The position numbers were made by a program, and so were the translations under genes. From positions 142,561 through 206,560 of the forward strand of contig JAJFIX010000045.1 of assembly GCA_021774575.1 (NCBI GenBank): a stretch of DNA of 64,000 nucleotides. The letters run 5' to 3'. Source of the DNA: Alphaproteobacteria bacterium (GTDB lineage: Bacteria > Pseudomonadota > Alphaproteobacteria > UBA6615). This document shows positions 1 to 64,000 of the stretch, piece after piece. Under the pieces are notes generated by a model. That model had not been told where the DNA came from. It did not search any database and saw nothing but the letters and a program-made list of their open reading frames with translations. Numbering within the stretch: position 1 is the first letter of the stretch; each line of letters opens with the position of its first letter.

Positions 1-1152
1 TCATTCGGTTAATGCCGGAAGCGGCGCATAGTCGGGGAAACTCGGGGTCTCCACAGTTAATTCTGGGCCGCTCAGACTTTCCAGAAATGCGACGAGATCG
101 CTGACATCATCGTCCGTCAAATTAAGGGGGCTGATGAGCGCGGTTTTGGTCGCCCGAAAATCATTGTCACCGCCGCCCTCGTTATAAAACTCAACGACCT
201 GGCGCAAATCAGAGAAGGCACCGTTGTGCATGTAGGGCGCGGTATGGGCCGTGTAGCGAAGGGAGGGGGTGCGAAATTTACCCAAATCCCCATTTTGTTT
301 GGTCCGGTAATAGAGGCCGGCATCGTCTTTTAGAGTCCGATAAAAAGCTTCCGAGACCCCTTTCGAATATTGCTCATACCGAAAGGTTATTTGGGCGAGC
401 CCATCTTCGAGCCAACGTTGGGTTCGGGGGACGCCAATATTGTAATATCGTTGATCGGTGAGCAGCGGCCCGTTGTGGCATTCGATGCAATTCGCGGGAC
501 CGTTGAATAGGGCGAGCCCTCTTTTTTGCGCCTCGGTCAAAGCAGTGCGATCACCGTTCATGAAGAGATCAAAATCTGTGTCGCGTTGCACCAATGAACG
601 CTCGAAAGCGGCGATAGCCTGCCAGGCATTTCTCAGTTGCGGCCATCTATCCCCAAAGACGTCACGAAACCGCTCGCGATATTCGGGAATGAAGGCAAGT
701 CGCGCCTCCATCATATCCGCCTCGCCATTTCCCGCGACCGCACCGGAAGCGGCAGATGCCGCCTGGGATTCGAGGGACGTTGCAGCACCCGCCCAATCTA
801 ATTCGGCATAATAGGCGGAATTAACGATCGACTGACTATTGCGCCAGTGGACCGAACCCTGATAGCCCCGCGAAACATCGTCTGCAAAGGCCCACCCCTG
901 ATCGGGGACATGGCAGGAGACACAAGCGATCGACGTATCGCCGCTCAGCCGCGTGTCGAAAAACAACATTTTTCCGAGCTCGACTTTTTCCGGCGTAATC
1001 GGATTGTCGGCCCGTTCGGGCGGCGGTCCCAGCGGCGCCAGCGGCGGGTTTTCCTCGGCCAGCCCTACCCTGACCAGGGTCACGAAAGCGAGACCGAAAA
1101 CCGCCAGTCCGACCAGCCCGAACAGAAAATTATGTCGCCCCATGGCCTTCAT
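1..1152 (-). CDS. Di-heme cytochrome c peroxidase (CcpA/MauG family), periplasmic
   Basis: 383 aa with an N-terminal signal peptide. Two CxxCH heme motifs (CVSCH, CIECH). Overall similarity to bacterial CCPs. Confidence 0.85.
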   Translation of the reverse strand: MKAMGRHNFLFGLVGLAVFGLAFVTLVRVGLAEENPPLAPLGPPPERADNPITPEKVELGKMLFFDTRLSGDTSIACVSCHVPDQGWAFADDVSRGYQGSVHWRNSQSIVNSAYYAELDWAGAATSLESQAASAASGAVAGNGEADMMEARLAFIPEYRERFRDVFGDRWPQLRNAWQAIAAFERSLVQRDTDFDLFMNGDRTALTEAQKRGLALFNGPANCIECHNGPLLTDQRYYNIGVPRTQRWLEDGLAQITFRYEQYSKGVSEAFYRTLKDDAGLYYRTKQNGDLGKFRTPSLRYTAHTAPYMHNGAFSDLRQVVEFYNEGGGDNDFRATKTALISPLNLTDDDVSDLVAFLESLSGPELTVETPSFPDYAPLPALTE

Positions 1153-1160
1153 TCCGCCCC

Positions 1161-2756
1161 CTAGTTCCTAATCTTCGGCCAATTTTCAATCGCCAAGTAG
1201 CTGGTCGAAATATTTTCCTGCCAGACAAAGTCAGGCCCTGTAAGCGGTTCGCCCGACAGGGAAATCAGGAAATTTACCAAGTCACTTTGTTCCTCAATTG
1301 AAAGTCCCAGCGGTCGGATAAGCGGGTCTTTATTTTGATCCTGGCCGGCACCTTCGTTGTAGAATGCGACCACCTCATCAAGGGTCGCGAAAACGCCGTT
1401 ATGCATATAGGGCGCGGTATAGATTAATTCGCGTAAGGTAGGCGTCATAAAGGTTCCGATATCCGCCCCGTCCACCCGATGAGTTCGGACATGCGCGCCG
1501 ACATCGCGCCGGATATTCATATAGTTTTCAATGCCGATGAATTTTGCAAAGCTCACATAGGTGATGTGGCGCAGCGGGTCGGCCCAAATTTCTCGATTTT
1601 CCGGCACGGCGATATTGTGTGGCGTGTCATCGGTAAATCGAGATCCGGAATGGCAATTTGCGCAACCGGCCTTGCCGGAAAATAACCCCAGGCCACGTTG
1701 GGCCGACGGCGACAGGCTATTTGGAAATGGAGAATTTCGCGAGGTCAGGGTTTTTAGAAATTCGGGTATCGCGTTGCGAACCCCGCCGTTACTTGGCTCA
1801 CCCAAGCCTGCTTCAGCAAACATTCGGACATAGATGGGATCTTGTTTCAGCCGCTCTTGCATGAGCCGCATATCCATGTTCATGACATAGGTTTCGGTAA
1901 TCGACTCCCTGGTTACGTCATTGAGGTTTGTGCCTATTCGCCCATCATGAAACCAGGCCGATTTATGTGCTGTATTAATAAGGGTCGGTGTGTTGCGAAA
2001 TCCGAGAGATCCCGGATAGGCATTGGAAAGCGCCAACCCATCCGAAAAACCGTGCTCTGGATCGTGACAGGATGCACAGCTTATTGCCGCGTCGCCTGAA
2101 AGCCGAGGGTCAAAGAAAAGCCGCCTGCCCAGCTCGGCCATCCGCGCATCAAATTCGATTGGCGCGACAAAGCCATCCTCAAAGTTACCCCCTGTAGTAA
2201 CCGGCCCATTATTTGTCAGAATTTCTGGGAGCTGCGGGCCCAATATTTCGATCGGCACGACAGCCCCAACGTCTGTCGCCAATTCGACCAGAGGTCGCGG
2301 ATCCGCGCTCAAACTGTTTAAGAATAAAACCAAGTCGGCCCTATCGCCGGCATCCTCGATGCCGGGAAAATTCATTTTAGTGCCGGGCACGAATGTACGC
2401 GGATCTTCGAGAAAGGCGAGGAGTTCGCGCGCCCCCCAGCTACCTTGCTTTTGGCTCAATGAATTCGAATAGGAATATGTGCGAACTCTGGCAAATGGCC
2501 GCCCAAAAACATTCCAAAGACTAGGACCCACCCCAAATTGGCGTAGGCCAAAGCGATCAAACCCGTGACAACCCTGACACTGGCTGGATAATTCCTCTCC
2601 ACGAGCGCGGTTTGCACTGGCAAATAGGTTTTCCAGATTGACGTCGATCGGGTCAGCGACCGCCAGAGAGAACGAACTCAATAGCAATATGGCCGCACTG
2701 CCAATATTTAGTCCGCACCCTAAATAACCCATTCCCCCCCCAAAAAAGATCGGCAC
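1161..2756 (-). CDS. Tri-heme cytochrome c peroxidase family protein (YhjA-like: extra N-terminal c-type heme domain plus a CCP core)
   Basis: 531 aa with three CxxCH motifs (CQGCH, CASCH, CANCH) and a signal peptide. An alternative start at the second Met (about 2732) lies directly after a G8 run that could act as the RBS. It sits 8 bp upstream of the di-heme CCP, which suggests one operon. Confidence 0.75.
   Translation of the reverse strand: MPIFFGGGMGYLGCGLNIGSAAILLLSSFSLAVADPIDVNLENLFASANRARGEELSSQCQGCHGFDRFGLRQFGVGPSLWNVFGRPFARVRTYSYSNSLSQKQGSWGARELLAFLEDPRTFVPGTKMNFPGIEDAGDRADLVLFLNSLSADPRPLVELATDVGAVVPIEILGPQLPEILTNNGPVTTGGNFEDGFVAPIEFDARMAELGRRLFFDPRLSGDAAISCASCHDPEHGFSDGLALSNAYPGSLGFRNTPTLINTAHKSAWFHDGRIGTNLNDVTRESITETYVMNMDMRLMQERLKQDPIYVRMFAEAGLGEPSNGGVRNAIPEFLKTLTSRNSPFPNSLSPSAQRGLGLFSGKAGCANCHSGSRFTDDTPHNIAVPENREIWADPLRHITYVSFAKFIGIENYMNIRRDVGAHVRTHRVDGADIGTFMTPTLRELIYTAPYMHNGVFATLDEVVAFYNEGAGQDQNKDPLIRPLGLSIEEQSDLVNFLISLSGEPLTGPDFVWQENISTSYLAIENWPKIRN
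2734..2747. repeat. Homopolymeric tract C8 followed by A6 (G8/T6 on the coding strand) at the 5' end of the tri-heme CCP gene
   Basis: Read directly: cccccccc aaaaaa at 2734-2747. It falls in codons 4-8 of the longest ORF, or in the RBS region of the alternative start. Confidence 0.9.
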
Positions 2757-2956
2757 GGACTATGTTCCTGCTCGCATTCCGCAGCCGGTCATGAACAGGC
2801 GAAATGTGAACGGCACTATTTGTTGGACTTAAACTCGCGAATGGATCGCGTACCGAACCGTCGTACCGACCGTCATTTCGACGGGCCGACAAATACACGG
2901 CACCTTACCAAGTCGCGCCTAGGCATAGATCCTCGTTGGACAATGCATTTCTCGCA

Positions 2957-2970
2957 TTGACCTGGGTCAA
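2957..2970. promoter_or_regulatory. TTGAC-N4-GTCAA palindrome: candidate FNR/FixK (Crp-Fnr family) box upstream of the CCP operon
   Basis: TTGACCTGGGTCAA, a 14-bp dyad in the FNR/FixK format (TTGA-N6-TCAA). It lies about 200 bp upstream of the CCP start in the 274-bp intergenic region. Confidence 0.3.
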
Positions 2971-3030
2971 TTAATTAAACTTTGTGGGTAGGATGAGTGT
3001 GGCAACGCCGGGAAATGAAAAAACCGAATA

Positions 3031-3603
3031 CTAATTACTGTCTTTCCAGCGTTCGACGGTGCCGGTATCGATATCGAATAAATCGAGCAACCGGCCGACC
3101 GTATGGTTGATTACCTGATCGAGGGATTTCGGTCTCATATATAAAGCTGGCACGATGGGCGCGACGACCGCCCCCATTTCTGCAAGCTGGGTCATCGTTC
3201 GCAAGTGACCAACATGGAGCGGGGTCTCGCGAATGCCCAAAACGACACGCCGCCTCTCTTTCAGTGCCACGTCAGCGGCACGGGTCAGAAGCGTGTTTGT
3301 GATTCCGCTGGAAATTTCGCTCATGGTCTTGACCGAACAAGGCAGAATCAACATTCCCCGGGTTTGGTAGGACCCCGAAGAAATAGCGGCTCCTATGTCA
3401 CCGACTGGATAACTGACGGACGCCATTTCACGTAAGGTGGCTGGCTTAAAATCTGTCTCATATCCGAGTGTGAGTTCGGCAGCTTTCGACATCACAAGAT
3501 GGGTTTCGATATTTGTATCGCGCAATAACTCGAGCACGCGAACGCCATAAATCGCACCGGACGCACCGGATATGCCAATGATTAGGCGGTCGGTCGATGT
3601 CAT
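3031..3603 (-). CDS. ubiX: Flavin prenyltransferase UbiX
   Basis: 190 aa; N-terminus LIIGISGASGAIYGVRVLELL, typical of UbiX/Pad1. Confidence 0.9.
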   Translation of the reverse strand: MTSTDRLIIGISGASGAIYGVRVLELLRDTNIETHLVMSKAAELTLGYETDFKPATLREMASVSYPVGDIGAAISSGSYQTRGMLILPCSVKTMSEISSGITNTLLTRAADVALKERRRVVLGIRETPLHVGHLRTMTQLAEMGAVVAPIVPALYMRPKSLDQVINHTVGRLLDLFDIDTGTVERWKDSN

Positions 3604-3785
3604 GAATGTTGCCCGTCAATAGATCGAATAATATTCTTGGTAGGTCAATTCGGGCGATATTCCCGAAACCATTATGAGCGGCCAACAGAGCACACTTGCT
3701 CCCGCTTTTTCAATAGCCATAGCTTTCAGCAACCCAAGCTAAGGCGATTATAGTTGAAAGCTCATATATCGATTTGGGATAAAGT

Positions 3786-4256
3786 TTAGGCCGCTTCTTC
3801 GCACATTGACGGGTCGGATAGGACTAAATCCTCGACCAAATTAAGTAATTGCGACGGCAGGAACGGTTTTGACAGCACTCTATCGGCGCCGAGGCTTTTC
3901 GCCATTTCCAGGAACGAGAGATTTCCAGTCCGTCCACCGCCCGACATGGCGACAATCTTTACGTCATTGCATAAACGGCGCAATTCCAAGATCGTCTCTA
4001 TACCCTCTTTTTCCGGCATCATAATATCGGTCACAACGATGTCGGGTAGAGCCCTTTCAAAAACCTTCAGGCCATCCACACCATTGCACGCAGACTCAAC
4101 ATCATACCCGTTCTCGGCCAAAATATCGCAGACAGTCGCACGCATTTCCTCATTATCCTCAACGACCAAGGCTTTTAACCGCTGCTCGGTCTCCGATTTT
4201 TCATATTCGGACCGGAGGATTTCAGTACCATCCTCGACCCTGAAATAGTTCGCCAT
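3786..4256 (-). CDS. Single-domain response regulator (CheY-like receiver) with a roughly 30-aa N-terminal extension
   Basis: REC motifs are present (VVEDNEEM, VVTDIMMPEKEG, SKPF). I chose the start at MANYF because GGGAGGG lies 5 bp upstream. The longer ORF-track start at 4274 lacks an RBS. Confidence 0.8.
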   Translation of the reverse strand: MANYFRVEDGTEILRSEYEKSETEQRLKALVVEDNEEMRATVCDILAENGYDVESACNGVDGLKVFERALPDIVVTDIMMPEKEGIETILELRRLCNDVKIVAMSGGGRTGNLSFLEMAKSLGADRVLSKPFLPSQLLNLVEDLVLSDPSMCEEAA

Positions 4257-4634
4257 AAAACCCTCCCGTGGCAAATTTTACCTGATTTTGCGTAGACGAC
4301 GGAAGCGCGGTATCGGCACCAAATTTTGGATTGAAATACTGATACCTTAAATACCTTAAAAAACATTACATAAAAATTACCAAAACTTTATGCGGTGTGT
4401 ATTTGCGAAATATCAAGATTTGATAAAAGTTTTTAACAATTGAACAATATTTCCCCTCGGCGTCGGACGCCCAATTGACCAAAGGGTCTTTGCTAATTCC
4501 GACACCCGTTAATAAATCGGTAATCACTTTAGACATATTTTAAAATATGGATAGCACCATTTATATAGTCTCTTTGTATTGTCTTAGGATCCTTTAACGG
4601 CAATTTCGCTCGATATTTTAGGAACGCATCGCCA

Positions 4635-5834
4635 ATGAACGTCCACAAAGATAATAAATTGTTATCGGAAATCGCTCAGCCCTGGAGTTCGGTGCAGAAG
4701 TTTTCAGATGCACTACTCGGGCTGAATGTTGGCGTCGCCCTGTGGGATGCCGATGATCTGTTGGTTAAATGCAATGACTATTACCGGAATGCCCATCCCT
4801 TCGCCGCGGAGCATTTGCTGTCTGGCTCACGTTACGAGGATTTCATCCGCAGTGTTGCCAAGAATGCCTGCGTGCCTGAGGCCGCCGGACGAGAAGAGGC
4901 TTGGATCGCAGATCGTATGAAAACCCACAGAATTGCCGGAAGCATTACCGAGCAAGCGCATGGAACCAAATGGTACGAAGTCCGCAAACAGTTACTTCCC
5001 GACGGAAGTATGATCACCCTCTTTTTCGATATTACCGAACGCAAGAGAGTAGAGGAGCAGCTAGAGGCAACGCTGCAAAACCTTAAACGGTCGAACGAAG
5101 AGCTTGAGCGCTTCGCCTATGTCGCGTCCCACGACCTTCAAGAACCGCTGCGCAAAATCCAAATGTTTGGCGACCGGTTACAAAAAGATCTCGGCAGTGA
5201 GTCCTCCCAAAGCGCCGTGGAATATGTCGGCCGAATGAGGAACGCTTCGGCGCGCATGCAAGTGTTGATTAATGATCTTCTCTCTTTCTCCCGGCTCAAC
5301 ACGAACCAACAATCTTTCGAGCTTGTCGATCTCGATCAAATCGCCGCTGATGTGATTGCAAATTTGGAAGTTACCTTGGCCGAAACTGGTGCGACCGTCG
5401 ACCTGGGTCCTTTACCAGTTCTCTATGCCAATCCAACTCACATGTCGCGCCTGCTTCAAAACCTCATAGCGAATGCGATCAAATTTCATAAACCGGATCA
5501 AAAGCCGGTGGTAACAATACGTGGATCCAGCGCCGCCAACACCCAACCCCAAGGGCAAAATTTCACCAACTCCGAAATCTGCGAAATTACTGTCGCAGAC
5601 AATGGCATTGGATTTGAACCGGAATATAGCCACAAAATTTTTGAATTATTTCAGCGACTTCACGGTAGAAGCGAATTTGCGGGAACAGGACTCGGGCTGG
5701 CAATTTGCCGCCGCATTGTCGAGGCCCATAATGGCACAATTTCCGCTACAGGAATTCCTGGCAAAGGCGCGATATTTAAAATCCTCTTGCCCCTTCAACA
5801 ATCCCAGCAGGTAGAATTCGATGACGCAGCATAG
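4635..5834 (+). CDS. Cytoplasmic PAS-domain sensor histidine kinase with a bacteriophytochrome-type H-box
   Basis: No TM segment. N-terminal PAS-like region. HisKA signature ASHDLQEPLRKI. HATPase_c G-boxes (DNGIGF, GTGLGLAI). Confidence 0.85.
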   Translation: MNVHKDNKLLSEIAQPWSSVQKFSDALLGLNVGVALWDADDLLVKCNDYYRNAHPFAAEHLLSGSRYEDFIRSVAKNACVPEAAGREEAWIADRMKTHRIAGSITEQAHGTKWYEVRKQLLPDGSMITLFFDITERKRVEEQLEATLQNLKRSNEELERFAYVASHDLQEPLRKIQMFGDRLQKDLGSESSQSAVEYVGRMRNASARMQVLINDLLSFSRLNTNQQSFELVDLDQIAADVIANLEVTLAETGATVDLGPLPVLYANPTHMSRLLQNLIANAIKFHKPDQKPVVTIRGSSAANTQPQGQNFTNSEICEITVADNGIGFEPEYSHKIFELFQRLHGRSEFAGTGLGLAICRRIVEAHNGTISATGIPGKGAIFKILLPLQQSQQVEFDDAA

Positions 5835-6288
5835 CGGGATCAAAAACCATACAATAACCATCGTAATGGCCGATGACGATTGCGATGACAGAATGTTAAC
5901 GCGTGAGGCCCTAAACGACAGCAATCTTCTAAATGGATTTGATGAAGTCGAAGATGGCCAGGAACTTATGGATTATTTGCGCCGGACCGGTTCCTACAAG
6001 AATCTTGCCGGAACACCGCTGCCCGGGCTTATTTTGCTCGACCTAAATATGCCGCGCAAAGATGGGCGCGAGGCCTTAAGTGAAATTCGAGCCGATCCGG
6101 ATTTACGGAAAATTCCGGTTGTTGTTTTAACAACGTCCAAGGCGGAGGAAGATATTGCGCGAACTTATGATCTCGGCGTGAACTCTTTCATTGTTAAGCC
6201 AGTCTCGTTTGATGCCCTAACAAAGACAATGCGTGCATTCACCCAATATTGGGCAGAAGTCGTCGAACTTCCTAGACTTAGTGCCTAA
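5821..6288 (+). CDS. Single-domain response regulator (Rcp-like receiver)
   Basis: 155 aa; acidic pocket MADDDCDD, phospho-acceptor context LLDLNMPRKDG, and T/K motifs. Overlaps the upstream kinase by 14 bp. Confidence 0.85.
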   Translation: MTQHSGIKNHTITIVMADDDCDDRMLTREALNDSNLLNGFDEVEDGQELMDYLRRTGSYKNLAGTPLPGLILLDLNMPRKDGREALSEIRADPDLRKIPVVVLTTSKAEEDIARTYDLGVNSFIVKPVSFDALTKTMRAFTQYWAEVVELPRLSA

Positions 6289-6298
6289 GGAGCAAAGA

Positions 6299-7966
6299 AT
6301 GTCGAAGCCGGTACATGTTCTGTTAGTCGAAGACGACGAGGACGATTACATCCTGACCAAGGGCATGTTGATGGACTCACCCATTCGGCGATTTGAGATC
6401 AAATGGGTCGCTGATTACGACGAAGCCGTCCAGGTGATAAAATCGGCGAAATTCGACCTCTATCTGATCGATTATCGTCTTGGCAGAAAAGACGGGCTAG
6501 ACTTGGTGCGCGAAACAATCGCAGCCGGGTGCACGGCTCCTATAATTTTGCTAACGGGCCTGGATAATCGAGATATTGACGTCGAAGCAATGGAGGCCGG
6601 CGCCGCCGATTACCTTGTTAAGGGCCAAATGTCGCCGCTCATTCTGGAGCGCTCCATTCGATATGCGCTTGCTCGCCAGAATCACTTGGCAACAGAGCGA
6701 AAATCTAAGGAGATGCTCGAAAAAGCAAATAAACGCCTCGCCGAGCTTTACGAAAAAGCGCATCAGTCCGTCGATAACGTCTCCCACGAATTCCGGACGC
6801 CGCTCACCGTAGTCAAAGAATATAGCTCGATTTTACGCGACGGGCTGGGTGGCGAGATAAACGAAAAACAAAGGGAATTTCTGACAATCATCCTCGACAG
6901 GGTCGACGACTTGACCTTCCTGGTAGATGACATGCTCGACATCAGCAAACTCGAGGCCGATTTACTTTGCATTTATCGTCGGCGCACGCGCTTAAGCGAC
7001 GTTATCGACCGAATTCGCCCTATTCTTGAACGCAAGGCATTGGCCAATAACGGCAAACTAAAAATTGAAATTGACGACCCCGAACCATTCATTTATTGCG
7101 ATGGCGAAAAAATCGGTCGGGTCCTCATTAACCTCGCGGTCAATGCATATAAATTTTCAGGCGAGGGCGGCGTTGTCTCGATCATCGCCAAAGTCGACCG
7201 GGAAAGATCCGATCTGTGCGTTTCTGTTAGCGACAATGGCCCAGGTATTTCGCCAGAACAACTCCAACCCATATTTGACCGGTTCCAACAAGGAGATAGC
7301 CAGACCCGAAGTGCGACAAAGGGCTTTGGGCTTGGGTTGAATATTGCCAAAGAATTAGTCGAATTAAATTACGGCAATATTTCCGTATCTAGCGAAGTCG
7401 GAAACGGCAGTTGCTTTAGCTTCACTGTGCCCATTTTCGACCCGCTAACGGTTTTTGAACGCTATACCAGCGGCCTGTTACTGTCGGGCAACGGTTCTGC
7501 CGCTATCTCTCTAATTTCCGTAGGATTGGAACCAGGTGCGGATTTGGCGGGTGTCGAGGAGATAGAGCAAATCTTGCAAGTCCAATTGCGGCGGCACGAT
7601 TTACTCTTTGAGACGGGACCGAGCAAATGGGTCCTATGCTCAGCAGCGGACAATTCCGGCCCAGACCTTGTAATCGAAAAAATTTCAGAAGCCATAACAC
7701 AGGCTAATTCGTTCCTTCCCGAAGATGAATTGCCCCCTGTGTCGCTCAACATCATTGGGACATGGAAAGTACCAGGCGATATCGCCGGATTGTTTGCCCG
7801 ATTTAATCAAATTCGCGCTGCCGACGCCGGGAATAACAGCCATAACACGCACACGGAATTTGTGAATACCGCAACGTCAGACCTGCCGATTCCGTCGTTA
7901 CAGATTGAATTAGCTGGTAGCGAAAATGGACCAACACCAAATATAGGCGGCGAAATTGGAAGATAA
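6299..7966 (+). CDS. Response regulator-histidine kinase hybrid (REC-HisKA-HATPase) with an uncharacterised 180-aa C-terminal domain
   Basis: N-terminal REC (LLVEDDEDD, LIDYRLGRKDG), H-box SHEFRTPLT, and HATPase G-boxes (DNGPGIS, GFGLGLNI). The C-terminal 180 aa match no motif I recognise. AAGGAG precedes the 6299 ATG. The ORF-track start at 6233 is upstream of the stop of the previous gene. Confidence 0.85.
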   Translation: MSKPVHVLLVEDDEDDYILTKGMLMDSPIRRFEIKWVADYDEAVQVIKSAKFDLYLIDYRLGRKDGLDLVRETIAAGCTAPIILLTGLDNRDIDVEAMEAGAADYLVKGQMSPLILERSIRYALARQNHLATERKSKEMLEKANKRLAELYEKAHQSVDNVSHEFRTPLTVVKEYSSILRDGLGGEINEKQREFLTIILDRVDDLTFLVDDMLDISKLEADLLCIYRRRTRLSDVIDRIRPILERKALANNGKLKIEIDDPEPFIYCDGEKIGRVLINLAVNAYKFSGEGGVVSIIAKVDRERSDLCVSVSDNGPGISPEQLQPIFDRFQQGDSQTRSATKGFGLGLNIAKELVELNYGNISVSSEVGNGSCFSFTVPIFDPLTVFERYTSGLLLSGNGSAAISLISVGLEPGADLAGVEEIEQILQVQLRRHDLLFETGPSKWVLCSAADNSGPDLVIEKISEAITQANSFLPEDELPPVSLNIIGTWKVPGDIAGLFARFNQIRAADAGNNSHNTHTEFVNTATSDLPIPSLQIELAGSENGPTPNIGGEIGR

Positions 7967-8372
7967 ACCGACCGTCGTCGTCATTGACGATGACCTTCAC
8001 ATTACCGAGGCCTTGAGCCTCCGGCTGACTATGGCCGGGTGTAATGTACGAACCGCCGACAACGGCTATGCTGGCCTCGCCCTGATCAGCGAATGCAACC
8101 CGGATGCTGTTGTGCTCGACTTATCTATGCCTCAGATGGACGGAATAACAGTATTGACCAGTCTAAACGATAGCGGCCTCAACGAGGTCATCCCAGTCGT
8201 AGTTCTTACAGCTAGAGTCTCTGACAAGGTCAAACGAAGAGTAATGGAACTTGGCGCATATGGCTTCATCCAGAAACCTTATGACGCCGAATATTTGGTG
8301 ACAACATTGCAATCGGCAATTAGCAGGGGCCATCAGGATATGTCGCCAATGTCATTCACAGCACGGGGATAG
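7956..8372 (+). CDS. Single-domain response regulator
   Basis: 138 aa; VVVIDDD, VVLDLSMPQMDG, KPY. Apparent TTG start overlapping the hybrid kinase stop, so the start is uncertain. Confidence 0.75.
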   Translation: MEDKPTVVVIDDDLHITEALSLRLTMAGCNVRTADNGYAGLALISECNPDAVVLDLSMPQMDGITVLTSLNDSGLNEVIPVVVLTARVSDKVKRRVMELGAYGFIQKPYDAEYLVTTLQSAISRGHQDMSPMSFTARG

Positions 8373-8376
8373 CGTT

Positions 8377-9315
8377 ATGCCTGATCAAAAAACTGTTTTC
8401 ATTGCCGCGCACGATCCGCAATTTCTGCAACAAATTACCAAGCGCTGCGCAGGTCTTGGTCTGGACGTGCACTCGGCGTCAGACGGCATGGATGCGTTAT
8501 GGCAAATATTGAACGGTCAATTTGGATTGCTCATTCTCGATTGCGATATGCCGGGCACGGATTGGTTTGACCTTGCGGAAAAATTGAAGATAAAAAGTAG
8601 TCAAAAACCGGTTTCCCAACCGATTCCCAAACCAATTCCCATCGTCGCCCTTGGTCAAGATTCCGAGCAAGACCATGAAGAGCGCTGGGCTGCTTTAAAC
8701 GCCTATTATTGCCATAAGGGCCTTGATACCTGGGCCAATTTGCGATCCATTATTTCCAAAGAATTCGACCTTCAAACACCCGGCTCGTGCATAATCGACA
8801 CGGTTCCTGTACTCGAGACCGCCCCTGTTCGACCGCCTAAAATTCTCGTCGTCGATGACGACCTCCGAATCACGGCTGTGATGAAATATCGGCTTGAGGC
8901 ATTTGGCCTGACGGTGTTTCGGGCCAAAGACGCCACCGAAGGCGCGGCAATGGCGGTAAAGGAACTTCCAGACCTCATTATCACCGACTACAATATGCCG
9001 GGAGGTAGTTCCGGCGAAAATATGGTCTTTACTCTGAAGAGAATTGAGACAACCAAGAACATCCCGGTCATTGTCGTCACGGGCCAAAATATGGACGGGC
9101 GAACCGACTTTGTGCTGCGCCGTGAAATGTTAGGCAGGGGCGGGGCGCAGGCCTACCTGGAAAAACCATATGATTTTGACCAACTGGTCGCTGAAATACG
9201 AAAATTGATCCGTATTCCGGAAAAAACCGACGCCCCTGTAGCTCCCCAGTCAAAGGCGAGCACACAGAAAGAAGCGCATGGTTCGCCAGCAACGCTGTTA
9301 GCTGTCGGCAACTGA
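8377..9315 (+). CDS. Tandem-receiver protein (REC-linker-REC) with no output domain
   Basis: 312 aa. The C-terminal REC is canonical (ILVVDDD, IITDYNMPGG, KPY). The N-terminal REC-like domain is divergent (ILDCDMPGTD). The linker is Pro-rich. Confidence 0.75.
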   Translation: MPDQKTVFIAAHDPQFLQQITKRCAGLGLDVHSASDGMDALWQILNGQFGLLILDCDMPGTDWFDLAEKLKIKSSQKPVSQPIPKPIPIVALGQDSEQDHEERWAALNAYYCHKGLDTWANLRSIISKEFDLQTPGSCIIDTVPVLETAPVRPPKILVVDDDLRITAVMKYRLEAFGLTVFRAKDATEGAAMAVKELPDLIITDYNMPGGSSGENMVFTLKRIETTKNIPVIVVTGQNMDGRTDFVLRREMLGRGGAQAYLEKPYDFDQLVAEIRKLIRIPEKTDAPVAPQSKASTQKEAHGSPATLLAVGN

Positions 9316-9393
9316 CTTAGGGGAAATATTCCATCTGAGAAGACGGCGAAATTATATTTTCGGCGAGCGGCCGGATCGAATAATCCTTCGCCC

Positions 9394-9906
9394 TTATTCG
9401 TATTGGATCAATACCGCGAGGACGCCAGAGTAGTTGCCCGCAGGCTGGCCGGAGCCTAGATTGAGTGTGGCGCCAATCCTAATAGCGTATTGAAAATCGG
9501 CCGAATCTATTATGCCGTGGGATAGAGAAAAATTCTCCGCCGTTAAACTGTCATTTCCCGACCATAGGACCACCATTTGCACCGGTAATTTTATTTGGTA
9601 CCTGCTGTAGCCGCCGATCGAGCCAAACATTGCTGGTCGACCGCCGGCAATTTCACTGACACTGCCAGAACTATGAATTTTCGCGTCGGCGCCGATCGTC
9701 AGCGTTCCGCCTCCCACGCCGGAAACAATATGATTAACGCTGAGATGCTGTAGGGCGACGACTGACGTCGTTTCGAAAACTTGGACCGTTGCCGTGCCCG
9801 TTGCAGTCGCACCCGCCCAAACGGAAGCAATACTCGCATGAACACACACGGCGGCAATGATTGCGCCAAGCTGAAGCTTACCCCGTATTTTCCTGCAGAA
9901 CACCAT
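9394..9906 (-). CDS. Secreted beta-rich protein, DUF4402-like (SCPU/Csu-pilin-like fold family)
   Basis: 170 aa with a signal peptide. Gly/Thr/Ser-rich with a C-terminal ...GATLNLGSGQPAGNYSGVLAVLIQYE motif resembling DUF4402. No adjacent chaperone or usher. Confidence 0.45.
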   Translation of the reverse strand: MVFCRKIRGKLQLGAIIAAVCVHASIASVWAGATATGTATVQVFETTSVVALQHLSVNHIVSGVGGGTLTIGADAKIHSSGSVSEIAGGRPAMFGSIGGYSRYQIKLPVQMVVLWSGNDSLTAENFSLSHGIIDSADFQYAIRIGATLNLGSGQPAGNYSGVLAVLIQYE

Positions 9907-10061
9907 CGCAAATATATTTGGCCTTCAACAATTTCTGGGCGGAAAGAGCTCGAAAATGCTTATATGGCACCGTTACGATATCATGGCCTTGTGTGAGCAC
10001 TTTCGTTCAACTGTTAAAATTTATCTAACAGAAATTTAAGAGATCAGGCTTGAGCTAAATA

Positions 10062-13000
10062 TTACTCGTGCGGCCCCAGCCTCGCCCGAATTCGCTTTGC
10101 CAATTCCGCCTTACTATAGGGCTTACGCAATAGGTCTCCCACAAGTTCAGCGCGAAACGTCGAATCACCTAATTCTTGCTGAGACCAATCCGCAGCAAAG
10201 CCCGATGTGAGCAATATTTTTATATCCGGACGCGCCCTATTTGTGTCCATTGCAAGACGAAACCCATCGATTCCGCTCGGCATGACGATATCGGTAAATA
10301 ATAAATCAATTTTTTCCGGCCCACCAATAATCTCAAGGGCTTGCTTACCATCGCTTGCCGCAAGCGTGTCATACCCCAACTCAGTCAAATGCGAGACGGC
10401 AATATCGAGTAGATCCTCTTCATCTTCGACGACAAGGATAACCTCACTACCTTGAGGCAGCACCTCTTCGTTTTTACTCTCGATCTCCGCCTCATCCGAG
10501 AGCCCGATTGCTCGGGGCAAAAAGAGTCGAAACACCGTGCCTTTCTCGAGTTCGGACTCCAACTCAATATGACCGCCGGAACGTTCGACAAACCCATACA
10601 CCATACTAAGGCCTAGGCCAGTTCCTTTACCTCTCGGCTTCGTCGTGAAAAATGGGTCAAATATACGCTCGCGGAGTTCTTCGGCTATGCCCGTACCCGT
10701 ATCGGATACCGAGACCATGACAAATTCTCCGGGCCGACTTCCTGGATGACGTTTTACATATTCCTGGTCCAGCACTTTATTGGCAGTCAAGAGTTTCAGC
10801 GTGCCGCCATCAGGCATAGCATCGCGGGCATTTAATGTAAGATTGACGATTACGTCATCAAAATCCCCCGGATCAAAATCGGCATTCCATAAATCTTGGG
10901 ATAGCTGAGTAATCACCGCAATCCCAGAGTTTCCGGATTTAGAAATCATTTCTCTAAGATCGAGCAAGCATTTGTTCGCCGATGAAATCTGTTTTCCAGA
11001 GGAGGTAACACGCGAAAAGCTCAGCAGTCGCTCGGTAAGCGCGGCACCACGATTAACCCCCCGAAGTGCGGTCTCAATATGTTTCATCGCCACCTGATCT
11101 TCGGATCTAATCACTTTTAACAATTCCAAATTTCCCATGACGATACTCAAAATATTATTGAAATCATGGGCAATCCCACTCCCCATTTCACCGACCGCCT
11201 GCATTTTTTGCGCATGGTATAGCTGTTCGTCATGGGCCCTTTCGTCGGTTATATCGTGCAAAACACCAGTGGCACGAGTTGCTTTTCCGTCTTCGTCACG
11301 CAAGCATTTTGCTTGGGTTTGAAATAGACGGTAACTACCATCTTTTTTCCGCAATCGATATTCGCACGACCATGTGTTCTCACCTCCGTCGAGAAAGGCT
11401 TCAAATTCTTTGATAATGCGAGGACGTTCTTCAGGGTGCAAATGCGCCCTTAACGTATCTTGGCTGGAGCTAAGTTCACCAATGTCATAGCCCAGCATTT
11501 CGCCAAATCTCTCGGAGAAAAACATCTGCTTTCTCGCGACTTCTAAATCCCAGACCGCGTCCGAAATGGCACCCGTCGCCAACCGGTACCGTTCCTCATT
11601 TTCCTGCAGGGCGGTGGCAATTTTTCTCTGCTGTGTAATATCGGTTGAAATGGTTCCGACATATTGGATATTGCCATGCGCATCATGTATCGGAAATTTT
11701 GTCGCCTGAATTGCAATTTCCTCACCTTCGTTTTGCCACGATATGACACGCATCATATCTACCCCGGTGCGAAAAACTTGCTCATCAAAACCGGCCGATG
11801 CTGTGGCTAAAGGATGCTCGGAAACATTGCGCGGATTTTCCCAGAGCGCTTCATTCAAACCAATGCCCAGACGCTCTCTCGCAACGGCGTTGGCGATTTT
11901 CAAATCACCCTTTCGGTCTTTTACACTGATGCCGGTCGGCGCATTATCCAGGATTGCAGCCAGAAGTCCCTCACTTTCCTGGCGCGCGAATTCGGCTTCT
12001 TTCAACTCCGTAACATCGCGCCCTGTTGACTGATATTCCGCAATTTCTCCATTTGCCCCGGGAATTGCCGTAACCAGCCATTGATACGCTCGCTTCTCTC
12101 CATCCGCGCGAGTCAATACGCCGTGAAAAGTTATCGGTTCTGAGCCCGGCTTAATCTGCGCAATACTCGCCATAAATCTTTCCCGATCGGCCGGTTCCAT
12201 TCTCTGGCCGAACGGTGTGCCAACCAGTTCATCGAAAGATTTTTGATAGACCCGCTGATAGGCCAAATTGACGAAGCTGATGCTTTCGTCGGGCCACCAG
12301 CGGCTTACGGCCTCCTGCTGGCTATCGACAACGGCACGATAGCGCCCATCACTTTTTTCCAGGGCGCCAGTCGTTTTCATATGTTCCGCTATTTCGGCCG
12401 TAAGCGCCTCCTTACTCGCTCGCTCTGAAATTACTCTGTTAACGGTTGACGCAAATAGAAAAGCAAGGGCGATGCCAAGCACTGCGAAAAGGTTTCGGGC
12501 TACGCCCGTGTTCTCAACACCATGTTCAAGGGCTAAGGCTTGCCAAAAAACAAACGTAATAGTCAGAATTGCCAGGGCAGAAGATATGCCAAGCCAATGC
12601 GGAAATCGCACCAAATTATGCCGCGCTGTTTGCCAGGCAAGAGCCAACAATCCGACGCCCAAAGCAACAAAGCCCAAGGACGTATGCAATGCCATGCGAG
12701 TGAATCGCCCCCAGCCATATGCCCCTTCGAGCCCGACTACATAGCCGAGTGTGGCAACAGTTCCTAGGCCCAGAACTGCCGATCCAATTAATCCAAGGAG
12801 TAGTCCGTCGCCGCGACCTTTATCTATTTTCGATAATAGAATTGCGGCGGCAACAAGCATGAACGATAGGGCGGTATTTGGCGCCATTCGGCCCGGATGC
12901 GAGGTTTGCACGGTTACATAGTGCTGCATCAGAAACTGATCAATGCCCAGGTCGATACTAAAAACATACTGAGATATGGTTAGAAGCCCGAGCGCCATTA

Positions 13001-13247
13001 CGGTCACCGCAAGACCTGTTGCCAGTCGATCTTGCGCAATGACTAAAGCAGTCAGCGCCAGCCCACTCAATACAAATCCAAGAGCCGTATTGTATTGCAT
13101 AGGCACGAGGGCAGGGCTCAATTGAACGAGCAAAACAGAATGGGTGTGCCAGCCAATAAATGCCACAAAGCCCAAAAACGCTGCCATTCCTCCGGCAACG
13201 AAACCAAGAATTCTGTATTTTTCAGTCGAGCAATTATTAAATCTCAT
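10062..13247 (-). CDS. Hybrid sensor histidine kinase: polytopic membrane sensor domain, multiple PAS, HisKA, HATPase, C-terminal REC
   Basis: 1061 aa with about 8 predicted TM helices at the N-terminus. H-box [21 protein letters not shown]-boxes, and a C-terminal receiver ([24 protein letters not shown]). Confidence 0.9.
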
Positions 13248-13312
13248 GGACCCAAAAATCTATTATCCAGAAAAGACCAAATGAGTACGTACGCCCGCCT
13301 ATTTTGCCCCTT

Positions 13313-15934
13313 TCACCCTTCCTTAATGGCTTCGGTGTCCAAAGCCTGCCTCACTTGGATTGCCAGCTCGCCTCGACTATAGGGCTTGTGTAATAAATTA
13401 CCGGATAGGTTTGCACGAAATTCCGATTCGCCATGTTCACTTTCAGCCGGAGAAACGGCAAAGCCCGATGTGAGCAATATTTTTATATCTGGTCTTATTT
13501 TTTTCGCATTCTCCGCCAACTGAAAACCGTCGACTCCATTGGGCATTACGACATCGCTAAACAGCAAATCAATCCCTTGGGGCCCACGAATTATTTCAAG
13601 CGCCCGCGCCCCTTCATGCGCAATCAAGGTCCGATAGCCGAGCCCTTCCAAATGAGAGACAGCAACGCTAGCCAAATCTGCCTCGTCGTCAACGACCAAA
13701 ACCGTTTCGGTCCCTTGGGGCAAATTTTTGGCCTCCAACTTCCCCCATACCGCAGACTCTCCCACACCGATCGCCCGAGGCAAATAGAGACGAAACGTCG
13801 TCCCTCTTCCCGGTTCGGAATATACTTTTATGTGACCGCCGGATTGTTCCACAAAGCCATAGGTCATGCTGAGACCAAGGCCCGTGCCTTTTCCCCGTTC
13901 TTTAGTTGAGAAAAATGGCTCAAATATTCTTTCCTTGACGTCATTTGTCATGCCCATGCCGGTATCGCAAACGGACACCATAACAAATTCCCCGGCACTG
14001 CTTCCTGGGTTTAATTTTGCATAATCTTCGTCCAGCACCTTATTTTCCGTTTCGAAAGTCAAGATGCCACCATCGGGCATCGCATCACGGGCATTTAGGG
14101 CGAGATTGACAATGACGTCACCAAATTCCCCGGGGTCGAATTCAGCAGCCCATAAATCATCGGCAAGTTTATTGGTCACGTTGACACCGACAGTCACAGA
14201 TTTTTCGATCATGTCCTGAAGTTCAATGATGCACTGGTTTGCCGATGTTCTTATTTTCTTCTTTGGTTCAACACGTGAGAACCTGAGCAGGCTTTCGGTC
14301 AGCGCAGCGCCGCGAGAAACGCCCCGTAGAGCCGTATCAATGCGATTCAGCGCCTTCGAATCGTCGCGACAATTTGATTTTAGAAGTTCTAAATTTCCAA
14401 GAACTATACTGAGAATATTATTGAAGTCGTGGGCGATGCCGCCACCCAACTCGCCGACCGCCTGCATTTTTTGTGCATGATGCAATTGTTGCTCATGGGA
14501 TCGTTCATCGGTGATATCTCGCAAAATCCCAGTAATACGTTCTACTTCACCCTTATCGGATCGAACTAGCTGGGTTTTGACCGAAAACAGCCGATATCCA
14601 CCGTCCTTTTTTCGCAAACGATACTCGCGGGTCAAGTAAGCCTGATCACCGGCTAGGAAGGCTTCGAAATGACGAATAATTTCGTCGCGCTCATCTGGAT
14701 GCAGTAGCGACCTCAATGTCTCGGCTTCCGATGGGAGCTCGCCTAAATCGTAGCCAAGCATTTCCCCAAGCCGGTCGGAAATATATGTCTTGCCGTCGGC
14801 TACGGTCCGATCCCAAATCGCATCGGATGATGTTGTGGCTGCGAGTCTGTAGCGTTCCTCGCTTTCTTGAAGGGCCGCCTCGATATTCTTCTGACGGGTA
14901 ATGTCCCGCCCCACACCTTGATACTCAACCGGTGCCCCATTGCCGTCAAAAACAGCAGTGATATTCCACGAAAAATATTGGGCTTCACCGTCTGTCCCAA
15001 AGATCTCTGTTTCCACTGTGAGCGGGCCTGAACCTGATCTCATTTCCCTAATCGAGCGAGATACGGTCACTCGATCCACCGGGTTTACCTGCTGACCGAT
15101 GGGCTTTCCAATGAGTTTTCGGGAGGGCAGGCCATATAATTTTTCATATGAGGTGTTTACAAAACTTAGTGTTTCATCGGGCAGCCAGCGGCATATTATA
15201 TCTGACTGGCTATCGATAACCGCACGATACCTATCCTCGCTTGCGCGCAACCGATTTTCGGCGCCGCTGATCTTGGCCACAACATAGGATAGGATTAGGA
15301 GCCCGATACCGACACCTGCCCAAAACACGAGATTTATGACCAACCGGATATCGGATTGACTATCTTTGCCCCCTGCCTCAAATTCAGCCGCTTTATTTGC
15401 TGCAAATATGATCAGAATATCCATTGCGGCAGATAGATCGGTAATATAAGCCGTTTGCGTCTCAGAATTTAAGGCCTTTGCCGCCAACTCACCTTTTGTG
15501 CGAGCAACTTCGACAATTTCCACATTCTGCGATTCCCAGCTATTAAAAATTTCCACAACATTTTCGACATTCGATATGTCGCCGAGAAACCGCCCCCGAA
15601 CAATATCGATATTGGCAAGAAACTCGGCCTTCGCCATTTGCATATCTCGTATCGCCGCATCAAATTCGTCGTCGTTCCGAGATACGATTGAGCGTTCCAA
15701 ATATATTTGTATATGGGCAATATTAGTGTTGGCTTGCAGCAATGCATTACTGACCGCAAGCGGGTGATCATAGATGCGGGTTGTCAGGTCGGCCAAATTA
15801 TCAATTCGGCGGACTGTCCATATCTGCACGCCTATCGCGATCAGTGCCAGGACCGCAAAGCCAATAACCGCCCCCCGCACAATCGGGTTTATAGAACGGC
15901 GCATCACGAACATATTTCCTTTATCCTCCGTCAA
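13313..15934 (-). CDS. Hybrid sensor histidine kinase: TM, periplasmic helical sensor, TM, PAS x2, HisKA, HATPase, REC (paralog of the upstream kinase)
   Basis: 873 aa with two TM segments flanking a roughly 180-aa periplasmic domain. From the PAS region onward it is about 60% identical to the 10062-13247 kinase. It also shares a 32-bp identical DNA tract with it. Confidence 0.9.
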   Translation of the reverse strand: MTEDKGNMFVMRRSINPIVRGAVIGFAVLALIAIGVQIWTVRRIDNLADLTTRIYDHPLAVSNALLQANTNIAHIQIYLERSIVSRNDDEFDAAIRDMQMAKAEFLANIDIVRGRFLGDISNVENVVEIFNSWESQNVEIVEVARTKGELAAKALNSETQTAYITDLSAAMDILIIFAANKAAEFEAGGKDSQSDIRLVINLVFWAGVGIGLLILSYVVAKISGAENRLRASEDRYRAVIDSQSDIICRWLPDETLSFVNTSYEKLYGLPSRKLIGKPIGQQVNPVDRVTVSRSIREMRSGSGPLTVETEIFGTDGEAQYFSWNITAVFDGNGAPVEYQGVGRDITRQKNIEAALQESEERYRLAATTSSDAIWDRTVADGKTYISDRLGEMLGYDLGELPSEAETLRSLLHPDERDEIIRHFEAFLAGDQAYLTREYRLRKKDGGYRLFSVKTQLVRSDKGEVERITGILRDITDERSHEQQLHHAQKMQAVGELGGGIAHDFNNILSIVLGNLELLKSNCRDDSKALNRIDTALRGVSRGAALTESLLRFSRVEPKKKIRTSANQCIIELQDMIEKSVTVGVNVTNKLADDLWAAEFDPGEFGDVIVNLALNARDAMPDGGILTFETENKVLDEDYAKLNPGSSAGEFVMVSVCDTGMGMTNDVKERIFEPFFSTKERGKGTGLGLSMTYGFVEQSGGHIKVYSEPGRGTTFRLYLPRAIGVGESAVWGKLEAKNLPQGTETVLVVDDEADLASVAVSHLEGLGYRTLIAHEGARALEIIRGPQGIDLLFSDVVMPNGVDGFQLAENAKKIRPDIKILLTSGFAVSPAESEHGESEFRANLSGNLLHKPYSRGELAIQVRQALDTEAIKEG

Positions 15935-16065
15935 AAAAATTGGAGGGAAAATTTACTGTCGCGACCGGTGCGATACGGCCTTGTAAGTTCGAGCCTTGAT
16001 AGCTGGGTTAAGATATTGAGATACGGTTGCGCTGGCAATGGCCGCCCATTACTCATCATCACCGG

Positions 16066-16815
16066 CTATGCAGCTGCTATTCCGCCACCGGGTCCTTGTC
16101 CGACATGAATTCTTCCACCGCCTGCTGGATTGATACCCAAGGGGTCGCGCAACCGATACCCATACCCCCACACAGTTTCAATGTAGTCGTCCCCACCGAG
16201 GTTGTTCGAAAGTTTTTTGCGTAGGTTGCAGATGAACACGTCAATGACAGTCTCATCATGTGATTCGGCCCCCTCATAGAGATGCTGAATGAAGGCCAGC
16301 TTCGCCAAAATTGTCCCGCGCCGCATACTAAGCAATTCAATAATTTTATATTCCGTGGCCGTCAGATGAATGAAACAATCGTCGATTTCGACGGTGCGCG
16401 CTTCCAAATTTACCCGCATCTTGCCGACCTCGACAATCGACGTCGAATGCCCGCGAAACCGGCGAACGAGAGCTTGGATGCGCGCGATAAACTCGCGCTC
16501 ATCAAATGGCTTGGTTAGGCAATCATCCGCGCCAGCATTAAACCCCTCAATTTTAAAACCAATGCCCGACGAATCCGACATTATGAGGATTGGCGTGTCG
16601 TTTTTGACCATCCTCAACTTCTTTAGGAGTTCGTAGCCAGGCATGCCATTCGAACCAAGATCCACAACGATAATGTCATAGTCCTGCAGCTTATTGATTT
16701 CCACATTACTGTCATTCAGCTCGTGCGAATGGCAAATGAACCCAACCGACGTTAACATCGACGGGACAACATTTTCCTTCACCGACCCCTCAAAGAACAG
16801 CAAAGCCCTCATCAA
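16066..16815 (-). CDS. CtrA-family (OmpR-type) response regulator paralog with a degenerate receiver acidic pocket and a Gly-rich C-terminal tail ending AAA
   Basis: 249 aa, collinear with CtrA. Shared blocks include DVFICNLRKKL, IETVWGYGYRLRDP and TATEYKIIELLSMRRGT. The N-terminal LLFFEGS replaces the conserved LLIEDDS. The C-terminus is ...GPGGGIAAA. Confidence 0.75.
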   Translation of the reverse strand: MMRALLFFEGSVKENVVPSMLTSVGFICHSHELNDSNVEINKLQDYDIIVVDLGSNGMPGYELLKKLRMVKNDTPILIMSDSSGIGFKIEGFNAGADDCLTKPFDEREFIARIQALVRRFRGHSTSIVEVGKMRVNLEARTVEIDDCFIHLTATEYKIIELLSMRRGTILAKLAFIQHLYEGAESHDETVIDVFICNLRKKLSNNLGGDDYIETVWGYGYRLRDPLGINPAGGGRIHVGQGPGGGIAAA

Positions 16816-16859
16816 AACCTCCTTTTTCGCCCACAGACCCTCCGTAAGAGTGTGAGCAA

Positions 16860-17199
16860 CGCCCCCCCCAAACTAGAGTAAAACGACTTGCTTGAATGAC
16901 TGTAGCGGGAGAATGTGCATCCAATTTCCTACAAATGTGAAAAAATTATTAAAATTTTTTCCGGCCAATTATCGAAAAGAAATAAACACTCACCATTATT
17001 TAACCATTTGTTTATATTTGTTATTAAAATAAAAATGATATTTTAACTATATAATAACAATTACATTAAAATAAATAATAAAATTTTTTACATTAATACT
17101 ATTGCAATTCTTTTATACGAAAACATCATACACCTTTTGTATTGGTGCAACAGTTAGGTCCTATCCTGATATTGTCGCTAAAGCAGAGGGAATTTTCGG
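16860..17199. other. Extremely AT-rich intergenic island (about 15-20% GC) forming a divergent promoter region
   Basis: Long A/T runs (aaaaaattattaaaatttttt, ttattaaaataaaaatgatattttaac, and others). No ORF. Flanked by about 55% GC coding sequence. Confidence 0.8.
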
Positions 17200-18321
17200 A
17201 TGAAAAATTGGGAAGAGGCCACCTCCAAAATGGACGAAACAAATGCATGTTTCGGCATTCGGAAAATCTTTCCGGCTGGTCTCGGGCTGCTATTTGCCAC
17301 CACAGTTGCATTCGGCGTGGCACATGATACGTCGCTCTCAGTCTCAGTTGCCTCGACAAACATCGATCAGCATTCAACAAGCGGCCTGAATGTTGCAGCG
17401 TTTGCGAATGCCGGCGGCTCAGAAATATTGACACCTTTTAGCGCCGCTCAATTGATTGATTGGCCAAATAACAGCGAACAAATAAGCCATGGCATCAAAA
17501 TTGGGATGATTGACGGAGGCGTCAACAAGAACCATCCGGCGCTACACAACCAGGATATTACGACGCGAGAATTCACAGCAAACGGCGCCACACCAGTCCA
17601 ATTGGACCATGGGACCGCCGTTGCGTCCCTTCTTGTCGGCAACCCAAGCACCGGAGACCTGCGCGGGTTACTACCAAATGCCACCCTATTTGCGGCAAAT
17701 ATTTTTAGCCAAGACCGGAATGGGCGCATTATCGGAGACCCAATGGCTTTTTCGAACGCCATCGATTGGCTTATCGATATGGACGTTTCAGTCATCAATG
17801 TCAGCCTTACCGGCAAAACCAACGGCCATATGGAGCGCGCGATCAACAAAGCAGTGGAGCACGGCATTCTTGTGGTCGCCGCCGCCGGAAACAATCGAGG
17901 CAATAGCGGTCGAGACTATCCCGGCGCCTATCGAAATGTCCTGGCGGCAACCGCGGTTGATGCGGATCTGAATATTTATGCCTATGCAAGTCTTGGCAGT
18001 CACGTTGATTTCGCCGCACCGGGGGTTTCCCTACGAATGGCCTCCAATAGTGGATCGGAAGTATTAAGCGGAACGTCGTTTGCCGCGCCATTTCTCACCG
18101 CCACTGTCGCGCTGTCGTTACGAGACCAGGGCGCGATCAACGCCAGCACCATTCGAACACGGCTTTCAAATACGGCCAGGGACCTCGGTAGGGCCGGGCT
18201 CGACCAAGTTTTTGGGTACGGTCTGCTTGATGCCACCAGCAATGAAGGCTTGGTGGCCCAAGTTGACCGGAGGCCTAGCCGGGTCACCCCGATAGGGGCC
18301 CGCAGGTTAACAGCGAATTAA
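17200..18321 (+). CDS. Subtilisin-like serine protease (peptidase S8), secreted or membrane-anchored
   Basis: 373 aa. Catalytic triad contexts IGMIDGG (Asp), DHGTAVAS (His) and GTSFAAPF (Ser). A hydrophobic segment sits at residues 24-40. RBS GAGGGA. Confidence 0.85.
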   Translation: MKNWEEATSKMDETNACFGIRKIFPAGLGLLFATTVAFGVAHDTSLSVSVASTNIDQHSTSGLNVAAFANAGGSEILTPFSAAQLIDWPNNSEQISHGIKIGMIDGGVNKNHPALHNQDITTREFTANGATPVQLDHGTAVASLLVGNPSTGDLRGLLPNATLFAANIFSQDRNGRIIGDPMAFSNAIDWLIDMDVSVINVSLTGKTNGHMERAINKAVEHGILVVAAAGNNRGNSGRDYPGAYRNVLAATAVDADLNIYAYASLGSHVDFAAPGVSLRMASNSGSEVLSGTSFAAPFLTATVALSLRDQGAINASTIRTRLSNTARDLGRAGLDQVFGYGLLDATSNEGLVAQVDRRPSRVTPIGARRLTAN

Positions 18322-18495
18322 ACGAGGTAAACAACACCAACCTCGATAATTACCCGAATGAATTAGACTATCCCGGTTCTTTCGTAATTTCCCCAAGTAC
18401 TTAGATCGATTAAATCATTGTCGACCATCGCTAGAGGATCAGCCTCGGTGCCTGCGCTTCGACAAATGACGGATTAGCTTGGAAAGGACGAACAA

Positions 18496-19176
18496 TTGCG
18501 TGCTCTCATTATTGAAGACGACATTGCGATGGCACAGAGCATTCGCATGACCCTCGAGTCAGATGGCTTCACCTGCGCCAATACCGATCGCGGGCGGGAC
18601 GGCATCTATATCGCCGCAGCGCAAAAATACGACATCATCGTCCTTGACCTGATGCTACCCGATATCGACGGCTACAAAGTATTATCTTCCCTTAGGGGAA
18701 AGAAAAACTCCACGCCGGTATTGATGCTTTCGGGATTTGATGATGCCGATAAAAAGATTGATGGACTGAAAGCCGGGGCCGACGATTTCCTCGGCAAGCC
18801 TTTCAATGCGAGGGAATTAATCGCCCGCGCGCGCGCGATCATTCGCCGCTCTGAAAGGGCAGCTGATACCGTCGTTAAGACAGGAAAAGTAAGCGTCAAT
18901 TTGACCGCTCATACTGTCGATATTGGCGGTAGGTTGCTGAGATTGGCGAGCAAGGAGTCTAGTCTCCTCGAATTGCTCAGCAAGGATAAGGGGAAAATAG
19001 TTTCCCGAGCGACCATCAGCGACCATCTATACCCTGGCACAAACGGCCCCAACGACCTGAGGATCATTGACGTTTTTGTCAGCAAGCTGCGAAAAAAATT
19101 GTCCCGAGCAACGGACGGTGAGACCCATATCGATACATTGTGGAAGCGCGGCTATGTTCTCCGCGATCCCGTTTAA
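18496..19176 (+). CDS. CtrA-family (OmpR-type) response regulator paralog with an intact receiver
   Basis: 226 aa, collinear with CtrA across both domains (MRALIIEDD, IIVLDLMLPDIDG, KPF, IIDVFVSKLRKKL, WKRGYVLRDP). I estimate about 45% identity to canonical CtrA. Confidence 0.8.
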   Translation: MRALIIEDDIAMAQSIRMTLESDGFTCANTDRGRDGIYIAAAQKYDIIVLDLMLPDIDGYKVLSSLRGKKNSTPVLMLSGFDDADKKIDGLKAGADDFLGKPFNARELIARARAIIRRSERAADTVVKTGKVSVNLTAHTVDIGGRLLRLASKESSLLELLSKDKGKIVSRATISDHLYPGTNGPNDLRIIDVFVSKLRKKLSRATDGETHIDTLWKRGYVLRDPV

Positions 19177-19188
19177 AAGCCAAAACAG

Positions 19189-19914
19189 CTATAATTTGGT
19201 CACCGTCGCAGAGAAAATATAGCCGACCCCGCGAATAGTTTTGATGATTTCAGGGTGCCTGGGATCCGGTTCAATTTTTTTCCTCAATCGACTCACTAGC
19301 CCGTCGATACCGCGATCGAAACCTGCCCATTCACGACCATGGACGTTGTTGAGAAGAGAGTCTCGCGTATGGACCCGCTGTGGCGCATCGGCTAATGCGC
19401 GAAGAAGCTCGAATTCTGCTGTGGTGAGGGGGGTATCCGTACCCTCCGGCGATCGAAGATTTCGAGCCGCCAGATCGAACTGCCAGCCGCAAAACCCCAG
19501 CACGGTTCGCCCTTCTACTCCATGGGGGTTTCCGTTGTGAGAGGTGCCAATTTTTCGACGGCGCAGAACCGCATTGACCCGCGCCACTAATTCGCGGGGA
19601 CGAAACGGCTTCGTTACGTAATCGTCAGCACCAAATTCCAGTCCCAGAACATGGTCGGTCTCGCTCGTTCTACCGGAAACAATAATTATACCGGCGTCAG
19701 ATCGATCACGAATTTCTTTGGCCAAGGCGAGTCCGTTATCGTCTGGCAACGCCAAATCCATCAAGTAAAGGTCGATACCACGCTCTTTTTCAAGGGCGCG
19801 AAATTCCGCCGCATTTTTCGCCGATAAAATACGATGGCCTTCCCCCGCCAAAATACCACTAATGAGCTCACGGACATCCGGGTCATCTTCGGTAATTAGG
19901 ATAGTGGCCTTCAT
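19189..19914 (-). CDS. OmpR/PhoB-family response regulator (REC plus winged-helix), orphan
   Basis: Start chosen at MKATILITEDD, where GGAGAGG lies upstream. Receiver motifs and a C-terminal trans_reg_C (LTTAEFELLRAL, IKTIRGVGYIF). No adjacent cognate kinase. Confidence 0.8.
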   Translation of the reverse strand: MKATILITEDDPDVRELISGILAGEGHRILSAKNAAEFRALEKERGIDLYLMDLALPDDNGLALAKEIRDRSDAGIIIVSGRTSETDHVLGLEFGADDYVTKPFRPRELVARVNAVLRRRKIGTSHNGNPHGVEGRTVLGFCGWQFDLAARNLRSPEGTDTPLTTAEFELLRALADAPQRVHTRDSLLNNVHGREWAGFDRGIDGLVSRLRKKIEPDPRHPEIIKTIRGVGYIFSATVTKL

Positions 19915-20051
19915 GTCCTCTCCGCGCCAATCATGGCGAATTATTCGAACAGTCATTTATCTTACTGATAATTAGTGTTTACTATACCATCGGCATTTTA
20001 GCAAAAATTATTGAAATCTTCGATTGCCCGCGAATGCCTCTCTGCCAAGGC

Positions 20052-20450
20052 TCATTCTCCGTTACCATCAACTGTATCGGCGGCATCGAGTAACTTCCTA
20101 ACAGTCGAGGTTAAACGATCAATTGTGTATGGCTTTGGCAAAAACTCGACACCTGCACCAGAAAGCTTTTGGGTAACCTGCTCGCTATCTGTGTAGCCTG
20201 AGGTGTAAATAACCCTAATATCAGGAATGCGATCGCGCACGACCTGCGCGACATCGATACCGTTCATTCCTCCCGGCAGCATCATGTCCGTTAATAGAAG
20301 ATCAATCTTGGGGGCCCCATCCAGCATCGCAACAGCTGACGGGCCATCCTCCGCCTCGACAACGGAATAGCCAAGTGTGGATAGGACAGTCGCCATATAC
20401 GCCCGGACGTCAGGGTCGTCCTCAACGACAAAGATCGTCTCTCCGGACAT
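20052..20450 (-). CDS. Single-domain response regulator
   Basis: Start chosen at MSGETIFVVEDD, where GAGGAGAGGAAG lies upstream. LLLTDMMLPGGMNG and KPY. Confidence 0.8.
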   Translation of the reverse strand: MSGETIFVVEDDPDVRAYMATVLSTLGYSVVEAEDGPSAVAMLDGAPKIDLLLTDMMLPGGMNGIDVAQVVRDRIPDIRVIYTSGYTDSEQVTQKLSGAGVEFLPKPYTIDRLTSTVRKLLDAADTVDGNGE

Positions 20451-20777
20451 AAACTTCCTCTCCTCGGCAAAACCAAACACTATATATTTTCACTACGTTT
20501 TCACAAAACATCGCCGGGATTCGCAATATCTCATACATAGCGGCACCGGCGTTACAGACCATGAAGGCAGTCACTTAAGACAGGTACAATAGCATAGGCC
20601 AGCTTGCTTCGTCTCAGTGAAGTTTCCAGTGCGCTCTCGGAAAAAGAGAATTCGAATTTGCCTGGAACACACTATCAAGTGCGAGTCGTACCGCATCCAG
20701 CCAAGTCGCGTCGCCTAGGCCTTCTCGCCGGTGGTGATCAGGAGTGTGCATCAATTCTATTCATCTTTCTCGGTTTA

Positions 20778-20798
20778 CAATCGATTGCCAAATCGATT
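20778..20798. promoter_or_regulatory. Candidate LacI-family operator: 10-bp perfect palindrome CAATCGATTG followed by a second AATCGATT
   Basis: Read directly, about 40 bp upstream of the LacI gene start (20828). Central CG as in LacI-family operators. Confidence 0.3.
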
Positions 20799-20827
20799 AC
20801 GTTCACATTCGGGAGGGCAAAGTGCCG

Positions 20828-21886
20828 ATGGTAACGATATACGATGTAGCTAAAAAGGCGGGCGTTTCGGCGACGACCGTAAGTCATGTCGTTAACGGAA
20901 CGCGGACGGTCGCGCCGACGACCGAAAAGAAAGTCCGGGATGCCATCCGGACATTGAAGTACCGCCCCAACGTTCTTGCACGGAGCCTCCGCCAGAGTCG
21001 GTCCAACGTCATCGGACTGCTCCTGCCGGACTGTCGCAACCCCTTTTATGCTGAACTCGCCCGATCAATTGAGGAACGTGCCTATAAGTCCGGCTATTCC
21101 GTGATGATATGCAATTCCAGCTATAACCAGGACCGTGAGCGGGAGTATGTTGAAACGCTGGCGAACGGCCGAGTCGACGGCCTCATCGTCGCCCCGCTAC
21201 GATCCAAATCCGAAACAATAGATGCCTGTCGCGACCGGGGCTTGCCGACCGTCGTTGTCGACCGGATCTCTGATTCCGTTTTGGTTGATCAAGTTGTCAT
21301 CAACAACGAATATGCAGGCGCCCAGGCTGCCAAATATTTGCTGAAACTTGGCCACCGCCAAATTGGCTGCATTACCTATCTCGAAAATTGGACAGCCACA
21401 GCCGACAGGCGCCTTGAAGGGTTTCGCCGAACCCTGAATGAGGCAGGCGTGGATTTGCCCGATGACGCTGTCGTCTATTCAGATTTTCAATTCCTCGGCG
21501 GCCAGGCTGCGATGGAAGAATTATTGACGAAGGGCCCAATTCTGACCGCTGTCTTTGCCTGTAATGATTTGATGGCCGCAGGCGCATTAATTGCGCTGCG
21601 GCGGGCCGGTTTCCGAGTACCTGACGATATCTCTGTTCTGGGATTCGACAACAGCATTGAGGCCGTCATTACGTCTCCGGCGCTGACCACTTTTAGTCAG
21701 CCTATCGCTGACCTGTGTGGCGCCAGCGTCAATCAATTATTGCAGCTCATGAACGGCGAGACAAATAGACCGCGTCGCCACGTCTTTAACGCCCCGCTTG
21801 TTGAGCGTGAAAGCTGCGCGCCACCTCCTTCCAATACCAAGCCTCGCGGTAAAGCGGGCGTCGCAGTTATGGATAGCAAGGGTTGA
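20828..21886 (+). CDS. LacI-family transcriptional regulator
   Basis: HTH MVTIYDVAKKAGVSATTVSHVVNG plus a periplasmic-binding-fold sugar sensor domain. GGAGGG RBS. The ORF-track start at 20744 is an upstream artefact. Confidence 0.85.
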   Translation: MVTIYDVAKKAGVSATTVSHVVNGTRTVAPTTEKKVRDAIRTLKYRPNVLARSLRQSRSNVIGLLLPDCRNPFYAELARSIEERAYKSGYSVMICNSSYNQDREREYVETLANGRVDGLIVAPLRSKSETIDACRDRGLPTVVVDRISDSVLVDQVVINNEYAGAQAAKYLLKLGHRQIGCITYLENWTATADRRLEGFRRTLNEAGVDLPDDAVVYSDFQFLGGQAAMEELLTKGPILTAVFACNDLMAAGALIALRRAGFRVPDDISVLGFDNSIEAVITSPALTTFSQPIADLCGASVNQLLQLMNGETNRPRRHVFNAPLVERESCAPPPSNTKPRGKAGVAVMDSKG

Positions 21887-21890
21887 TCAT

Positions 21891-22694
21891 ATGGTAGCGA
21901 CAGGTAAGAGAAAATCCGAAACGTCGTCGCAGCGGCCAATAATTGAGGGTCGCGGCATTAGCAAGTTTTTTGGCGCGGTAACGGCGCTGAATGACGTCAG
22001 TTTCGAACTCTATCCGGGCGAGGTTTTGGGCATCGTCGGCGATAATGGTGCCGGCAAAACTACCTTAATGAAAGTCCTCTCCGGACTTTATAAAGCCAGC
22101 GAAGGCGATCTATTGTTCGAGGGTCAACCGGCTCATTTCAATAGTCCGAAAGATGCCCGCAAATTGGGCATTGAAATGGTCTATCAGGATTTGGCTTTGG
22201 CTGGCAACATGGCGATTGCCGAAAACATTTATCTCGGACGAGAGCCAAGAAACAAATTCGGTTTCTATCATCTCGGCGCGAGCCAAAAAATGGCGCGAAA
22301 GCATCTCAGCAATTTAAAAATCCACGTCAAGTCGGTGGATCAGAAGGTAGAGGAACTGTCCGGAGGTCAACGCCAGGCAGTGGCAATTGCCCGGGCCACC
22401 GCATTCGACGCCAAGGTCGTCATCATGGATGAGCCAACCGCAGCATTGGCAATCAGGGAGGTCGGCAAGGTCCTCGACCTGATCAAAAACCTCAAAGATC
22501 GCCATATTTCCGTCATTCTGATTTCCCATCGCATGGACGATATTTTTTATGTGTGCGACCGGGTCGTCGCACTATTCCAAGGGACGAATTTCGCCGAGTC
22601 GCCGCTTGAAGACACGTCACGAAGCGAGGTGATCGGGTGGATTATGGGAACTAAAGAAAACCCGGGGGAGCTTTCCCATGACCGAGTCGAGTGA
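21891..22694 (+). CDS. Sugar ABC transporter ATP-binding protein (single ABC domain)
   Basis: Walker A GDNGAGKTT, signature LSGGQRQ, Walker [11 protein letters not shown]. Start at MVATGKRK follows the LacI stop. Confidence 0.85.
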   Translation: MVATGKRKSETSSQRPIIEGRGISKFFGAVTALNDVSFELYPGEVLGIVGDNGAGKTTLMKVLSGLYKASEGDLLFEGQPAHFNSPKDARKLGIEMVYQDLALAGNMAIAENIYLGREPRNKFGFYHLGASQKMARKHLSNLKIHVKSVDQKVEELSGGQRQAVAIARATAFDAKVVIMDEPTAALAIREVGKVLDLIKNLKDRHISVILISHRMDDIFYVCDRVVALFQGTNFAESPLEDTSRSEVIGWIMGTKENPGELSHDRVE

Positions 22695-23736
22695 GGGGCA
22701 AAAAGTGGCTGACCAAGACAACCATACTCTCGAAACACATACCAGGCCCGACGGCTTGGCCCTTCGTTTGCTACCCTATATCGACAAATACGGCATTCTA
22801 ATTGTCATTTTCGTCATGGTGGCTGTTTTATATGTGACTCAGCCGGATGTCTTCTTAAGCTGGCGTAATATCACCAATATCTTCAAGCAGACAGCCGTAA
22901 ATGCCATGCTGTCTATCGGCATGTTTCTCGCCATCTTAACAGCCGGCATCGACCTGTCCATTGGGTCGGTCATGATGCTCGGCATGATGTCGGCCGGAGT
23001 CGCCCAGTTTGCCGGAATGCCTTGGCCGATCGTCCTTATCTTGGCACCACTGGCGGGCATGGGTGCTGGGCTTGTTAACGGCATCGGCATCACCAAGCTC
23101 CGTATGCCGCACCCATTTATTATGACTCTTGGTATGCTGTTCATGGCACGAGGGCTTGGCAATCTGATTTCGGGCGGCGTACCGCTAACCGGCTTTCCCG
23201 ATGCCATTCGTTTTCTCGGCAGCTACCAAATTCCGCTGGGTGAATACGATGGAACCCGTTTCAATTTACCGGTCGCATTGGTCCTGACGATTGTTGTCTA
23301 CATCGCGTTTTCGCTGATGTTGAAACATACTGTTTTGGGTCGCCGCATCTATGCAATTGGTGGCAACCCGGAAGCCGCACGCGTTTCAGGTATTAACGTC
23401 GATGCCGTTCTTATTACCGTCTATGGAATTTGCGGTTTTATGGCAGGCATTGGTGGCCTGCTGCTCATCGGTCGCACAAGTTCGGCTTTCCCAACAGCCG
23501 GAACCGGGGCTGAGCTGGAAGCAATCGCCGCGTGTATTATTGGCGGAGCAAGTTTTTTCGGAGGACGCGGCACCGTGCTTGGTGTTTTTGGCGGTGTTAT
23601 CGTAATGGGGCTAATTAAAAATGGCCTTAATCTGAATAATGTAAGCGTGTTTTATCAACAAATATTAATCGGCGCGATCATTGTCATAGCCGTATTTTTG
23701 GATGTTTTGCGCCGCGAAATTGGAACGCGCAAGTAG
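22678..23736 (+). CDS. Sugar ABC transporter permease (RbsC/branched family)
   Basis: 352 aa, multi-TM, with a typical permease core. Confidence 0.85.
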   Translation: MTESSEGQKVADQDNHTLETHTRPDGLALRLLPYIDKYGILIVIFVMVAVLYVTQPDVFLSWRNITNIFKQTAVNAMLSIGMFLAILTAGIDLSIGSVMMLGMMSAGVAQFAGMPWPIVLILAPLAGMGAGLVNGIGITKLRMPHPFIMTLGMLFMARGLGNLISGGVPLTGFPDAIRFLGSYQIPLGEYDGTRFNLPVALVLTIVVYIAFSLMLKHTVLGRRIYAIGGNPEAARVSGINVDAVLITVYGICGFMAGIGGLLLIGRTSSAFPTAGTGAELEAIAACIIGGASFFGGRGTVLGVFGGVIVMGLIKNGLNLNNVSVFYQQILIGAIIVIAVFLDVLRREIGTRK

Positions 23737-23853
23737 AATATATGTAGCCGTCTGAACAAACGATTGCCGCATATTACCCGGACCAAAAATGGCCGGGGGA
23801 TCCCAGGCGACACAAAATAGTCGCCTGAAACTTCGATTGAGGAGGAAACTAAA

Positions 23854-24768
23854 ATGAGAAGATTACCAGGGTTAGTCAGTATTTTTGCACTCACCATGAC
23901 CGCCAGCATCGCAACTGTGTCGGCTGAAACCATTGTCGTCAGCATGAAGGGCCCTGGAGCGGGCAATCCCTTCTGGGCAGCGGTTGAGGCCGGGGCCAAG
24001 GCAATGGGTGCCGAGCGCGGTGTCGACGTAATTGTGTTGGCCCCGCCAACTGAATCCGACGTCGCGTCGCAGATCTCCCAGATTGAAGATCAGCTGGCCA
24101 AAGGTATCGACGGATTGGTTCTCGCACCGACCGACCCCACCGCATTGGCGCCGGTTGTCAACGAAGCGATTGCCGACGGCGTGCCGGTTGTGTTTATTGA
24201 CACCATCGGATCCAACGCTGGCGTAACCTTTATCGGCACCGATAATCAAGCTGGCGCCGCGCTCGCCTCCGAGTTCATTTGTAATGGCGTACCGTCGGGT
24301 AGCGACGTTGCGATCCTGACTGGAATTGTCACTCAGTCAACGGGTAAAGCACGGGCCGATGGCAGCCGCGAGGGTCTAACGGCTTGCGGCATGAATATTG
24401 TCGCCGAGCAAACCGGTGAATGGGATCGGGCCAAAGGCCTGAACGTCATGGAAAACATCATTACCGGCAATCCCAACATTGTCGCCGTGTTTGCGAGTAA
24501 CGACAATATGGCACTTGGCGCGGCCGAAGCCTTGAAAAGTGCCGGCGTATTGGACGATGTGTTGCTCGTTGGTTTTGACGCCAACCCGGATGCCGCCGAC
24601 AGTATCCTGGCTGGTGAGATGACAGCAACCATTGCCCAGAACCCGGTTAACATGGGTCGTTTTGGGGTCGAGAGCGTGCTCAAACTCGCCGCCGGTGAGA
24701 CTTTGGATCCGGTTATCGACACAGGAACCGTCTTGGTAACGTCCGACAATGCGGCCGATTTTCAATAG
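23854..24768 (+). CDS. Periplasmic sugar-binding protein (RbsB-like)
   Basis: 304 aa with a signal peptide and the periplasmic binding protein type I fold. Confidence 0.85.
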   Translation: MRRLPGLVSIFALTMTASIATVSAETIVVSMKGPGAGNPFWAAVEAGAKAMGAERGVDVIVLAPPTESDVASQISQIEDQLAKGIDGLVLAPTDPTALAPVVNEAIADGVPVVFIDTIGSNAGVTFIGTDNQAGAALASEFICNGVPSGSDVAILTGIVTQSTGKARADGSREGLTACGMNIVAEQTGEWDRAKGLNVMENIITGNPNIVAVFASNDNMALGAAEALKSAGVLDDVLLVGFDANPDAADSILAGEMTATIAQNPVNMGRFGVESVLKLAAGETLDPVIDTGTVLVTSDNAADFQ

Positions 24769-24895
24769 GCCATTTGCCGTTCGAAAATTTAGTACTTAAA
24801 CGTTCTCCCAGTGAAGTCGCAGGCGGTTCACGGATCGCCTGCGGTCTTCATCTTTTTAATTCTTACGCCGCCCGTCAATTCCCCGAGAAACTAGG

Positions 24896-25927
24896 TTGTT
24901 TGCAATGACCGAGAAACCGGTTTTAATTTTAGACCCCCATCCGCGCCCGGTGGATCAAAACATCACTCCGGAAGCGATGACCCGCCTCACCTCATTTTTC
25001 GACGTTAAATCATGGACTGGCGAACCGATGCCGTCCTACGAGCTAGAAAAACATTTGCCCGAGGCCACTGTGATTATTGGCCAAACGGATCTGCCATCCG
25101 AGCGATTGAAACATGCCCCAAAATTGAAAGGCATTTTGAATATCGAAGGCAATTTTATGCAGAACATCGACTATGAATATTGCTTTCACAACATGATCCA
25201 TGTGCTCAACTGCGGCAACGGTTACGCCCAAGCGGTTGCCGAGATGGCCCTGGGTTTTGCCATTTCGCTGGGTCGTCGTATCCCGGAGTATGACCGGAAA
25301 TTCCGCGCCGGCACCGAAATCTATCTGGCCGATGCGTGTCGAGATTCGTTTTTACTTTCCGATTCCACTGTCGGGTTTATCGGCTTTGGCTCTTTGGGCC
25401 GCGCCCTTCTGCCCTTACTGGCTCCCTTCCACTGCCCGATCAAAGTTTACGATCCGTGGCTATCGCCTGCGGTCATCGAAGATCAGGGCTGTGTCGCCGC
25501 ACCGTTGGCAGACGTCCTGAGCACATCAAAATATATTTTTATTTTGGCCGCTGTCACGTCTGAAAACGAAGGTTTCTTGGGCCGAGGGGAGCTAGAAAAA
25601 ATCCAACAGGATTCTTGTGTTATGTTAATGAGCCGCGCCGCGATCATCGACTTTGACGCTTTTGTCGATTGTGCAGCATCGGGAAATTTTAGGGCCGCCA
25701 CCGATGTATTCCCCGACGAGCCAATGGGGAAGGACCATCCATGTCGAACGACCGATAACGTACTTCTATCTCCCCATAGAGCTGGCGGAATACCCCAGGC
25801 ATTTCACAAAATTGGCGATATGTGCGTTGACGATGCGATCGCTATTGGTAAGAATTTACCCCCTAGCTTAATGCAAAGAGCGCAGTGGGAATCGGTTAAA
25901 CAGATGCGATCAAAGATTGCCGAATGA
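24896..25927 (+). CDS. D-isomer-specific 2-hydroxyacid dehydrogenase family protein
   Basis: NAD-binding GFIGFGSLGR, catalytic region ...FPDEP...SPHRAG. Confidence 0.8.
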   Translation: MFAMTEKPVLILDPHPRPVDQNITPEAMTRLTSFFDVKSWTGEPMPSYELEKHLPEATVIIGQTDLPSERLKHAPKLKGILNIEGNFMQNIDYEYCFHNMIHVLNCGNGYAQAVAEMALGFAISLGRRIPEYDRKFRAGTEIYLADACRDSFLLSDSTVGFIGFGSLGRALLPLLAPFHCPIKVYDPWLSPAVIEDQGCVAAPLADVLSTSKYIFILAAVTSENEGFLGRGELEKIQQDSCVMLMSRAAIIDFDAFVDCAASGNFRAATDVFPDEPMGKDHPCRTTDNVLLSPHRAGGIPQAFHKIGDMCVDDAIAIGKNLPPSLMQRAQWESVKQMRSKIAE

Positions 25928-26002
25928 ACCGTCAACGTCGTTCACGAATGATCGACTGCGATCAATTATTGCTAACAATAACCCCTGGAGGCAGGCGTAA
26001 AA

Positions 26003-27037
26003 ATGTCTATCTATAAGGCTTCACCAGCACGCTATGATAGTTTGCAGTATCGACGCTGCGGTCGCAGTGGACTGAAATTACCGGCGATAACGTTGGGTCT
26101 TTGGCATAATTTCGGCGGCGATGATGTGTTTGAAAATGGCCGCGCAATGTGTCGCCGGGCCTTCGACCTTGGGATCACTCATTTTGATTTGGCCAATAAT
26201 TACGGCCCGCCTTATGGCTCGGCGGAAGAAAATTTCGGAACAATCTTGAAAACCGATTTCCGCTCTCACCGCGATGAGCTTATTATTTCCACCAAAGCCG
26301 GTTACGATATGTGGCCCGGACCGTACGGCGAATGGGGTTCGCGAAAATATCTATTATCGAGTCTCGACCAGAGCCTGGCCAGGATGGGGCTCGATTACGT
26401 TGACATTTTCTACTCACATCGGTTTGACCCGGACACGCCGTTGGAAGAGACAATGGGCGCACTCGATAGCGCCGTGCGCCAAGGCAAGGCCCTTTATGTC
26501 GGAATTTCATCCTATTCCGCCGAGCACACGGCGCAGGCCGGCGCCATACTCGCTGATATGGGCACGCCATTGCTGATCCATCAGCCGTCTTATTCGATGT
26601 TTAATCGCTGGATTGAAAACGGCCTCTTGGCTGAACTCGATAATATCGGCGCCGGAGCCATTGCCTTTTCACCTCTGGCACAAGGTTTGCTTGCCGGACG
26701 TTACCTCACCGGAATTCCCGATGGATCACGAGCCTCGAAAGCGGGACGACCAATTAACCAAAGCAGCATCACGCAGGAGATCGCCGAACGGGTCGAGAAA
26801 TTAAATAGCATTGCGGCGAACCGCGGTCAGACCCTGGCCCAAATGGCCATTGCCTGGGTCTTACGCCATAAGCAAATTACCTCAGCCCTCATTGGCGCAA
26901 GCTCAGTTGCCCAGATTGAGGCAAATGTCGCCAGCTTAGATAATCTCAATTTTTCCGAGGAGGAGCTCACAGAGATAGACGCCCTCGCCACGGACCAAGA
27001 TATTAATATATGGCAGGAACGTTCATCGACCGATTAG
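26003..27037 (+). CDS. Aldo/keto reductase (Tas/YghZ-like)
   Basis: 344 aa; LPAITLGLWHNFG, ITHFDLANNYGPPYGSAEE. Confidence 0.85.
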   Translation: MSIYKASPARYDSLQYRRCGRSGLKLPAITLGLWHNFGGDDVFENGRAMCRRAFDLGITHFDLANNYGPPYGSAEENFGTILKTDFRSHRDELIISTKAGYDMWPGPYGEWGSRKYLLSSLDQSLARMGLDYVDIFYSHRFDPDTPLEETMGALDSAVRQGKALYVGISSYSAEHTAQAGAILADMGTPLLIHQPSYSMFNRWIENGLLAELDNIGAGAIAFSPLAQGLLAGRYLTGIPDGSRASKAGRPINQSSITQEIAERVEKLNSIAANRGQTLAQMAIAWVLRHKQITSALIGASSVAQIEANVASLDNLNFSEEELTEIDALATDQDINIWQERSSTD

Positions 27038-27069
27038 GCAATAATTGCCGATAGATAAAATTCACTTAG

Positions 27070-28005
27070 TTAAAACCCATGTAACTCCGAACCATCGTGT
27101 GCAAGAAACGCGTCAACTTCGTCTCGACTGGGTATCCCTTTGCGTCCGCCAAACCGGGTGCATTTTATCGCCGCACTGGCGGCTGCAAATCGCATCGCGT
27201 CACTGCGGGCCATGCCCTCGGTCAAGCCGAGGGTTAGGGCTCCTTGGAAGACATCTCCTGCCGCCAGGGTATCAACGGCCTTAACCTTAAATGCCGGAAC
27301 AAAATCAACATGGTCGTCATCGTGCACGAATGCTCCCGTCGCCCCGTCGCTAACCGATAACGCCGCGCTGGTTAGTGTGCGCGCATGGGCCAAGCCCTTC
27401 TGCAAATCCTGGGTTCCGGCAAGCCGTTGCAATGCGGGCGCTGAAAAGGCGATATGGTTGGCGCAGGTCAGCAACTCATAGGCCTCTGGTCGATCAAACA
27501 CGTCATAATCAAGTACCGCCGGTAAGCCGAGGTCGCGAGCGGCCGACAAGAGCGGTGCTGCGGCCTGGGGCCAAATCGTATCGGCAAAAACACCATCGAA
27601 GTGGCGAAGATCGATCCCCCCGGTGTCAAAATCGGGCTCAAATATTGACTGCTCGGTATTATTGACAATCAGCCGTTCACCATGTTGATCCACAATAACA
27701 GCCGAAATTGGCGACTGACCTGGGACTTGCTCGGCATGTGAAACATCAACCCCAAGCCCGGCCAAATCATCCCGGATTTGATCGCCCAGGCGACCGATGC
27801 CCAGGCGCGTAACCAAAGCCGCCGAGCCCCCCAATGCGACAATTGTCGCGGCGGCATTCGCGGCTATACCGCCACCGGTTTGCTCAAATCGGTGGGAAAA
27901 AAACTTGCCTTCCCGATGGGGGATTTCGGGTATCGAAAACACCATATCCATGACCGCGAGCCCGACACACAATATGCGCTTTGTGTCGGGCGGGCGCGTC
28001 GTCAT
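27070..28005 (-). CDS. PfkB-family carbohydrate kinase (ribokinase/KdgK-like)
   Basis: 311 aa; GGGIAANAA, C-terminal DTLAAGDVFQGAL. Confidence 0.8.
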   Translation of the reverse strand: MTTRPPDTKRILCVGLAVMDMVFSIPEIPHREGKFFSHRFEQTGGGIAANAAATIVALGGSAALVTRLGIGRLGDQIRDDLAGLGVDVSHAEQVPGQSPISAVIVDQHGERLIVNNTEQSIFEPDFDTGGIDLRHFDGVFADTIWPQAAAPLLSAARDLGLPAVLDYDVFDRPEAYELLTCANHIAFSAPALQRLAGTQDLQKGLAHARTLTSAALSVSDGATGAFVHDDDHVDFVPAFKVKAVDTLAAGDVFQGALTLGLTEGMARSDAMRFAAASAAIKCTRFGGRKGIPSRDEVDAFLAHDGSELHGF

Positions 28006-28775
28006 TGCCCGCCGCGCCCCGCATCAACCAGATAACTTTGTGATGTACAGGCCCAACTGTCGTCGGCGGCGAGAAAGAGAACGAAGCGATTGAAGTCGGG
28101 CGGGTAAACGCGCTGCTTGATGCACTGCATTTCCAGGGTGCCTTCTTCGCCTTCAGGCGACCACCATTTATCCAGCTGTCGGTCGGTGACAACCCAGCCC
28201 GGTAGGACCGAATTCACCCGGATATTATCCTCCCCAAGATAGCGGGCCATGGTGCGGGTTAGGCCTTGCACCGCCGATTTTGCCGTCGCATAGCCGGGGA
28301 AAAAATCCTCTTTGATCATCCAAGATGACGAACCAATATTGATGATCGACCCGGTTTTGGCTTTGCGCATACCATAGGCCACTGCCTGAATGGCAAAAAA
28401 TTGATGGCGCAAATTGACCGCCATACGGTCATCCCAATATTCCGGTGTAACCTCTTCCATCGTATGCCGGTCATCACTCGCGGCATTGTTGACGAGTACG
28501 GTGATCGTGCCGAAATGATCGCTTGTCGCTTTGACCGCCGCACGGAGTTGCTCGATGTCGCGCAAATCTCCCTGGGTAAAAATCGGCTTGTGACCGCCGG
28601 CATCGCCGACCCTGTCAACCAGTGCATTGCCCGCATCCGTTTGGATATCGACGAAGCCAACTTTGGCGCCCTGTTCGGCAAACAGCTCCACCATATTTCC
28701 GCCAATACCGCTGGCACCACCGGTGATAAAGACAACTTTATCTTTCAGACTGGGATAGGTCGCAAATTCGCTCAT
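28002..28775 (-). CDS. Short-chain dehydrogenase/reductase (SDR)
   Basis: TGGASGIG, NNAAS, YATAKSAV. Confidence 0.85.
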   Translation of the reverse strand: MSEFATYPSLKDKVVFITGGASGIGGNMVELFAEQGAKVGFVDIQTDAGNALVDRVGDAGGHKPIFTQGDLRDIEQLRAAVKATSDHFGTITVLVNNAASDDRHTMEEVTPEYWDDRMAVNLRHQFFAIQAVAYGMRKAKTGSIINIGSSSWMIKEDFFPGYATAKSAVQGLTRTMARYLGEDNIRVNSVLPGWVVTDRQLDKWWSPEGEEGTLEMQCIKQRVYPPDFNRFVLFLAADDSWACTSQSYLVDAGRGGQ

Positions 28776-28824
28776 TTAATTCAGTCCCCGTACAACAAGC
28801 ATCGCCAAAGCGAAAAAGAATATA

Positions 28825-29619
28825 CTAATGAAGCGCCTTGCCGTCTTCGGGCGTCGTTTCACCCGGCAACTTGCCCAAAATGATCATGCCGAGGACATCA
28901 TCCTTGGTTACATCCCTGGTGTATCGGGTGCCGACCAGCTTACCGTTTTTCATCACCGACACCCGGTCCGAAAGATCAAAGACGTCGTGCAAATCATGAC
29001 TGATTAGGATGATGCCAATGCCTTCTTTCTTTAGTTGTTCAATGAGTTCAGAGACCATTGCTGTTTCCTGTGGCCCGAGGGCTGCCGTCGGTTCGTCCAT
29101 GATCAGAATTTTGGCATTGAAATAGACCGCCCGGGCAATTGCCACCGACTGACGCTGACCGCCCGACATCGTGCGCATCGGATCTTTGATATTCTTAAAG
29201 TTTGGATTTAGGCGCTGGATCACTTTGCGAGACTCGTTTTCCATGGCGTCGTCATCCATGGTGCCAAAACCAGTCATAATTTCCCGGCCCAGAAACAAGT
29301 TCGCCGGCGCATCCAAATTATCGGCAAGAGCCAAAGTCTGATAAATCGTTTCGATGCCGAGATTTTGCGCATCCCGGGGATTGTGAAGGTCTACCTTCTT
29401 CCCGTTGATCTTTATTTCGCCTTCATCAGCACGATGGGCGCCGGAGAGAATTTTCGTCAACACCGTTTTTCCAGCGCCGTTATGGCCCAGAATTCCCAGC
29501 ACCTCGCCAGGATAAAGGTCGATGGTAACGCCTTCAACGGCATGCACACCGCCAAAGCGTTTGTGCATATCGATCATTTCAACAAGCGGCGTTTGGCCGT
29601 TGGATGCTGTATCAGACAT
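28825..29619 (-). CDS. Sugar ABC transporter ATP-binding protein (XylG-like, single domain)
   Basis: [24 protein letters not shown]. Confidence 0.8.
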
Positions 29620-29633
29620 TTCTATTCACCACC

Positions 29634-30905
29634 TCAGCGCTTCCTTTTTGTATAAGCGACATCGAACCAGACAGCGAAAATAAGTACTAGCCCGAGCGCG
29701 ATCTGCTGTTGGGCGCTGGTTGTCTGCATCAGCACCATGCCATTAATGATACTGAAAACGACGGCCGCCCCCAATATTGCGCCAAATATTGTGCCAACCC
29801 CTCCGGCAAGAGCGGTTCCGCCTATGACAGCGGCGGCGATCACAAACAACTCTTGCATGAAGCCCATCAAATTACCCGCCGACTGCAGCCGGGCCGCCGT
29901 TACGATCCCAGCGACGGAGGCCAATACCCCCATAATTACAAAAATGCCAGTAGTCGTTCGCTTGACATTAATACCGGCAAGTTCCGTCGCCTCCGGATTA
30001 CCGCCCATCGCGTAGACATAGCGGCCAAATTTGGTCCGCTGAGAAATGAAAGTCATAATGATGACGGTGGCGATCAAGATCAAAACCGGCACAGGGATGC
30101 CCCGCGGAATATCCGAGCGCGGCCGCATATAACTATTCATGATCATGACAAAACCGAAAATGACAGCGCTATAGACCGCTATCATTATGATCTCAACGAC
30201 CAAAGGTTTGGTCGCAATTCCATATTTCCGCCGCCGTTTGCGCGTTCGCGCCGTTATCAAAATAATTATGGCAACCGCAACAATACCAACAATCCAGCTC
30301 CAAAATTCGCCGATCGAACCGTTTGCGCCCCCGCCGATAAGCTCAAAGTGATCGTTTAACGGAGAAATAGTACGGCCATCGGATACGACCCATGCCATCG
30401 CTCTAAAACCGAGCAGGCCGCCTAGGGTCACAACGAATGCCGGCACACCGCGATACGCGACCCAAAACCCGTGCCAGAGACCAATGACAACGCCCATGAG
30501 CAGGGTCATTATGACCGCCAAAATCCAACCCAGGTCACTATCGAGGGGCAGAATACCTGGAAGTATGGAGGGAAAAAAATCAACATGCAGCCAGGCGACA
30601 AACATGCCGGTAAACCCAACAAGTGAGCCCACCGATAAATCAATATGGCGGGCAACAATAACCAGAACCATTCCGGTTGCCATGATCCCGACAACCGCAC
30701 CCTGAACCGCCAGATTGGTCAGGTTACGCGGCGACAAAAAAAGCCCGTCGGTCAAAAAATAGAGCGCGACCCAAATAGCAATGAGCGCCGTCAGCATTGC
30801 GGTTGTCCGCAGGTCGAGCTCGGTTACCCTGAAGAACGCGTTAAAAAAACTCTCGCTCTTCTGCCCGACCGCACCCGCTCGTTCCGAACCACTCTGGTTA
30901 GTCAT
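29634..30905 (-). CDS. Sugar ABC transporter permease (XylH-like)
   Basis: 423 aa polytopic permease. Confidence 0.8.
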   Translation of the reverse strand: MTNQSGSERAGAVGQKSESFFNAFFRVTELDLRTTAMLTALIAIWVALYFLTDGLFLSPRNLTNLAVQGAVVGIMATGMVLVIVARHIDLSVGSLVGFTGMFVAWLHVDFFPSILPGILPLDSDLGWILAVIMTLLMGVVIGLWHGFWVAYRGVPAFVVTLGGLLGFRAMAWVVSDGRTISPLNDHFELIGGGANGSIGEFWSWIVGIVAVAIIILITARTRKRRRKYGIATKPLVVEIIMIAVYSAVIFGFVMIMNSYMRPRSDIPRGIPVPVLILIATVIIMTFISQRTKFGRYVYAMGGNPEATELAGINVKRTTTGIFVIMGVLASVAGIVTAARLQSAGNLMGFMQELFVIAAAVIGGTALAGGVGTIFGAILGAAVVFSIINGMVLMQTTSAQQQIALGLVLIFAVWFDVAYTKRKR

Positions 30906-31058
30906 ATCGCCCCGATCAATGGCTATCGATTATATGAAATAGCGCCAAAAGAATGCAAATTCGGAGCCCGGTCCGAAGGCAGCAGTAAGAACTACCGCCC
31001 GGCCCGAGCCCCGTCTTAATTATGCTAGCCGCACCATTATTTGTGCGACTAATCTGTT

Positions 31059-31091
31059 CCCTTAGTTACACCTTAGTTACACCTTAGTTAC
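31059..31091. repeat. Perfect tandem repeat (ccttagttaca) x3 overlapping the stop codon of the sugar-binding protein gene
   Basis: Read directly. Three exact 11-bp units. The third contains the TAA stop and the last two codons of the minus-strand gene. Confidence 0.9.
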
Positions 31092-32121
31092 AAGGCGCCG
31101 GACCACCGCTGATGCCCTGGCAAAGAGTTGCCTGGTCAATCCAACCGGCATCGACAACGACGTTTAAGTTGGCGCTGGTGATCGGTGTCGGTGCGATCAG
31201 GATCGAGTCCACAGTCGGACCGCCGTCAACGTCAAAGTCGGAAACACCGGCAAACGAAGCTGCATCGGTACCACCAACAATGGCGGCCGCCCACTCAGCG
31301 GTTTCGGTACCGAGTACGCGCACGTCTTTCCAAACGCTGACGGTCTGCGTACCTGCTGCCACCCGGTTCAGGGCGCCAAAGTCACCGTCCTGGCCGGAAA
31401 CGGGGATCCCGTCGAGGCCTGCGGAGGTCAGAGCAGCAACAACGCCACCGGCCATACCGTCATTTGAAACGACAACAGCATCAACCTCGTTATTGGCCTG
31501 GGTCAGGATATTTTCCATATTACGCTGGGCAATTTCCGGAACCCAGTTGTCGGTGAACTGATCGCCAACAACTTTGATGTCACCACTGTCGATCGCGCTT
31601 TGGAGGACTTCAAGCTGACCACCATGGACGAAGAATGCGTTCGGATCGCCGGGGTTGCCCTTGATGAAGACATAGTTACCCGTGGGCTGTTGCTCGAGAA
31701 CCGCGCGAGCCTGAATGCGGCCAACTTCGACATTGTCGAATGTCGTATAAAGGACGCCTTCAAGAGCGATCAAACGATCATATCCAAGAACGGGGATACC
31801 TTCGTCAAGTGCGGCCTGAACAGCCGGGATAACCTGCGCGGTGTCGGTCGCAACGACAATCAGGAAATCGGGTTGCTGGGTAATCAGGTTTTCGATATCA
31901 GCATTTTGACGCTCGGGTGAATTTTGTGCATCGGACTCGACGATCTCAATCCCGAGGGGCTCGAAAACACTCAGGAATGCAGCGCGATCTTTCGCCCAAC
32001 GCTCTTCCTGAAACGCCGACCAACTAATGGCAATTTTTTGTGCCACGGCCGGCGGTGTTGTCATTGCCGTCAATGCCGCCGCAGCGGCGAGACCTAGAAG
32101 GCCTTTCTTAAACAAGTTCAT
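31084..32121 (-). CDS. xylF: Periplasmic D-xylose-type sugar-binding protein (XylF-like)
   Basis: 345 aa with a signal peptide. XylF-like PBP type I fold. Sits next to xylG/xylH-like genes and close to xylA and xylB. Confidence 0.7.
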   Translation of the reverse strand: MNLFKKGLLGLAAAAALTAMTTPPAVAQKIAISWSAFQEERWAKDRAAFLSVFEPLGIEIVESDAQNSPERQNADIENLITQQPDFLIVVATDTAQVIPAVQAALDEGIPVLGYDRLIALEGVLYTTFDNVEVGRIQARAVLEQQPTGNYVFIKGNPGDPNAFFVHGGQLEVLQSAIDSGDIKVVGDQFTDNWVPEIAQRNMENILTQANNEVDAVVVSNDGMAGGVVAALTSAGLDGIPVSGQDGDFGALNRVAAGTQTVSVWKDVRVLGTETAEWAAAIVGGTDAASFAGVSDFDVDGGPTVDSILIAPTPITSANLNVVVDAGWIDQATLCQGISGGPAPCN

Positions 32122-32198
32122 AGTCTTCCTCCCACTTTTGTGTGGTTTGATGTTGTGTCGGACCGTTTCCGGCCCACTCCCTACAGGTTGAACTGATT

Positions 32199-33107
32199 TC
32201 AGCCGACCTGCCTTTCATCACCGTCAACCGGACCATTCGTGTCCGCCAGACGGAGATATCCCAAACTGGATTTTATAATTGGCACCTTGGCAACAATTTC
32301 AGGGCCGCGTAACAAAGCGAACCCGGCAACCAAAATATCGACAACAACCAGTTGCATTAACCGCGAGACAGCCGGTGTGTAAATATCGTTATCTTCTTCA
32401 ACGCCGGTAAATATTGCCAGCTGACATCTGTCCGATAAAGGCGACGGGTTGGCGGTCACGGCAATTACTTCTGCACCTTGCGACGCCGCCAAGTTTGCCA
32501 CGTGAATTAAATCTCGGGTCCGGCCAGTGTGGGAAAACGCGACAACTGCGTCGCCCGGTTTCAACCCTGCCGCTGATACAATTTGCTGATGAGCGTCGGT
32601 GTAGGCGACGCAAGAAATTCCAAAACGAAAAAATTTATCCTGGGCATCCATCGCCACCAAACCAGAGGCCCCGGCGCCATAAAACTCAATCCGATTAGCC
32701 GCCGAAAGAATGGAAACAGTTTTCGAAATAGACGGGCTGTCGATTTTATCCGTGAGACGACTGATGCAATCCTTCGAGTAGTCGCAAATCCGCGATATCA
32801 CTTTGTCGGTATCATCGCCCAGCTGAACCTGTTGATGAACATAGCGGCGATCCCAACCAACGGATTTGGCCAGATCAACCTTAAACGACTGAAATCCTTG
32901 GCAACCGACACTGCGGCAAAACCTCAAAACCGTCGGTTCACTGACTTTTGCCGCCAGCGCAACTTCGGTAATTGTCTGGTGGATAACGCCCCCCGGATCG
33001 GCCAATACAACTTCAGCGACCTTGCGTTCGGAGGGGGCAAGGTCGTCAACGGACACCGCAATGCGATGAACAAGTTGATCAGGGGCAATTTCATGCCGCG
33101 ACATCAA
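32199..33107 (-). CDS. RpiR/MurR-family transcriptional regulator (HTH plus SIS domain)
   Basis: N-terminal HTH_6 (LAPSERKVAEVVLADP...) and a C-terminal SIS domain. Confidence 0.85.
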   Translation of the reverse strand: MMSRHEIAPDQLVHRIAVSVDDLAPSERKVAEVVLADPGGVIHQTITEVALAAKVSEPTVLRFCRSVGCQGFQSFKVDLAKSVGWDRRYVHQQVQLGDDTDKVISRICDYSKDCISRLTDKIDSPSISKTVSILSAANRIEFYGAGASGLVAMDAQDKFFRFGISCVAYTDAHQQIVSAAGLKPGDAVVAFSHTGRTRDLIHVANLAASQGAEVIAVTANPSPLSDRCQLAIFTGVEEDNDIYTPAVSRLMQLVVVDILVAGFALLRGPEIVAKVPIIKSSLGYLRLADTNGPVDGDERQVG

Positions 33108-33152
33108 TAAAGGTCCGATTCCGTAGCAAAATTACATAACAAAGGCTAGATT

Positions 33153-33168
33153 TCCGGTAATTACCGGA
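33153..33168. promoter_or_regulatory. Perfect 16-bp palindrome TCCGGTAATTACCGGA about 45 bp upstream of the RpiR regulator start
   Basis: Read directly. A candidate operator. Confidence 0.35.
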
Positions 33169-33296
33169 GCCAACATCAATTTTATGTAAATAAACTACAA
33201 AACCTCGACCAATGAGTCAAACTATCGCTTCGGCTAGCTGTGCAAAAAATGGCATTATTGACGCTTAATTTTGGCAGAAATCTTGGGCCGGTTCGG

Positions 33297-34979
33297 TCAT
33301 CGGTGATCGCTAAAAACGTGCACCAGCGGATTTACCCCATTTTCCGGGCGTTGCAAAATTGCGAAAACCCTGGCGGGGAGCTCAACCCAATCGCTGAGTT
33401 CACCGCCGGGCCAGCGGACCCGCACCTCGACCGACGCGTCGGCTCCCAGGCCGAAATGGGTCCAGCCGGTTTGTCCGCCCGCATGACCGCCGCCGATCGT
33501 GATGTCTTTGCCAATAAACGGGTCCGGATCGCTCGTCTGCCGAAGGTCGATTCTCGCCCCTATTGCGGCGCTATTCCCTCCAGTCTGGGAAATACGAACC
33601 TGCAGCCAGTTTGGCGTATCCGCCGATTCACCCACAGGATCATCTACCGAATCAAAAGACGCATTGCGCCAAATTTGGGCTGGCGAACCCTGGTTTACGA
33701 CAATGAGGTCCAATGCGCCGTCATGATTAAAATCAACAAGTGCAGCGCCGCGTCCCCGCGCAACACTGGCAATGCCCGCGCCAACCGCTCCATCGCGAAA
33801 CGTGCCGTCGGCTTGACCCAGAAAAAGATTATTCGGATCGTCGACAGCAAATCCCGCCATTGAGGAGACGTTCCCCTTGGCAATAAATAGGTCAATTATC
33901 CCGTCATTATCGACATCTTCAAACTGAGCATGCCAACCGGTCGACAGCTCAGCCCCGGCAGCGCCGTTCGGCTGATGCGCGGTGACACCGCGATTCAGCG
34001 CGATATCGCTGTAATGCGGGCGCAAGGCATCCGGATCAGACAGAATATCATGATCCAAAGTCCGAAGTTTATTATCCCCCATAGAGGTCAGGAAATATTC
34101 GGGATATCCATCCATATTGAGATCGTGGGCGGCGATCCCCATGCCCCATATTTTTAGACTCTGCCACCCATCTTGCGCGCCATATGGGGCGACCCCGTCG
34201 TCGCCATTCATACGCCAAAGCTGCTCGGAACCGCCTCGATAATATTGGCGATCATTGCTGACCCGAAGATCCGCAGCCCCTTGGCCCCGCCAGCGCGTAA
34301 ACAACATTGAAAGAGCACAATGGCTGGGCGCCATAATTTGCGGTGCGACGTAGCCAACTTCGGCTTTAGGGCGGTATAGAAAATTGTCGGCACAGGTGCC
34401 AAAAGGCGCCCCCAGTGCCGTTTGGTCGATATAGTTTCCGATGGCTAGGGTTGGCCAGCGCGCGCCCTCTTCCCAGGTAGCGGCAAATGCCGTGGTCCAT
34501 TGATCGCCCCCGTCAAACCCCCAAGCGGCATTAGCTTCGAAAAACCGGCAATCGCCCAACCCCCGAAATAGCAAATTTCGACCTGCCCTCAGGACGGCCA
34601 AATCCGTAATGCCGTCGCCGTCGATATCGAGCGGATAGGCGCCAGTCACGCCCCGCAGCGCCATTTCGGTCGATACCGCCTGGCGAAATTTAAGCGGGCC
34701 ACCCAATATGCTCTGGTTGCGGAAGAGGCCGGATTTATTTTCTCCTCCAGCCAAAAACAGATCCGCCAACTCATCGCCATCGCAATCAAATGCCGCGACA
34801 CCACCGCCAACGAAATATTGAAACCCACCGCCATAGGTATGGCGTATGCCAGCGTTTTCAGTTTCCTCGACAAATACCAGATTGCCCGCGTGGCCAACCA
34901 AAGGCAGTAGCATGTACAACCCAAAAACCAGGGTCGCGACCACCTTTGCGGCTACATTAGCTTGGCTTTCTATGACCAT
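33297..34979 (-). CDS. FG-GAP repeat / ASPIC-UnbV (CRTAC1-family) secreted protein
   Basis: 560 aa with an N-terminal hydrophobic leader and multiple DxDGDG-type FG-GAP motifs (FDCDGDELADL, LDIDGDGITDL, DVDNDGIIDL, DFNHDGALDL). The C-terminus is ASPIC/UnbV-like. Confidence 0.65.
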   Translation of the reverse strand: MVIESQANVAAKVVATLVFGLYMLLPLVGHAGNLVFVEETENAGIRHTYGGGFQYFVGGGVAAFDCDGDELADLFLAGGENKSGLFRNQSILGGPLKFRQAVSTEMALRGVTGAYPLDIDGDGITDLAVLRAGRNLLFRGLGDCRFFEANAAWGFDGGDQWTTAFAATWEEGARWPTLAIGNYIDQTALGAPFGTCADNFLYRPKAEVGYVAPQIMAPSHCALSMLFTRWRGQGAADLRVSNDRQYYRGGSEQLWRMNGDDGVAPYGAQDGWQSLKIWGMGIAAHDLNMDGYPEYFLTSMGDNKLRTLDHDILSDPDALRPHYSDIALNRGVTAHQPNGAAGAELSTGWHAQFEDVDNDGIIDLFIAKGNVSSMAGFAVDDPNNLFLGQADGTFRDGAVGAGIASVARGRGAALVDFNHDGALDLIVVNQGSPAQIWRNASFDSVDDPVGESADTPNWLQVRISQTGGNSAAIGARIDLRQTSDPDPFIGKDITIGGGHAGGQTGWTHFGLGADASVEVRVRWPGGELSDWVELPARVFAILQRPENGVNPLVHVFSDHR

Positions 34980-35006
34980 GCCAGCCAGCTTAAACCGCCC
35001 GCCCGG

Positions 35007-36317
35007 TTAGACAAATCGATTGATGATATTTTCCAGCATTTCTTGGCGACCCGATTGTGGCATCGGCTCACGCGACGTGGCCGCATGGCTGGCGAGGCCT
35101 TCAAGATCAATTTGGCCGCCAAGAATATCGCGCCCCAGTTTGCCGTCCCATCCGGCATATCGGTCGGCGACAAAACGATCCAAGGTACCATCTTCGATGA
35201 TCGCCGCTGCGGCTTTCAGCCCCCTTGCCGCCGCATCCATACCGCCGATATGGGCATGAAATAGATCGTCGGGCTCAAAGGACATACGACGAAGTTTTGC
35301 ATCAAAATTAAGTCCCCCGGTGCCCAATCCACCGGACTTCAAAATGGAATAGAAAACCAGCGCGAGTTCGGGAACTGAATTTGGAAATTGGTCGGTATCC
35401 CAGCCAAGTTGCGGATCACCCCGGTTCATATCGAGGGAGCCAAGCATATTATTGGCCGCCGCATAAGCAACCTCATGCTCGAAACTATGCCCGGCCAGGG
35501 TCGCATGATTTGCTTCGAGGTTGAGCTTGATCTCATTTTCCAAACCGTATTTCTGCAGAAATGCATGAACCGAGGCGCTGTCGAAATCATACTGATGCTT
35601 GGTCGGTTCCTGTGGTTTCGGTTCAATCAAAATGGCGCCTTCAAAGCCGATTTTATGTTTATGCTCTACGGCCAAAGACATAAACCGGCCCAGCTGATCT
35701 TGCTCGCGCGCCAAATCGGTGTTGAGTAAAGTCTCGTAACCCTCGCGCCCGCCCCAAAGAACATAGTTTTCACCGCCAAGCCTCTGGGTGACGCCCATCA
35801 CCTTGGCGACCTGGGCGGCCGCATAGGAAAAAATCTCCGGGTCGGGATTGGTTGCGGCCCCGGCAAGATAGCGCCGATGGCTGAAAAGGTTGGCCGTTCC
35901 CCAGAGCAATTTTACACCAGTACGCGCCATATGGGCCTGAACAGCCTCGGCGATGTGATCGAGGTTATCGTTGCTTTCGCTGATTGATGCGCCTTCGGGC
36001 GCGATATCGCGATCATGAAAACAAAAATACGGCGCCCCGAGTTTCTCGAAAAACTCAAACGCCACGTCGAGTTTTTGTCGCGATTGGGTCAACGGATCGC
36101 CGGGCCCAAACCAGGGGCGCTCAAAAGTCGATCCGCCAAATGGATCGTTCCCCTGCCAGCAAAAACTATGCCAATAGCAGACGGCGAAACGCAGGTGATC
36201 TTCCATCGTTTTACCGGCAACGATTTCGGTTTTATCGTAGTGGCGAAACGCCAATGGATTGTCGGAATTGGGTCCTTCGAATTCGATTCGAGCGATATCG
36301 GGGAAAAAAGGCGCCAT
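35007..36317 (-). CDS. xylA: Xylose isomerase
   Basis: 436 aa; N-terminus [24 protein letters not shown] and global similarity to XylA. Confidence 0.95.
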
Positions 36318-36346
36318 CGGTCTTGCTCCTAAAAAGGGGTCAGCGT

Positions 36347-37819
36347 TTAGCTGTCTTTAAACAGGTCCTTCACCGCGGGATAGAGTTTTTTCCACCTTGC
36401 ATATCGCGAAGCCAGTTGGTCCGACAAGTTCGGGTCGGGCTCGATTATATGAGCGACCGGTGGCTGCGTCGCGACGTCACCTTGTGTTTCATTCGTGACG
36501 CAAAGCCTTGCCAATCGCGCGGCACCAAATGCCGGTCCGACTTCTCCACCGTCGTGGTAGGTCAGCTTCCGACCCAGCGTAGCCGCCAGAATTTTTCCCC
36601 ATCCGAGACTGCGCGACCCACCCCCAATGACCGAAACCTGATCAATGTTGGATCCAGCCTGGGTGAGAACTTCCTGGCCGTCGGCAAAGGCGAAGGCAAC
36701 ACCCTCCATGACCGATCGGGTCAAATCGGCCCGGCTGGTGCTTGGCACCAGGCCGAGGAATGCTCCTTTCGCATTCGGGTCATTATGGGGCGTGCGTTCG
36801 CCGGTGAGGTACGGCAGAAACAGAGGAATTTCACCCGCAAGCGGGCTATCACTCGCTTCAAACTCGTCAACCAGGGCGCTTTCACTCTCCACTCCGGTCG
36901 TCTCGGCCAACCAGGATAGGCACGAGGCCGCGCTGAGAATAACCGACATTTGATGCCAGGTGTCGGGCAGGCAATGGCAAAACGCATGAACGGCCCGATC
37001 TGGATTTGGCGAAAACCGATCGTTCGCCGCAAAATATACCCCCGACGTTCCCAGCGATAAAAAGGCCTGACCGGGAGTGACTGTACCGATACCGATAGCA
37101 CCGGCGGCGTTATCACCGGCACCGCCGGCGACAAGCACGCCAGCAGGCAATCCCCAGGCAGTAGATATTTCAGCACGCAATTTCCCAGATACCTGACTGC
37201 CTTCAACCAGGCGCGGCATTGCCGAAAGGTCGAGGCCGGTTGCCGCCAGCATTTTTTTCGACCAACACCGCCCGGCGACATCCAGCCACAGGGTGCCCGA
37301 GGCATCGGACATTTCCGACACATGCTCACCGGTCAAACGCAGCCGCAGATAATCCTTTGGCAGCAAAACCTTTGCGACACGGCCAAAAATCTCGGGTTCG
37401 TTGTCATGAACCCAAATGAGTTTGGGCGCGGTAAATCCGGGCATCGCCATGTTACCGGTGATCGCCCTGCTGTCGGACTCACGGGATTCGAGGGTCATAC
37501 ATTGGTCATGTGAACGGCCATCGTTCCACAATATGCACGGCCGCAAAACGGTGTCGGTGTTATCGAGAAGTGTAGCCCCATGCATTTGACCCGACAGGCC
37601 GATAGCGCGCACCGCCCCCATTTCCGACGGATGCTCTGCGCGCAAAATCCCCATGGCGATATCCGTCGCCACCCACCAGCTTTCCGGATCCTGTTCGGAC
37701 CAGAGCGGTCGGGGAAACGAAACCTCGAGCGGCGCGCTCGCCTGGCCAATGGTCGTTTGCCGGTCATCGACTAGCACGGCTTTGACCCCGGAGGTTCCCA
37801 AATCAATACCGATATACAT
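36347..37819 (-). CDS. xylB: Xylulokinase
   Basis: Start at [16 protein letters not shown], preceded by GGAGGGAG. FGGY kinase motifs. The ORF-track N-terminal extension lacks an RBS. Confidence 0.9.
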
Positions 37820-37823
37820 CGTG

Positions 37824-39005
37824 CTACTCCCTCCCCCGCAAGTTTGGGTATTCGCCCGTGGGGGTGGCGAATTCATCGGCTACGCCTTGCAAGGCGGCGA
37901 TCCGCCGACGCGTCGCATCAACGACCGCCGCACCGTCTAGGACGGTCAATCGAAGCTCATAGCGAGCCGCCTGCCCATGATCGAGGGTGACAAGTTCACC
38001 CCGGTCTTGGCCAAATTTTCGTCCCGGCAGGTGATTTGTCGCCGGCTCTATGGCCAAGGCATATAGGCCGGCTTGAAAGGCTTGCCACTGCAGATGGACC
38101 GGGAGTTGGCGTTGATCATATTCGAGCAAGACACCGAATGGGCCGCCACCGGAAAAATTCGGATTAATGAGTGCGGTCGGTACAATTCCGTCGCTGTCGG
38201 CAATAACCTCGTGCTGCCATACTTGCTCGGCAAAATCTTCTTGGGGGCCGACTTGCCGGCGCCACCCGACACCCTGGGCATCGAGATCATGATTGGCTGC
38301 GATCACGGATCTGACCGGCGCCAAAACTTCGGTTTCAGCGTCAAGCAAAGGAAAACCAAAATTCACGTGATAGAGCATCATGTGAACGGTCGGCCGAAAC
38401 CCTCTATTTTCGACACGGTCCTTGATGGTTATCGTCTCACCGCCGAGATCGGCCTCAATGCGCCTGACCAGGCCAAGATGCTCCCCATGGATCATCGCCT
38501 GGGTAACCTCGCCTTCGGCCCAAATCACAGCTTCGTCGCCTTGCCAGGAAGTGCCGTAGCCGATCAACCGGGCCGGTGCATTGGCGATCCGGCCATGCAG
38601 CGGGTAATCCAGTTCGCTAAACCTGGGATAGGAAAAATTACTGGCGTCACCCCGTTCGGGCCCGAGAATATGCTCTAGCCCGCAGCTGGAAACTAGCCCG
38701 GTAAACCCGCGTAAAAAGCCAAACCCGGCATCACCCTCAGGGGTTATCAGCCCCGGATGCCGCACACCGGGCGCACCGTGCCAACCAAAGGGCGTGCCAC
38801 GATATTCACCCGATAGGAGGTCGAAACCTCGATCAACGGCAATCTGAAAAGAAAGGCCAGCGCCGGTGCGCGCCTGAAGAACCCGCACCCCCCGGCCGGG
38901 CCCATCGGCCAGGGTGACGAGTTCTACACCCGCCAGCTTATCGCGCGAGCCCGAAAACGCCTCGACCTCACGTCGCGTTAGATTGCGGCCAAAAAGGTGC
39001 ACCAT
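37824..39005 (-). CDS. Aldose-1-epimerase-like protein (DUF4432 family)
   Basis: 393 aa. Resembles the galactose-mutarotase-like DUF4432 proteins found in sugar operons. Tightly coupled to xylB. Confidence 0.5.
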   Translation of the reverse strand: MVHLFGRNLTRREVEAFSGSRDKLAGVELVTLADGPGRGVRVLQARTGAGLSFQIAVDRGFDLLSGEYRGTPFGWHGAPGVRHPGLITPEGDAGFGFLRGFTGLVSSCGLEHILGPERGDASNFSYPRFSELDYPLHGRIANAPARLIGYGTSWQGDEAVIWAEGEVTQAMIHGEHLGLVRRIEADLGGETITIKDRVENRGFRPTVHMMLYHVNFGFPLLDAETEVLAPVRSVIAANHDLDAQGVGWRRQVGPQEDFAEQVWQHEVIADSDGIVPTALINPNFSGGGPFGVLLEYDQRQLPVHLQWQAFQAGLYALAIEPATNHLPGRKFGQDRGELVTLDHGQAARYELRLTVLDGAAVVDATRRRIAALQGVADEFATPTGEYPNLRGRE

Positions 39006-39010
39006 TTGGT

Positions 39011-40015
39011 TCAGACCGTTTCCCAGGCCTCGCTTTGGGCAGAATTAAAAATAGCGTCGAGGACTGCCATATTGGCGACGCTGTCTTCTAAGCTGGTTAC
39101 CGGCTGGCGCTCCCCACGAACCGCTTTGGAAAACTCCTCGGCTTCGATTGTGTACTGATCAAAGATCGGGAAGGTTTCGGTTTTTGACGACAAATTGCCG
39201 AGCTCGGACCCATCGTCGATCAAGATTGTATTGGGCCGATCGACAAAACTATTGCAAGCCACCGTCAATTCAATGCGACCCTTGGTACCGAGTATCGTCG
39301 CCCGCTGATGATCGGCCAGTTGGGTTGAGGTGATGAACCCGGCTTGCACACCGTTGCCAAAATCCATCATCACGCTTTCCAGCCGATCAGTGCCAAACTT
39401 GGGATCGCGGTCCATCAAGGAAACCACGCGTTTGGGCTCGGCCCCGAGAATGAAACGGGCCGTGGTGACGGGATAACAGCCAATGTCATAGAGCGCGCCA
39501 CCGCCGATATCGGCCATATTGCGGACATTTTCCGGGTCGTCGTTGAAGTAGGTGAAATACCAGTGAAAGGCCTTTACCTCACCAATTGCGCCGCTTTGCA
39601 CGAGCTCGCGGGCGCGCAGCCACTGGGGGTTTGAGTGAACCATGAAGGCTTCTTGAATAATTTTTCCGGTCTCATCGCGCACAGCGATCAGTGTTTTTGC
39701 CTCGTCGGCAGTCAGGGCAAGAGGTTTCTCACAAAGCACATGCTTGCCGGCCCGGGCCGCCTGTGCCGCCATCGAAACATGCAGGTGATTGGGTAACGGA
39801 ACATAAACCGCCTCGATCTCCGGATCAGCCAACAGATCCTCGTAGGCGCCATATATTTTCTCCACGCCAAACTTCTCGGCCGTCCCTTTTGCCTTTTCGG
39901 GGTTGCGCGATGCCAATGCGATTACGTTACATAAATCGCTCTTCATCATTCCTGGAATGACATGGGCGCGTGCAATATGCGCGTCGCCGACCCATCCCCA
40001 TTTCACTGGCTCCAT
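39011..40015 (-). CDS. Gfo/Idh/MocA-family NAD(P) oxidoreductase (candidate aldose 1-dehydrogenase)
   Basis: Rossmann N-terminus, EKPLALT motif. First gene of a four-gene minus-strand operon ending in xylA. Confidence 0.8.
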   Translation of the reverse strand: MEPVKWGWVGDAHIARAHVIPGMMKSDLCNVIALASRNPEKAKGTAEKFGVEKIYGAYEDLLADPEIEAVYVPLPNHLHVSMAAQAARAGKHVLCEKPLALTADEAKTLIAVRDETGKIIQEAFMVHSNPQWLRARELVQSGAIGEVKAFHWYFTYFNDDPENVRNMADIGGGALYDIGCYPVTTARFILGAEPKRVVSLMDRDPKFGTDRLESVMMDFGNGVQAGFITSTQLADHQRATILGTKGRIELTVACNSFVDRPNTILIDDGSELGNLSSKTETFPIFDQYTIEAEEFSKAVRGERQPVTSLEDSVANMAVLDAIFNSAQSEAWETV

Positions 40016-40179
40016 CGTTCGATGCCCCTTCTATTTTTGTTTGTCATGACCACGTCAAAGCAATAGCCGAAATCATAAGGTGAAGCTATTGTCTTGACTC
40101 CATGGTCAACATTCAACCTGACTACGAAATCAAAAACACCCTATGCGCATGCGATTTTACCCCTTCCGGAGTTCTAATT

Positions 40180-41370
40180 ATGAGTGACAACCCTGTTATT
40201 TCTGCCCTTGGGCGTAAACTCCGTCTCGGAGTTATTGGTGGGGGGCCGGGTTCGTTCATCGGCGCAATGCATCGGGCGGCGGCCCGTTTGGACGATCGCT
40301 ACGAACTCGTCGCCGGGGTTCTCTCTTCCAACCCGGACCGGTCAAAAACCTTTGGGGCCGATATCGGCATCTCTGCTGATCGGGCGTATGGATCCGCCGG
40401 GGAAATGCTGTCGTCCGAGGCCGGACGCGAGGGCGGGATCGATGTCTGTGCGATCATGACACCCAACGACTCCCATTTCGAATATTGTTCCTTGGCGCTG
40501 GATGCCGGATTTGACGTGATTTGCGATAAGCCGATGACCAACACGTTGGATGAGGCGATTGCCCTCCACAAAAAAGTAGTGAAGTCGGACCGCATTTTTT
40601 GCCTGACCCATAATTATACCGGATATCCAATGGTCCGCCAGGCGCGAGCTATGGTGGCCGATGGGCAACTCGGCGACATCCGAATGATACAGGTTGAATA
40701 TGTCCAAGGCGGCAATGCCGCCGATGACGCGGTGCAAGCCAATGAAGACGGCAGTCTCTCCTGGCGCCTCGATCCCGAGCGCGGCGGGCCATCGCTTGTG
40801 CTCGGTGACATCGGCACCCATGCTCATAATTTGGCTTGCTTCATTTCCGGGCTGGAGCTCACGCAAATTGCCGCACAGGTCGGCACCGTCGTGCCAGACC
40901 GCAAAGTTCATGATGTGGCGGGCGCCCTGCTGCGCTTCGACAATGGGGCGGTTGGCAATTTATGGGCGACGCAGGCGGCCGCCGGGGTGGAAAACTGCCT
41001 GCGAATTCGCATCTCGGGCTCGCTTGGAACCATTGAATGGTGGCAGGAAACACCGGCCCAAATGGCCTTCCGCCCCTTGGATGGCCCTGCCCAGATGCGC
41101 ACCAATAATGGGCCAGGCACCCTTCCCGCCGCAGCCCGCGCCTGCCGTATCGTTAGTGGTCACCCTGAGGGATTTCACGAGGGTTTTGCCAATATTTATT
41201 CCGACGCCGCCGAGGCGGTGTCCGCCCGCATAGCAGGAACAAAGGCCGACCCGTTGGCTCTCGATTTTCCAAATTCGGCGGATGGTGCCCGGGGCGTCGC
41301 CTTTGCCCATGCGGCGGTGACATCCAGCAAAGATAACAGCGCCTGGACCGATTGCCGGATCGAACTGTAG
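40180..41370 (+). CDS. Gfo/Idh/MocA-family oxidoreductase
   Basis: Start at MSDNPVI; LRLGVIGGGPGSFIG, CDKPMT. The ORF-track start at 40102 is probably too far upstream. Confidence 0.8.
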   Translation: MSDNPVISALGRKLRLGVIGGGPGSFIGAMHRAAARLDDRYELVAGVLSSNPDRSKTFGADIGISADRAYGSAGEMLSSEAGREGGIDVCAIMTPNDSHFEYCSLALDAGFDVICDKPMTNTLDEAIALHKKVVKSDRIFCLTHNYTGYPMVRQARAMVADGQLGDIRMIQVEYVQGGNAADDAVQANEDGSLSWRLDPERGGPSLVLGDIGTHAHNLACFISGLELTQIAAQVGTVVPDRKVHDVAGALLRFDNGAVGNLWATQAAAGVENCLRIRISGSLGTIEWWQETPAQMAFRPLDGPAQMRTNNGPGTLPAAARACRIVSGHPEGFHEGFANIYSDAAEAVSARIAGTKADPLALDFPNSADGARGVAFAHAAVTSSKDNSAWTDCRIEL

Positions 41371-41378
41371 GGAGCTAA

Positions 41379-42254
41379 ATGGTGATGTTGGAAAACAAGG
41401 ATATAGCCGGCGGTATTAAAACACCCAGGCTTCGCGCCCCGGCGGGAACGTGCGATTGCCATATGCACATTATTTATCCCGAACAGCGCTTCGCTTTTAC
41501 TAAGGGTAATGAAGGAATTTTCTCGGAGCATCCCCTTGAAGCCTATCGGGCGGTGGCAAAAACCCTCGGCATCGACCGGTGCATTGTCGCTCAAACGCCG
41601 CCCTACGGGTTAGACAACTCCAATACCATGGCGGCGGTCAAGGAAATCGGTTTACCCGCCCGTGCAACCGTAGCGGTCGGACCCGATATTGAGGAGGCCG
41701 AGCTGGACGCGCTGGACAAGGCGGGCGCCCGTGGCGCCAATTTTTTCATGCTGCCCGGTGGCTGTCTCGATTGGGATGCCGTGCGACCGGTCGCGGAAAA
41801 GATAAAAGCATTTGGTTGGCACGTGCAAATCCAGCTCGATGGACGCGAGCTGGGTGACTATGAGCAAGCCCTGGCCAAGCTGGAAAATGAAATCGTCATT
41901 GACCATATTGGTAAATTCCTGGGTCCCGCCGACCTTGACCATGTAGGTTTTCAAGCCCTGCTGCGTCTTGTCGAGACCGGCAAGACATACGTCAAGTTAT
42001 CAGCACCCAACGAATCCACGACCGATACGCCACCCTATATGAAAGATGCGGGGAAACGCGCGGCGGCGCTCATCGAGGCGGCGCCGGAGCGGATGCTATG
42101 GGCGTCGAACTGGCCCCATCTCGGTGACCCGGTCATGTCGGAAAAACCCGACACGGCGATGCTGCTCGACACGCTCCTTGCTTGGACGAATGACCAAGCA
42201 ATCCGTGACATGATATTGGCCGACAATCCAGCGCGCCTTTACGGATTTGAGTGA
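41379..42254 (+). CDS. Amidohydrolase-2 family protein (candidate sugar lactonase)
   Basis: 291 aa; CDCHMHI metal-binding motif. This family includes the fucono- and rhamnono-lactonases. Confidence 0.7.
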   Translation: MVMLENKDIAGGIKTPRLRAPAGTCDCHMHIIYPEQRFAFTKGNEGIFSEHPLEAYRAVAKTLGIDRCIVAQTPPYGLDNSNTMAAVKEIGLPARATVAVGPDIEEAELDALDKAGARGANFFMLPGGCLDWDAVRPVAEKIKAFGWHVQIQLDGRELGDYEQALAKLENEIVIDHIGKFLGPADLDHVGFQALLRLVETGKTYVKLSAPNESTTDTPPYMKDAGKRAAALIEAAPERMLWASNWPHLGDPVMSEKPDTAMLLDTLLAWTNDQAIRDMILADNPARLYGFE

Positions 42255-43978
42255 GGCCCACGCAGATGAAAAATAAGCCCAACAGCGGAATGTATCGCAA
42301 CCTCACTTCTTATGGGGATGACGAGTTTTCGGTGTTTTTGCGTAAAGCCTTCATCAAGGCGATGGGCTATACCGACGACGCTCTTGAACGTCCGATCATC
42401 GGCATCACCAACACCTATTCAGGTTACAACGCCTGCCATCGCAACGTTCCCGACCTGGTCGATGCGGTCAAACGGGGGGTGATGCTGGCTGGTGGGCTGC
42501 CGATCGATTTCCCGACGATCTCGATCCATGAGAGCTTTGCTCACCCGACATCGATGTTCCTGCGCAACTTGATGTCGATGGATGCTGAGGAAATGATCCG
42601 CGCCCAGCCAATGGATGCCGTGGTCTTGATCGGCGGTTGTGACAAGACGGTCCCGGCCCTGCTAATGGGCGCGGCCAGTACCAATATTCCGGCAATCCTA
42701 GAGGTAACCGGCCCAATGGCGACCGGCGATCATCGGGGCGAGCGGGTCGGCGCCTGTACTGATTGCCGTCGATTTTGGTCGGCCCATCGGGCCGGCGAAA
42801 TCAGCGCCGATGAGATTGCCGATGTGGGCAGCGAGTTGGCGCCGAGTGCCGGCACATGCATGGTCATGGGAACCGCCAGCACCATGGCGTGTGTGAGTGA
42901 AGCGCTGGGCGTCATGCTGCCCAACGGCGCGGCGATCTCAGCGGTCGCCTCACGTCGGCTCCGCCACGCCGAAGAAACCGGAGCACGAGCTGTCTCGTTG
43001 GCAACCAATGAACAACCGATGACCCTGAGCAAATTTCTGACCGCCGAGGCATTTGAAAATGCCTTGCGCGTTTTGATGGCAATCGGTGGATCGACAAATG
43101 GATTGATCCATCTCGCCGCGATCGCCGGACGGGTTGGCCTGGAAATCGACCTCGACCTGGTCGACAAAATCGGGTCCGAGACACCGGTATTGTTGGACCT
43201 AAAACCGAGCGGCGATCATTATATGAGTGACTTCCACCAGGCTGGCGGCGTCATCCAATTAATGCGCGAAATCGCCGGAGACCTTCATCTAGAGGTTCCA
43301 ACAATCGGCGGCCCGACATTGGGCGAGATACTGGACACGTCCCCACCATCCTGGCCCCAAAATGTCATCAGATCGACTACCAACCCGATCTATGACGGTG
43401 GCGCAATTGCTGTATTGAAAGGCAATCTAGCGCCGGGTGGCGCGGTCATTAAACAGTCGGCGGCCTCTCCCGAGCTCTTGACCCATACCGGGCGGGCGTT
43501 TGTTTTCTCCTCGGTGGAAGACCTCGCCGCCCGGATCGACGACCCATCTCAGGCCATACACCCCAGCGACATTTTGGTGCTGCAAAATGCCGGGCCTAAA
43601 GGAGCGCCGGGCATGCCCGAGGCTGGCGCCCTGCCCATTCCAAAATATCTTTCATCCCAGGGCGTCAGAGACATGGTGCGCATATCCGATGCCCGCATGT
43701 CGGGCACGGCATATGGCACCGTGGTCTTGCATGTCACCCCGGAAGCGGCCGAGGGCGGACCGCTGAGGTTGGTTAAAACCGGCGATGAGATTGCGCTGAA
43801 TGTTCCCGAGCGGCGTCTTGACTTGTTGGTCGCGGGCGACGAATTAACAATTCGACAAGGCGCGCATGCCCGACCTAGACCGGCCCCCAAACGAGGGTTC
43901 GGTAAACTGCATCAAGACCATGTCTTGCAGGCTGATGAAGGATGTGATTTTGATTTTTTGGTGGGAGAAAAAGCATGA
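42251..43978 (+). CDS. IlvD/EDD-family sugar-acid dehydratase (xylonate/arabinonate dehydratase-like)
   Basis: 575 aa; CDKTVPA, SAGTC(M) Fe-S cluster ligands, C-terminal ...ARMSGTAYG. Confidence 0.85.
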   Translation: MRPTQMKNKPNSGMYRNLTSYGDDEFSVFLRKAFIKAMGYTDDALERPIIGITNTYSGYNACHRNVPDLVDAVKRGVMLAGGLPIDFPTISIHESFAHPTSMFLRNLMSMDAEEMIRAQPMDAVVLIGGCDKTVPALLMGAASTNIPAILEVTGPMATGDHRGERVGACTDCRRFWSAHRAGEISADEIADVGSELAPSAGTCMVMGTASTMACVSEALGVMLPNGAAISAVASRRLRHAEETGARAVSLATNEQPMTLSKFLTAEAFENALRVLMAIGGSTNGLIHLAAIAGRVGLEIDLDLVDKIGSETPVLLDLKPSGDHYMSDFHQAGGVIQLMREIAGDLHLEVPTIGGPTLGEILDTSPPSWPQNVIRSTTNPIYDGGAIAVLKGNLAPGGAVIKQSAASPELLTHTGRAFVFSSVEDLAARIDDPSQAIHPSDILVLQNAGPKGAPGMPEAGALPIPKYLSSQGVRDMVRISDARMSGTAYGTVVLHVTPEAAEGGPLRLVKTGDEIALNVPERRLDLLVAGDELTIRQGAHARPRPAPKRGFGKLHQDHVLQADEGCDFDFLVGEKA

Positions 43979-44412
43979 AGCATTTCATTTTGAGTATTTG
44001 TCTTCTGCTTATAGGAAGCGTGAGCCTCGTTCAGGCACAGACCCAGTCCGGCAGCCCCGATTATGACGCCATCCTCAGGCTCTACAATCAAGCTCTCGAC
44101 GTTCACGATGACAAATGCGGTTATCGAATTGGCAATTCCGTTTGGGCAATTGGCGGCGGCAAGGACGAAGCCACCGGTGTCGTTGCCGGAGAATTTTTTG
44201 CTTTTGACGGGGGTCAAGAACTACGCCAGGGCTATCGCTTGACCACTGATGGCCAGGAATTGACCCTGCCCGGCCGGGCCCACGATCTCTTTTTGAGACG
44301 AAGCGATGGGACCGGTGCCTTAACATTTCGTGTCTGTAGTTTGAAAGCGGACGGAAGCCAAAACTGCACAATATTTGGCGACACATATCACATATGTTTT
44401 CTCTACGGATGA
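43975..44412 (+). CDS. Small secreted hypothetical protein (signal peptide, 4 Cys); no family recognised
   Basis: 145 aa; MKHFILSICLLLIGSVSLVQA signal peptide. The ATGA overlap with the dehydratase stop indicates translational coupling. Confidence 0.6.
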   Translation: MKHFILSICLLLIGSVSLVQAQTQSGSPDYDAILRLYNQALDVHDDKCGYRIGNSVWAIGGGKDEATGVVAGEFFAFDGGQELRQGYRLTTDGQELTLPGRAHDLFLRRSDGTGALTFRVCSLKADGSQNCTIFGDTYHICFLYG

Positions 44413-44459
44413 CCGATATTCTTTGCCGTTCAATCCAGCCTTTTACCGGAATATGACGA

Positions 44460-45437
44460 ATGCCCTTTGTGCTTGTTGCTGATGTTGGCGGAACAAATAC
44501 CCGAATGGCTGTTGCCGATAGGTTGACCGGCGCCTACGGCCATGTTCACCGCTATCGCAATGCCGATTTTAAAAGTCTGGAAGACATCGTGCACGCCTAT
44601 CGAGAAGCGTCCGATGCACCACCGGTTGAGGGGGCGGCATTTGCCGTGGCCGGCCCGGTGAATGGTCGACGGATGAAGTTAACCAACCTGCCCTGGGATA
44701 TTGACGCAGATAGTTTGGCCCAATCGATCGGTGGAGTTCACACCTATCTGCTCAATGATTTTGAGGCTCTGGCTTTGGCCCTGCCTCACCTGCTCCCGGA
44801 ACAAGCCGTTGCACTGACTGATATTGAACCCGACGAGCAAGCGCCGCGCATTGTTCTTGGGCCGGGAACAGGGCTCGGCGTTGCCACGTTGGTTCGAGAC
44901 CAAAGAGATGGTTGGCTGGCGATACCCGGTGAAGGCGGTCATATCAGCCTGCCGATCATCGACGAGCGTGACTTTCGCCTGTACCAAATCATACTGAAGG
45001 ATGTTCCCAGAGTTTCAGCGGAAAGAGTGCTATCTGGTGCGGGAATAATGCGTCTCTACAAAGCTATGGCCGACTTAAACGATTTGCCAATTCAACACAC
45101 AACACCGGCCGAAATCACGTCAGCGGCGCGATCCGGCGGCGATCAGCTCGCTGCAGACACAATGCGGCAATTCGTAACTTGGTTCGCCCGGGTGGCGGCA
45201 AATATCTCACTCGTCAACATGCCCCGCGGCGGCGTTTATCTCGGCGGTGGCATATCATTGCAAATTCGGCCCTGGCTCGAAGACGGAACCTTTGTCGGTG
45301 CCTTTAGCGAAGTCGGGCGCATGTCGGCATTATTGCGAAAATTGCCAGTCTATTTAATCGATGCCAAAACACCGGCGCTGATCGGCGCCGCCACCTATGC
45401 CGGCGACCAATTGAAGCAGGAAAAAAGCAATGTCTAG
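44460..45437 (+). CDS. glk: Glucokinase
   Basis: N-terminus LVADVGGTNTRMAV; bacterial Glk family, 325 aa. Confidence 0.85.
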   Translation: MPFVLVADVGGTNTRMAVADRLTGAYGHVHRYRNADFKSLEDIVHAYREASDAPPVEGAAFAVAGPVNGRRMKLTNLPWDIDADSLAQSIGGVHTYLLNDFEALALALPHLLPEQAVALTDIEPDEQAPRIVLGPGTGLGVATLVRDQRDGWLAIPGEGGHISLPIIDERDFRLYQIILKDVPRVSAERVLSGAGIMRLYKAMADLNDLPIQHTTPAEITSAARSGGDQLAADTMRQFVTWFARVAANISLVNMPRGGVYLGGGISLQIRPWLEDGTFVGAFSEVGRMSALLRKLPVYLIDAKTPALIGAATYAGDQLKQEKSNV

Positions 45438-46908
45438 TCGTATCGTACCAGTCCCCGAATGCGACCTGGTCATATTTGGCGGCACCGGCGACCTCTCTCG
45501 CCGCAAAATCCTGCCCGCACTTTTTGATCGGGTCATCGACGGCCAACTACCGGACACAAGCCGTATCATCGGCGTCTCGCGCACTAAAATGACAACCGGC
45601 GATTATCGCGCCTGGACCCAAGACGCCCTTGGCGACCATGAAACCGCTAAAAATTCAAGTTCACATTTCGAGGCATTTTGTGATCAAGCCCACTATGTCT
45701 GCCTGGACGTCGAGACCGGTCAGGGATGGGACGCACTCACGCAACTGCTGGCGAGTCACGAAGACCGAAAACGCATATTTTACCTCGCCGTTGGCCCGGA
45801 ACTCTTCGGTGGTATATGTCGGGCGATCGACGCCCAGGGGCTTATTACCGAAAATACAAGACTGGTAATGGAAAAACCGATCGGCCGCGACCTTGCCTCG
45901 GCCCGCGCGCTCAATGATGAAGTCGCCGCTGCGTTTCAAGAAGATCAAATTTATCGGATTGATCATTATCTCGGGAAGGAAACCGTACAAAACCTGATGG
46001 TCTTGCGGTTTGCCAATATGCTGTTCGAGCCGATTTGGAATTCAGCTCATATCGACCATGTCCAGATCAGTGTCGCCGAGACCTTGGGCGTGGGAACCCG
46101 CGCCGGATATTACGACCGGTCGGGGGCGCTGCGCGACATGGTGCAGAACCATCTCTTGCAGCTTTTGTGCCTAGTCGCCATGGAACCCTCAATGTCGATG
46201 GATGCGACAGCCGTGCGCGATGAAAAGCTCAAAGTTCTCCGTGCCCTGCGTCCAGTCACTCGGGAAAGCGCCAGCAATCAGATCGTGCGCGGGCAATATT
46301 TGCGGGGCGCAAGCGCCGACGGCCCGGTTCCGGGATATTTGGATGAGTTGGGCAGCGCAGAAAGCAACACGGAGACCTTTGTTGCGTTGAAAGCCGAGAT
46401 TGAAAATTGGCGATGGGCTGGGGTGCCGTTTTATTTGCGTACAGGAAAGCGCCTGGCCACCCGCGCTTCGGAAATTGTTGTTTCGTTTAAAGCCATTCCC
46501 CATTCCATTTTCGATGGTGGTGCCGGAACGGTGAGCGAGAATAAACTCATTTTGCGCCTTCAACCGGACGAAGGCGTCAAGCTAATGATCATGATCAAAG
46601 ATCCGGGGCAGGGCGGGTTGCGGCTGCGCCGCGTTCCCCTCGACATGACTTTTGCCGAATCTTTCGACGTACGGGCGTCCGACGCCTATGAACGTCTATT
46701 GATGGATGTGGTGCGCGGCAATCAGACATTGTTTATGCGCCGAGACGAAGTTGAAGCGGCATGGCGCTGGATTGACCCAATATTGCAAGCCTGGGACGAA
46801 ACCGAGGAACGCCCGAGCAGCTATACTGCCGGGACTTGGGGACCGACCGCGTCGGTTGCGCTGATCGAACGTGATGGCCGAACATGGCATGAGGAGTCCG
46901 GGGTTTGA
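45430..46908 (+). CDS. zwf: Glucose-6-phosphate 1-dehydrogenase
   Basis: IFGGTGDLSRRK, RIDHYLGKE. Confidence 0.95.
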   Translation: MSSRIVPVPECDLVIFGGTGDLSRRKILPALFDRVIDGQLPDTSRIIGVSRTKMTTGDYRAWTQDALGDHETAKNSSSHFEAFCDQAHYVCLDVETGQGWDALTQLLASHEDRKRIFYLAVGPELFGGICRAIDAQGLITENTRLVMEKPIGRDLASARALNDEVAAAFQEDQIYRIDHYLGKETVQNLMVLRFANMLFEPIWNSAHIDHVQISVAETLGVGTRAGYYDRSGALRDMVQNHLLQLLCLVAMEPSMSMDATAVRDEKLKVLRALRPVTRESASNQIVRGQYLRGASADGPVPGYLDELGSAESNTETFVALKAEIENWRWAGVPFYLRTGKRLATRASEIVVSFKAIPHSIFDGGAGTVSENKLILRLQPDEGVKLMIMIKDPGQGGLRLRRVPLDMTFAESFDVRASDAYERLLMDVVRGNQTLFMRRDEVEAAWRWIDPILQAWDETEERPSSYTAGTWGPTASVALIERDGRTWHEESGV

Positions 46909-47633
46909 CCATAGCTGAGCCGGACGGACTTGCAGCCGACAGTTTCACCCAAACAGAATCCCGAGAGGAATTGGCCGACCGTCTCGCCCGCGCCGTGGCA
47001 ACGGATATCAAAACCGATATTGATCAGCGTGGGTCGGCGTTGATTGCCCTTTCCGGCGGCACGACACCGAAACTTTTCTTGAAGCAATTGGCGTCAATGG
47101 ACCTGGCTTGGGATCGGGTAACCGTGACCTTGGTCGATGAGCGCTGGGTTCCCGAAACAGACGACCGGTCAAATGCCCGGTTTATCAAAAGTGAATTGCT
47201 GCATGGCGCAGCGGCGAATGCAGCTTTCATTCCCCTCTATGTCAACGCCGCAACACCCGAAGAGGGATTAGCCAATAGCCTGAAAAACATTGCCGACCTT
47301 CATCAAGGCGGTTTTACCGCCGTTATTTTAGGAATGGGCGCGGACGGTCACACCGCTTCTTTTTTTCCCGGCGGCGACAATTTGATCGAGGCAATCGAAC
47401 TAAACAGCAACAATTTGCTATACACGATGCGTGCTCCGGATGCCGGAGAACCGCGCTTAACCTTTTCCCTTTCCGCCCTGCTCGAAACCAAGGCTCTATA
47501 CTTGCACATCGAAGGCGCGGAAAAATTGGCAGTCTTGAACCAAGCCCGCATGGCGGGACCCGCCGAAGAGTTTCCGATCCGCGCTGTCCTGCGCCAGGAC
47601 CGTATCCCCACGCGTATATTTTGGTGCCCCTAG
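46905..47633 (+). CDS. pgl: 6-phosphogluconolactonase
   Basis: LSGGTTPKLF, DERWVPE. Confidence 0.85.
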   Translation: MTIAEPDGLAADSFTQTESREELADRLARAVATDIKTDIDQRGSALIALSGGTTPKLFLKQLASMDLAWDRVTVTLVDERWVPETDDRSNARFIKSELLHGAAANAAFIPLYVNAATPEEGLANSLKNIADLHQGGFTAVILGMGADGHTASFFPGGDNLIEAIELNSNNLLYTMRAPDAGEPRLTFSLSALLETKALYLHIEGAEKLAVLNQARMAGPAEEFPIRAVLRQDRIPTRIFWCP

Positions 47634-47654
47634 GGCAAAAGAAATGAGACCGAC

Positions 47655-49469
47655 ATGACGCTAAATAAAACCGTTGAGCAAGTTACCGACCGCATTCGAA
47701 CCCGGTCGCGAGATCGGCGTTCCGAGTATCTCGAACGAGTAGAGGCTGCAATCAACGACGGCCCGAGGCGTGCAGAACTTTCCTGCAGCAATCTGGCCCA
47801 TGCCTGCGCCGCGATGCCCGACAGCGACAAATCCGACCTGAAGGGTAATCAAGCCCCCAATCTGGCCATCATAACTGCCTATAATGATATGTTGTCGGCT
47901 CATCAGCCATTTGAAAGTTATCCGAGTAGGATCAGGGACGTCGCTCGCGCCACCGGTGGCACGGCCCAGGTTGCGTCCGGAGTGCCGGCAATGTGCGACG
48001 GCGTTACCCAGGGTCAACCGGGCATGGATCTATCGCTGTTTTCGCGCGATGTGATCGCCATGTCGACGGCGGTCGGCTTGTCGCACAATGTCTATGATGC
48101 GGCCCTCTATCTTGGCATTTGCGATAAAATCGTACCGGGGCTGATGATTGGCGCACTGACATTCGGCCATCTACCGGCGATCTTTGTGCCAGCAGGCCCA
48201 ATGGTTTCGGGCTTGCCGAATGACGAAAAAAACATGGCCCGCCAGCTTTACGCGGAAGGCAAAATTGGGCGCGCCGAATTACTGGACGCCGAGAGCCAAT
48301 CGTATCACGCACCGGGCACCTGCACATTTTATGGCACCGCCAATTCCAATCAAATGCTGATGGAAATTATGGGCCTGCACCTGCCCGGTGCTAGTTTTAT
48401 CAATCCTAACACGCCGCTTCGCGACGCCTTGACGACGAGTGCCACCCGGCGCGCCCTCGCTATTACTGCCTTGGGTAATGAGTTCACGCCGATTGCAAAA
48501 ATAGTCGACGAACGCGTTTTGGTGAACGGCATCGTCGGGCTGCATGCGACCGGCGGATCTACAAACCTGACATTGCATTTAGTCGCGATTGCCAGGGCTG
48601 CAGGTATCGAAATCAGTTGGGATGATTTTGCCGACCTTTCCGGAGTGGTGCCCTTATTGACCCGGATCTATCCAAATGGTCCTGCCGACGTTAACCGCTT
48701 TCAAGCTGCTGGTGGTATGAGTGTGCTAATCAGCGAATTACTTACCGACAGTCTGTTGCATGAAGACGTGCAAACTGTGTTCGGCCCAGGCCTGGCCGCC
48801 TATACAAAAGAGCCAAAACTCGATGACGCGGGCGACACCACTTGGTCACCGGGGCCGCAGAAAAGTCTGGACCCACAAATCATTGCCAGCGCTATGCTGC
48901 CCCATTCGCCCAATGGCGGCCTGCGCGTCCTGGATGGGAATCTCGGTCGGTCAGTGATCAAGGTTTCTGCTGTTAAACCGGAATTTCACCTAACCCAGGC
49001 CCCGGCGGTTATTTTTCATTCCCAAGAAGAATTTCAAAATGCCTTTGAGGCAGGTAAGCTCGACCGTGACTTCGTCGCCGTCATGCGCTTTCAAGGACCA
49101 AAAGCCTGCGGCATGCCAGAACTACATAAACTGACCCCCCCATTGGGGGTGCTGCAAGATAAAGGGTTCAAGGTTGCGCTGATCACCGACGGGCGGATGT
49201 CGGGTGCATCGGGAAAAATTCCAGCTGCTATTCACCTCACACCGGAAGCCGTTGACGGCGGACCGATTGCCAAATTGCGAGACGGGGATTTAATTCGCCT
49301 CGATGCAGACGCAGGAACTCTTGAAGTTCTCATTGAGGATAGTATATGGAATGAGCGCCAGCTGGCATCGGCCGATCTATCGGCGTCCCGTTCCGGAATC
49401 GGGCGCGAACTATTCTCCGTGTTTAGAGCCCAAGTTGGATCCGCCGAAACCGGCGCCTCCGTTTTTTAA
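47655..49469 (+). CDS. edd: Phosphogluconate dehydratase
   Basis: 604 aa IlvD/EDD family protein with the Edd-type N-terminus and CDKIVPG. Confidence 0.9.
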
Positions 49470-49480
49470 GGATCACCAAA

Positions 49481-50122
49481 TTGACCAGCTCCAAATTCGA
49501 TAAGCTAGAAACCCTGCTTAATGCTGCTCCGGTGGTGCCGGTCATCGTCGTCGAAAATGCTTCGGACGCTGTCCCCCTTGCCCGTGCTTTGGTTGCTGGA
49601 GGATTACCGGCGATCGAAATCACATTGAGAACGCCGGCAGCCCTCGACGCGATTACCGCGGTTCGCAACGAAGTAGAGGGCGCCTATGTCGGGGCCGGAA
49701 CGGTTCTGACGAGAGAACAGGTTTTATTGGTCGAACAGGCCGGGTGCGATTTTGCCGTTACCCCGGGCGTTTCCCCCGCTCTGCTCAGTTCAATCGATGA
49801 CAGCAGCGTCCCCTACTTGCCCGGCTGCGCGACAGCGTCGGAAGCGATGAGCCTTACCGAGCGCGGATATCGGTATATAAAATTTTTCCCGGCAGCGGCG
49901 GCCGGTGGCATCGCCTATTTGAAATCCCTCTCCGGCCCGCTCCCTGGCATCAAATTTTGTCCAACCGGTGGCATCAGTCTGGCGAACGCCGTTGACTATT
50001 TGTCGCTGCCCAACGTCCAATGCGTGGGCGGATCATGGGTCGCCCCGCCTGCCTTAATCGGGTCTCAATCTTGGGCCGAAATCCAGAAATTGGCCGAAGA
50101 AGCGCGCGCGCTGAAATTCTAA
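49481..50122 (+). CDS. eda: KDPG/KHG aldolase
   Basis: 213 aa, Eda family (PVIVV...AIEITLRTP..., FCPTGG). Confidence 0.9.
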   Translation: MTSSKFDKLETLLNAAPVVPVIVVENASDAVPLARALVAGGLPAIEITLRTPAALDAITAVRNEVEGAYVGAGTVLTREQVLLVEQAGCDFAVTPGVSPALLSSIDDSSVPYLPGCATASEAMSLTERGYRYIKFFPAAAAGGIAYLKSLSGPLPGIKFCPTGGISLANAVDYLSLPNVQCVGGSWVAPPALIGSQSWAEIQKLAEEARALKF

Positions 50123-50144
50123 CCCAATAGCGGAAAATCCAAGG

Positions 50145-51107
50145 ATGCCCGAAAAAACTTCAAATAATTCTGTTGGAAGGGGGGCCGGATTTGCGCTGCT
50201 GGCATTCGGCGCCTTTGCGACCCATGACGCCATCGTGAAAACTTTGGGCGAATCATATTCGGTATTTCAGATTATATTCTTTTCGATTTTGTTCGGCTTT
50301 GTGCCAGTCGTGCTTATGGTCATGGCGGATAAGTCGGAGGCAAATCTGCGCCCGCATAATCCGTTGATGGTCGCGGGTCGCGCCGCCACAATGTTGGTTT
50401 CGATGATATGTGCATTTTACGCGTTCACCGTACTGCCACTCGCAGAAACCTATGCGCTGCTGTTTGCGACGCCATTGTTGATTACAATTTTATCGGTACC
50501 TCTGCTCGGTGAAGAGGTGCGGTTGCGCCGTTGGATCGCTGTCATAATCGGTTTAATCGGCGTGGCGATTGTGCTGCGCCCCGGCGTCACGCCGATCAGC
50601 CTGGGCCATATCGCCGCGCTGGCGGCGGCGATATCGAGTGCTCTATCCTCGATTATCGTGCGGCGAATTGGGTCATCGGAGCGCAGCGCGGTGCTGATCC
50701 TGTATCCGATGCTGGCCAATATGCTGATTATGGCGATGATCCTCCCCTGGACTTATCGACCCATGCCCGTGACCGATCTCGGCCTCACAGCATCAATTGG
50801 TATTTTGATGGCCGTCGCCCAGTTTTTGGTCATCGCCGCCTATCGGCGCGCGCCCGCTGCCGTCGTCGCACCGTTTCAATATTCACAAATCGTTTGGGCC
50901 ATTCCCTTTGGCATCATTCTGTTCGGCGACACACCCGACATCTGGGTCGGCGTGGGTGCCCTAACCATTGTTGCCAGTGGTCTGTTCGTTGTCTGGCGCG
51001 AAACCCGCCACGGCGTTTCGGAAACGAGCCCGGTCCTTAGTCGTCAAAATTACCGGCCCGACACCGGCCCGGTTCCACGATTCAGGCGCAATACCAAACG
51101 GCACTAA
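50145..51107 (+). CDS. DMT-superfamily (EamA) transporter
   Basis: 320 aa, about 10 TM segments, duplicated EamA halves. Confidence 0.75.
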   Translation: MPEKTSNNSVGRGAGFALLAFGAFATHDAIVKTLGESYSVFQIIFFSILFGFVPVVLMVMADKSEANLRPHNPLMVAGRAATMLVSMICAFYAFTVLPLAETYALLFATPLLITILSVPLLGEEVRLRRWIAVIIGLIGVAIVLRPGVTPISLGHIAALAAAISSALSSIIVRRIGSSERSAVLILYPMLANMLIMAMILPWTYRPMPVTDLGLTASIGILMAVAQFLVIAAYRRAPAAVVAPFQYSQIVWAIPFGIILFGDTPDIWVGVGALTIVASGLFVVWRETRHGVSETSPVLSRQNYRPDTGPVPRFRRNTKRH

Positions 51108-51116
51108 GGACGGTAA

Positions 51117-51902
51117 TTATTCTTCGGCACCAAGTATGTTTTGGTCGAGATCAATTATCGCTCCGGTCATGATGCCCGATTGCGGACTAAGCAAAAAGAG
51201 AGAGAGGGAAGCGGCATCAGAGGGTTTGACCAACCGGCCGAAAGGCTGCTCGTCCTCCGCCAGCTCAAGCCAATTCTCCGGCTGCCCCATCGCGAGCTGA
51301 ACTTTATGTTCGTTTGGCGTGTCGGTCCATCCGAGATTAATCCCATTTACCCGTATTCGATCTTGACGCAAGGAGTGTGCCGTATTGCGCGTTAACGTCA
51401 TTAGCGCACCCTTCGATGTACTGTAGGCGGTGAGGAAATCGGGACCACATACTGCCGATACCGAAAGTATATTGACGATACTGCCCTCAATTTTCTCGCG
51501 CTTCATCAATCGTTGAGCGTCCTGAGTAATGATAAAAGGCGCGCGCACATTAACCGCGAAAATGAAGTCCCACAGCTCAACGCTGGTGTCGTCGATCGTG
51601 CCCCGGTTGGTCGCACCGGCGGCGTTTACCACCCCGTCGAGCCGACCAAACTCTCGGTCGGCCGCAGCGACAAGCCCCCGGCACGCATCGGCGGAGGAGA
51701 GGTCGGCGGCAACCAAATGCGTTGGGCAACCGGCGTCACTTAACTCTCTCGCGACCTGCCCGCCACGCTCGCTATTTCGTCCGCCAATGATCAACCCCTG
51801 CGCTCCAGCCCGGGCGCAGGCGCGGGCTACAGCCTCGCCAACCCCCTGGGTTCCGCCGGTTATCAATATAACTTTACCGTTCAAGTCTCGCTCGCTCATC
51901 AA
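51117..51902 (-). CDS. SDR-family oxidoreductase
   Basis: TGGTQGVG, NAAG, YSTSKGAL. Confidence 0.8.
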   Translation of the reverse strand: MMSERDLNGKVILITGGTQGVGEAVARACARAGAQGLIIGGRNSERGGQVARELSDAGCPTHLVAADLSSADACRGLVAAADREFGRLDGVVNAAGATNRGTIDDTSVELWDFIFAVNVRAPFIITQDAQRLMKREKIEGSIVNILSVSAVCGPDFLTAYSTSKGALMTLTRNTAHSLRQDRIRVNGINLGWTDTPNEHKVQLAMGQPENWLELAEDEQPFGRLVKPSDAASLSLFLLSPQSGIMTGAIIDLDQNILGAEE

Positions 51903-51986
51903 CTAGACCACCATCTTAAAAATTTTGGAGATGGGTTGATTTGCCACCTCAACCATCCGATAGGCAAGGCAAAACATTTTGCAGCG

Positions 51987-52985
51987 CTAGGATATGTTCT
52001 CACGCAGATGTATCGATATCGGCGTTCGCATTGGCGCCTTTGTCTGACCCAACCGGCCAAACTCAGCAAGACAGGCTTCCATTACGGCAACCGCTTGCCC
52101 ATGCCGGTCTTGGTCTATCACCGCATCGATTTCGCCGTTTATCAGAAGATCTCGTCTTTCAGGTGTAAGTTCATGGGTAATGACAACCATGTCCGAGCGC
52201 CCCGCATAGGACAAAGCCTGGGCGAGTTGAACGCTGCCAAACGTCGTGTGGTAGATCCCCGTGATTTGCGGGTTTTTGTACAAAGCCTCTGCAACCAGAG
52301 ATTTGATTTGATCTTTCTGATCGTGACTTTCAATCACCTCGACAATTCGGCAATTGTTGAACCGTGCCTGGGTGACAGCGCGAAACCCTTTTTCCCGCTC
52401 TTCTTGACCAAGCATCGAGAGCAAGCCGGCAACCAGCAGAACATCTCCACCGCTGGGGCCTAGAAACCGCCCCATCAACTCACCGGCGACGCGGCCCGCC
52501 GCCAAATCGTCCGCGCCGATATATTGCCAACGGCGACTGGCGGGCAAATCGGTATTGAGGGTTATGACCTTGGTTGTTTTTGCTGCCTCATTGATCGCGT
52601 CGACAATTTGCACTTGGTTCGGCGCGACGACGACGAGAAAGTCGGCATGCGCCGATGCCTCGCCAATAATCTCCACAAGGTCATTCGGCCGCCGGACATC
52701 GTAGAAATGAAAACCGCAGGCGACATTATGCAGACGGTAAACCTCATTGGCGTGCAAGAACGCTTTGTGCAGGTCGCTAAAATATGAGTTTTGCGCCGGG
52801 TCGGGCATCAAAATTTGAAGGCGCAATATTCGTGTCGGGCGTATCGCAAGCGCGCGATCCAGGTTTTGCCGCCTTGCTTCGGCTAGGACGCGCTGCTCCA
52901 ACCCCGGCTCAACCCCGCCACGGCCATTAATCACCCGGTCGACGGTCTTGAGACTAACCCCAACCGCCTCGGCGACATCCGCCAT
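51987..52985 (-). CDS. LacI-family transcriptional regulator (candidate regulator of the inositol operon)
   Basis: Start at MADVAEAVGVSLKTVDRVINGRGGV (HTH). The ORF-track extension to 53354 runs into the divergent promoter. Confidence 0.8.
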   Translation of the reverse strand: MADVAEAVGVSLKTVDRVINGRGGVEPGLEQRVLAEARRQNLDRALAIRPTRILRLQILMPDPAQNSYFSDLHKAFLHANEVYRLHNVACGFHFYDVRRPNDLVEIIGEASAHADFLVVVAPNQVQIVDAINEAAKTTKVITLNTDLPASRRWQYIGADDLAAGRVAGELMGRFLGPSGGDVLLVAGLLSMLGQEEREKGFRAVTQARFNNCRIVEVIESHDQKDQIKSLVAEALYKNPQITGIYHTTFGSVQLAQALSYAGRSDMVVITHELTPERRDLLINGEIDAVIDQDRHGQAVAVMEACLAEFGRLGQTKAPMRTPISIHLRENIS

Positions 52986-53132
52986 TGTCGTTTTCACGTT
53001 CGCCACCCCCAAATTGACGGTATCCCGCCAAGAAAGTCGTTTATTAATCATATAGTCCGACGTAAGCTCCGCGCCAGTAGAACTCATACAGAATGGAATG
53101 AACCCGATGTTTTCCCGAATGGCCCGCTCATC

Positions 53133-54149
53133 ATGACCGGCATCGCAATTTTTGGCGCGGGGCGTATCGCCAAGGTTCATGCGCAATCGGTAGCCGATAT
53201 CGGCGCCAATTTGGTCGCTGTTTACGATATCGTACCCGAAGCGGCGCAAACCCTCGCGGCCCAATACGGCGCAAAGGCCGCCGGGTCGCCGAATGAGGCC
53301 ATTAGCCATCCCGACGTCGACGCCGTGATCATCGCGGCGTCTTCGGATGTGCATGTCGAATTATGCCTCGAAGTCGTAAAGGCCGGCAAAAGGGTGATGT
53401 GCGAAAAACCGCTGGCACCAAGCTTGAAAGAAGCCCACGCCTGCGTGACCCAGCTGGGCGATAAAGCCGGTGACGTATTTTTGGCCTTCAACCGCCGTTT
53501 CGATCATGGCCATGCGCGGCTGGAATCCGGCGTTCGGTCGGGCGATATCGGCAATCTCGAACAGCTCATCATTACCAGCCGCGACCCCTATCCGCCGCCG
53601 ATGGATTATATACCAAAGTCGGGCGGGCTGTTTCGCGATATGATGGTGCATGATTTTGATATGGCACGCTGGTTGCTTGCCGAAGAACCGATGCGGCTAT
53701 TTGCGCAAGGGGCTTGTGTCGTTGACCCGCAAATCGGCAAGATGGGGGATATCGATAGTGCCGTCGTCACCATGTCGACACCAAGCGGCAAGCAGGCGGT
53801 GATCACCAACTCTCGCCGGGCGACATACGGATACGATCAGCGCATCGAAGCCTTTGGTTCCCGGGGCATGATCATTTCCGATAATCAGCCGGCGACTGGT
53901 GTCAAAACATTCACTGGAGCAGCATATGCTGCTTGCGAACCGATCCCGGAATTTTTCATGGATCGCTACGCCGCCAGCTACCGCAAAGAGATTGAGCGTT
54001 TCATCGACTGCGTTCGCTCAGGTCAAAACGCACCGGTATCAGCCCTGGATGGCCTGCACGCCGCCTATCTAGCCGAGGCCGCGATGGCGTCATTGAAGAG
54101 CGGGCAACCGGTCGAACTTGACGAGAACTGCGACGCTACATGGACGTAG
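53133..54149 (+). CDS. iolG: myo-Inositol 2-dehydrogenase (Gfo/Idh/MocA)
   Basis: 338 aa; IAIFGAGRIAKVH, EKPLA. Context with iolCDEB. Confidence 0.8.
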   Translation: MTGIAIFGAGRIAKVHAQSVADIGANLVAVYDIVPEAAQTLAAQYGAKAAGSPNEAISHPDVDAVIIAASSDVHVELCLEVVKAGKRVMCEKPLAPSLKEAHACVTQLGDKAGDVFLAFNRRFDHGHARLESGVRSGDIGNLEQLIITSRDPYPPPMDYIPKSGGLFRDMMVHDFDMARWLLAEEPMRLFAQGACVVDPQIGKMGDIDSAVVTMSTPSGKQAVITNSRRATYGYDQRIEAFGSRGMIISDNQPATGVKTFTGAAYAACEPIPEFFMDRYAASYRKEIERFIDCVRSGQNAPVSALDGLHAAYLAEAAMASLKSGQPVELDENCDATWT

Positions 54150-55291
54150 ATCAAAACGTAAAAAAAGTCGGTGTCGGTCTGATCGGCGCCGGTTGGATGG
54201 GCCAGGCCCATGCGACGGCTTTTCGAAATGCCGCCATGTTTTTTGGCGCGTCCGGGGTAAAAGCTGACCTTGTGACCGTTGCCGATATCAATATGGCCGC
54301 CGCACAAAAGCTGGCCGGAGATTTCCGATTTACCGATAGTGCAGACGACTGGCGCAAAGTAGTCAACGACCCCCGCGTTCAGCTGATCGATATCACGACG
54401 CCGAACCATGCCCATGCAGAAATTGCCATTGCCGCCGCAAAAGCGGGCAAGCATGTCTATTGCGAAAAACCGATGGCGCTGACCGTTGAGGATTCAGCCG
54501 CCATGGCCGATCAGGCCAAAGCCAGCGATGTGATCACTTTGGTCGGGTATAACTATTTAAAAAACCCAACCCAGGCCTATGCCAAATCCCTCATTGACGC
54601 TGGTGAACTGGGTGAGATCACCTCGTTTAGAGGCACCTTCGACCAGGACCTCATGGCGGACCCGACGGTGCCCCATAGTTGGCGACATATTAGAGCAGCG
54701 GCAGGTTCGGGCGCGCTCGGTGATCTCGCAACCCATACGTTGGCTTTTTCACAGTTCTTGGTCGGTGATATCGCCGAGACCTGCGGGCTGGCCGAGACCT
54801 TTATCAAACAGCGTTCGGATGAGAGAACGGGCACGCTTCGCGATGTCGAAAATGATGATGTGGTGCATTTCATCATGCGCTACGCCAATGGCGCGCTTGG
54901 GGAAATAGCCTCCAGCCGCATCGGAATGGGGCGCCGGCTCGGCCTGGGTTATGAGATACAGGGAACAAAGGGCGCGCTCTTTTTTACCCAGGAACGGATG
55001 AACGAGCTTCAGTTTTACGACACCGGCTTGGCCAACGGCGATCGTGGCTATCGAACGATTTATGCCGGACCCGGTCATGGCGCTTATGGAGCTTTCCATC
55101 CAATCCCCGGCATCGGGCTGGGCTATAACGACCAAAAAATTATCGAGGCCCAGGATATTTTAGTCGCCGTGTCGAGCGGGACGCCGGTGCAGCCGGATTT
55201 TGAATTCGGGCACAAGGTCAGTGTCGCCGTTGCGGCAGTGGAAAAATCCATCGCCGAGCATCGATGGGTCGAAATCGGTGAATTCAAGTAG
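54140..55291 (+). CDS. Gfo/Idh/MocA-family oxidoreductase (candidate second inositol/inosose dehydrogenase)
   Basis: 383 aa; VGLIGAGWMGQAH, EKPMALT. Confidence 0.75.
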   Translation: MDVDQNVKKVGVGLIGAGWMGQAHATAFRNAAMFFGASGVKADLVTVADINMAAAQKLAGDFRFTDSADDWRKVVNDPRVQLIDITTPNHAHAEIAIAAAKAGKHVYCEKPMALTVEDSAAMADQAKASDVITLVGYNYLKNPTQAYAKSLIDAGELGEITSFRGTFDQDLMADPTVPHSWRHIRAAAGSGALGDLATHTLAFSQFLVGDIAETCGLAETFIKQRSDERTGTLRDVENDDVVHFIMRYANGALGEIASSRIGMGRRLGLGYEIQGTKGALFFTQERMNELQFYDTGLANGDRGYRTIYAGPGHGAYGAFHPIPGIGLGYNDQKIIEAQDILVAVSSGTPVQPDFEFGHKVSVAVAAVEKSIAEHRWVEIGEFK

Positions 55292-55300
55292 TGGATCGAT

Positions 55301-57226
55301 ATGAAAGATCTTGACGTCATTACGATTGGCCGCTCTTCGGTCGATCTTTACGGAATGCAGGTCGGCGGCCGCCTGGAAGACATGAATTCCTTCCGGAAAT
55401 ATGTCGGCGGCTCACCAACCAATATTGCCGTCGGCGCCGCGCGGCTGGGATTGAAATCAGCCCTAATATCCCGGGTCGGCGACGAACATATGGGCCGCTT
55501 CATCCGCGAACAACTAGTTGCCGAAGGCGTCGACGTCGAAGGGCTGGTCACCGATACCGACCGGTTGACGGCTCTGGTCATTCTTGGCATTCGCGACCGC
55601 GAGCAATTTCCGTTGATATTTTACCGTGAAGACTGCGCCGATATGGCGCTATCGGAAGCTGACATCGACCCGGAATTTATTGCCAGGTCCGGGTGCATTA
55701 CGGTGACCGGGACCCATCTCTCCAATCCAAAAACCGAAGCCGCGGTGCTGAAGGCTATTTCTCTGGCACGCTATAATGGCGCGCGCACGGCGTTGGACAT
55801 TGACTATCGCCCGAACCTTTGGGGTTTGGCGGGACATCAGGATGGCGAAGAACGGTTCATCAAGTCCAATGACGTTACGAAAAAATTGCTCTCCACGCTG
55901 CACCTATTTGACCTCATCGTCGGGACAGAAGAGGAATTTCATATTGCCGGTGGCTCGACGAATACCCTGACTGCCCTGGCAAATGTCAGAGCAACAAGTG
56001 ACGCTATCTTGGTTTGCAAGCGTGGCCCGATGGGCGCCTCCTTATTTGACGGCGAAATTCCCCCGTCCCTTGATGACGGGCAAACCGGTCCGGGATTTCC
56101 GATAGAAGTCTTTAATGTGCTGGGCGCCGGTGACGGCTTCATGGCGGGGCTATTGCTCGGTTGGTTGCGCGACGAAACTTGGGACAAAGCGCTCACCTAC
56201 GCAAATGCTTGTGGCGCACTGGCCGTCTCGCGCCACGGCTGTGCACCGGCCTATCCGAGCTGGGACGAGCTGGACTGGTTTCTGGAAAAAGGATCGGGCC
56301 ACCGGGCATTGCGTGAAGATGCCGCCCTTGAGCATGTTCACTGGGCGACCAATCGAAAACAGAGTTGGCCCGAACTCAAAGTATTCGCCTTCGATCATCG
56401 CGCTCAATTGGAAGACATGGCCGACGCGGCCGGGGCTGATCACGGGCGAATAGACGACTTCAAATCCCTTTGCCTGCGCGCCACCCTGTCTGTCGCTGGT
56501 GACAACGATGGATATGGAATTCTCTGCGACGGACGCCTTGGCAGTGACGCTCTCTTCAAGGCGGCTGGATCCGGCTTGTGGATTGGCCGCCCCGTCGAAA
56601 CGCCGGGCTCACGGCCTTTGACGTTGGAAATTGGGCCTGACTATGGATCGGATTTGGCCGAATGGCCCGGCGAACATGTGGTCAAAGTACTATGCTTTTA
56701 CCACCCGGACGACGACGCCCAAATGCGGACGTCACAGGAAGAGACGATCATTCGATTGGCCGATGGGGCGCGTGCCAACGGCCTCGAATTTTTGCTCGAA
56801 ATCATTCCGTCAAAGGCGGGGGAGATCGAAGACGATACGACGGCGCGGGCCATTCAGCGATTTTACGATATTGGCATTCGGCCCGATTGGTGGAAACTTG
56901 AGCCGATGCTGTCAACCGCCGCCTGGACGCTAACTTGCGAGGCAATTTCGGCAAACGATCCCTGGTGCCGGGGCATTGTGGTGCTTGGCCTCGACAAGCC
57001 CGAAGCCGAACTCGCCGCGAGCTTTGCCGTTGCGGCCCAGTATGAACAGGTCAAAGGCTTTGCTGTCGGTCGCACAATTTTCGGCGATGTCGCGCGGCGC
57101 TGGTTTAAGGGTGAACTGGATGACGACGCAGCGATTGGCGAAATGAGCACACGGTTTCGACGTCTCTGTGACATCTGGTCGACGGCGCGAACCGGCACAC
57201 GAACCGGAAATGGAGGACAATCATGA
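55301..57226 (+). CDS. iolC: 5-dehydro-2-deoxygluconokinase fused to a C-terminal DUF2090-like domain (long IolC form)
   Basis: N-terminal PfkB domain (LDVITIGRSSVDLYG, GAGDGFMAG). About 330 extra C-terminal residues, as in the alphaproteobacterial long IolC. Confidence 0.8.
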   Translation: MKDLDVITIGRSSVDLYGMQVGGRLEDMNSFRKYVGGSPTNIAVGAARLGLKSALISRVGDEHMGRFIREQLVAEGVDVEGLVTDTDRLTALVILGIRDREQFPLIFYREDCADMALSEADIDPEFIARSGCITVTGTHLSNPKTEAAVLKAISLARYNGARTALDIDYRPNLWGLAGHQDGEERFIKSNDVTKKLLSTLHLFDLIVGTEEEFHIAGGSTNTLTALANVRATSDAILVCKRGPMGASLFDGEIPPSLDDGQTGPGFPIEVFNVLGAGDGFMAGLLLGWLRDETWDKALTYANACGALAVSRHGCAPAYPSWDELDWFLEKGSGHRALREDAALEHVHWATNRKQSWPELKVFAFDHRAQLEDMADAAGADHGRIDDFKSLCLRATLSVAGDNDGYGILCDGRLGSDALFKAAGSGLWIGRPVETPGSRPLTLEIGPDYGSDLAEWPGEHVVKVLCFYHPDDDAQMRTSQEETIIRLADGARANGLEFLLEIIPSKAGEIEDDTTARAIQRFYDIGIRPDWWKLEPMLSTAAWTLTCEAISANDPWCRGIVVLGLDKPEAELAASFAVAAQYEQVKGFAVGRTIFGDVARRWFKGELDDDAAIGEMSTRFRRLCDIWSTARTGTRTGNGGQS

Positions 57227-59061
57227 CCACGGTCCGACTGACGGCATCCCAAGCCCTGGTACGATTTCTGTTGGCCCAGGAATGCGCGCCCGGCGTGCCG
57301 TTCATTGCCGGTGTGTGGGCCATATTCGGCCATGGTAACGTCGCGGGCCTCGGCGAGGCCCTTTATGGCGTGCGCGATGACCTGCCGACTTGGCGTGGTC
57401 ATAATGAGCAGGGTATGGCCCTCGCGGCGATCGCCTATACCAAGGCAAGCGACCGGAAACGCGCGATGGCGGTGACGACATCAATCGGACCGGGGGCGAC
57501 CAACATGGTCACAGCCGCAGCCTTGGCCCATGTAAATCGGCTGCCGGTCTTGTTGTTGCCGGGCGACGTATTTGCCAGCCGCGCACCCGACCCTGTCCTG
57601 CAACAGATTGAAGATTTCGGCGATGGCACGGTCAGCGCCAATGATTGTTTCAAGCCGGTCAGCCGTTATTTCGACCGGATTACACGGCCCGAGCAACTTT
57701 TAACGGCTCTGCCGAGAGCGATTTCGGTTCTGACCGACCCGGCTGAATGCGGACCGGTAACCCTTGCATTGTGCCAGGACGTGCAGGCCGAGGCCTTCGA
57801 CTGGCCGGAAACCTTTTTTGCCAAACGCCTGATCACAACTCGCCGTCCGCGCCCCGATAGTGAAGAATTGCTGGCGGCCGAAACGCTTATACGCCAAGCC
57901 GAGAAACCACTGATTATCGCCGGTGGCGGCGTCCATTATTCCGACGCGGCGACGGCGCTCCGCCAGTTCGTCGAAGATCACAATATTCCGATTTGCGAAA
58001 CCCAGGCTGGAAAGTCCGCCCTCGCCTGGGATCATCCGCTCAATCTTGGGGCAATTGGCGTGACCGGTTCATCGGCCGCCAACGCGGCTGCCAAAGAGGC
58101 CGACCTTATCATTGCCGTTGGCACGCGACTACAGGATTTCACCACCGGATCGTGGAGTCTTTTTGGCCATGCTGAACGTCGTATCTTGCAGATAAACATT
58201 ACCAATTTCGACAGCGGCAAACATTTGGCCCAACCCCTAGTTTGCGACGCACAAATTGGTTTGCGGGAGCTAAGCACCAAGCTTGCCGACTGGCGTCGAG
58301 CCGATATCGACCCCGGCCTGAAAGCCAATTGGATCGCCGCACTCGACGCGGCAACCGCTGCCCCGCGCGCTGGCGACGCCAATTCATTGCCGACCGACGC
58401 CCAAGTGATCGGTGCGGTGCAACGCGGCCTGGATGACGATGGCGTCATCGTCTGCGCCGCCGGCGGCTTACCCGGCGAGCTGCATAAATTATGGAAGGCC
58501 GCGACCCCCAATAGTTACCATGTCGAATATGGCTATTCGTGTATGGGCTACGAGATTGCCGGCGGCTTGGGCGTGAAGATGGCGCTGCCGGACCGAGAGG
58601 TCGCGGTCATCGTCGGCGACGGCAGTTATATGATGATGAATTCCGAGCTGGCGACTTCTGTCATGCTGGGCCAGAAAATTATTGTCGTGCTGCTCGATAA
58701 CCGTGGTTACGCCTGCATCAACCGGTTGCAAATGGCGACCGGTGGCGCGAATTTCAATAACCTGCTCGACGATGCCCAGCACGCGATACCATCTCATATC
58801 GACTTTGCCGCACATGCGGGTGCCTTGGGGGCAACTTCAGAAAAAGTCGGGTCGGTGGCGGAACTCGAGGACGCAATGGGCCGGGCGAGCTCAAGCACGG
58901 GATCATATTGCATTGTCATCGACACCGATCCACTATCGAGCACCCAGGAAGGTGGCCATTGGTGGGACGTCGCGGTGCCCGAGATTTCCCAACGCGACCA
59001 GGTGAAAATCGCATATGAAGATTATATAAAGGCGCGCCGAAACCAACGCCTGGGGGACTAA
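57223..59061 (+). CDS. iolD: 3D-(3,5/4)-trihydroxycyclohexane-1,2-dione hydrolase (TPP enzyme)
   Basis: 612 aa, acetolactate-synthase-like TPP fold (GDGSYMM). Confidence 0.85.
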
Positions 59062-59066
59062 TCAAG

Positions 59067-59987
59067 ATGATTTATTACGGCACCAATCCCATCGCCTGGT
59101 CGAATGACGACGACCGGACCCTGGGGGGTGATATCAGCCTCGAGACATGCCTGGATCAAGCCGGTGAAATTGGTTTCGACGGTATCGAGATGGGCCATAA
59201 GCTACCCACGCAAGTCAGAGATCTACAGGCTGTACTGAACCCGCGCGGCCTCAAATTGGTTTCGGGCTGGCATTCCCTGATGTTGCTGGAGCGCGATGTC
59301 GAAGCCGAAAAAATGGCAATACAGCCGCACCTAGATCTGTTGAAGGCGATGGGCTGTGCCGTCTGCATCGTCTGCGATACCTCCCATGGAATTCATGGCG
59401 ACATCGATCGACCGCTGTCAGAGCGACCAGTACTGGAGCAGGGTAAGTGGCAAAAATTTGGGACCGATGTCGAAGCCATCGCGCAGTTCTGCGCCACCCA
59501 GGATATCGAACTCGTTTACCATCATCACATGGGAACGATCGTGCAAACCGGCGAGGAGGTTGACGCATTGATCAATGCGACGGGCCCGGCGACCAAGTTA
59601 TTATTCGATACGGGCCATGCCTATTTCGCCGGGATAGACCCGCTCGCCTTTGCCAAAACCCACATGGCGCGCATACGCCACATCCATACTAAAAATATTC
59701 GTCACGACATCATGGAATTGGCCCTTGCCGAAGGATTGAGCTTCATTGATGCAGTCCGGCAAGGCGTTTTCACGGTTCCCGGCGACCCGGAAGGCGCAAT
59801 AGATTTCGAGCCCATTTTGCAGGTCGCCGCGCAAAATGGCTACCAAGGTTGGCTTGTTGTGGAAGCAGAGCAGGATCCTGAAATCCGTGATCCCCTCACT
59901 TATCAATCAATGGGCCACGCGGCATTGCGCCAAATCGCCCAAAATGTCGGACTGGATAAAAGGTCCGAGAAAGTGGCCGCGTCATGA
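59067..59987 (+). CDS. iolE: Inosose dehydratase
   Basis: 306 aa, xylose-isomerase-like TIM barrel, N-terminus [12 protein letters not shown]. Confidence 0.85.
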
Positions 59988-60811
59988 GCGATCTATTGGT
60001 CAAACCCACTTTATTAGTCAAACCCAATGGGGTTTCAGGCAAAGTGCACGACATTACGCCCGAAAGCGCCAACTGGCGCTATGTCGGGTTTGGGCTATAT
60101 AGGCTTGCCGAGAATGAAGAGGCGAGCGAGCAAACCGAGGACCGGGAAACCGTCCTGGTCATTGTCGAGGGCAAGGCCAAAATTGAGGTCGATGGCACAA
60201 ATTTCGGGGTTCTGGGCGACCGTGCCAATGTCTTTGAAGGCAAAAAGCCGTGGTGCGTCTATGTCCCGAATGGTTCGAGTTGGCGCGCCAGCGCCACGAC
60301 CAACTGCACCCTGGCGATTTGCACGGCCCCAGGGGTGGGCGGTCACCAACCACGGGTCATCGGACCCGACGATATCGTCCAGGAAACCCGCGGCAAGGGA
60401 GCCAATACCCGCCACATCAACTCGATTGCTATGGAGCATCAAGACTTTGCCGATAGTTTGCTAGTCACGGAAGTTTTCACCCCCCAAGGAAATTGGTCGT
60501 CCTACCCGCCACATCGCCACGACGAAGATGATTTCCCCAATGTGACCTATCTAGAAGAAACTTATTATCACCGGCTGAACCCGGAACAGGGATTTGGGTT
60601 CCAGCGGGTCTTTACCGAGGATGGCGAACTCGATGAAACCATGTCCGTCGGCAATGGAGACGTTGTTTTGGTGCCCAAAGGCCATCACCCCGCCGGGGCA
60701 CCCTATGGCTATGACATGTACTATCTAAATGTGATGGCCGGTCCAATCCGCAAATGGCGTTTTCAAAACCACCCAGCGCATAATTGGATCGCGGAAAAAG
60801 ATAAAGCCTGA
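59984..60811 (+). CDS. iolB: 5-deoxy-glucuronate isomerase
   Basis: 275 aa, IolB/KduI cupin family, in operon position after iolE. Confidence 0.8.
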
Positions 60812-60818
60812 GCTTGCG

Positions 60819-60852
60819 CCAAAATGATTCACATCCCAAAATGATTCACATC
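60819..60852. repeat. Perfect 17-bp tandem duplication (ccaaaatgattcacatc) x2 in the hemN promoter
   Basis: Read directly: 60819-60835 and 60836-60852 are identical. Confidence 0.9.
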
Positions 60853-60854
60853 AA
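60841..60854. promoter_or_regulatory. FNR/FixK-type anaerobox ATGATTCACATCAA (13/14 match to TTGAT-N4-ATCAA) upstream of hemN
   Basis: Formed by the second repeat copy plus the following AA. The centre is about 42 bp upstream of the hemN ATG. The first copy is a degenerate version (TGATTCACATCC). Confidence 0.5.
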
Positions 60855-60889
60855 TGAGTTGCGCATCCGGCGCGATAGGATGACCGACC

Positions 60890-62239
60890 ATGAGCAATAG
60901 ACTTTTACAGATGCAGGAAAAGCGGGTTCCCCGCTATACCAGCTATCCAACGGCGCCACATTTTCATACCGGCATAACCCCGGCCATATATGAGAACTGG
61001 CTGCAAAGCATTGATGCCGAAGACCATACGTCGCTCTATATCCACATACCTTATTGCCATGAGATGTGCTGGTATTGCGGGTGCCATACCAAAATCTCTA
61101 AACGCTATCAGCCCATCCAAAACTACGTGCAAACTTTACGGGCGGAAATCGCCCTGATCGCCAAATCGCTGAAGACAAAACCACTGCTCACCCACCTTCA
61201 TTGGGGCGGTGGTACGCCAACAATTTTGTCTGCCACCGATTTCACCAATATCATGGAAGATTTGCGGGCTGTTTTCACCTTCACCCAAGACGCTGAAATT
61301 GCCGTCGAGATCGACCCCCGAACCTTAACGGCGGAAATGATCGGAGCCTTGAGCAAAACTGGTGTAACAAGGGCGAGTTTGGGCGTTCAAGATTGCAACC
61401 ACCATGTTCAGGTTGCGATAAACCGTATTCAACCGTTTGAGCAAACAGCAGATGTTGTGACGTCGTTACGGGCGGCGGGAATTGGGAAAATAAATTTCGA
61501 CCTCATATACGGCCTCCCCAGCCAGACGGTTGAAGACGTTGGCAGAACGGTTGAACTGGCAACCAGCCTGGCACCGGACCGGTTGGCGGTTTTCGGGTAT
61601 GCCCATGTGCCCTGGATGAAGACCCATCAAAAATTGATCGACGAAGCCACCCTGCCAAGCGGGGAAGATCGGTTGCGACAAGCGACAGCGATTGCCGACG
61701 AATTGACTTCGCGCGGATACTGCCAAATCGGACTGGATCATTTTGCCCGGGAAGACGATACGCTCTCCAATGCCTTAAACACCGACAATCTAAGACGAAA
61801 CTTTCAAGGCTACACGACCGACCAAGCCGCATATCTTATCGGTATCGGCGCCTCGGCAATTGGTTCAATGCAACAGGGATATGTGCAAAACAATCCCGAT
61901 ATCGGGACCTACACCGATAGTGTGATGGACGGCAAATTGCCGGTGGTTCGTGGCATTGAGCTGGCCGGAGAGGACCGGTTGCGTCGCCAAATCATCGAGA
62001 CATTGATGTGTGACTTGGCTGTCGATCTCAAAGCTCTTTCTATCGAGTTCGGCATCGACGAAGGACATTTTTCCACTGAGTTAGCCGCGCTCGCGGAATA
62101 CATCGACGGCGGTTTGGTTGAGGTCAAGAATGGCGTGATCGAAATTACCGAAACCGGCCGACCCTGGATGCGACTGGTCTGCGCCGTGTTTGATCAATAT
62201 CTCGAAACCGGTCAGGCGCGTCATTCCGCAGCCGTCTAA
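60890..62239 (+). CDS. hemN: Oxygen-independent coproporphyrinogen III oxidase (radical SAM)
   Basis: 449 aa; CHEMCWYCGC radical-SAM cluster motif; HemN family length and architecture. Confidence 0.9.
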   Translation: MSNRLLQMQEKRVPRYTSYPTAPHFHTGITPAIYENWLQSIDAEDHTSLYIHIPYCHEMCWYCGCHTKISKRYQPIQNYVQTLRAEIALIAKSLKTKPLLTHLHWGGGTPTILSATDFTNIMEDLRAVFTFTQDAEIAVEIDPRTLTAEMIGALSKTGVTRASLGVQDCNHHVQVAINRIQPFEQTADVVTSLRAAGIGKINFDLIYGLPSQTVEDVGRTVELATSLAPDRLAVFGYAHVPWMKTHQKLIDEATLPSGEDRLRQATAIADELTSRGYCQIGLDHFAREDDTLSNALNTDNLRRNFQGYTTDQAAYLIGIGASAIGSMQQGYVQNNPDIGTYTDSVMDGKLPVVRGIELAGEDRLRRQIIETLMCDLAVDLKALSIEFGIDEGHFSTELAALAEYIDGGLVEVKNGVIEITETGRPWMRLVCAVFDQYLETGQARHSAAV

Positions 62240-62255
62240 AAAAAACTAACCCGTA

Positions 62256-63620
62256 TCAAGACCCCAATATTAACAACACATATGCTATCGCGAGTACCAA
62301 TTGCATGGCGGCAAACGGGACCGCCACCTTAACAAAGGCACCAAATGATAATGGCAATTTCGCCTTGTGGATGATCGCCACGGCAACCAAGGTCGAAGCA
62401 GACCCGATGGGCGTAATATTGCCGCCGAGATTGGCGCCGAAAATCACCGACCACCAATAAGGTGAACTGGCAGGCAAATCCATGCCGGCAAGAATTTTGG
62501 CCAGCACGGCAGCAAGGGGAATATTGTCGGTGACCGAACTAATCGTCGCCGATGCAAACAACAAGACCGCCGGTCCGACTTTATCGCCCATGGCGAGAAC
62601 CGGTGCGAGCCCAACGCCAATAGCCGTTAGCACTGCGGCAAGTTCCATCATATTTATGATGATAAAAAGGCCGATAAAAAAGCCGAGTAAATCCCAGTCG
62701 ACCGCCTCGTAAAAACGATCTGCCGTCGCTTTGTAGCGCAACAACATGACCACCGCGAAGGAAATGGCGATATAGCCGAGCCCCAGTTCGCGAACATATG
62801 GCAGGAAGGACGCGCTCGCCATCGCGATGATGAAAGCAAAGAGCATGGTCACACCGAACCAGAAAAACCCCGGCGATGAGATGCCGTCATTTTCATCAAA
62901 CCCAGCAACCAGTTCCGCCGCCTCGGTTTTTTCCGCGTCATTTGCCAAGGGGCGAATTTTAAACAGGCGAGCACCCAGCCAAATTGTCGCCGCCGTCGCC
63001 ACCACCACATAGGGGCTCGCATTGATAAAAAAGGTAGCAAACGAAATACCCGCAGCATTCCCAATGATGATATTGGGCACCGAGGAAATCAGCGTCAGTA
63101 GGCCACCGACATTGGTCAACAATGCTTCAACCAGTAGGAACCCTAGCAATTGGTTGGACCGTTTGAGCTTGGTCACCGAAACCATGGTCAGGGTCCCGAT
63201 GATAATCATCGCCGTCACGTTATTTAATACAGCCGAAAACACCACGGTCATCAGCCCATAAAAGATCAGCAAACGCACCGGATCGCCGCGAGACATTTTC
63301 GTCAGCTTGATGGCAATCCAGGTAAACAGACCGGTTTTCGACATCACATCGACAAACACCGCCGACCCCAGAATGATCGCCACCACTTCCCAATCGACAC
63401 CGGGCACATAAACCGGAAATCGCACCGGGTGGCCGAGTATTTCCACTGTCTCGGGATGGGCAAGGCCAAATACCGACGCGAGCAGTAAAACGATGACCCC
63501 ATAAAAACCGACAATAACTGACTTTTTGGCATGCAATTTCTCTTCGAGCGCCAAAGACAAAATGAGCGCCGCCAGTAAAATGGCGAAAATAATCGTGACG
63601 GGGACGGGTACATGGTGCAT
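62256..63620 (-). CDS. ArsB/NhaD-superfamily (SLC13/CitMHS-like) anion permease
   Basis: 454 aa with 12 or more TM segments and a duplicated permease architecture. Confidence 0.6.
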   Translation of the reverse strand: MHHVPVPVTIIFAILLAALILSLALEEKLHAKKSVIVGFYGVIVLLLASVFGLAHPETVEILGHPVRFPVYVPGVDWEVVAIILGSAVFVDVMSKTGLFTWIAIKLTKMSRGDPVRLLIFYGLMTVVFSAVLNNVTAMIIIGTLTMVSVTKLKRSNQLLGFLLVEALLTNVGGLLTLISSVPNIIIGNAAGISFATFFINASPYVVVATAATIWLGARLFKIRPLANDAEKTEAAELVAGFDENDGISSPGFFWFGVTMLFAFIIAMASASFLPYVRELGLGYIAISFAVVMLLRYKATADRFYEAVDWDLLGFFIGLFIIINMMELAAVLTAIGVGLAPVLAMGDKVGPAVLLFASATISSVTDNIPLAAVLAKILAGMDLPASSPYWWSVIFGANLGGNITPIGSASTLVAVAIIHKAKLPLSFGAFVKVAVPFAAMQLVLAIAYVLLILGS

Positions 63621-63622
63621 GG

Positions 63623-64000
63623 CTAAAGCATCAATAGGGGAATTTGCCGCATTTCGACGGCCAAAGGATAGGCTGTTCCATGCATTGCGAGCTGCTCATC
63701 GTCTTTTGTATGCAGGATCAGGAGGTCAATCTCATGGGCTTCAATCAGATGCCGGTATTCATCGATTCGGCGCCCCATGGTTACGATGGCTTCGACTTTG
63801 ATCGCGTGCCCCTCGGCTTCTAGTGCCGTGCGGGCGCGGGCGATAAAATCTCGCGGCTCTTTTAAAAGCTGCTCGCCAATTGCCTCCCGAGCAGTTTGGG
63901 TATCGATCTCGGGAATGCGCGAAATTACATCCATATAGCGCTCGTATATTTGGCCGCTTTCGACATGACTTAACCAGCAAGTCCCGCCGTCAGCGGTAAA
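63623..64000 (-). CDS. Universal stress protein (UspA)-family protein, 5'-truncated by the window edge
   Basis: The C-terminal ...IDLLILHTKDDEQLAMHGTAYPLAVEMRQIPLLML resembles the Usp C-terminal ATP-binding/dimerisation region. The open frame continues to position 64000 without a stop. Confidence 0.45.
   Translation of the reverse strand, partial: FTADGGTCWLSHVESGQIYERYMDVISRIPEIDTQTAREAIGEQLLKEPRDFIARARTALEAEGHAIKVEAIVTMGRRIDEYRHLIEAHEIDLLILHTKDDEQLAMHGTAYPLAVEMRQIPLLML

Follow-up and report, generated by a model that had tools for sequence, protein, structure and literature searches.

Where does the signal go in a two-component operon that encodes kinases and receiver (REC) domains, and no DNA-binding protein? 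The question is raised by six genes (g1–g6, positions 3786–9315) in a 64,000-nucleotide stretch of DNA from an alphaproteobacterium, referred to here as the window. A first-pass annotation had read these genes as a dedicated multi-receiver unit, with its output either placed elsewhere, at the end of a phosphorelay or phosphate-sink network, or residing in the C-terminal domain of a hybrid kinase.

A tight operon of kinases and receivers

The ORF listing and Pfam confirmed the content of the block and its order of receivers and kinases, including the two kinases (g2 and g4). The number of receivers, however, is six (one each in g1, g3, g4 and g5, two in g6, none in g2) and not seven as first counted. 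Both kinases, and all but one of the six receivers, have complete active-site residues. As the annotation had stated, Pfam finds no HTH, EAL, CheA/CheW/MCP, methylesterase or sigma-factor-like module in the six proteins; it finds no Hpt domain in them either.

Genes g2–g6 (4635–9315, forward strand) form one tight operon, encoding in turn a PAS kinase, an Rcp1-type receiver, a REC-kinase with a degenerate GGDEF domain (dGGDEF), a receiver and a REC-REC protein. The overlaps and coupling noticed earlier are real: g2 runs 14 nt into g3 and g4 runs 11 nt into g5, while 10 nt separate g3 from g4, which is preceded by AAGGAG, and 4 nt separate g5 from g6. Promoter-like and terminator-like sites within the block were no more numerous than expected from shuffled sequence.

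The first gene of the operon, g2 (4635–5834, forward, 399 aa), encodes a cytoplasmic sensor histidine kinase (PAS_7-HisKA-HATPase_c by Pfam) with the H-box SHDLQEPLR and complete N, G1, F and G2 boxes. Translationally coupled to it is g3 (5821–6288, forward, 155 aa; Pfam REC), a single-domain response regulator of the Rcp1/RcpA/RcpB type, whose closest solved structures are 5te9 (E-value 1.7e-39), RcpB (1k66, 1.1e-31), and RcpA (1k68) and Rcp1 (1i3c, 3e-30). Alignment to CheY shows a canonical acceptor site (D-D, D, T, K). The pair resembles the cyanobacterial phytochrome pairs Cph1-Rcp1 and CphA/B-RcpA/B (1i3c, 1k68, 1k66), in that g3 clearly belongs to the Rcp1-type subfamily (E ~1e-30) and is translationally coupled to a HisKA kinase with a SHDLQEPL-type H-box; the sensor, however, is PAS_7 instead of phytochrome, and the pair sits inside a larger five-gene module.

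At the other end of the operon, g5 (7956–8372, forward, 138 aa; Pfam REC, 92 bits) is a stand-alone receiver with canonical residues, starting at a TTG inside the 3′ end of g4. The dual-receiver protein g6 (8377–9315, forward, 312 aa) has two REC stretches in Pfam, joined by a Pro-rich linker. Its C-terminal receiver (8842–9198, forward) is canonical by Pfam and residue analysis, whereas the N-terminal one (8392–8751, forward; Pfam, 33.7 bits) is degenerate, with A-H for the acidic pair, G at the position of the conserved Thr/Ser, and eight inserted residues. This degeneracy is confined to the window and is not seen in the g6-like proteins of relatives.

The remaining gene, g1 (3786–4256, reverse strand, 156 aa; Pfam Response_reg, 76 bits), is transcribed divergently from g2–g6, probably from an ATG at 4256 with GGAGGG 5′ of it. 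It encodes a stand-alone receiver with a canonical acceptor site (E/D, D, S and K aligned with CheY D13, D57, T87 and K109). The AT-rich region between the divergent genes (4257–4634) is presumably the promoter region for both g1 and the operon. It contains short repeats (ATACCTTAA as a tandem pair, and two copies of CAATTGA[A/C]CAA spaced 35 nt apart), and the GC content of 4001–6000 is 0.47; promoter-like matches around the region were not above chance. Since no g1-like orthologue was found in the related loci described below, g1 does not belong to the conserved module, although divergent REC genes do recur upstream in L003, L088 and L097.

The central kinase carries a degenerate GGDEF domain

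The signature gene of the module is g4 (6299–7966, forward, 555 aa), whose REC-HisKA-HATPase_c-dGGDEF architecture follows from Pfam and homologue coverage; homologues span ~90% of the protein, C-terminal domain included. The N-terminal receiver (6317–6673, forward; Pfam REC, 56.9 bits) has its phospho-acceptor Asp in LIDYRLG, as indicated by CheY alignment and conservation. The kinase core (6770–7432, forward; HisKA and HATPase_c in Pfam) is closest among solved structures to HK853 (2c2a, 7e-34) and the hybrid kinase 6qrj, and its H-box, SHEFRTPL, contains the H-E-x-x-T phosphatase motif. In the family alignment the acidic D12, the phospho-acceptor D58 and T86 are nearly invariant, and K108, H163, N282, D312/G314/G316 and G342/G344/G346 are invariant.

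Beyond HATPase_c lie ~175 C-terminal residues, for which the sequence in the window has no Pfam match. A profile of the g4 family, however, matches GGDEF domains of diguanylate cyclases in the PDB (9p6j, 1e-5; DosC, 0.02), and among 41 members of the dGGDEF family five match Pfam GGDEF and seven GGDEF_2. The AlphaFold model of the domain has a pLDDT of 88.7; its best Foldseek matches are GGDEF domains, at moderate similarity (TM 0.5–0.62, E ~1e-3), and hhalign places it in register with true GGDEF. The palm domain spans 7430–7834 (forward), with a non-conserved tail after it (7835–7963, forward). Grouped at 50% identity, the domain forms 560 clusters, and the proteins that carry it, of ~520 aa, nearly always have it at the C-terminus.

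The C-terminal domain of g4 thus has a GGDEF-like fold that has lost GG(D/E)EF and kept RxxD. From the translation and the alignment with true GGDEF, RRHD (7589–7600, forward) is the retained inhibitory-site (I-site) RxxD motif; across the family its Arg is present in 116/120 and its Asp in 115/120 sequences, and 108/120 have a third Arg 27 residues further on. In contrast, the catalytic hairpin, aligned to GGEEF, reads GPSKW (7616–7630, forward), with a family consensus of g-p-g-r-W in which the W occurs in 119/120. In strand 1, S-L-I stands in place of the metal-binding Asp, and the palm is minimal, with a single helix between its first two strands and without the second, GTP-binding helix. 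Loss of the hairpin, the Asp and the second helix makes cyclase activity very unlikely. The earlier statement that the block lacks GGDEF therefore holds for a catalytic domain, and fails for a diverged one.

Such a domain more probably serves as an input, through regulation or ligand binding, or as a scaffold; an enzymatic output is the less likely role. The dGGDEF domain is probably a c-di-GMP or regulatory input. A link to c-di-GMP is suggested by its company: among the best 120 homologues, 12 (~10%) carry a fused N-terminal REC-GGDEF with intact RSTD...GGEEF, in L004 REC-GGDEF is a separate gene adjoining upstream, and in L090 an HDOD gene follows the module. The domain in the window is itself divergent, carrying Lys where the family has Arg as the third I-site residue, and lacking the family's N-R-N-R-P motif, so ligand binding may be weakened or different here.

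CckA and ShkA are c-di-GMP-binding kinases, as is RavS (PMC6707612). [quoted passage not shown] The R, D and third Arg of the dGGDEF family mirror R763/D766/R794 of SgmT (PMC3509222). However, SgmT is GAF-HK-REC-GGDEF, as opposed to REC-HK-dGGDEF; its GGDEF domain (GGGVF) is still seen by standard models, whereas the palm of g4 is much reduced and missed by Pfam; and SgmT signals to the DNA-binding regulator DigR, whereas the partners of g4 in the module are stand-alone receivers.

The module is conserved without an output regulator

The arrangement is not due to chance: the same module and gene order are found at >20 loci on unrelated contigs. One or more stand-alone REC genes lie directly 3′ of the REC-HK-dGGDEF gene in every locus with downstream sequence (the window, L002–L004, L082, L084, L086, L087, L089, L090, L094, L095, L097–L102, L104 and L107). 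The first of these is g5-like in each such related locus, and between one and four single REC genes come after the kinase, depending on the locus. A g6-like REC-REC protein, or a fusion of g5 and g6 into REC-REC-REC, occurs in 12 loci; the fusions, in L002, L082 and L084, provide a Rosetta-stone link between the two genes. Full-length g6 homologues never carry an output domain.

The 5′ half of the module is more variable. A sensor kinase followed by a g3-like receiver occurs in at least nine loci, and the pair lies 5′ of g4 in the window, L003, L082, L086, L087, L090, L092 and L097. The kinases at the g2 position are g2-like with interchangeable sensors (CHASE, PAS, REC-PAS or none). In L002, L004, L089, L094, L099, L100, L102 and L104 the g2/g3 half is absent or replaced, so the link between g2 and g4 is less conserved than that between g4 and its receivers.

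No output regulator is conserved beside the module in ~25 related loci, where flanking genes are unrelated, and no chemotaxis system recurs there. This bears out the view of the block as a dedicated multi-receiver unit without local DNA-binding or enzymatic output. The host proved to be alphaproteobacterial, as labelled; named relatives of the module, however, are almost all Planctomycetota, which makes phylogenetic profiling across alphaproteobacteria, as first proposed, the wrong place to look. The GC content of the block is 0.47–0.51, against 0.55–0.59 in the metabolic genes. The module is typical of Planctomycetota, and this alphaproteobacterium possibly gained it by horizontal transfer; the horizontal-transfer reading rests on few named matches and a modest GC difference.

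Discussion

We consider it somewhat probable that g2–g6 are a two-tier cascade of two-component proteins, conserved and lacking a transcription factor, which acts through single-domain receivers. The g2 PAS kinase would sense a cytoplasmic cue, autophosphorylate, and pass phosphate to the coupled receiver g3, to the N-terminal receiver of g4, or to both. The phosphorylation state of the latter would gate the kinase/phosphatase balance of the g4 HisKA core, and g4 would in turn phosphorylate the receivers coupled to it downstream (g5 and, in g6, the C-terminal REC). Output would be through protein–protein contacts of the single and dual receivers with targets encoded elsewhere, while g3, and possibly g1, may be competing acceptors or sinks that shape timing. 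Gene order, coupling and precedent are the sole grounds on which we infer this direction of flow.

The precedent for two tiers is CheA3-CheS3-CheY3 of Rhodospirillum centenum, in which the first kinase phosphorylates the N-terminal receiver of the second, which alone phosphorylates a single-domain response regulator (PMC3868531). That cluster also lacks a transcription factor. Its first kinase, however, is a CheA inside a full Che cluster, whereas here it is PAS-HisKA and a Che cluster adjoins only the relative L087; CheS3 has neither a GGDEF-like domain nor a REC-REC partner.

An unlikely alternative is a phosphate-sink network or classical phosphorelay, in which most receivers drain or shuttle phosphate between the kinases and the real regulator is elsewhere. 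Consistent with it are the many stand-alone receivers per kinase and their varying number after the kinase, which suggests modulators over fixed effectors. A similar output-less system of kinases, dual REC and REC is the RedCDEF ‘four-component’ system of M. xanthus, whose logic is receiver competition and shuttling and whose receivers can return phosphate to the kinase-like protein (PMC2755868). Like g2–g6, the operon encodes two-component proteins exclusively and no output domain; its products are one kinase, another protein of kinase type, a REC-REC protein and a single-domain receiver. The likeness is one of architecture, and there are differences: the Red system has four genes against five (plus one) here, RedE is incapable of autophosphorylation whereas g4 has the full set of kinase boxes, the Red kinases lack the N-terminal receiver and GGDEF-like domain of g4, and RedC is membrane-bound. 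A canonical His-Asp-His-Asp relay, one of the early suggestions, depends on an Hpt domain, which neither the block nor the rest of the window was found to contain. Furthermore, the module keeps orthologous g5-like and g6-like partners whose active sites are intact and which fuse with each other, a pattern that better fits dedicated effectors. As regards g3 and g1, the sink reading is compatible with the two-tier cascade.

DivK and CpdR of Caulobacter are single-domain receiver hubs, as is MrrA (PMC5964349), and there too stand-alone receivers work by protein–protein interaction, as phosphate hubs or sinks. PopA is REC-REC-degenerate GGDEF, with its I-site serving as a c-di-GMP receptor. Neither these hubs nor PleD/PopA are orthologous to the module, in which the degenerate GGDEF is on the kinase and not on a receiver protein.

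Transcriptional output through OmpR-family regulators of the same signalling island is a more doubtful proposition. All two-component genes of the window lie within 3.8–20.5 kb, among them an OmpR-family candidate at 16066–16815 and, besides a lone REC, two OmpR-type regulators without an adjacent kinase (18496–19176 and 19189–19956). In some relatives, too, a DNA-binding response regulator lies within 10 kb, of sigma-54 type in L004 and of GerE type in L089, L090, L099, L100 and L107 (divergent and upstream in the last three). The candidates in the window, however, are 6.7–10.6 kb away in other transcription units and adjoin two other hybrid kinases, which are more obvious partners. In relatives the regulators differ in family and are missing from most loci, so no DNA-binding partner is conserved with the module.

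It is very improbable that output comes from g4's own C-terminal domain, whether as a nucleotide cyclase or comparable enzyme or as an effector-binding module. It is the sole domain of the operon from outside two-component signalling, is strongly conserved across its 560 clusters and has a palm fold; against an enzyme stand the g-p-g-r-W hairpin, which is family-wide, the S-L-I in place of the metal Asp and the missing GTP-binding helix. A role as an effector-docking surface is possible. Least probable of all is an accessory arm of a chemotaxis-like pathway: besides the CheA3-CheS3-CheY3 precedent, the module in L087 lies directly 3′ of MCP-CheA-CheB, with a sensor kinase bearing an N-terminal REC, and L107 has a lone CheR gene nearby, but other related loci have no Che genes, the input in the window is a PAS kinase, and CheA, CheW, MCP, CheB and CheR were undetected there by Pfam on the larger ORFs and by searching every ORF of 70 aa or more with seeds (for CheA, MCP and CheB, none for CheW or CheR).

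The g2–g6 operon is a variant within bacterial two-component signalling and not a new kind of system. The dGGDEF domain of its central kinase, which goes unseen by standard annotation, would most likely be a second input, with c-di-GMP bound at the kept I-site, or else a docking or dimerisation surface. If it binds c-di-GMP, g4 would integrate phosphorylation with the level of a second messenger.

Organization of the signalling operon

The ORF listing and Pfam search placed a single-receiver (REC) gene, g1, on the minus strand (3786-4256; likely start ATG at 4256, with GGAGGG ahead of it), divergent from five genes on the plus strand: g2 (4635-5834, PAS_7-HisKA-HATPase_c), g3 (5821-6288, REC), g4 (6299-7966, REC-HisKA-HATPase_c with a C-terminal extension of ~175 residues), g5 (7956-8372, REC, TTG start) and g6 (8377-9315, REC-linker-REC). 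The g2-g6 genes form a single, tightly packed operon; the overlap is 14 nt for g2/g3 and 11 nt for g4/g5, while g3 and g4 are separated by 10 nt, with an AAGGAG ribosome-binding site ahead of g4, and g5 and g6 by 4 nt. A motif scan found no promoter or terminator matches above shuffle expectation within the g1-g6 block, and an Rfam search of 3000-10500 returned no families, neither a c-di-GMP riboswitch nor any other known RNA. The divergent intergenic region (4257-4634) is AT-rich and carries a tandem ATACCTTAA ATACCTTAA at 4342-4359, as well as two copies of CAATTGA[A/C]CAA, at 4437 and 4472 (35 nt apart); these repeats may be operator sites or may have arisen by chance. All matches of the six proteins to NCBIfam equivalog or subfamily models fell far under the curated cut-offs, and in an exact-sequence cluster look-up of eight window proteins, the six among them, every one was a singleton at 90% identity.

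By their motifs, g2 and g4 are HisKA-type histidine kinases. In both, Pfam HisKA and HATPase_c score over cut-off and the H, N, G1, F and G2 boxes are complete (H-box SHDLQEPLR in g2 and SHEFRTPL in g4; DNGxG and GxGLGL present). The kinase-box residues are invariant across the g4 family, and the g4 kinase core also carries the H-E-x-x-T phosphatase motif.

The first-pass annotation had claimed seven receivers; we count six REC domains in the block. We judged them by the residues of CheY (acidic pair D12/D13, phospho-acceptor D57, T/S87 and K109). On alignment to CheY, all of these positions (acidic pocket, phospho-acceptor Asp, Thr/Ser, Lys) are canonical in g1, g3, the N-terminal domain of g4, g5 and the C-terminal domain of g6. 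The N-terminal receiver of g6 has A-H at the acidic pair, Gly at Thr87 and an 8-residue insertion, and scores only 33.7 bits against Pfam REC; it is canonical in homologues and degenerate only in the window. Full-length g6 homologues make up ~25 clusters (34-43% identity), none with an output domain. The g6 family alignment (A4) also showed two near-invariant cysteines, at positions 24 and 104, in a repeated R-C-x-x-L-G context; in this part of the window g6 (8377-8751) the first is kept, the second is replaced by Trp, and the 8-residue insertion is Pro-rich. PDB matches of g3 (phmmer) included RcpB (1.1e-31), RcpA (4.2e-31) and Rcp1 (3.3e-30), with CheY at just ~1e-11. Taking as Rcp1-type a stand-alone REC of ~150 aa that has a C-terminal extension and is nearest to the phytochrome-associated Rcp1/RcpA/RcpB, we assign g3 by sequence to the single-domain response regulators of this type.

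Conservation of the module

We collected neighbourhoods of related genes by exact-protein look-ups, a genome scan and a metagenome scan, and annotated the loci with seed searches and HMMs for REC and for the C-terminal domain of g4 (dGGDEF, see below). The genome scan, run with a full-length g4 alignment, caught generic kinase motifs, and among the matches listed only L002-L004 were true members of the family; the metagenome scan, run with a closer dGGDEF subset alignment, gave 15 loci. The sequence of L091 is that of L084, and L106, whose g6 homologue lies on a contig of poor quality with genes split, was uninformative. The same gene order recurs in more than 20 loci, which rules out chance clustering and bears out the earlier view of the block as real and non-random.

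In all ~20 loci that have downstream sequence, one to four stand-alone REC genes directly follow the REC-HK-dGGDEF gene. A g6-like REC-REC gene lies downstream in the window and in L004, L086, L087, L089, L090, L095, L102 and L107, and g5-like and g6-like parts are fused as REC-REC-REC in L002, L082 and L084. Upstream, a g2-like kinase and a g3-like REC are found in the window, L003, L082, L086, L087, L090, L092 and L097; L084 has this pair downstream rather than upstream. The sensor part of the g2-like kinase varies across loci (PAS_7, CHASE, CHASE-PAS, REC-PAS or none). L086 matches the five genes of the window exactly (323-151-547-137-292 aa, with 4-nt overlaps). No orthologue of g1 was found in the related loci, and divergent single REC genes lie upstream in L003, L088 and L097.

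The largest version of the module is at 3356-13812 of L090 (Phycisphaerae bacterium RAS1, GCA_007859745.1), in the order PAS-HK, REC, REC-HK, REC, REC-GGDEF-REC-HK-dGGDEF (852 aa), three single RECs, REC-REC and an HDOD protein. Strain RAS1 is cultured, and thus offers a possible experimental system.

A literature search found no description of a Planctomycete system of this kind. The module amounts to a conserved and as yet uncharacterised version of multi-component two-component signalling; for the host genome alone, this is an annotation improvement rather than a new principle.

A degenerate GGDEF-like domain in the g4 kinase

The C-terminal sequence of the window g4 alone had no Pfam match, even at E=10. 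Homologues of g4 span ~90% of its length, the C-terminal region included, and a profile of 41 C-terminal domains (alignment A2) matched 9p6j (1e-5) and DosC (0.02) best in the PDB, with GGDEF proteins accounting for five of the seven listed matches. Pfam detected GGDEF in 5 and GGDEF_2 in 7 (weakly) of these 41 family members, so that 12 of the 41 match one or the other, and in one g4 homologue, P0048, the C-terminal domain exceeds the Pfam GGDEF gathering score. The AlphaFold model of the domain (pLDDT 88.7, pTM 0.82) has the order alpha-beta-alpha-beta-beta-alpha-beta-alpha, and Foldseek ranked GGDEF domains of the PDB as its closest structures: 3ezu, GcbC (5euh), Dcsbis (4zmm), DosC and PleD (TM 0.5-0.62, E as low as 7e-4). 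Profile and predicted structure thus identify the C-terminal domain of g4 as a GGDEF-like palm fold. The statement of the first-pass annotation that the block has no GGDEF was right for the catalytic motif, which is absent (GPSKW), but not for the domain.

HMMER and hhalign aligned R-R-s-D-L-L-F-r-x-g-p-g-r-W of the family on R-x-x-D-L-L-L-R-W-G-G-E-E-F of cyclases; the aligned stretch in the window g4 (7589-7630) is RRHDLLFETGPSKW. Here GG(D/E)EF has become GPSKW and the catalytic hairpin is gone. In addition, the metal-binding Asp of GGDEF strand 1 is replaced by S-L-I, and strands 1 and 2 are joined by one helix, not two. We reject the reading as an active diguanylate cyclase because the GG(D/E)EF motif is lost.

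An intact inhibitory site (I-site) of GGDEF domains consists of RxxD five residues ahead of the hairpin and a downstream Arg (PleD R390, SgmT R794). The RxxD motif is kept in the window g4 as RRHD, and is near-universal in the family: R431 is present in 116 and D434 in 115 of 120 homologues, and 119 of them have W444. At a position 27 residues past the I-site Asp, 108 of the 120 have a further Arg; in the window g4 it is Lys. We also noted an N-R-N-R-P...L-P motif in ~80-90% of the 120 members, one with no counterpart in canonical GGDEF descriptions. Residues 470-474 of the window g4 (7706-7720) read NSFLP where the family has NRNRP, and from its sequence we regard the window g4 as a divergent member of the dGGDEF family.

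Searched against 1.84 billion representative proteins, the dGGDEF profile matched 560 clusters (at 50% identity) with E<=1e-3, and 381 at E<=1e-10. Truncated proteins aside, the domain almost always occupies residues ~375-520 of proteins of ~520 residues. REC-HK-dGGDEF is a coherent architecture that has been left unannotated; its diagnostic domain is missed by standard annotation.

A probable link to c-di-GMP

Among the 120 best g4 homologues, 12 (658-862 aa, most ~850) have a GGDEF domain ahead of their g4-like part. One of them, P0022, examined in full, is a REC-GGDEF-REC-HK-dGGDEF protein with an intact RSTD...GGEEF; L004 has this REC-GGDEF as a gene of its own, directly ahead of the kinase gene. 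The GGDEF fusions argue that kinases of this family act in concert with c-di-GMP synthesis; they fit a putative receptor role for the relic I-site. The module of L090 ends with an HDOD gene.

In SgmT, a kinase with a degenerate GGDEF domain, R763, D766 and R794 have been shown to bind c-di-GMP (PMC3509222), and the RxxD and downstream Arg of the dGGDEF family match this arrangement. For the window g4 itself, binding of c-di-GMP is possible, though we would sooner expect it to be absent, because of the Lys substitution and the missing NRNRP.

Output of the module

The first-pass annotation held that the output is not encoded locally, and the neighbourhoods agree with it. Pfam confirmed that the six proteins have no HTH, EAL, Che or sigma-type domains. 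From one locus to the next the genes flanking the module change completely; among them are transporters, a tRNA synthetase, hopanoid genes and sulfatases. DNA-binding response regulators lie within 10 kb in a minority of loci and belong to differing families (sigma-54 type in L004; GerE type in L089, L090, L099, L100 and L107). Neither a conserved output regulator nor a Che system was found beside the block.

A minor alternative is that the block acts on transcription through two OmpR-type regulators of the window that have no adjacent kinase. All two-component genes of the window lie between 3.8 and 20.5 kb; the OmpR-type regulators and a second lone REC are in separate transcription units at least 6.7 kb from g6.

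The label of a multi-step phosphorelay, which would need an Hpt (or a Spo0B-like transferase) between two receivers, fails. Pfam found no Hpt in the six proteins and a seed search of limited sensitivity found none in the window; among relatives, only L088 has a weak Hpt gene. A classical His-Asp-His-Asp phosphorelay is thus rejected.

A Che system is rejected because its genes are absent: no CheA, CheW, MCP or CheB/CheR was found in the block or window (Pfam, and a seed search with CheA, MCP and CheB seeds). Only in L087 (1-7668) does a Che-like cluster (CheW, MCP, CheA-REC, CheB) lie directly upstream of the module, the first kinase of which bears an N-terminal REC. Downstream of the module in L107 (10252-15706), the opposite strand has genes for a REC-HK protein, for CheR and for a protein of 1075 aa that ends in three RECs.

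Host and origin of the block

The glucose-6-phosphate dehydrogenase of the window is 64-68% identical to Hyphomicrobiales/Rhodobacterales enzymes (Roseibium, Nitratireductor, Afifella), indicating that the host is an alphaproteobacterium. The best g4 matches share just 46-52% identity, and the named g4 relatives are all Planctomycetota (Phycisphaerae, Pirellulales, Thermoguttaceae, Planctomycetaceae); one g6 homologue is in a Dongiaceae MAG. GC content is 0.47-0.51 in the block versus 0.55-0.59 in the metabolic genes of the window. From these sequence features, horizontal acquisition of the block appears plausible.

The block belongs to a signalling island of 17 kb, outside which no kinase or receiver genes were detected in the 64-kb window. 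The island includes a tandem pair of PAS-rich HK-REC hybrid kinases on the minus strand (10062-13247 and 13313-15934, the second with a 4HB_MCP_1 sensor), three OmpR-family regulators (16066-16815, 18496-19176 and 19189-19956; two without an adjacent kinase), a subtilase (17200-18321) and a lone REC (20052-20480). A gene for a 170-aa DUF4402 protein (9394-9906, minus strand), whose hydrophobic N-terminus is a putative signal peptide, separates the receiver operon from the hybrid kinases; this gene was not found beside the module in relatives. Immediately upstream of g1 (1-3603, minus strand) are a tandem pair of CCP_MauG genes (di-haem cytochrome c peroxidases) and a gene for a UbiX-like flavoprotein, unrelated to the module in relatives. 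A sugar-metabolism region (36347-59061), with GC content 5-8 points over that of the signalling island, contains an FGGY kinase, DUF4432, zwf (the glucose-6-phosphate dehydrogenase), two dehydratases of the ILVD_EDD (dihydroxy-acid/6-phosphogluconate) family, and PfkB-DUF2090 and TPP-enzyme genes, taken as iolC-like and iolD-like.

Discussion

Adjacency, translational coupling and precedent suggest that g2 most likely phosphorylates the receiver of g3, of g4 or of both. The g4 receiver would gate the g4 kinase core, which would in turn phosphorylate g5 and g6, and the output would be protein-protein interaction of the g5 and g6 receivers. The dGGDEF domain would most likely act as an additional input for regulation, or else as a surface for docking.

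Two described systems support such a flow from g2 through g4 to g5 and g6. In the CheA3-CheS3-CheY3 cascade, the first kinase acts on the receiver of the second, and the second is the only one to phosphorylate a single-domain regulator (PMC3868531). RedCDEF, which has no output domain, combines a kinase and a kinase-like protein with one dual and one single receiver, and involves back-transfer from REC to kinase (PMC2755868); the likeness, set by description, is in architecture alone, and RedE is described as non-autophosphorylating, in contrast to g4 with its intact kinase boxes. By analogy, RedCDEF, CheA3/CheS3 and SgmT are the nearest relatives of the module in logic.

A broader reading, tentative and on present evidence unlikely to hold in full, is that REC-HisKA-HATPase-dGGDEF proteins are a new family of doubly gated kinases, controlled by the phosphorylated receiver and by c-di-GMP at the relic I-site, with dedicated stand-alone and dual receivers and a purely protein-protein output, common in Planctomycetota and transferred horizontally to the alphaproteobacterium. 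If this is true, the question of the missing 'output' of the kinase becomes directly testable.

Few response regulators are as abundant and as poorly understood as single-domain receivers and, to our knowledge, signalling in Planctomycetota is almost unstudied. The work defines a compact recurring module, in which the signature kinase is accompanied by one to four stand-alone receivers and commonly by a dual receiver as well, and which by sequence has a clean diagnostic domain and natural fusions to a predicted active diguanylate cyclase. It provides a concrete system for asking how phosphorylation cascades free of transcription factors yield an output, and whether relic GGDEF I-sites can tie c-di-GMP to the control of kinases.

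Follow-up and report, generated by a model that had tools for sequence, protein, structure and literature searches.

Gene organization of the locus

In the 64,000-nucleotide stretch of DNA analysed here (the window), a two-component operon of five genes is located at positions 4635-9315 and contains no recognisable output domain. Its third gene encodes a REC-HisKA-HATPase kinase with an additional C-terminal region, referred to below as the tail. The genes of the operon are as follows.

4635-5834, forward strand: PAS_7-HisKA-HATPase sensor kinase, upstream operon partner
5821-6288, forward strand: single-domain receiver, upstream operon partner
6299-7966, forward strand: kinase gene, 555 aa from ATG 6299 (gene call; 100% identical to database protein P0001)
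7956-8372, forward strand: stand-alone receiver with a TTG start (Pfam), overlapping the stop-codon end of the kinase gene by 11 nt
8377-9315, forward strand: REC-REC protein, closing the operon

Upstream of the operon, a further receiver is encoded divergently (3786-4274, reverse strand). The surrounding genes, all on the reverse strand, encode a di-haem cytochrome c peroxidase/MauG-like protein (1161-2756), a flavoprotein (3031-3603), a DUF4402 protein (9394-9906), and a kinase of 1061 aa whose C-terminal region is receiver-like (10062-13247), and they have no evident functional link to the tail.

Translation of the window places the tail sequence quoted in the preliminary description within the ORF 6233-7966 (forward strand), with the codon frame of the tail running from 7421, one position after the 7420 given there. 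The mechanical ORF begins at GTG 6233 and shares 56 nt with the upstream receiver gene. The true start of the kinase is probably ATG 6299, yielding a 555-aa protein, since an AAGGAG motif (6286-6291) lies 7 nt 5' of this codon and since this is where P0001 (555 aa) and all homologs start. ORF residue numbers in this article refer to the 577-residue ORF from GTG 6233, and tail positions are counted from F397 as position 1. The kinase comprises the following features, all on the forward strand.

6317-6628: receiver (REC), residues 29-132 (Pfam PF00072, E 2.7e-15)
6770-6958: HisKA dimerisation/phospho-acceptor domain with the H-box SHEFRTPL, residues 180-242 (Pfam PF00512, E 9.1e-16)
7100-7432: HATPase_c catalytic ATP-binding domain, residues 290-400 (Pfam PF02518, E 1.3e-25)
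7433-7834: degenerate GGDEF-like domain, residues 401-534 (helix, strand, helix, strand, strand, helix, strand, helix)
7589-7600: RRHD, an RxxD inhibitory-site (I-site) motif, residues 453-456 (translation, alignment to solved cyclases)
7616-7630: GPSKW, the remnant of GG[D/E]EF, residues 462-466 (aligned to GGEEF/GGDEF)
7679-7681: K483, where the putative second I-site arginine would lie (alignments)
7709-7723: NSFLP, counterpart of the family motif NRNRP, residues 493-497 (the family motif spans 492-496)
7835-7963: low-complexity C-terminal end, predicted to be disordered (pLDDT, alignment gaps, composition)

Residues 397-577 gave no match in Pfam or NCBIfam, even at E≤10, in keeping with the preliminary description, in which no known motif had been recognised. 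The C-terminal end of 43 residues is of low complexity (N5 T5 G5 S4 E4 P4 I4) and non-conserved, the alignment of tails consists mostly of gaps past domain position ~133, and the last 41 residues of P0001 (515-555) have a pLDDT below 50 in the full-length model. The final ~41 residues thus appear to form a disordered extension lacking a conserved role, and the end formerly termed Pro/Gly-rich is more aptly called low-complexity.

Distribution and architectures of the tail family

A search with the full-length protein retrieved many relatives (40-52% identity) whose alignments span 82-93% of the query, so that homology runs through the tail. A conserved block of ~130-135 residues is evident in the alignment of 66 tails (A1) and in the 261 collected relatives, and an exhaustive search with the profile through 1.84 billion cluster representatives returned 545 proteins at E≤1e-3, including 380 at E≤1e-10. 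Conservation of the tail across the 261 relatives and 545 cluster representatives is more than chance. In every match for which the architecture was checked, the domain directly follows the HATPase_c domain of a HisKA kinase, and the coordinates and lengths of the remaining matches are consistent with this position. The named relatives all belong to Planctomycetota (Pirellulales, Planctomycetaceae, Thermoguttaceae, and Phycisphaerae). Taken with the profile-search counts and the constant position, this defines a small and probably clade-restricted family. A scan of genome contigs with the full protein detected only REC-HisKA-HATPase cores of unrelated phyla (Pseudoalteromonas, Rheinheimera, Acidobacteriota, Chloroflexia, and others), which share 32-38% identity; these matches cover residues 1-380, ending near 380, and none reaches the tail, an observation suggesting that the tail is an extra module peculiar to this kinase family.

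The main architecture of the family is REC-HisKA-HATPase-tail, and other members carry an additional C-terminal receiver or take the form CHASE-PAS-HisKA-HATPase-tail. An 852-aa form, REC-GGDEF(intact)-REC-HisKA-HATPase-tail, is represented by proteins P0022 and P0028 and by a locus of Phycisphaerae bacterium RAS1 (SMLU01000004.1, 7001-9559), so that an intact GGDEF domain and the dead GGDEF-like domain discussed below reside within one polypeptide. At the RAS1 locus, the 852-aa gene is followed by four receiver genes and then by a gene for an HDOD protein.

The layout of a sensor kinase, at least one receiver, the receiver-kinase-tail protein, a receiver, and one or more REC-only proteins is found in the window and at four other loci. 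When the C-terminal receivers of nine fused homologs were compared by BLASTP with five nearby receiver domains, the receiver encoded at 7956-8372 was the best match in all nine cases; judged by these matches, it corresponds, as a separate gene, to the receiver that some homologs carry fused behind the tail. The gene fusion is thereby tied to the gene neighbourhood, and the kinase core and its probable acceptor lie on either side of the tail. Outside the fused proteins, no separate diguanylate cyclase, EAL, or PilZ gene was found in the five neighbourhoods (the window and the four other loci), and no ORF of at least 150 aa with GG[DE]EF occurs in the 64-kb window.

Fold of the tail and its relationship to GGDEF domains

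The AlphaFold model obtained with A1 has a pLDDT of 90.5 and a pTM of 0.84 and displays the topology helix (8-21), strand (27-36), helix (45-55), strand (61-66), strand (69-76), helix (80-97), strand (107-117), helix (121-137). The full-length model has a pLDDT of 85.6 and a pTM of 0.73, with a pLDDT of ~90 in the GGDEF-like domain. The best Foldseek match of the tail model is 5euh (E 7e-4, TM 0.60), and the tail contains a palm-like alpha/beta core (beta-alpha-beta-beta-alpha-beta) that can be superposed on solved GGDEF domains.

Profile comparisons lead to the same superfamily. The A1 profile matches the diguanylate cyclase 9p6j at E 2.1e-6, with RxxD and GGEEF in register, followed by DosC at E 0.015, and most of the next matches are GGDEF domains (SiaD, Dcsbis, SadC). 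In a Pfam scan of the 66 tails, GGDEF (PF00990; seven tails at E≤0.1) and GGDEF_2 (PF17853; ten tails, weak and all sub-threshold, best E 0.0064) were the only families matched more than once, and the tail of P0045, taken by itself, passes the Pfam GGDEF cut-off (26.1 bits against 23.8; profile positions 53-159). The window protein itself has no GGDEF_2 match and no PF00990 match at E≤10, whether as full protein or as tail (gathering threshold 23.8 bits). An hhalign comparison with the eight bona fide GGDEF domains that occur inside family members gave E 5.5e-4 at a probability of only 30%, attributable to a thin template, and is counted as supporting evidence only; the GGDEF match obtained by phmmer of the tail against the PDB (E 0.17) is likewise suggestive only. 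GGDEF_2 resembles the tail in being a diverged, non-catalytic GGDEF-like fold, and PF17853 is found mainly in transcription regulators.

On the basis of the models, the Foldseek result, and the profile matches, the tail region resolves into a folded GGDEF-like domain (7433-7834) and a disordered end (7835-7963), and residues ~401-534 very probably form a GGDEF-type domain (nucleotidyl-cyclase palm), compact and much diverged, that is joined directly to the ATP-binding domain. The view that the tail is a genuinely new unclassified domain, a degenerate receiver or Hpt, or a disordered region draws on the lack of a Pfam or NCBIfam match for the protein and on a word-index homolog search with the tail alone, which found no relatives; contradicted by the profile matches and the fold search to GGDEF, it is now highly improbable. 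The model has neither the (beta-alpha)5 flavodoxin-like fold with an acidic pocket that marks a receiver nor the four-helix bundle with His of an Hpt, and disorder is confined to the last ~41 residues.

The preliminary description had presented the region as an uncharacterised C-terminal domain and possibly a new output or partner-binding module, to be probed by structure prediction and homolog searches and to be abandoned if the region proved disordered or aligned to a known domain such as a degenerate receiver or Hpt. That the REC-HisKA-HATPase kinase carries an additional domain, folded and conserved, is borne out by the Pfam layout, the alignment, and the models, and the partners to which it is fused are kinase cores, some with a receiver or an intact REC-GGDEF. 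The label uncharacterised no longer applies, as the fold search, the profile search, and the Pfam match of one homolog all give GGDEF; the region does, in spirit, align to a known domain, though this is a GGDEF-like one in place of the receiver or Hpt suggested. The tail may still plausibly serve in regulation or partner binding, but it is no novelty, the module being a diverged, dead GGDEF domain. Rather than defining a new class, the tail is a shortened and much diverged representative of the GGDEF superfamily; standard profiles fail to detect it in most of the family, the window protein included.

Loss of the active site and retention of the I-site motif

The residues required for cyclase activity have been lost from the tail. 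The GG[D/E]EF position reads G66-P-S-K-W70 in the window, and its Gly, Asp, and Glu positions are variable across the family (261 domains: G 25%, P 41%, two variable positions, W 97%). The metal-binding Asp is missing from strand 1 (AISLISVG), ten residues are deleted opposite 'DvDhFKxxNdxqGh' (the FKxxNDxxGH GTP-binding segment), and the last helix has no conserved Lys/Arg. Compared with canonical cyclases (PleD, WspR, DosC, GcbC; PF00990), the tail thus lacks GG[D/E]EF, the metal Asp, and FKxxNDxxGH, and the last strand is missing as well. An active diguanylate cyclase output domain would be in accord with the fold similarity to GGDEF, its single point of support, but the combined loss of GG[D/E]EF, the strand-1 Asp, the GTP-binding segment, and the last-helix Lys/Arg excludes this activity at the sequence level and leaves it a negligible probability; as read from these residues, the tail is unable to make c-di-GMP.

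The I-site motif has been retained. R57-x-x-D60 (RRHD, ORF residues 453-456) is followed by LLFET and then by GPSKW, which places RxxD five residues before the former GGDEF, the spacing of RxxD-x5-GGEEF in 9p6j and DosC. The Arg is kept in 245 of the 261 relatives (94%) and the Asp in 251 (96%). Position 87 aligns with the Arg of 'aERIr' in DosC and 9p6j and is Arg in 90% of the family, with Lys483 in the window; from its spacing, it appears equivalent to SgmT R794 and PleD R390 (PMC3509222). The six most conserved tail positions, with F1 and P4 set aside as part of HATPase_c, are W70, D60, R57, W115, P105, and R87, so that I-site positions account for three of them.

This pattern bears on the main competing explanation, in which the GGDEF-derived domain binds no nucleotide and serves as a scaffold, namely a dimerisation surface, a spacer, or a receiver-docking platform for the kinase core. 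RxxD could be conserved for structural reasons, and the scaffold explanation deserves serious weight while falling well short of probable. It has to contend with the fact that conservation among the tail-specific residues peaks at exactly the I-site positions R57, D60, and R87, whereas degenerate GGDEF domains that bind no nucleotide typically lose RxxD.

A second family feature is the motif NRNRP, ~80% conserved, which follows the long helix and is absent from canonical GGDEF domains; NRNR is missing in ~10% of members, which still keep RxxD. Together with further conserved arginines not present in canonical GGDEF domains, NRNRP raises the alternative that the Arg-rich surface (RxxD, R87, NRNRP) accommodates a different ligand, such as pGpG, cGAMP, GTP, or a phosphorylated receiver. 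This is improbable, given that the RxxD spacing is that of the canonical c-di-GMP I-site and that NRNRP is missing from the window copy.

The window copy is in fact depleted of arginine. It keeps two of the seven family-conserved arginines (R14 and R57) and carries the changes R18 to G, R64 to E, R87 to K, and NRNRP to NSFLP. Equal depletion is seen in only 11 of the 261 domains, which puts the window copy in the lowest 4%. With so few of the family arginines left, its putative ligand site may be weakened.

Comparison with known c-di-GMP receptors

SgmT of Myxococcus xanthus, a hybrid histidine kinase, ends in a degenerate GGDEF domain, which binds c-di-GMP via R763/D766; binding sequesters the protein and leaves its in vitro phosphorylation unchanged (PMC3509222). 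SgmT and the window kinase share a dead A-site (GGGVF in SgmT, GPSKW here) together with an intact RxxD; downstream of RxxD, SgmT and most of the tail family have an Arg at what may be an equivalent position, where the window copy has Lys. Their architectures differ, SgmT being GAF-HK-REC-GGDEF and the tail kinases REC-HK-GGDEF*(-REC). The window protein does not have the GAF-HisKA-HATPase-REC-GGDEF order expected of an SgmT ortholog; it has no GAF, and its receiver is N-terminal or separately encoded. Unlike the GGDEF domain of SgmT, which standard profiles detect, the tail is shortened (one helix merged, the last strand missing), missed by Pfam, and directly adjoined to HATPase_c. SgmT also comes from Myxococcota, whereas the named tail relatives are Planctomycetota.

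PelD and PopA are likewise degenerate GGDEF domains that act as c-di-GMP I-site receptors; PelD is carried on GAF/transmembrane segments and PopA on receivers, whereas the tail is carried on a kinase core, and sequence identity is ~14%. CckA binds c-di-GMP on its catalytic domain. In Caulobacter, c-di-GMP acts directly on the histidine kinases CckA and ShkA to switch their output, with ShkA using a pseudo-receiver domain (PMC10519070). Neither kinase has a GGDEF-derived module, in contrast to the sensor proposed for the tail. A literature search on Planctomycetes, c-di-GMP, and histidine kinases found no paper on the tail family.

Proposed function and significance

The retained I-site motif raises the prospect that the tail is a c-di-GMP sensor that would couple the second messenger to the kinase. 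From its sequence features, sensing of c-di-GMP by the tail is quite possible while somewhat short of probable, and the combined statement that it is a GGDEF-like domain that also senses c-di-GMP is given close to an even chance. The intact REC-GGDEF fused to some kinase-tail proteins is a modest extra link to c-di-GMP; the absence of nearby c-di-GMP genes and the arginine depletion of the window copy weigh against sensing.

The kinase itself occupies the middle of a multi-tier cascade that passes from sensor kinase to receiver, to receiver-kinase, and on to further receivers. Under c-di-GMP sensing, ligand binding might shift the kinase/phosphatase balance, alter transfer to the receiver that is encoded just downstream and fused in some homologs, or control localisation, as in SgmT. 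The most specific version, a minimal GGDEF-derived sensor of c-di-GMP or a related nucleotide on a mid-cascade receiver-kinase that would control phosphotransfer to the receiver beside it or fused to it, with NRNRP in the binding site, is rather unlikely as a whole.

For the window, the practical result is an annotation fix. For the family, kinases that are currently annotated as REC-HisKA-HATPase only, represented by 545 cluster representatives, gain a testable link to c-di-GMP, and Pfam-based domain censuses are seen to undercount degenerate GGDEF modules. The window protein provides, beside SgmT, a second kinase with a candidate degenerate-GGDEF receptor domain in a different architecture, and if it does act as a sensor, the tail would represent a distinct route by which a second messenger controls a multi-tier phosphorelay.

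Follow-up and report, generated by a model that had tools for sequence, protein, structure and literature searches.

A divergent CtrA-like response regulator with a degenerate acidic pocket and an alanine-terminated tail in an alphaproteobacterial two-component gene island

Introduction

In Alphaproteobacteria the cell cycle and motility are governed centrally by CtrA, a regulator subject both to phosphorylation and to ClpXP proteolysis. A paralog that carries the DNA-binding head and the proteolysis signal of CtrA, without its phosphorylation chemistry, would naturally separate these two controls, and it could compete or partner with CtrA itself. More generally, the field has yet to settle how regulators with a pseudo-receiver are turned off; regulated degradation has been put forward as one possibility (PMC12632262). 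The window analysed here, a stretch of 64,000 nucleotides of alphaproteobacterial DNA, encodes a CtrA-like protein with a degenerate acidic pocket and a C-terminus ending in alanines. Is it the organism's own CtrA in a divergent form, or an extra copy in which abundance may have taken the place of phosphorylation?

The gene and its start

16066..16812, minus strand: coding sequence of the CtrA-derived atypical response regulator (248 amino acids; from the ORF list and the sequence)
16818..16824, minus strand: Shine-Dalgarno sequence AAGGAGG, 5 nt 5' of the ATG at 16812 (read from the sequence)

The initial annotation placed the gene in a minus-strand open reading frame at 16066-16815. The frame itself is sound, being intact and complete, preceded by a strong ribosome-binding site and closed by a stop codon at 16066-16068, but its start needs correcting: because AAGGAGG lies 5 nt upstream, the ATG at 16812 is a likelier start than the TTG at 16815. 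A public gene call, P0001 (248 residues, starting MRALLFFEGS), is identical to the product read from this ATG; the 248-residue form is on record in a 6.5-kb Logan contig of run SRR15505518, while the 249-residue form has no exact record. Since the Logan assembly, made independently, is 100% identical across 1,351 bases spanning the gene and both flanks, the C-terminal tail is not an artefact of a single assembler. The GC3 of the gene (0.58) is similar to that of neighbouring genes and the rest of the window, so composition gives no clear signal of horizontal acquisition.

Relationship to CtrA

Pfam recognises a Response_reg domain (PF00072, 56.9 bits) and a Trans_reg_C domain (PF00486), the N-terminal receiver fold and C-terminal winged helix of the OmpR/PhoB family. 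On the NCBIfam CtrA model NF045991 the protein scores 263.9 bits, below the cut-off of 350 for a CtrA equivalog; the runner-up family reaches 128 bits compared with 264 for the CtrA model, and P0002, the canonical CtrA of a different alphaproteobacterium, reaches 426.9. A search of 5.8 billion proteins returned canonical CtrAs as the closest non-self sequences, with 51-54% identity over residues 1-225, and over this span the alignments bear out the earlier statement that the two proteins are collinear. Divergence is nonetheless considerable: of the 164 positions with at least 95% conservation among canonical CtrAs, 62 differ in this protein, and identity is 58% in the DNA-binding domain versus 49% in the receiver.

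No ortholog was found in any of the collections searched, making the protein an orphan, and a scan of genome contigs with its specific peptides gave no match. A partial match of about 60% (L049) turned out to be an ordinary CtrA fragment. Eight of the ten window proteins that were looked up are singletons at 90% identity and the other two are not on record; a megablast comparison of 8 kb of the locus with plasmids produced only zwf matches of 71-72%. In a neighbour-joining tree the protein sits on a very long branch, and its grouping with five long-branch pseudo-receiver representatives was set aside as possible long-branch attraction. The canonical ctrA of the host genome did not turn up in the collections searched, which do not include that genome; four proteins considered for this role (P0083, P0214, P0002 and P0123) all come from other samples.

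A degenerate phosphorylation pocket

16786..16794, minus strand: codons of the degenerate acidic pocket F7-E8-G9 (canonical E7-D8-D9; from alignments), with Glu at DD1 and Gly at DD2
16636..16662, minus strand: codons of the beta3-alpha3 loop D51-G59, DLGSNGMPG in place of DLMLPDxDG; D51 is kept and the Pro at D+4 is lost
16573..16578, minus strand: codons of S79 (the conserved T/S, kept) and D80 (T+1, canonical Gly), from alignments
16510..16521, minus strand: codons from C98 (K-3, canonical Tyr) to K101 (the conserved Lys, kept), from alignments

A pseudo-receiver is a recognised receiver domain that lacks at least one of five conserved catalytic residues (PMC12632262). The second acidic position, DD2, is the direct ligand of the metal (Mg2+), and in a large survey essentially all true receivers were acidic at both DD positions; among pseudo-receivers, DD2 is non-acidic in about 80% and the phospho-acceptor D survives in about 65%, and the class is depleted of Pro at D+4, of small residues at T+1 and of the aromatic residue at K-3 (PMC12632262). 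Receiver roles have been described for the D+4 Pro, in a gamma-turn, and for the D+8 Gly, and the K-3 aromatic acts in Y-T coupling (PMC12632262).

Aligned with canonical CtrA, the receiver carries the changes E7F, D8E, D9G, M53G, P55N, G80D and Y98C. The initial annotation had the Mg-binding DD pair as replaced altogether; this is correct for DD2, where D9 has become Gly, but not for DD1, where D8 is conservatively exchanged for Glu, and the preceding E7 is now Phe. It was right that the putative phospho-acceptor Asp is kept (D51), and S79 and K101 are likewise retained. The active site of CtrA, made up of two acidic residues, Asp, Ser/Thr and Lys, is incomplete here, with Gly9 at DD2 in addition to P55N, G80D and Y98C. 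A PF00072 match combined with the replacement of DD2 by Gly places the domain among the pseudo-receivers as defined (PMC12632262), whereas the presence of Asp51 sets it apart from the aspartate-less receivers, such as Rem and RitR. Together with four more hallmark changes, P55N, G80D, Y98C and E7F, this supports, at the level of sequence, the earlier description of the protein as atypical with respect to phosphorylation. Some residual or unusual phosphorylation is possible, because DD1 is still acidic and D51, S79 and K101 are in place.

Changes extend to the interaction surfaces. Helix alpha1 of canonical CtrA is the docking site for the phosphotransferase ChpT; in the present protein most of this helix has been rewritten, and it includes a Pro. 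The alpha5 dimerisation helix is kept, as are K87, D96, D97, R106, E107, A110, R111, A114, R117 and R118 of the alpha4-beta5-alpha5 face, and helix alpha4, modelled with low confidence, is altered at four conserved positions (D85G, K89E, L91F and G92N).

A CtrA-type DNA-binding head

16210..16257, minus strand: recognition-helix region, residues 186-201, DETVIDVFICNLRKKL (canonical ELKIIDVFVCKLRKKL), 10/16 identical
16141..16188, minus strand: wing region, residues 209-224, DYIETVWGYGYRLRDP (canonical NYIETVWGRGYMLRDP), 13/16 identical

The protein had been described as very close to CtrA in its DNA-binding domain, which is true of the recognition helix and the wing and does not extend to the domain as a whole (58% identity). 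Both elements are of the CtrA type save for K196N in the helix and R217Y in the wing, two positions with at least 95% conservation in canonical CtrA; because both substitutions fall in elements that contact DNA, the protein may recognise a site other than the CtrA box. An AlphaFold2 model (mean pLDDT 75.5) comprises a receiver and a winged helix, and Foldseek searches with it return full-length OmpR/PhoB regulators as top matches, with the Brucella CtrA receiver at a TM-score of 0.8.

The C-terminal tail as a putative degron

16069..16140, minus strand: C-terminal tail, residues 225-248, LGINPAGGGRIHVGQGPGGGIAAA (24 residues, present in both assemblies)

The tail ends in IAAA, and residues 226-248 are predicted to be disordered (AlphaFold2 pLDDT about 30-34). 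It had been singled out as a unique, glycine-rich extension ending in Ala-Ala. Its glycine content and terminus are as described; only the richness in glycine is unique, with 9 of 24 residues (37%) where no other CtrA-like tail exceeds 20%, and canonical CtrAs are tailed as well. Across the CtrA-like representatives tails are variable, with a median of 15 residues. No comparable glycine-rich tract occurs in the other CtrA-like tails.

The terminal dipeptide recurs throughout the family. Among 93 short-tailed CtrA-like representatives 21 end in -AA, where shuffling of the tails predicts 3.0 (maximum 10 in 2,000 shuffles), and for the pseudo-receivers among them the figures are 13 of 50 versus 1.8 expected from the same kind of shuffling; overall the excess is roughly 7-fold across CtrA-like proteins. 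The last 15 residues of CtrA turn GFP into an adaptor-independent ClpXP substrate (bioRxiv 10.1101/301606), and TacA and ShkA are stabilised when their C-terminal Ala-Gly is changed to Asp-Asp (PMC7010744). Small side chains, however, are gripped only weakly by ClpX (PMC6677533), which may bear on the glycine-rich tract. With a predicted unstructured end and a terminal Ala-Ala, the protein is a candidate for this small, non-polar class of ClpXP degrons, of the CtrA, TacA and ShkA type. We infer from the predicted disorder of the tail and from the -AA excess in the family that it may be under proteolytic control, as the initial annotation suggested. In Caulobacter, breakdown of canonical CtrA in vivo also depends on adaptor proteins and on features of the receiver, and the rewritten receiver may not supply what is needed.

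The locus

10062..13247, minus strand: second CckA-like hybrid histidine kinase, further downstream on the same strand as the regulator
13313..15901, minus strand: CckA-like hybrid histidine kinase (Pfam 4HB_MCP-PAS-PAS-HisKA-HATPase-REC), 164 nt downstream of the regulator
16813..17199, no strand: AT-rich divergent intergenic region (32% GC), common to the regulator and the S8 peptidase gene
17200..18321, plus strand: S8 subtilase (mycosin-like), divergent from the regulator and between the two CtrA-like genes
18496..19176, plus strand: P0121, a second CtrA-like response regulator (226 amino acids) with intact E-D-D / D / S / K and without a C-terminal tail

Both hybrid kinases carry intact receiver domains. 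The nearer one, whose start at 15901 is that of an 862-residue gene call in L001, scores 326 bits on the NCBIfam CckA (Brucella) model, which has a cut-off of 1000, and no terminator-like site was seen in the 164-nt gap that separates it from the regulator gene. The ORFs scanned in the island include no Hpt or ChpT-type gene. A paralogous cell-cycle module was considered and rejected, since the similarity of the island's kinases and single-domain receivers to CpdR, DivK and CckA is weak and stays below threshold.

The second CtrA-like gene lies 1.7 kb away. P0121 is 41% identical to the regulator, shares only 4 derived residues with it and ranks 76th of 138 among its neighbours, and for these reasons a recent tandem duplication was dismissed. 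Orthologs of the S8 peptidase (47-59% identity) sit beside a plain kinase, on contigs with no CtrA-like gene, so the peptidase does not lead to orthologous clusters elsewhere.

The only TTAACCAT of the window (17000-17007) is inside the AT-rich intergenic region, and its single TTAA-N7-TTAA is also within the cluster. As evidence of CtrA-box enrichment this was discarded: motif counts are at chance in whole-window shuffles, and local shuffles (P about 0.05) give a hint only. No Rfam match indicated a non-coding RNA in the intergenic region.

Canonical loci with enough flanking sequence (L002, L054-58, L062-64 and L066) show a fliI-fliJ / ctrA / cheR-cheB-cheY-cheW context; the present locus has none of it and holds two-component genes and the S8 peptidase instead. 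The case for a CtrA paralog, as the initial annotation proposed, is therefore well supported though not proven, on the strength of 264 bits against a cut-off of 350, the changes at 62 of 164 conserved positions, the presence of P0121 nearby and the missing canonical context. The gene lies directly upstream of two CckA-like kinases, with an intact CtrA-like regulator close by, which points to a role for its product within this local signalling module.

A proposed mechanism and its rivals

On balance, we favour the view that this is a lineage-specific descendant of CtrA which, to judge from its sequence, is now a phosphorylation-independent atypical regulator controlled by its abundance, probably via ClpXP. 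Synthesis would be driven from the AT-rich divergent promoter region; the protein would still fold and probably dimerise, would no longer accept phosphoryl groups by the normal Mg2+-dependent reaction, and would bind DNA at CtrA-like or related sites, with K196N and R217Y perhaps shifting its specificity. With phosphoryl uptake lost and DNA binding kept, activity would consequently be set mainly by the amount of protein, and removal would proceed through the tail, predicted to be disordered, whose final Ala-Ala-Ala is of the type that ClpXP recognises at the C-terminus of CtrA. What the locus appears to hold is thus a divergent extra copy of CtrA and a credible phosphorylation-independent regulator; it is not a new kind of system.

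The protein might alternatively still be phosphorylated, with Glu8, Asp51 and a backbone carbonyl binding Mg2+ and the CckA-like kinases feeding it via an Hpt as the output of a local phosphorelay. Retention of D51, S79, K101 and an acidic DD1 is consistent with this, as is its position 164 nt upstream of two same-strand hybrid kinases with intact receivers and no terminator-like site between. We nevertheless consider it unlikely, as DD2 is a metal ligand and essentially all true receivers are acidic at both DD positions (PMC12632262), as P55N, G80D, Y98C and M53G strike positions of the phosphorylation chemistry or the allosteric read-out, and as no Hpt/ChpT-type gene is among the island ORFs scanned. 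A shade less probable again is a role exerted mainly by protein contacts, either in heterodimers with canonical CtrA or P0121 or by binding to kinases and modulating phosphotransfer. Precedents exist in the WhiI-BldM heterodimer and in CmrT, proposed to modulate phosphotransfer in CmrRST (PMC12632262), much of the alpha4-beta5-alpha5 surface is kept, and the gene has an intact paralog and kinases as neighbours; yet the DNA-reading helix and wing are well conserved, which pure kinase binding would not need, and the low-confidence helix alpha4 has changed at D85G, K89E, L91F and G92N.

Differences at 62 of 164 near-invariant positions, the very long branch, the lack of an ortholog in the collections searched and the poorly modelled helix alpha4 would all be expected of a decaying, functionless duplicate whose reading frame has survived by chance. 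Such a duplicate would hardly combine a full-length ORF with a strong ribosome-binding site, a GC3 matching neighbouring genes and a model that folds (mean pLDDT 75.5), nor would it keep the core, alpha5, recognition helix, wing and Ala-Ala while changing at active-site and docking positions, a pattern recurrent in dozens of independent CtrA-like clusters; we regard decay as improbable. That the protein is the organism's one true CtrA, made divergent by a deep-branching lineage, gains some appeal from the poor sampling of that lineage (eight of ten window proteins being singletons at 90% identity and two unrecorded) and from the failure to find a canonical copy in the collections searched, but it is very hard to reconcile with an intact-pocket P0121 that lies 1.7 kb away and is equally distant from canonical CtrA, with 264 bits against a cut-off of 350 and 427 for a canonical CtrA, with the absence of the flagellar and chemotaxis context of ctrA, and with a pseudo-receiver that could not serve the CckA-ChpT phosphorelay.

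A wider class of CtrA-like pseudo-receivers

Pseudo-receivers account for 66 of about 120 CtrA-like cluster representatives nearest to the protein, mostly with the CtrA DNA-binding signature, and a search of the literature library turned up no paper on such paralogs. It is conceivable, although we hold the full proposal to be doubtful, that the protein belongs to a widespread CtrA-derived grade of pseudo-receivers that combine a CtrA DNA head with an Ala-Ala ClpXP signal, are blind to CckA-ChpT, compete or cooperate at CtrA-type sites and are switched only by synthesis and proteolysis. If true, this grade would give the control of the cell cycle or of development in Alphaproteobacteria a branch that does not depend on phosphorylation, one that in the present host would be wired to private CckA-like hybrid kinases and an intact CtrA-like regulator. 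The wider pattern of pseudo-receivers and -AA excess in CtrA-like proteins may prove more useful than the single orphan.

Comparison with known systems

Canonical CtrA is collinear with the protein over residues 1-225 and has in common with it a CtrA-type recognition helix (IDVFxCxLRKKL) and wing (IETVWGxGY), the residues D51, S79 and K101, and a tail of predicted disorder with Ala-Ala at its end. Canonical CtrAs are near-invariant at 164 aligned positions, whereas this protein is only 51-54% identical to them, lacks DD2, has four more receiver hallmarks changed and the ChpT-docking alpha1 rewritten, and differs further in K196N, R217Y, the glycine-rich tail and its residence in a two-component gene island instead of a fliI-fliJ / che locus.

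Extra, plasmid-borne ctrA genes in Methylobacterium, Sphingomonadales and Mesorhizobium are likewise CtrA-type genes outside the canonical locus; unlike the present gene, the three examined still have an acidic pocket (E-D-D or E-D-E), and none of the three is a pseudo-receiver. The Methylobacterium copy, on a 37.6-kb plasmid, is annotated as CtrA, and the Sphingosinicella plasmid copy only as a generic response regulator. A Paracoccus copy on a 1.46-Mb replicon, amid ligA, recG and mnmA, is probably the canonical rather than an extra ctrA.

Rem of the Rhizobiales, an orphan OmpR-like motility regulator with a degenerate receiver, has been proposed to be constitutively active, with control exerted through its abundance and through the protein partner MirA (bioRxiv 10.1101/2021.06.24.449765). 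Both are alphaproteobacterial OmpR-type regulators with degenerate receivers, but Rem has Glu50 at the phospho-acceptor position and for that reason counts as an aspartate-less receiver, whereas the present protein keeps Asp51 and has lost a metal ligand.

Like HP1043/HsrA, ChxR, GlnR, NblR and CmrT, it has the two-domain OmpR/PhoB architecture with at least one catalytic residue missing (PMC12632262), and the likeness to OmpR/PhoB pseudo-receivers extends to the non-acidic DD2, the absent D+4 Pro, the bulky T+1 residue and the missing K-3 aromatic; GlnR and RamR also keep the Asp. Constitutive dimerisation and phosphorylation independence have been shown for HP1043/HsrA and the regulators named with it, and may hold for the present one. 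What sets it apart from the other OmpR/PhoB pseudo-receivers is its derivation from CtrA, together with a C-terminal Ala-Ala of the CtrA type.

Gene model and family placement

The open reading frame spans positions 16066 to 16815 of the window on the minus strand, and an ATG at 16812 comes directly after a TTG at 16815. The sequence AAGGAGG (16818-16824) lies 5 nt upstream of this ATG, and the public gene call on the same DNA, P0001 (248 aa), begins there with MRALLFFEGS; the protein is therefore numbered 1-248 from ATG 16812. A stretch of 1,351 bases spanning the gene and both flanks is identical in the independent Logan assembly of run SRR15505518, so the glycine-rich tail and the stop codon are no artefact of one assembler. 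Pfam detects a receiver domain, with a match that is weaker than usual and starts only at residue 19, and a Trans_reg_C winged helix. Both expected domains are present in an AlphaFold2 model built from a 45-sequence alignment (mean pLDDT 75.5), in which helix alpha4 (residues 81-90) is of low confidence and residues 226-248 are fully disordered (pLDDT about 30).

By its sequence, P0001 is clearly derived from CtrA. Its best NCBIfam match is the CtrA equivalog model NF045991 at 263.9 bits, well under the curated cut-off of 350 bits, followed by PhoP at 128 bits; the canonical CtrA P0002 scores 426.9 bits on NF045991. A search of 5.8 billion proteins returned the protein itself as top match, and the next 119 matches listed are about 50-56% identical; among the matches listed, those with names are almost all CtrA, including those of Pelagibius, Kiloniella, Rhodovibrio and Limimonas, with query coverage of about 84-99%. 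The collinearity with CtrA proposed in the initial annotation is borne out by alignment with nine of these matches up to about residue 225, where the likeness ends; the tails are unrelated. No ortholog was found in the collections searched: no locus matching P0001-specific peptides turned up in 185,579 species scanned with one genome each, and among 1.84 billion cluster representatives searched exhaustively with HMMER none exceeded 57% identity, the best being a partial match. Of ten window proteins looked up in a set of 15 billion, eight, Zwf, Edd and glucokinase among them, are singletons at 90% identity and the remaining two are absent from the set. This indicates a poorly sampled lineage, to judge by the best CtrA matches probably a Rhodospirillales-like alphaproteobacterium.

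A pseudo-receiver on a CtrA-like DNA-binding head

Landmark positions were read from an alignment (A3) of P0001 with 42 canonical CtrAs.

Receiver landmark residues in canonical CtrA and P0001 (DD1, DD2, D, T and K, the five catalytic positions; D+2, D+4, D+8, T+1 and K-3, offsets from them)
Position; canonical CtrA; P0001; state
Residue before acidic pair; E7; F7; changed
DD1; D8; E8; conservative
DD2; D9; G9; lost
D (phospho-acceptor); D51; D51; kept
D+2; M53; G53; changed
D+4; P55; N55; changed
D+8; G59; G59; kept
T; S79; S79; kept
T+1; G80; D80; changed
K-3; Y98; C98; changed
K; K101; K101; kept

A receiver counts as a pseudo-receiver once any of the five catalytic residues is missing (Bourret and colleagues, 2025 review, PMC12632262). 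DD2 is the direct Mg2+ ligand, and essentially all true receivers are acidic at both DD positions; in pseudo-receivers DD2 is non-acidic in about 80%, the Asp is still present in about 65%, and it is rarer to find Pro at D+4, a small residue at T+1 or, at K-3, the aromatic of Y-T coupling (PMC12632262). P0001 carries all of these changes: a non-acidic DD2, no Pro at D+4, no small residue at T+1 and no aromatic at K-3. The acidic pair, earlier described as replaced, is thus lost at the metal-ligating position (Gly) and conservatively substituted by Glu at DD1, while the phospho-acceptor Asp is indeed retained; measured against the published pattern, the case for atypical behaviour towards phosphorylation is stronger than the initial annotation could see. 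Foldseek matches the receiver to 4QPJ, the Brucella ChpT-CtrA receiver complex, with a TM of 0.8. Helix alpha1 (residues 10-21, SVKENVVPSMLT), which from two-component specificity work we take to be the ChpT-docking helix in that complex, has few residues in common with canonical CtrA and holds a Pro.

Among positions at least 95% conserved in canonical CtrAs, P0001 keeps 102 of 164 (A3). The receiver retains 47 of its 81 and is 49% identical to canonical CtrA; the DNA-binding domain retains 55 of 83 and is 58% identical. At 58%, the DNA-binding domain as a whole had been overstated as 'very close' to that of CtrA; the description suits the recognition helix (DETVIDVFICNLRKKL versus canonical ELKIIDVFVCKLRKKL) and the wing (DYIETVWGYGYRLRDP versus NYIETVWGRGYMLRDP). 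Two changes at near-invariant positions of these elements, K196N and R217Y, could shift binding specificity. In the usual OmpR/PhoB dimer surface, helix alpha5 is well kept (R106, E107, A110, R111, A114, R117, R118), and four conserved positions of alpha4 are changed. The Caulobacter CtrA sequence in a further alignment (A1) serves as illustration only; all counts derive from database sequences.

Recurrence of CtrA-derived pseudo-receivers

A family alignment (A4) combined 147 of the best 150 representatives of the exhaustive search (P0361-P0507) with P0001, P0002 and P0121, a second CtrA-like regulator in the window. The five catalytic positions were read in the 120 representatives that align over their full length, and at least one catalytic residue is missing in 66, a count to be read with the ranking of representatives by similarity to a pseudo-receiver query, with clustering at 50% identity, which collapses canonical CtrAs to few representatives and inflates divergent singletons, and with a few N-terminal calls that may stem from misplaced starts or chimeric gene models. 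The match to CtrA is equally good in pseudo-receivers and the intact group for the recognition helix (11.6/16 versus 11.7/16) and the wing (10.1/16 versus 10.0/16), and most of the 66 show recognisable KIIDVFICKLRKKL and ETVWGRGY motifs. Even with these caveats on ranking, clustering and start sites, the sequences clearly point to CtrA-derived pseudo-receivers as a recurrent form, many of them ending in -AA.

A putative ClpXP signal in the C-terminal tail

CtrA tails are variable (median 15 residues among CtrA-like representatives). Since canonical CtrAs also bear them, the extension, initially called unique, is not so in itself; its glycine content is: Gly makes up 9 of 24 residues, and no other CtrA-like tail of at least 10 residues exceeds 20%. 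Of the 93 CtrA-like cluster representatives whose tails do not exceed 60 residues, 21 end in -AA, where shuffling the tails gave a mean of 3.0 and a maximum of 10 (2,000 trials); for the pseudo-receivers among them, the count is 13 of 50 versus 1.8 expected. Terminal Ala-Ala in this family is beyond chance.

The last 15 residues of Caulobacter CtrA turn GFP into an adaptor-independent ClpXP substrate (bioRxiv 10.1101/301606), and TacA and ShkA are stabilised by changing the Ala-Gly at their C-terminus to Asp-Asp (PMC7010744). ClpX grips small side chains weakly, the critical residues being the seven that abut the folded domain (PMC6677533); in P0001 these are LGINPAG, a mixed set. Given the family-wide excess of -AA ends and the published tail work on CtrA, TacA and ShkA, the tail is reasonably regarded, by analogy, as a putative ClpXP signal. 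CtrA degradation in vivo also draws on receiver-domain determinants and adaptors, and the rewritten P0001 receiver may be without those determinants.

Genomic surroundings

P0001 lies within a 17-kb island of two-component genes (about 3786-20480) holding five stand-alone receiver proteins, two kinases, two large hybrid kinases and three OmpR-type regulators. Features of this region include:

3786-4274 (-), stand-alone receiver ending EEAA
4635-5834 (+), PAS kinase ending DDAA
16066-16812 (-), P0001, ending IAAA
17000-17007, CtrA-box match TTAACCAT
17200-18321 (+), exported S8 (mycosin-like) peptidase
18307-18321, perfect TTAA-N7-TTAA TTAACAGCGAATTAA
18496-19176 (+), P0121, 226 aa

The three Ala-Ala ends, all on island signalling proteins, are the only ones among 54 predicted window proteins (about 0.6 expected from 10.7% Ala) and may point to common ClpXP-type control. 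The GC content of the island (0.47-0.52) is somewhat below that of the downstream sugar-metabolism genes (0.53-0.59). Positions of about 21000-60000 are devoted to carbohydrate metabolism, including two sugar ABC transporter sets, an Entner-Doudoroff block (glucokinase, Zwf, Edd and neighbours; about 44.4-50.1 kb) and inositol-catabolism-like genes (PfkB/DUF2090, TPP enzyme; 55.3-59.1 kb).

The S8 peptidase sits between the two CtrA-like genes, divergent from P0001 across a 387-bp intergenic region of 32% GC. Its orthologs (47-59% identity, one from the sibling run SRR15505515) lie on four contigs next to, and divergent from, the gene of a plain HisKA/HATPase kinase, beyond which three contigs (L051-L053) have a YbjQ gene; none of the four examined (L050-L053) has a CtrA-like gene beside the ortholog, and the arrangement around P0001 is thus specific to its lineage. 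The CtrA-box match lies in the intergenic region between P0001 and the peptidase gene and the perfect site 175 bp upstream of the P0121 gene, each the sole one of its kind in the 64-kb window; overall box counts are at chance level and statistically unremarkable, and the sites near the two CtrA-like genes offer only a hint.

In P0121 the E-D-D / D / S / K site is intact, and the protein ends LRDPV, with neither a C-terminal tail nor an Ala-Ala signal. On the CtrA model (cut-off 350) it reaches 268 bits, and it is also an orphan, with canonical CtrAs at 55-57% as closest relatives; divergence is greater in its DNA-binding domain than in its receiver, whereas P0001 shows the reverse. An origin of the pair as recent tandem duplicates is ruled out by their 41% identity and only 4 common derived residues.

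Paralog status and mode of action

That P0001 is a divergent canonical CtrA is very unlikely. The four candidate canonical CtrAs among the database matches all come from other samples. Canonical CtrAs hardly vary at 164 aligned positions in the alphaproteobacterial lineages sampled, and the CckA-ChpT relay could not be served by a pseudo-receiver. Moreover, in several unrelated metagenome and genome contigs (L002, L054-L058, L062-L064, L066), every canonical ctrA locus with enough flanking DNA has fliI-fliJ upstream on the opposite strand and cheR-cheB-cheY-cheW downstream, a context absent from the window. Together these points are fairly strong, if indirect, evidence for a canonical ctrA elsewhere in the genome.

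The best-supported reading is that P0001 is a CtrA-derived atypical response regulator controlled by its abundance. It would be phosphorylation-independent, or at minimum cut off from the canonical relay, would still bind DNA through its CtrA-like head, and would have its activity set by abundance, the disordered -AAA tail being the probable ClpXP handle. Residual phosphorylation via the adjacent hybrid kinases is a rival that the kept D51, S79 and K101 would allow: these kinases follow on the same strand after a 164-nt gap with no terminator-like site, and their cores are CckA-like (326 and 329 bits on the Brucella CckA model, far under its cut-off of 1000). On the other side stand the lost Mg2+ ligand and the island ORFs scanned, among which no Hpt or ChpT-type protein was seen. 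P0001 could also act mainly by heterodimerisation or kinase binding, with the conserved alpha5 and the intact neighbour P0121 on one side and the CtrA-like recognition helix and wing on the other; a link to the adjacent kinases or to P0121 is plausible. A decaying duplicate would fit the receiver losses, set against the kept DNA-binding elements and the recurrence of such receivers. Abundance control of an atypical regulator is the account we favour over these rivals.

Comparison with known systems

Additional copies of ctrA are in themselves nothing unusual. Genes of ctrA type occur on small and large Methylobacterium and sphingomonad plasmids and on one Mesorhizobium plasmid, and those on the small Methylobacterium plasmids and the sphingomonad plasmids are annotated CtrA. 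All three plasmid-collection copies aligned keep the acidic pocket, whereas P0001 is without DD2. Two of them, from Sphingosinicella and Methylobacterium plasmids (L059, L060), have intact pockets; one adjoins recA and DNA methyltransferase genes, the other parA and a toxin-antitoxin pair. The third, among housekeeping genes on a 1.46-Mb Paracoccus replicon, is probably the canonical copy of that genome.

We found no description in the literature searched of CtrA paralogs with pseudo-receivers, or of pseudo-receiver CtrAs, and CtrA-derived pseudo-receivers whose Ala-Ala termini are conserved merit further study as a class. P0001 belongs with the OmpR/PhoB atypical regulators with pseudo-receivers, a known kind. 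The closest analogue described so far is the Rhizobiales protein Rem, an OmpR-type regulator that lacks the aspartate, whereas P0001 keeps D51.

Follow-up and report, generated by a model that had tools for sequence, protein, structure and literature searches.

The locus analysed here raises the question of what function, if any, is served by a short and extremely AT-rich island that occupies the middle of an intergenic gap between two divergently transcribed genes. One of these genes encodes a paralogue of the response regulator CtrA (16066-16812, minus strand), and the other encodes an S8 family serine peptidase (17200-18321, plus strand). The window, by which we mean the whole 64-kb stretch of DNA that was analysed, has a mean GC content of 53.3% with a standard deviation (SD) of 6.4 percentage points in 100-bp windows, and the genes on either side of the island have GC contents of 50-54%. 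On the basis of the ORF map and base composition, the entire gap comprises 384 bp (16816-17199) at 32% GC. Its AT core, 200 bp at 17% GC (16923-17122), is the lowest 200-bp window of the 64-kb sequence and contains a 150-bp segment at 14% GC (16968-17117) and an extreme minimum of 100 bp at 9% GC (16996-17095). Expressed as AT content, these values amount to 83% over 200 bp and 91% over 100 bp, compared with 47% for the window. The island has abrupt compositional edges, and the core is located 90-270 bp ahead of the S8 start codon and 110-310 bp ahead of that of the regulator gene. Both start codons are supported by Shine-Dalgarno sequences, AAGGAGG preceding the ATG at 16812 (minus strand) and GAGGGA preceding the ATG at 17200. 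The original prediction described a 300-bp island with a GC content of approximately 15%. A sharp AT island is indeed present, but its size and depth differ from this description: the interval quoted (16860-17199) has a GC content of 29.1%, and a value of approximately 15% is true for the shorter core segments only. The island is smaller and more extreme than first described.

The extremity of the island was evaluated in several ways. Its 100-bp minimum falls short of the window mean by 6.9 SD. Under a binomial model, the probability that 100 bp contain no more than nine G+C is 6e-21 for the composition of the window and still 3e-13 for a typical intergenic GC content of 42%. For comparison, we used 89 other proteobacterial loci (1.12 Mb, from which masked N runs had been removed). 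The largest 100-bp drop below the locus mean in this set was 0.34, compared with 0.44 for the island, and the lowest absolute 100-bp GC content was 0.18, compared with 0.09. No second copy of the island was detected in the window or in any comparison locus. An assembly artefact was ruled out, because the 384-bp gap is present at 100% identity in two independent Logan assemblies from different sequencing runs (SRR15505515 and SRR15505518).

The island is situated in a 17-kb cluster of 14 genes (3786-20480). Twelve of these belong to two-component systems, including genes for single-domain receivers, REC-HK and REC-REC proteins and an OmpR-like regulator, and the others encode the S8 peptidase and a DUF4402 protein. 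The regulator to the left of the island (P0121, 248 aa) is an OmpR-family response regulator containing the Pfam domains Response_reg and Trans_reg_C. Its best NCBIfam match is the CtrA model, with a score of 264 bits, which is below the cutoff of 350, and it is approximately 50% identical to annotated CtrAs. The acidic pocket of its receiver domain is degenerate (FFEGS in place of EDD), with the phospho-acceptor residue D51 and the conserved K101 retained. The protein may be an atypically phosphorylated or phosphorylation-independent regulator. Its C-terminal tail is Gly-rich (GINPAGGGRIHVGQGPGGGIAAA), and no homologue with >54% identity was found among 5.8 billion proteins. A second CtrA paralogue (P0122, 226 aa; 18496-19176, plus strand), identified by Pfam, NCBIfam and alignment, has an intact receiver domain. 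The CtrA-like recognition helix IDVFICxLRKKL is present in both proteins, and, judged by NCBIfam scores below the cutoff, both are classified as CtrA paralogues, not as genuine CtrA.

To the right of the island, the S8 peptidase (P0001, 373 aa) was identified by its Peptidase_S8 domain (Pfam, E = 1.9e-39). Two CckA-like hybrid histidine kinases (10062-13247, 1061 aa, and 13313-15934, 873 aa; both on the minus strand; Pfam and NCBIfam) are encoded downstream of the regulator gene on the same strand, with intergenic gaps of 65-131 bp. No convincing terminator was found between the regulator and kinase genes, and the three genes probably form a leftward operon. Outside the cluster, the window encodes ordinary chromosomal metabolism (sugar ABC transport, the Entner-Doudoroff pathway and inositol catabolism). 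This part of the window also contains a perfect 12/12 match to the sigma-54 consensus (TGGCACGCTGGTTGCT; 53662-53677, plus strand) at the edge of the divergent gap 53652-54139. This site lies upstream of an inositol-catabolism-like operon (GFO/IDH, PfkB+DUF2090, a TPP enzyme, an IolE-like protein and IolB).

Five divergent gaps are present in the window. Three of them, all outside the cluster, are ordinary in composition (100-bp minima of 0.43-0.48), one contains a weaker island, and one contains the extreme island described above. The original prediction had named comparable AT islands at every divergent promoter of the genome as the finding that would speak against it; at the divergent promoters of the window, such islands are not common. 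The weaker island (4275-4634; 36% GC, with a 100-bp minimum of 23% at 4350-4449) corresponds to the remaining divergent gap of this two-component-system cluster. On one side of it is the gene for a single-domain receiver (3786-4274, minus strand), on the other an operon with a PAS_7 histidine kinase (4635-9315), and a direct repeat (ATACCTTAAATACCTTAAA) is found inside it. The two islands have no words in common beyond those expected by chance.

The physical consequence of the composition is pronounced. When duplex stability was calculated from the SantaLucia nearest-neighbour energies, no part of the window was less stable than the island at any of the scales tested (z = 5.5-6.6). Stress-induced duplex destabilization (SIDD) was calculated using a simplified single-run version of Benham's model with parameters taken from general knowledge, and a stress-induced opening site was predicted at the 100-bp minimum. 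At a superhelical density (sigma) of -0.055, the segment 16996-17113 is predicted to open with a probability of about 1, and in a 16-kb domain at sigma -0.035 the island is the sole predicted opening site (probability 0.997). The predicted probability of remaining closed at sigma -0.055 is 9e-16 for the island domain and 1e-6 and 8e-3 for other 5-kb domains; because some site opens in any 5-kb domain at this superhelical density, the result is a matter of degree.

Beyond its composition, the island is essentially without internal organisation. It contains no tandem repeats or iterons. The best inverted repeat is 9 bp in length (16939-16961) and was equalled or exceeded in 19% of dinucleotide shuffles, and the short direct and inverted repeats are such as AT-rich sequence yields. 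A motif scan revealed two sigma-70-like hexamer pairs, ATAACA-18-AATAAT directed towards the regulator gene (16995-17024, minus strand) and TTAACT-18-TAAAAT directed towards the S8 gene (17043-17072, plus strand). Because this number equals that expected from shuffled sequences (2 versus 1.8), both pairs are regarded just as candidate promoters. A perfect TATAAT is present at 17050-17055, and the density of -10-like TANNNT hexamers shows no excess over the compositional expectation.

Whereas the position, composition, extremity, low stability, lack of internal organisation, single copy and reproducible assembly of the island are observed, promoter activity, binding of a nucleoid-associated protein, counter-silencing and operon structure at this locus are inferred. 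The explanation that we favour, with a chance that we put slightly above even, is that the two genes share a bidirectional promoter and regulatory region of which the island forms the core, its AT content favouring melting and the binding of a MucR/H-NS-like protein. The narrower claim that the island is a bidirectional promoter zone is considerably more likely than this combined reading, and the specific involvement of MucR is less likely than it. In the leftward direction, the island would serve the putative operon of the CtrA-paralogue regulator and the two CckA-like hybrid kinases; in the rightward direction, it would serve the S8 peptidase gene and possibly the gene for the second CtrA paralogue. 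The placement and extremity of the island, together with its absence of motif structure, suggest that the element works through composition rather than through a specific motif array. As the easiest-melting DNA for many kilobases, it would be the place at which negative supercoiling, including that generated by divergent transcription, concentrates opening, and both promoters would thereby become topology-sensitive. MucR/Ros silencers, which prefer AT-rich tracts dense in T-A steps, could nucleate on the island and hold both operons off until a counter-acting activator relieves the silencing. A candidate for this activator is a local OmpR/CtrA-type regulator acting via TTAACCAT, an octamer that occurs once in the island; counter-silencing based on this lone octamer and the flanking CtrA-like regulators is plausible but unproven. 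Supercoil-dependent melting and nucleation of an H-NS-like silencer are mutually compatible.

The silencing part of this explanation agrees in several respects with what has been reported for MucR. MucR/Ros proteins favour AT-rich sites with T-A steps that are spaced over tens of base pairs (PMC5881533). The recruitment of MucR1 decreases with rising GC content independently of a motif, and the protein bridges AT-rich promoter DNA, as reported for a fragment of 228 bp (PMC9410896). The island contains 30 T-A steps in 201 bp, although their abundance is largely a consequence of its composition. Against the silencer reading, A-tracts, which have been reported to be unfavourable for MucR (PMC5881533), are frequent in the island. 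In addition, a search of the 64-kb window for mucR/ros or H-NS-like genes gave none. The weaker island at the second divergent gap of the cluster and the AT shift of the cluster and its intergenic DNA, described below, speak for the regulatory reading. The original prediction that such an island is a typical silencing target is reasonable and agrees with the composition, the T-A steps and the location at a divergent promoter in a modestly AT-shifted cluster; it is partly supported, by composition only.

An alternative is that the island is mainly an array of operators for CtrA-type regulators (genuine CtrA, P0121 or P0122), its AT richness being a by-product of the half-sites. The one notable element is TTAACCAT at 17000-17007 (plus strand), which matches the CtrA half-site octamer of Caulobacter. 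It is the sole copy in the window, where 1.9 are expected, and its occurrence in the island has a p value of about 0.05 relative to island shuffles in a post hoc test. Three TTAA-N7-TTAA sequences with one mismatch or less are also present (16938, 17000 and 17043), and the recognition helix shared by the two paralogues is of the CtrA type. However, 2.4 such near-boxes are expected from the composition (p = 0.42), and the six TTAA sites in the island compare with 6.9 +/- 2.0 in shuffled sequences. The spacings of these sites range from 19 to 51 bp, with none at 11 bp, and the island contains no GANTC site. The several isolated TTAA sites noted in the original prediction are thus real, yet their number is that expected from composition, and a perfect TTAA-N7-TTAA box is absent from the island, as had been stated; the CtrA-site reading hinted at there receives no clear statistical support from these counts. 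Furthermore, a handful of operator sites would not need 200 bp at 17% GC. We consider an operator array unlikely as the main explanation of the island.

The single perfect TTAA-N7-TTAA in the window (18307-18321; 0.75 expected per window) can also be cited in favour of operators at this locus. It overlaps the stop codon of the S8 gene and lies 175 bp upstream of P0122, which suggests CtrA-type control or autoregulation of the P0122 gene.

A further alternative, to which we assign a slightly lower likelihood than to the operator array, is that the island is a functionless scar, either a foreign low-GC fragment or what is left of a small mobile element, that has not yet drifted to the composition of the genome. 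Its abrupt boundaries, its single copy and its being known from this lineage alone are in line with such an origin. In addition, the surrounding cluster is slightly AT-shifted: its GC content is 0.507, compared with 0.549 in the rest of the window (p = 3e-6), and its GC3 is 0.538, compared with 0.595 (p = 3.5e-5). Its intergenic DNA is likewise AT-shifted, and 10 of the 15 non-overlapping 100-bp windows with GC contents of <=36% are located in the cluster. However, the hallmarks of a mobile-element remnant or MITE are not found in the island, which has neither terminal inverted repeats nor a target-site duplication, lacks tandem repeats and occurs as a single copy. No integrase, transposase, other mobility gene or tRNA gene is present near the island, and a search of plasmid and phage collections yielded no match to it except composition-driven ones to Buchnera. 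Moreover, its exact placement in the promoter zone and the presence of a second island at the other divergent gap of the cluster point to selection.

The closest relatives of the S8 peptidase are 47-59% identical and are encoded in unrelated gene contexts with ordinary upstream DNA; among the contexts of the six closest homologues, neither a CtrA-like neighbour nor an AT island was found. The protease family therefore does not need such an island. A search of 185,579 species-representative genomes with the S8 protein detected nothing, and a search with an alignment of its ten closest relatives detected relatives of <=45% identity in other contexts and nothing closer. When the S8 upstream region was aligned to those of two paralogues, no common element was found. 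The peptidase belongs to a small multi-copy subfamily, with three paralogues in the metagenome ERZ26661914 and one further paralogue (P0006) from the same sequencing run as the window. A housekeeping enzyme of the window, Edd, likewise has no match above 71% identity, its best named matches being those from Kaistia, Ciceribacter and Kiloniellaceae. The lack of close homologues is therefore explained by an unsampled lineage, not by a foreign locus, and these identities indicate that the source organism is a member of an essentially unsampled alphaproteobacterial lineage. The suggestion that the promoter was horizontally acquired thus retains the AT shift of the cluster, which is slight, but not the mobility genes, tRNA genes or homologue distribution that might accompany it, and the sequence features of the locus point only weakly to acquisition.

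A further reading is that the island would be a dedicated switch driven by DNA topology. Here, a motif-free melting element of approximately 200 bp would couple both operons via transcription-generated supercoiling, a silencer might or might not take part, and a hairpin in the leader of the S8 mRNA would form a second layer of control as a translational lock. A long hairpin is predicted in this leader (17102-17213, plus strand; minimum free energy, -33.2 kcal/mol; z = -3.3), and its energy was matched in one of 200 shuffles when the single sequence was folded. In the predicted structure, the Shine-Dalgarno sequence (17184-17190) is base-paired to 17133-17140 and the AUG (17200-17202) to 17113-17115, a fold that could be involved in translational control by sequestration of the ribosome-binding site. 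Folding of the leader of the regulator mRNA is unremarkable (z = -0.16). We consider this topology-driven switch improbable, somewhat more so than the scar. If it were true, the island would be a lineage-specific regulatory device of the CckA/CtrA-like phosphorelay and the S8 protease and not a generic silenced promoter.

It is very unlikely that the regulator gene is transcribed from a sigma-54 promoter (TGGGGGGGGCGTTGCT; 16870-16855, minus strand) for which the island provides a flexible or bent spacer that allows looping by an enhancer-binding protein. The candidate site has correctly spaced GG and TTGC elements about 33 nt upstream of the ATG, and the AT-rich tract is found 55-250 bp farther upstream. 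However, just 9 of the 12 consensus positions are matched, a score that is reached or exceeded by 31 sites in the window. None of the genes in the cluster encodes a Sigma54_activat domain, and no IHF consensus is present in the island. Curvature was predicted using three dinucleotide wedge models with parameters from general knowledge; the left edge of the island (16876-16940) ranks in the top 0.2-1% of the window, but curvature is not higher than in dinucleotide shuffles of the island (p = 0.2-0.5), and AA/TT (A-tract) phasing at 10-11 bp was not detected (p = 0.12). A curvature prediction had been proposed as a check of the island, and it reveals nothing above the compositional expectation. 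In these models, the island is easy to melt and flexible, not specifically bent.

The sigma-54-like match includes a run of eight C residues (16862-16869; G8 on the strand of the regulator gene) between the AT core and the regulator start codon. Including this one, the window contains only three C or G runs of at least 7. The length of the run is identical in both assemblies, and strand slippage could occur at this site.

The least likely of all is that the island encodes a small RNA or a small protein or serves as a replication origin or DNA-unwinding element: although its duplex stability is very low, as in a DNA-unwinding element, and mechanical ORFs of 43-46 aa can be read in it, their product is implausible and they lack a ribosome-binding site (in substance, the absence of an ORF had been correctly noted), no Rfam covariance-model match at E <= 1 was obtained in 16000-18500 and no tRNA near the island, and an origin was rejected because the context is one of chromosomal metabolism and there is no DnaA box within 2 kb of the island (11 in the window versus 10.5 expected), no iteron, no turn in cumulative GC skew and no replication gene in the window.

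The bidirectional regulatory region thus remains the explanation that we prefer. If it is correct, the island would represent a very clean natural example of a regulatory element based on composition only, extending over 200 bp without detectable motif architecture. It would then provide a convenient substrate for testing to what extent MucR-type silencers are recruited by AT content alone and also for testing the supercoiling-based coupling of divergent promoters. It would lie at the point from which a duplicated CckA/CtrA-type signalling module and a secreted-type protease are controlled. The island opens no new category and settles no standing question; it is a striking example of a familiar type of element.

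Several known systems can be compared with the island. SIDD sites, as defined by the Benham model, are found at intergenic regions that contain promoters. Like them, the island is the tract of lowest stability between divergent genes and is predicted to open at physiological negative supercoiling, its opening in this case being predicted with a simplified single-run model. The H-NS-bound 'promoter islands' of enterobacteria are AT-rich intergenic tracts with many -10-like hexamers, at which silencer nucleation is relieved by response regulators. The present island is similarly an AT-rich intergenic tract with -10-like hexamers and may also be a nucleation site for a silencer, but it differs from promoter islands in phylum and in silencer family, and its promoter-like hexamers do not exceed the number expected from its composition.

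Another related system is the CtrA/MucR1/2/SciP module of Caulobacter, in which the same promoter is targeted by a CtrA-type activator and by an AT-binding silencer, and MucR1/2 act together with CtrA on G1-phase promoters (PMC4083442). At the locus described here, as far as can be judged from the DNA, the island has genes for CtrA-like regulators on its flanks and a single TTAACCAT in its interior. In contrast to the Caulobacter module, these regulators are paralogues, and the island has neither a full CtrA box nor an enrichment of half-sites.

The silencer part of our explanation is modelled on promoters that are silenced by MucR/Ros proteins, such as the mucR, virB and babR promoters of Brucella (PMC9410896, PMC5881533, PMC10746212) and Puxs1 of Sinorhizobium fredii, which was studied as a 228-bp probe. 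The island differs from them in its richness in A-tracts, a feature reported to be unfavourable (PMC5881533), and in being flanked by regulators and a protease gene in a chromosomal two-component-system cluster and not by clearly foreign DNA. Its AT content of 83-91% lies at or above the upper end of the values quoted for the Puxs1 sub-fragments (54-85% AT; PMC9410896). In other respects the resemblance is close: in both cases, a short AT-rich tract of 200-odd base pairs in a GC-richer alphaproteobacterial genome, dense in T-A steps and without a strict motif, lies upstream of genes for accessory, surface or secreted functions (PMC9410896, PMC5881533, PMC10746212).
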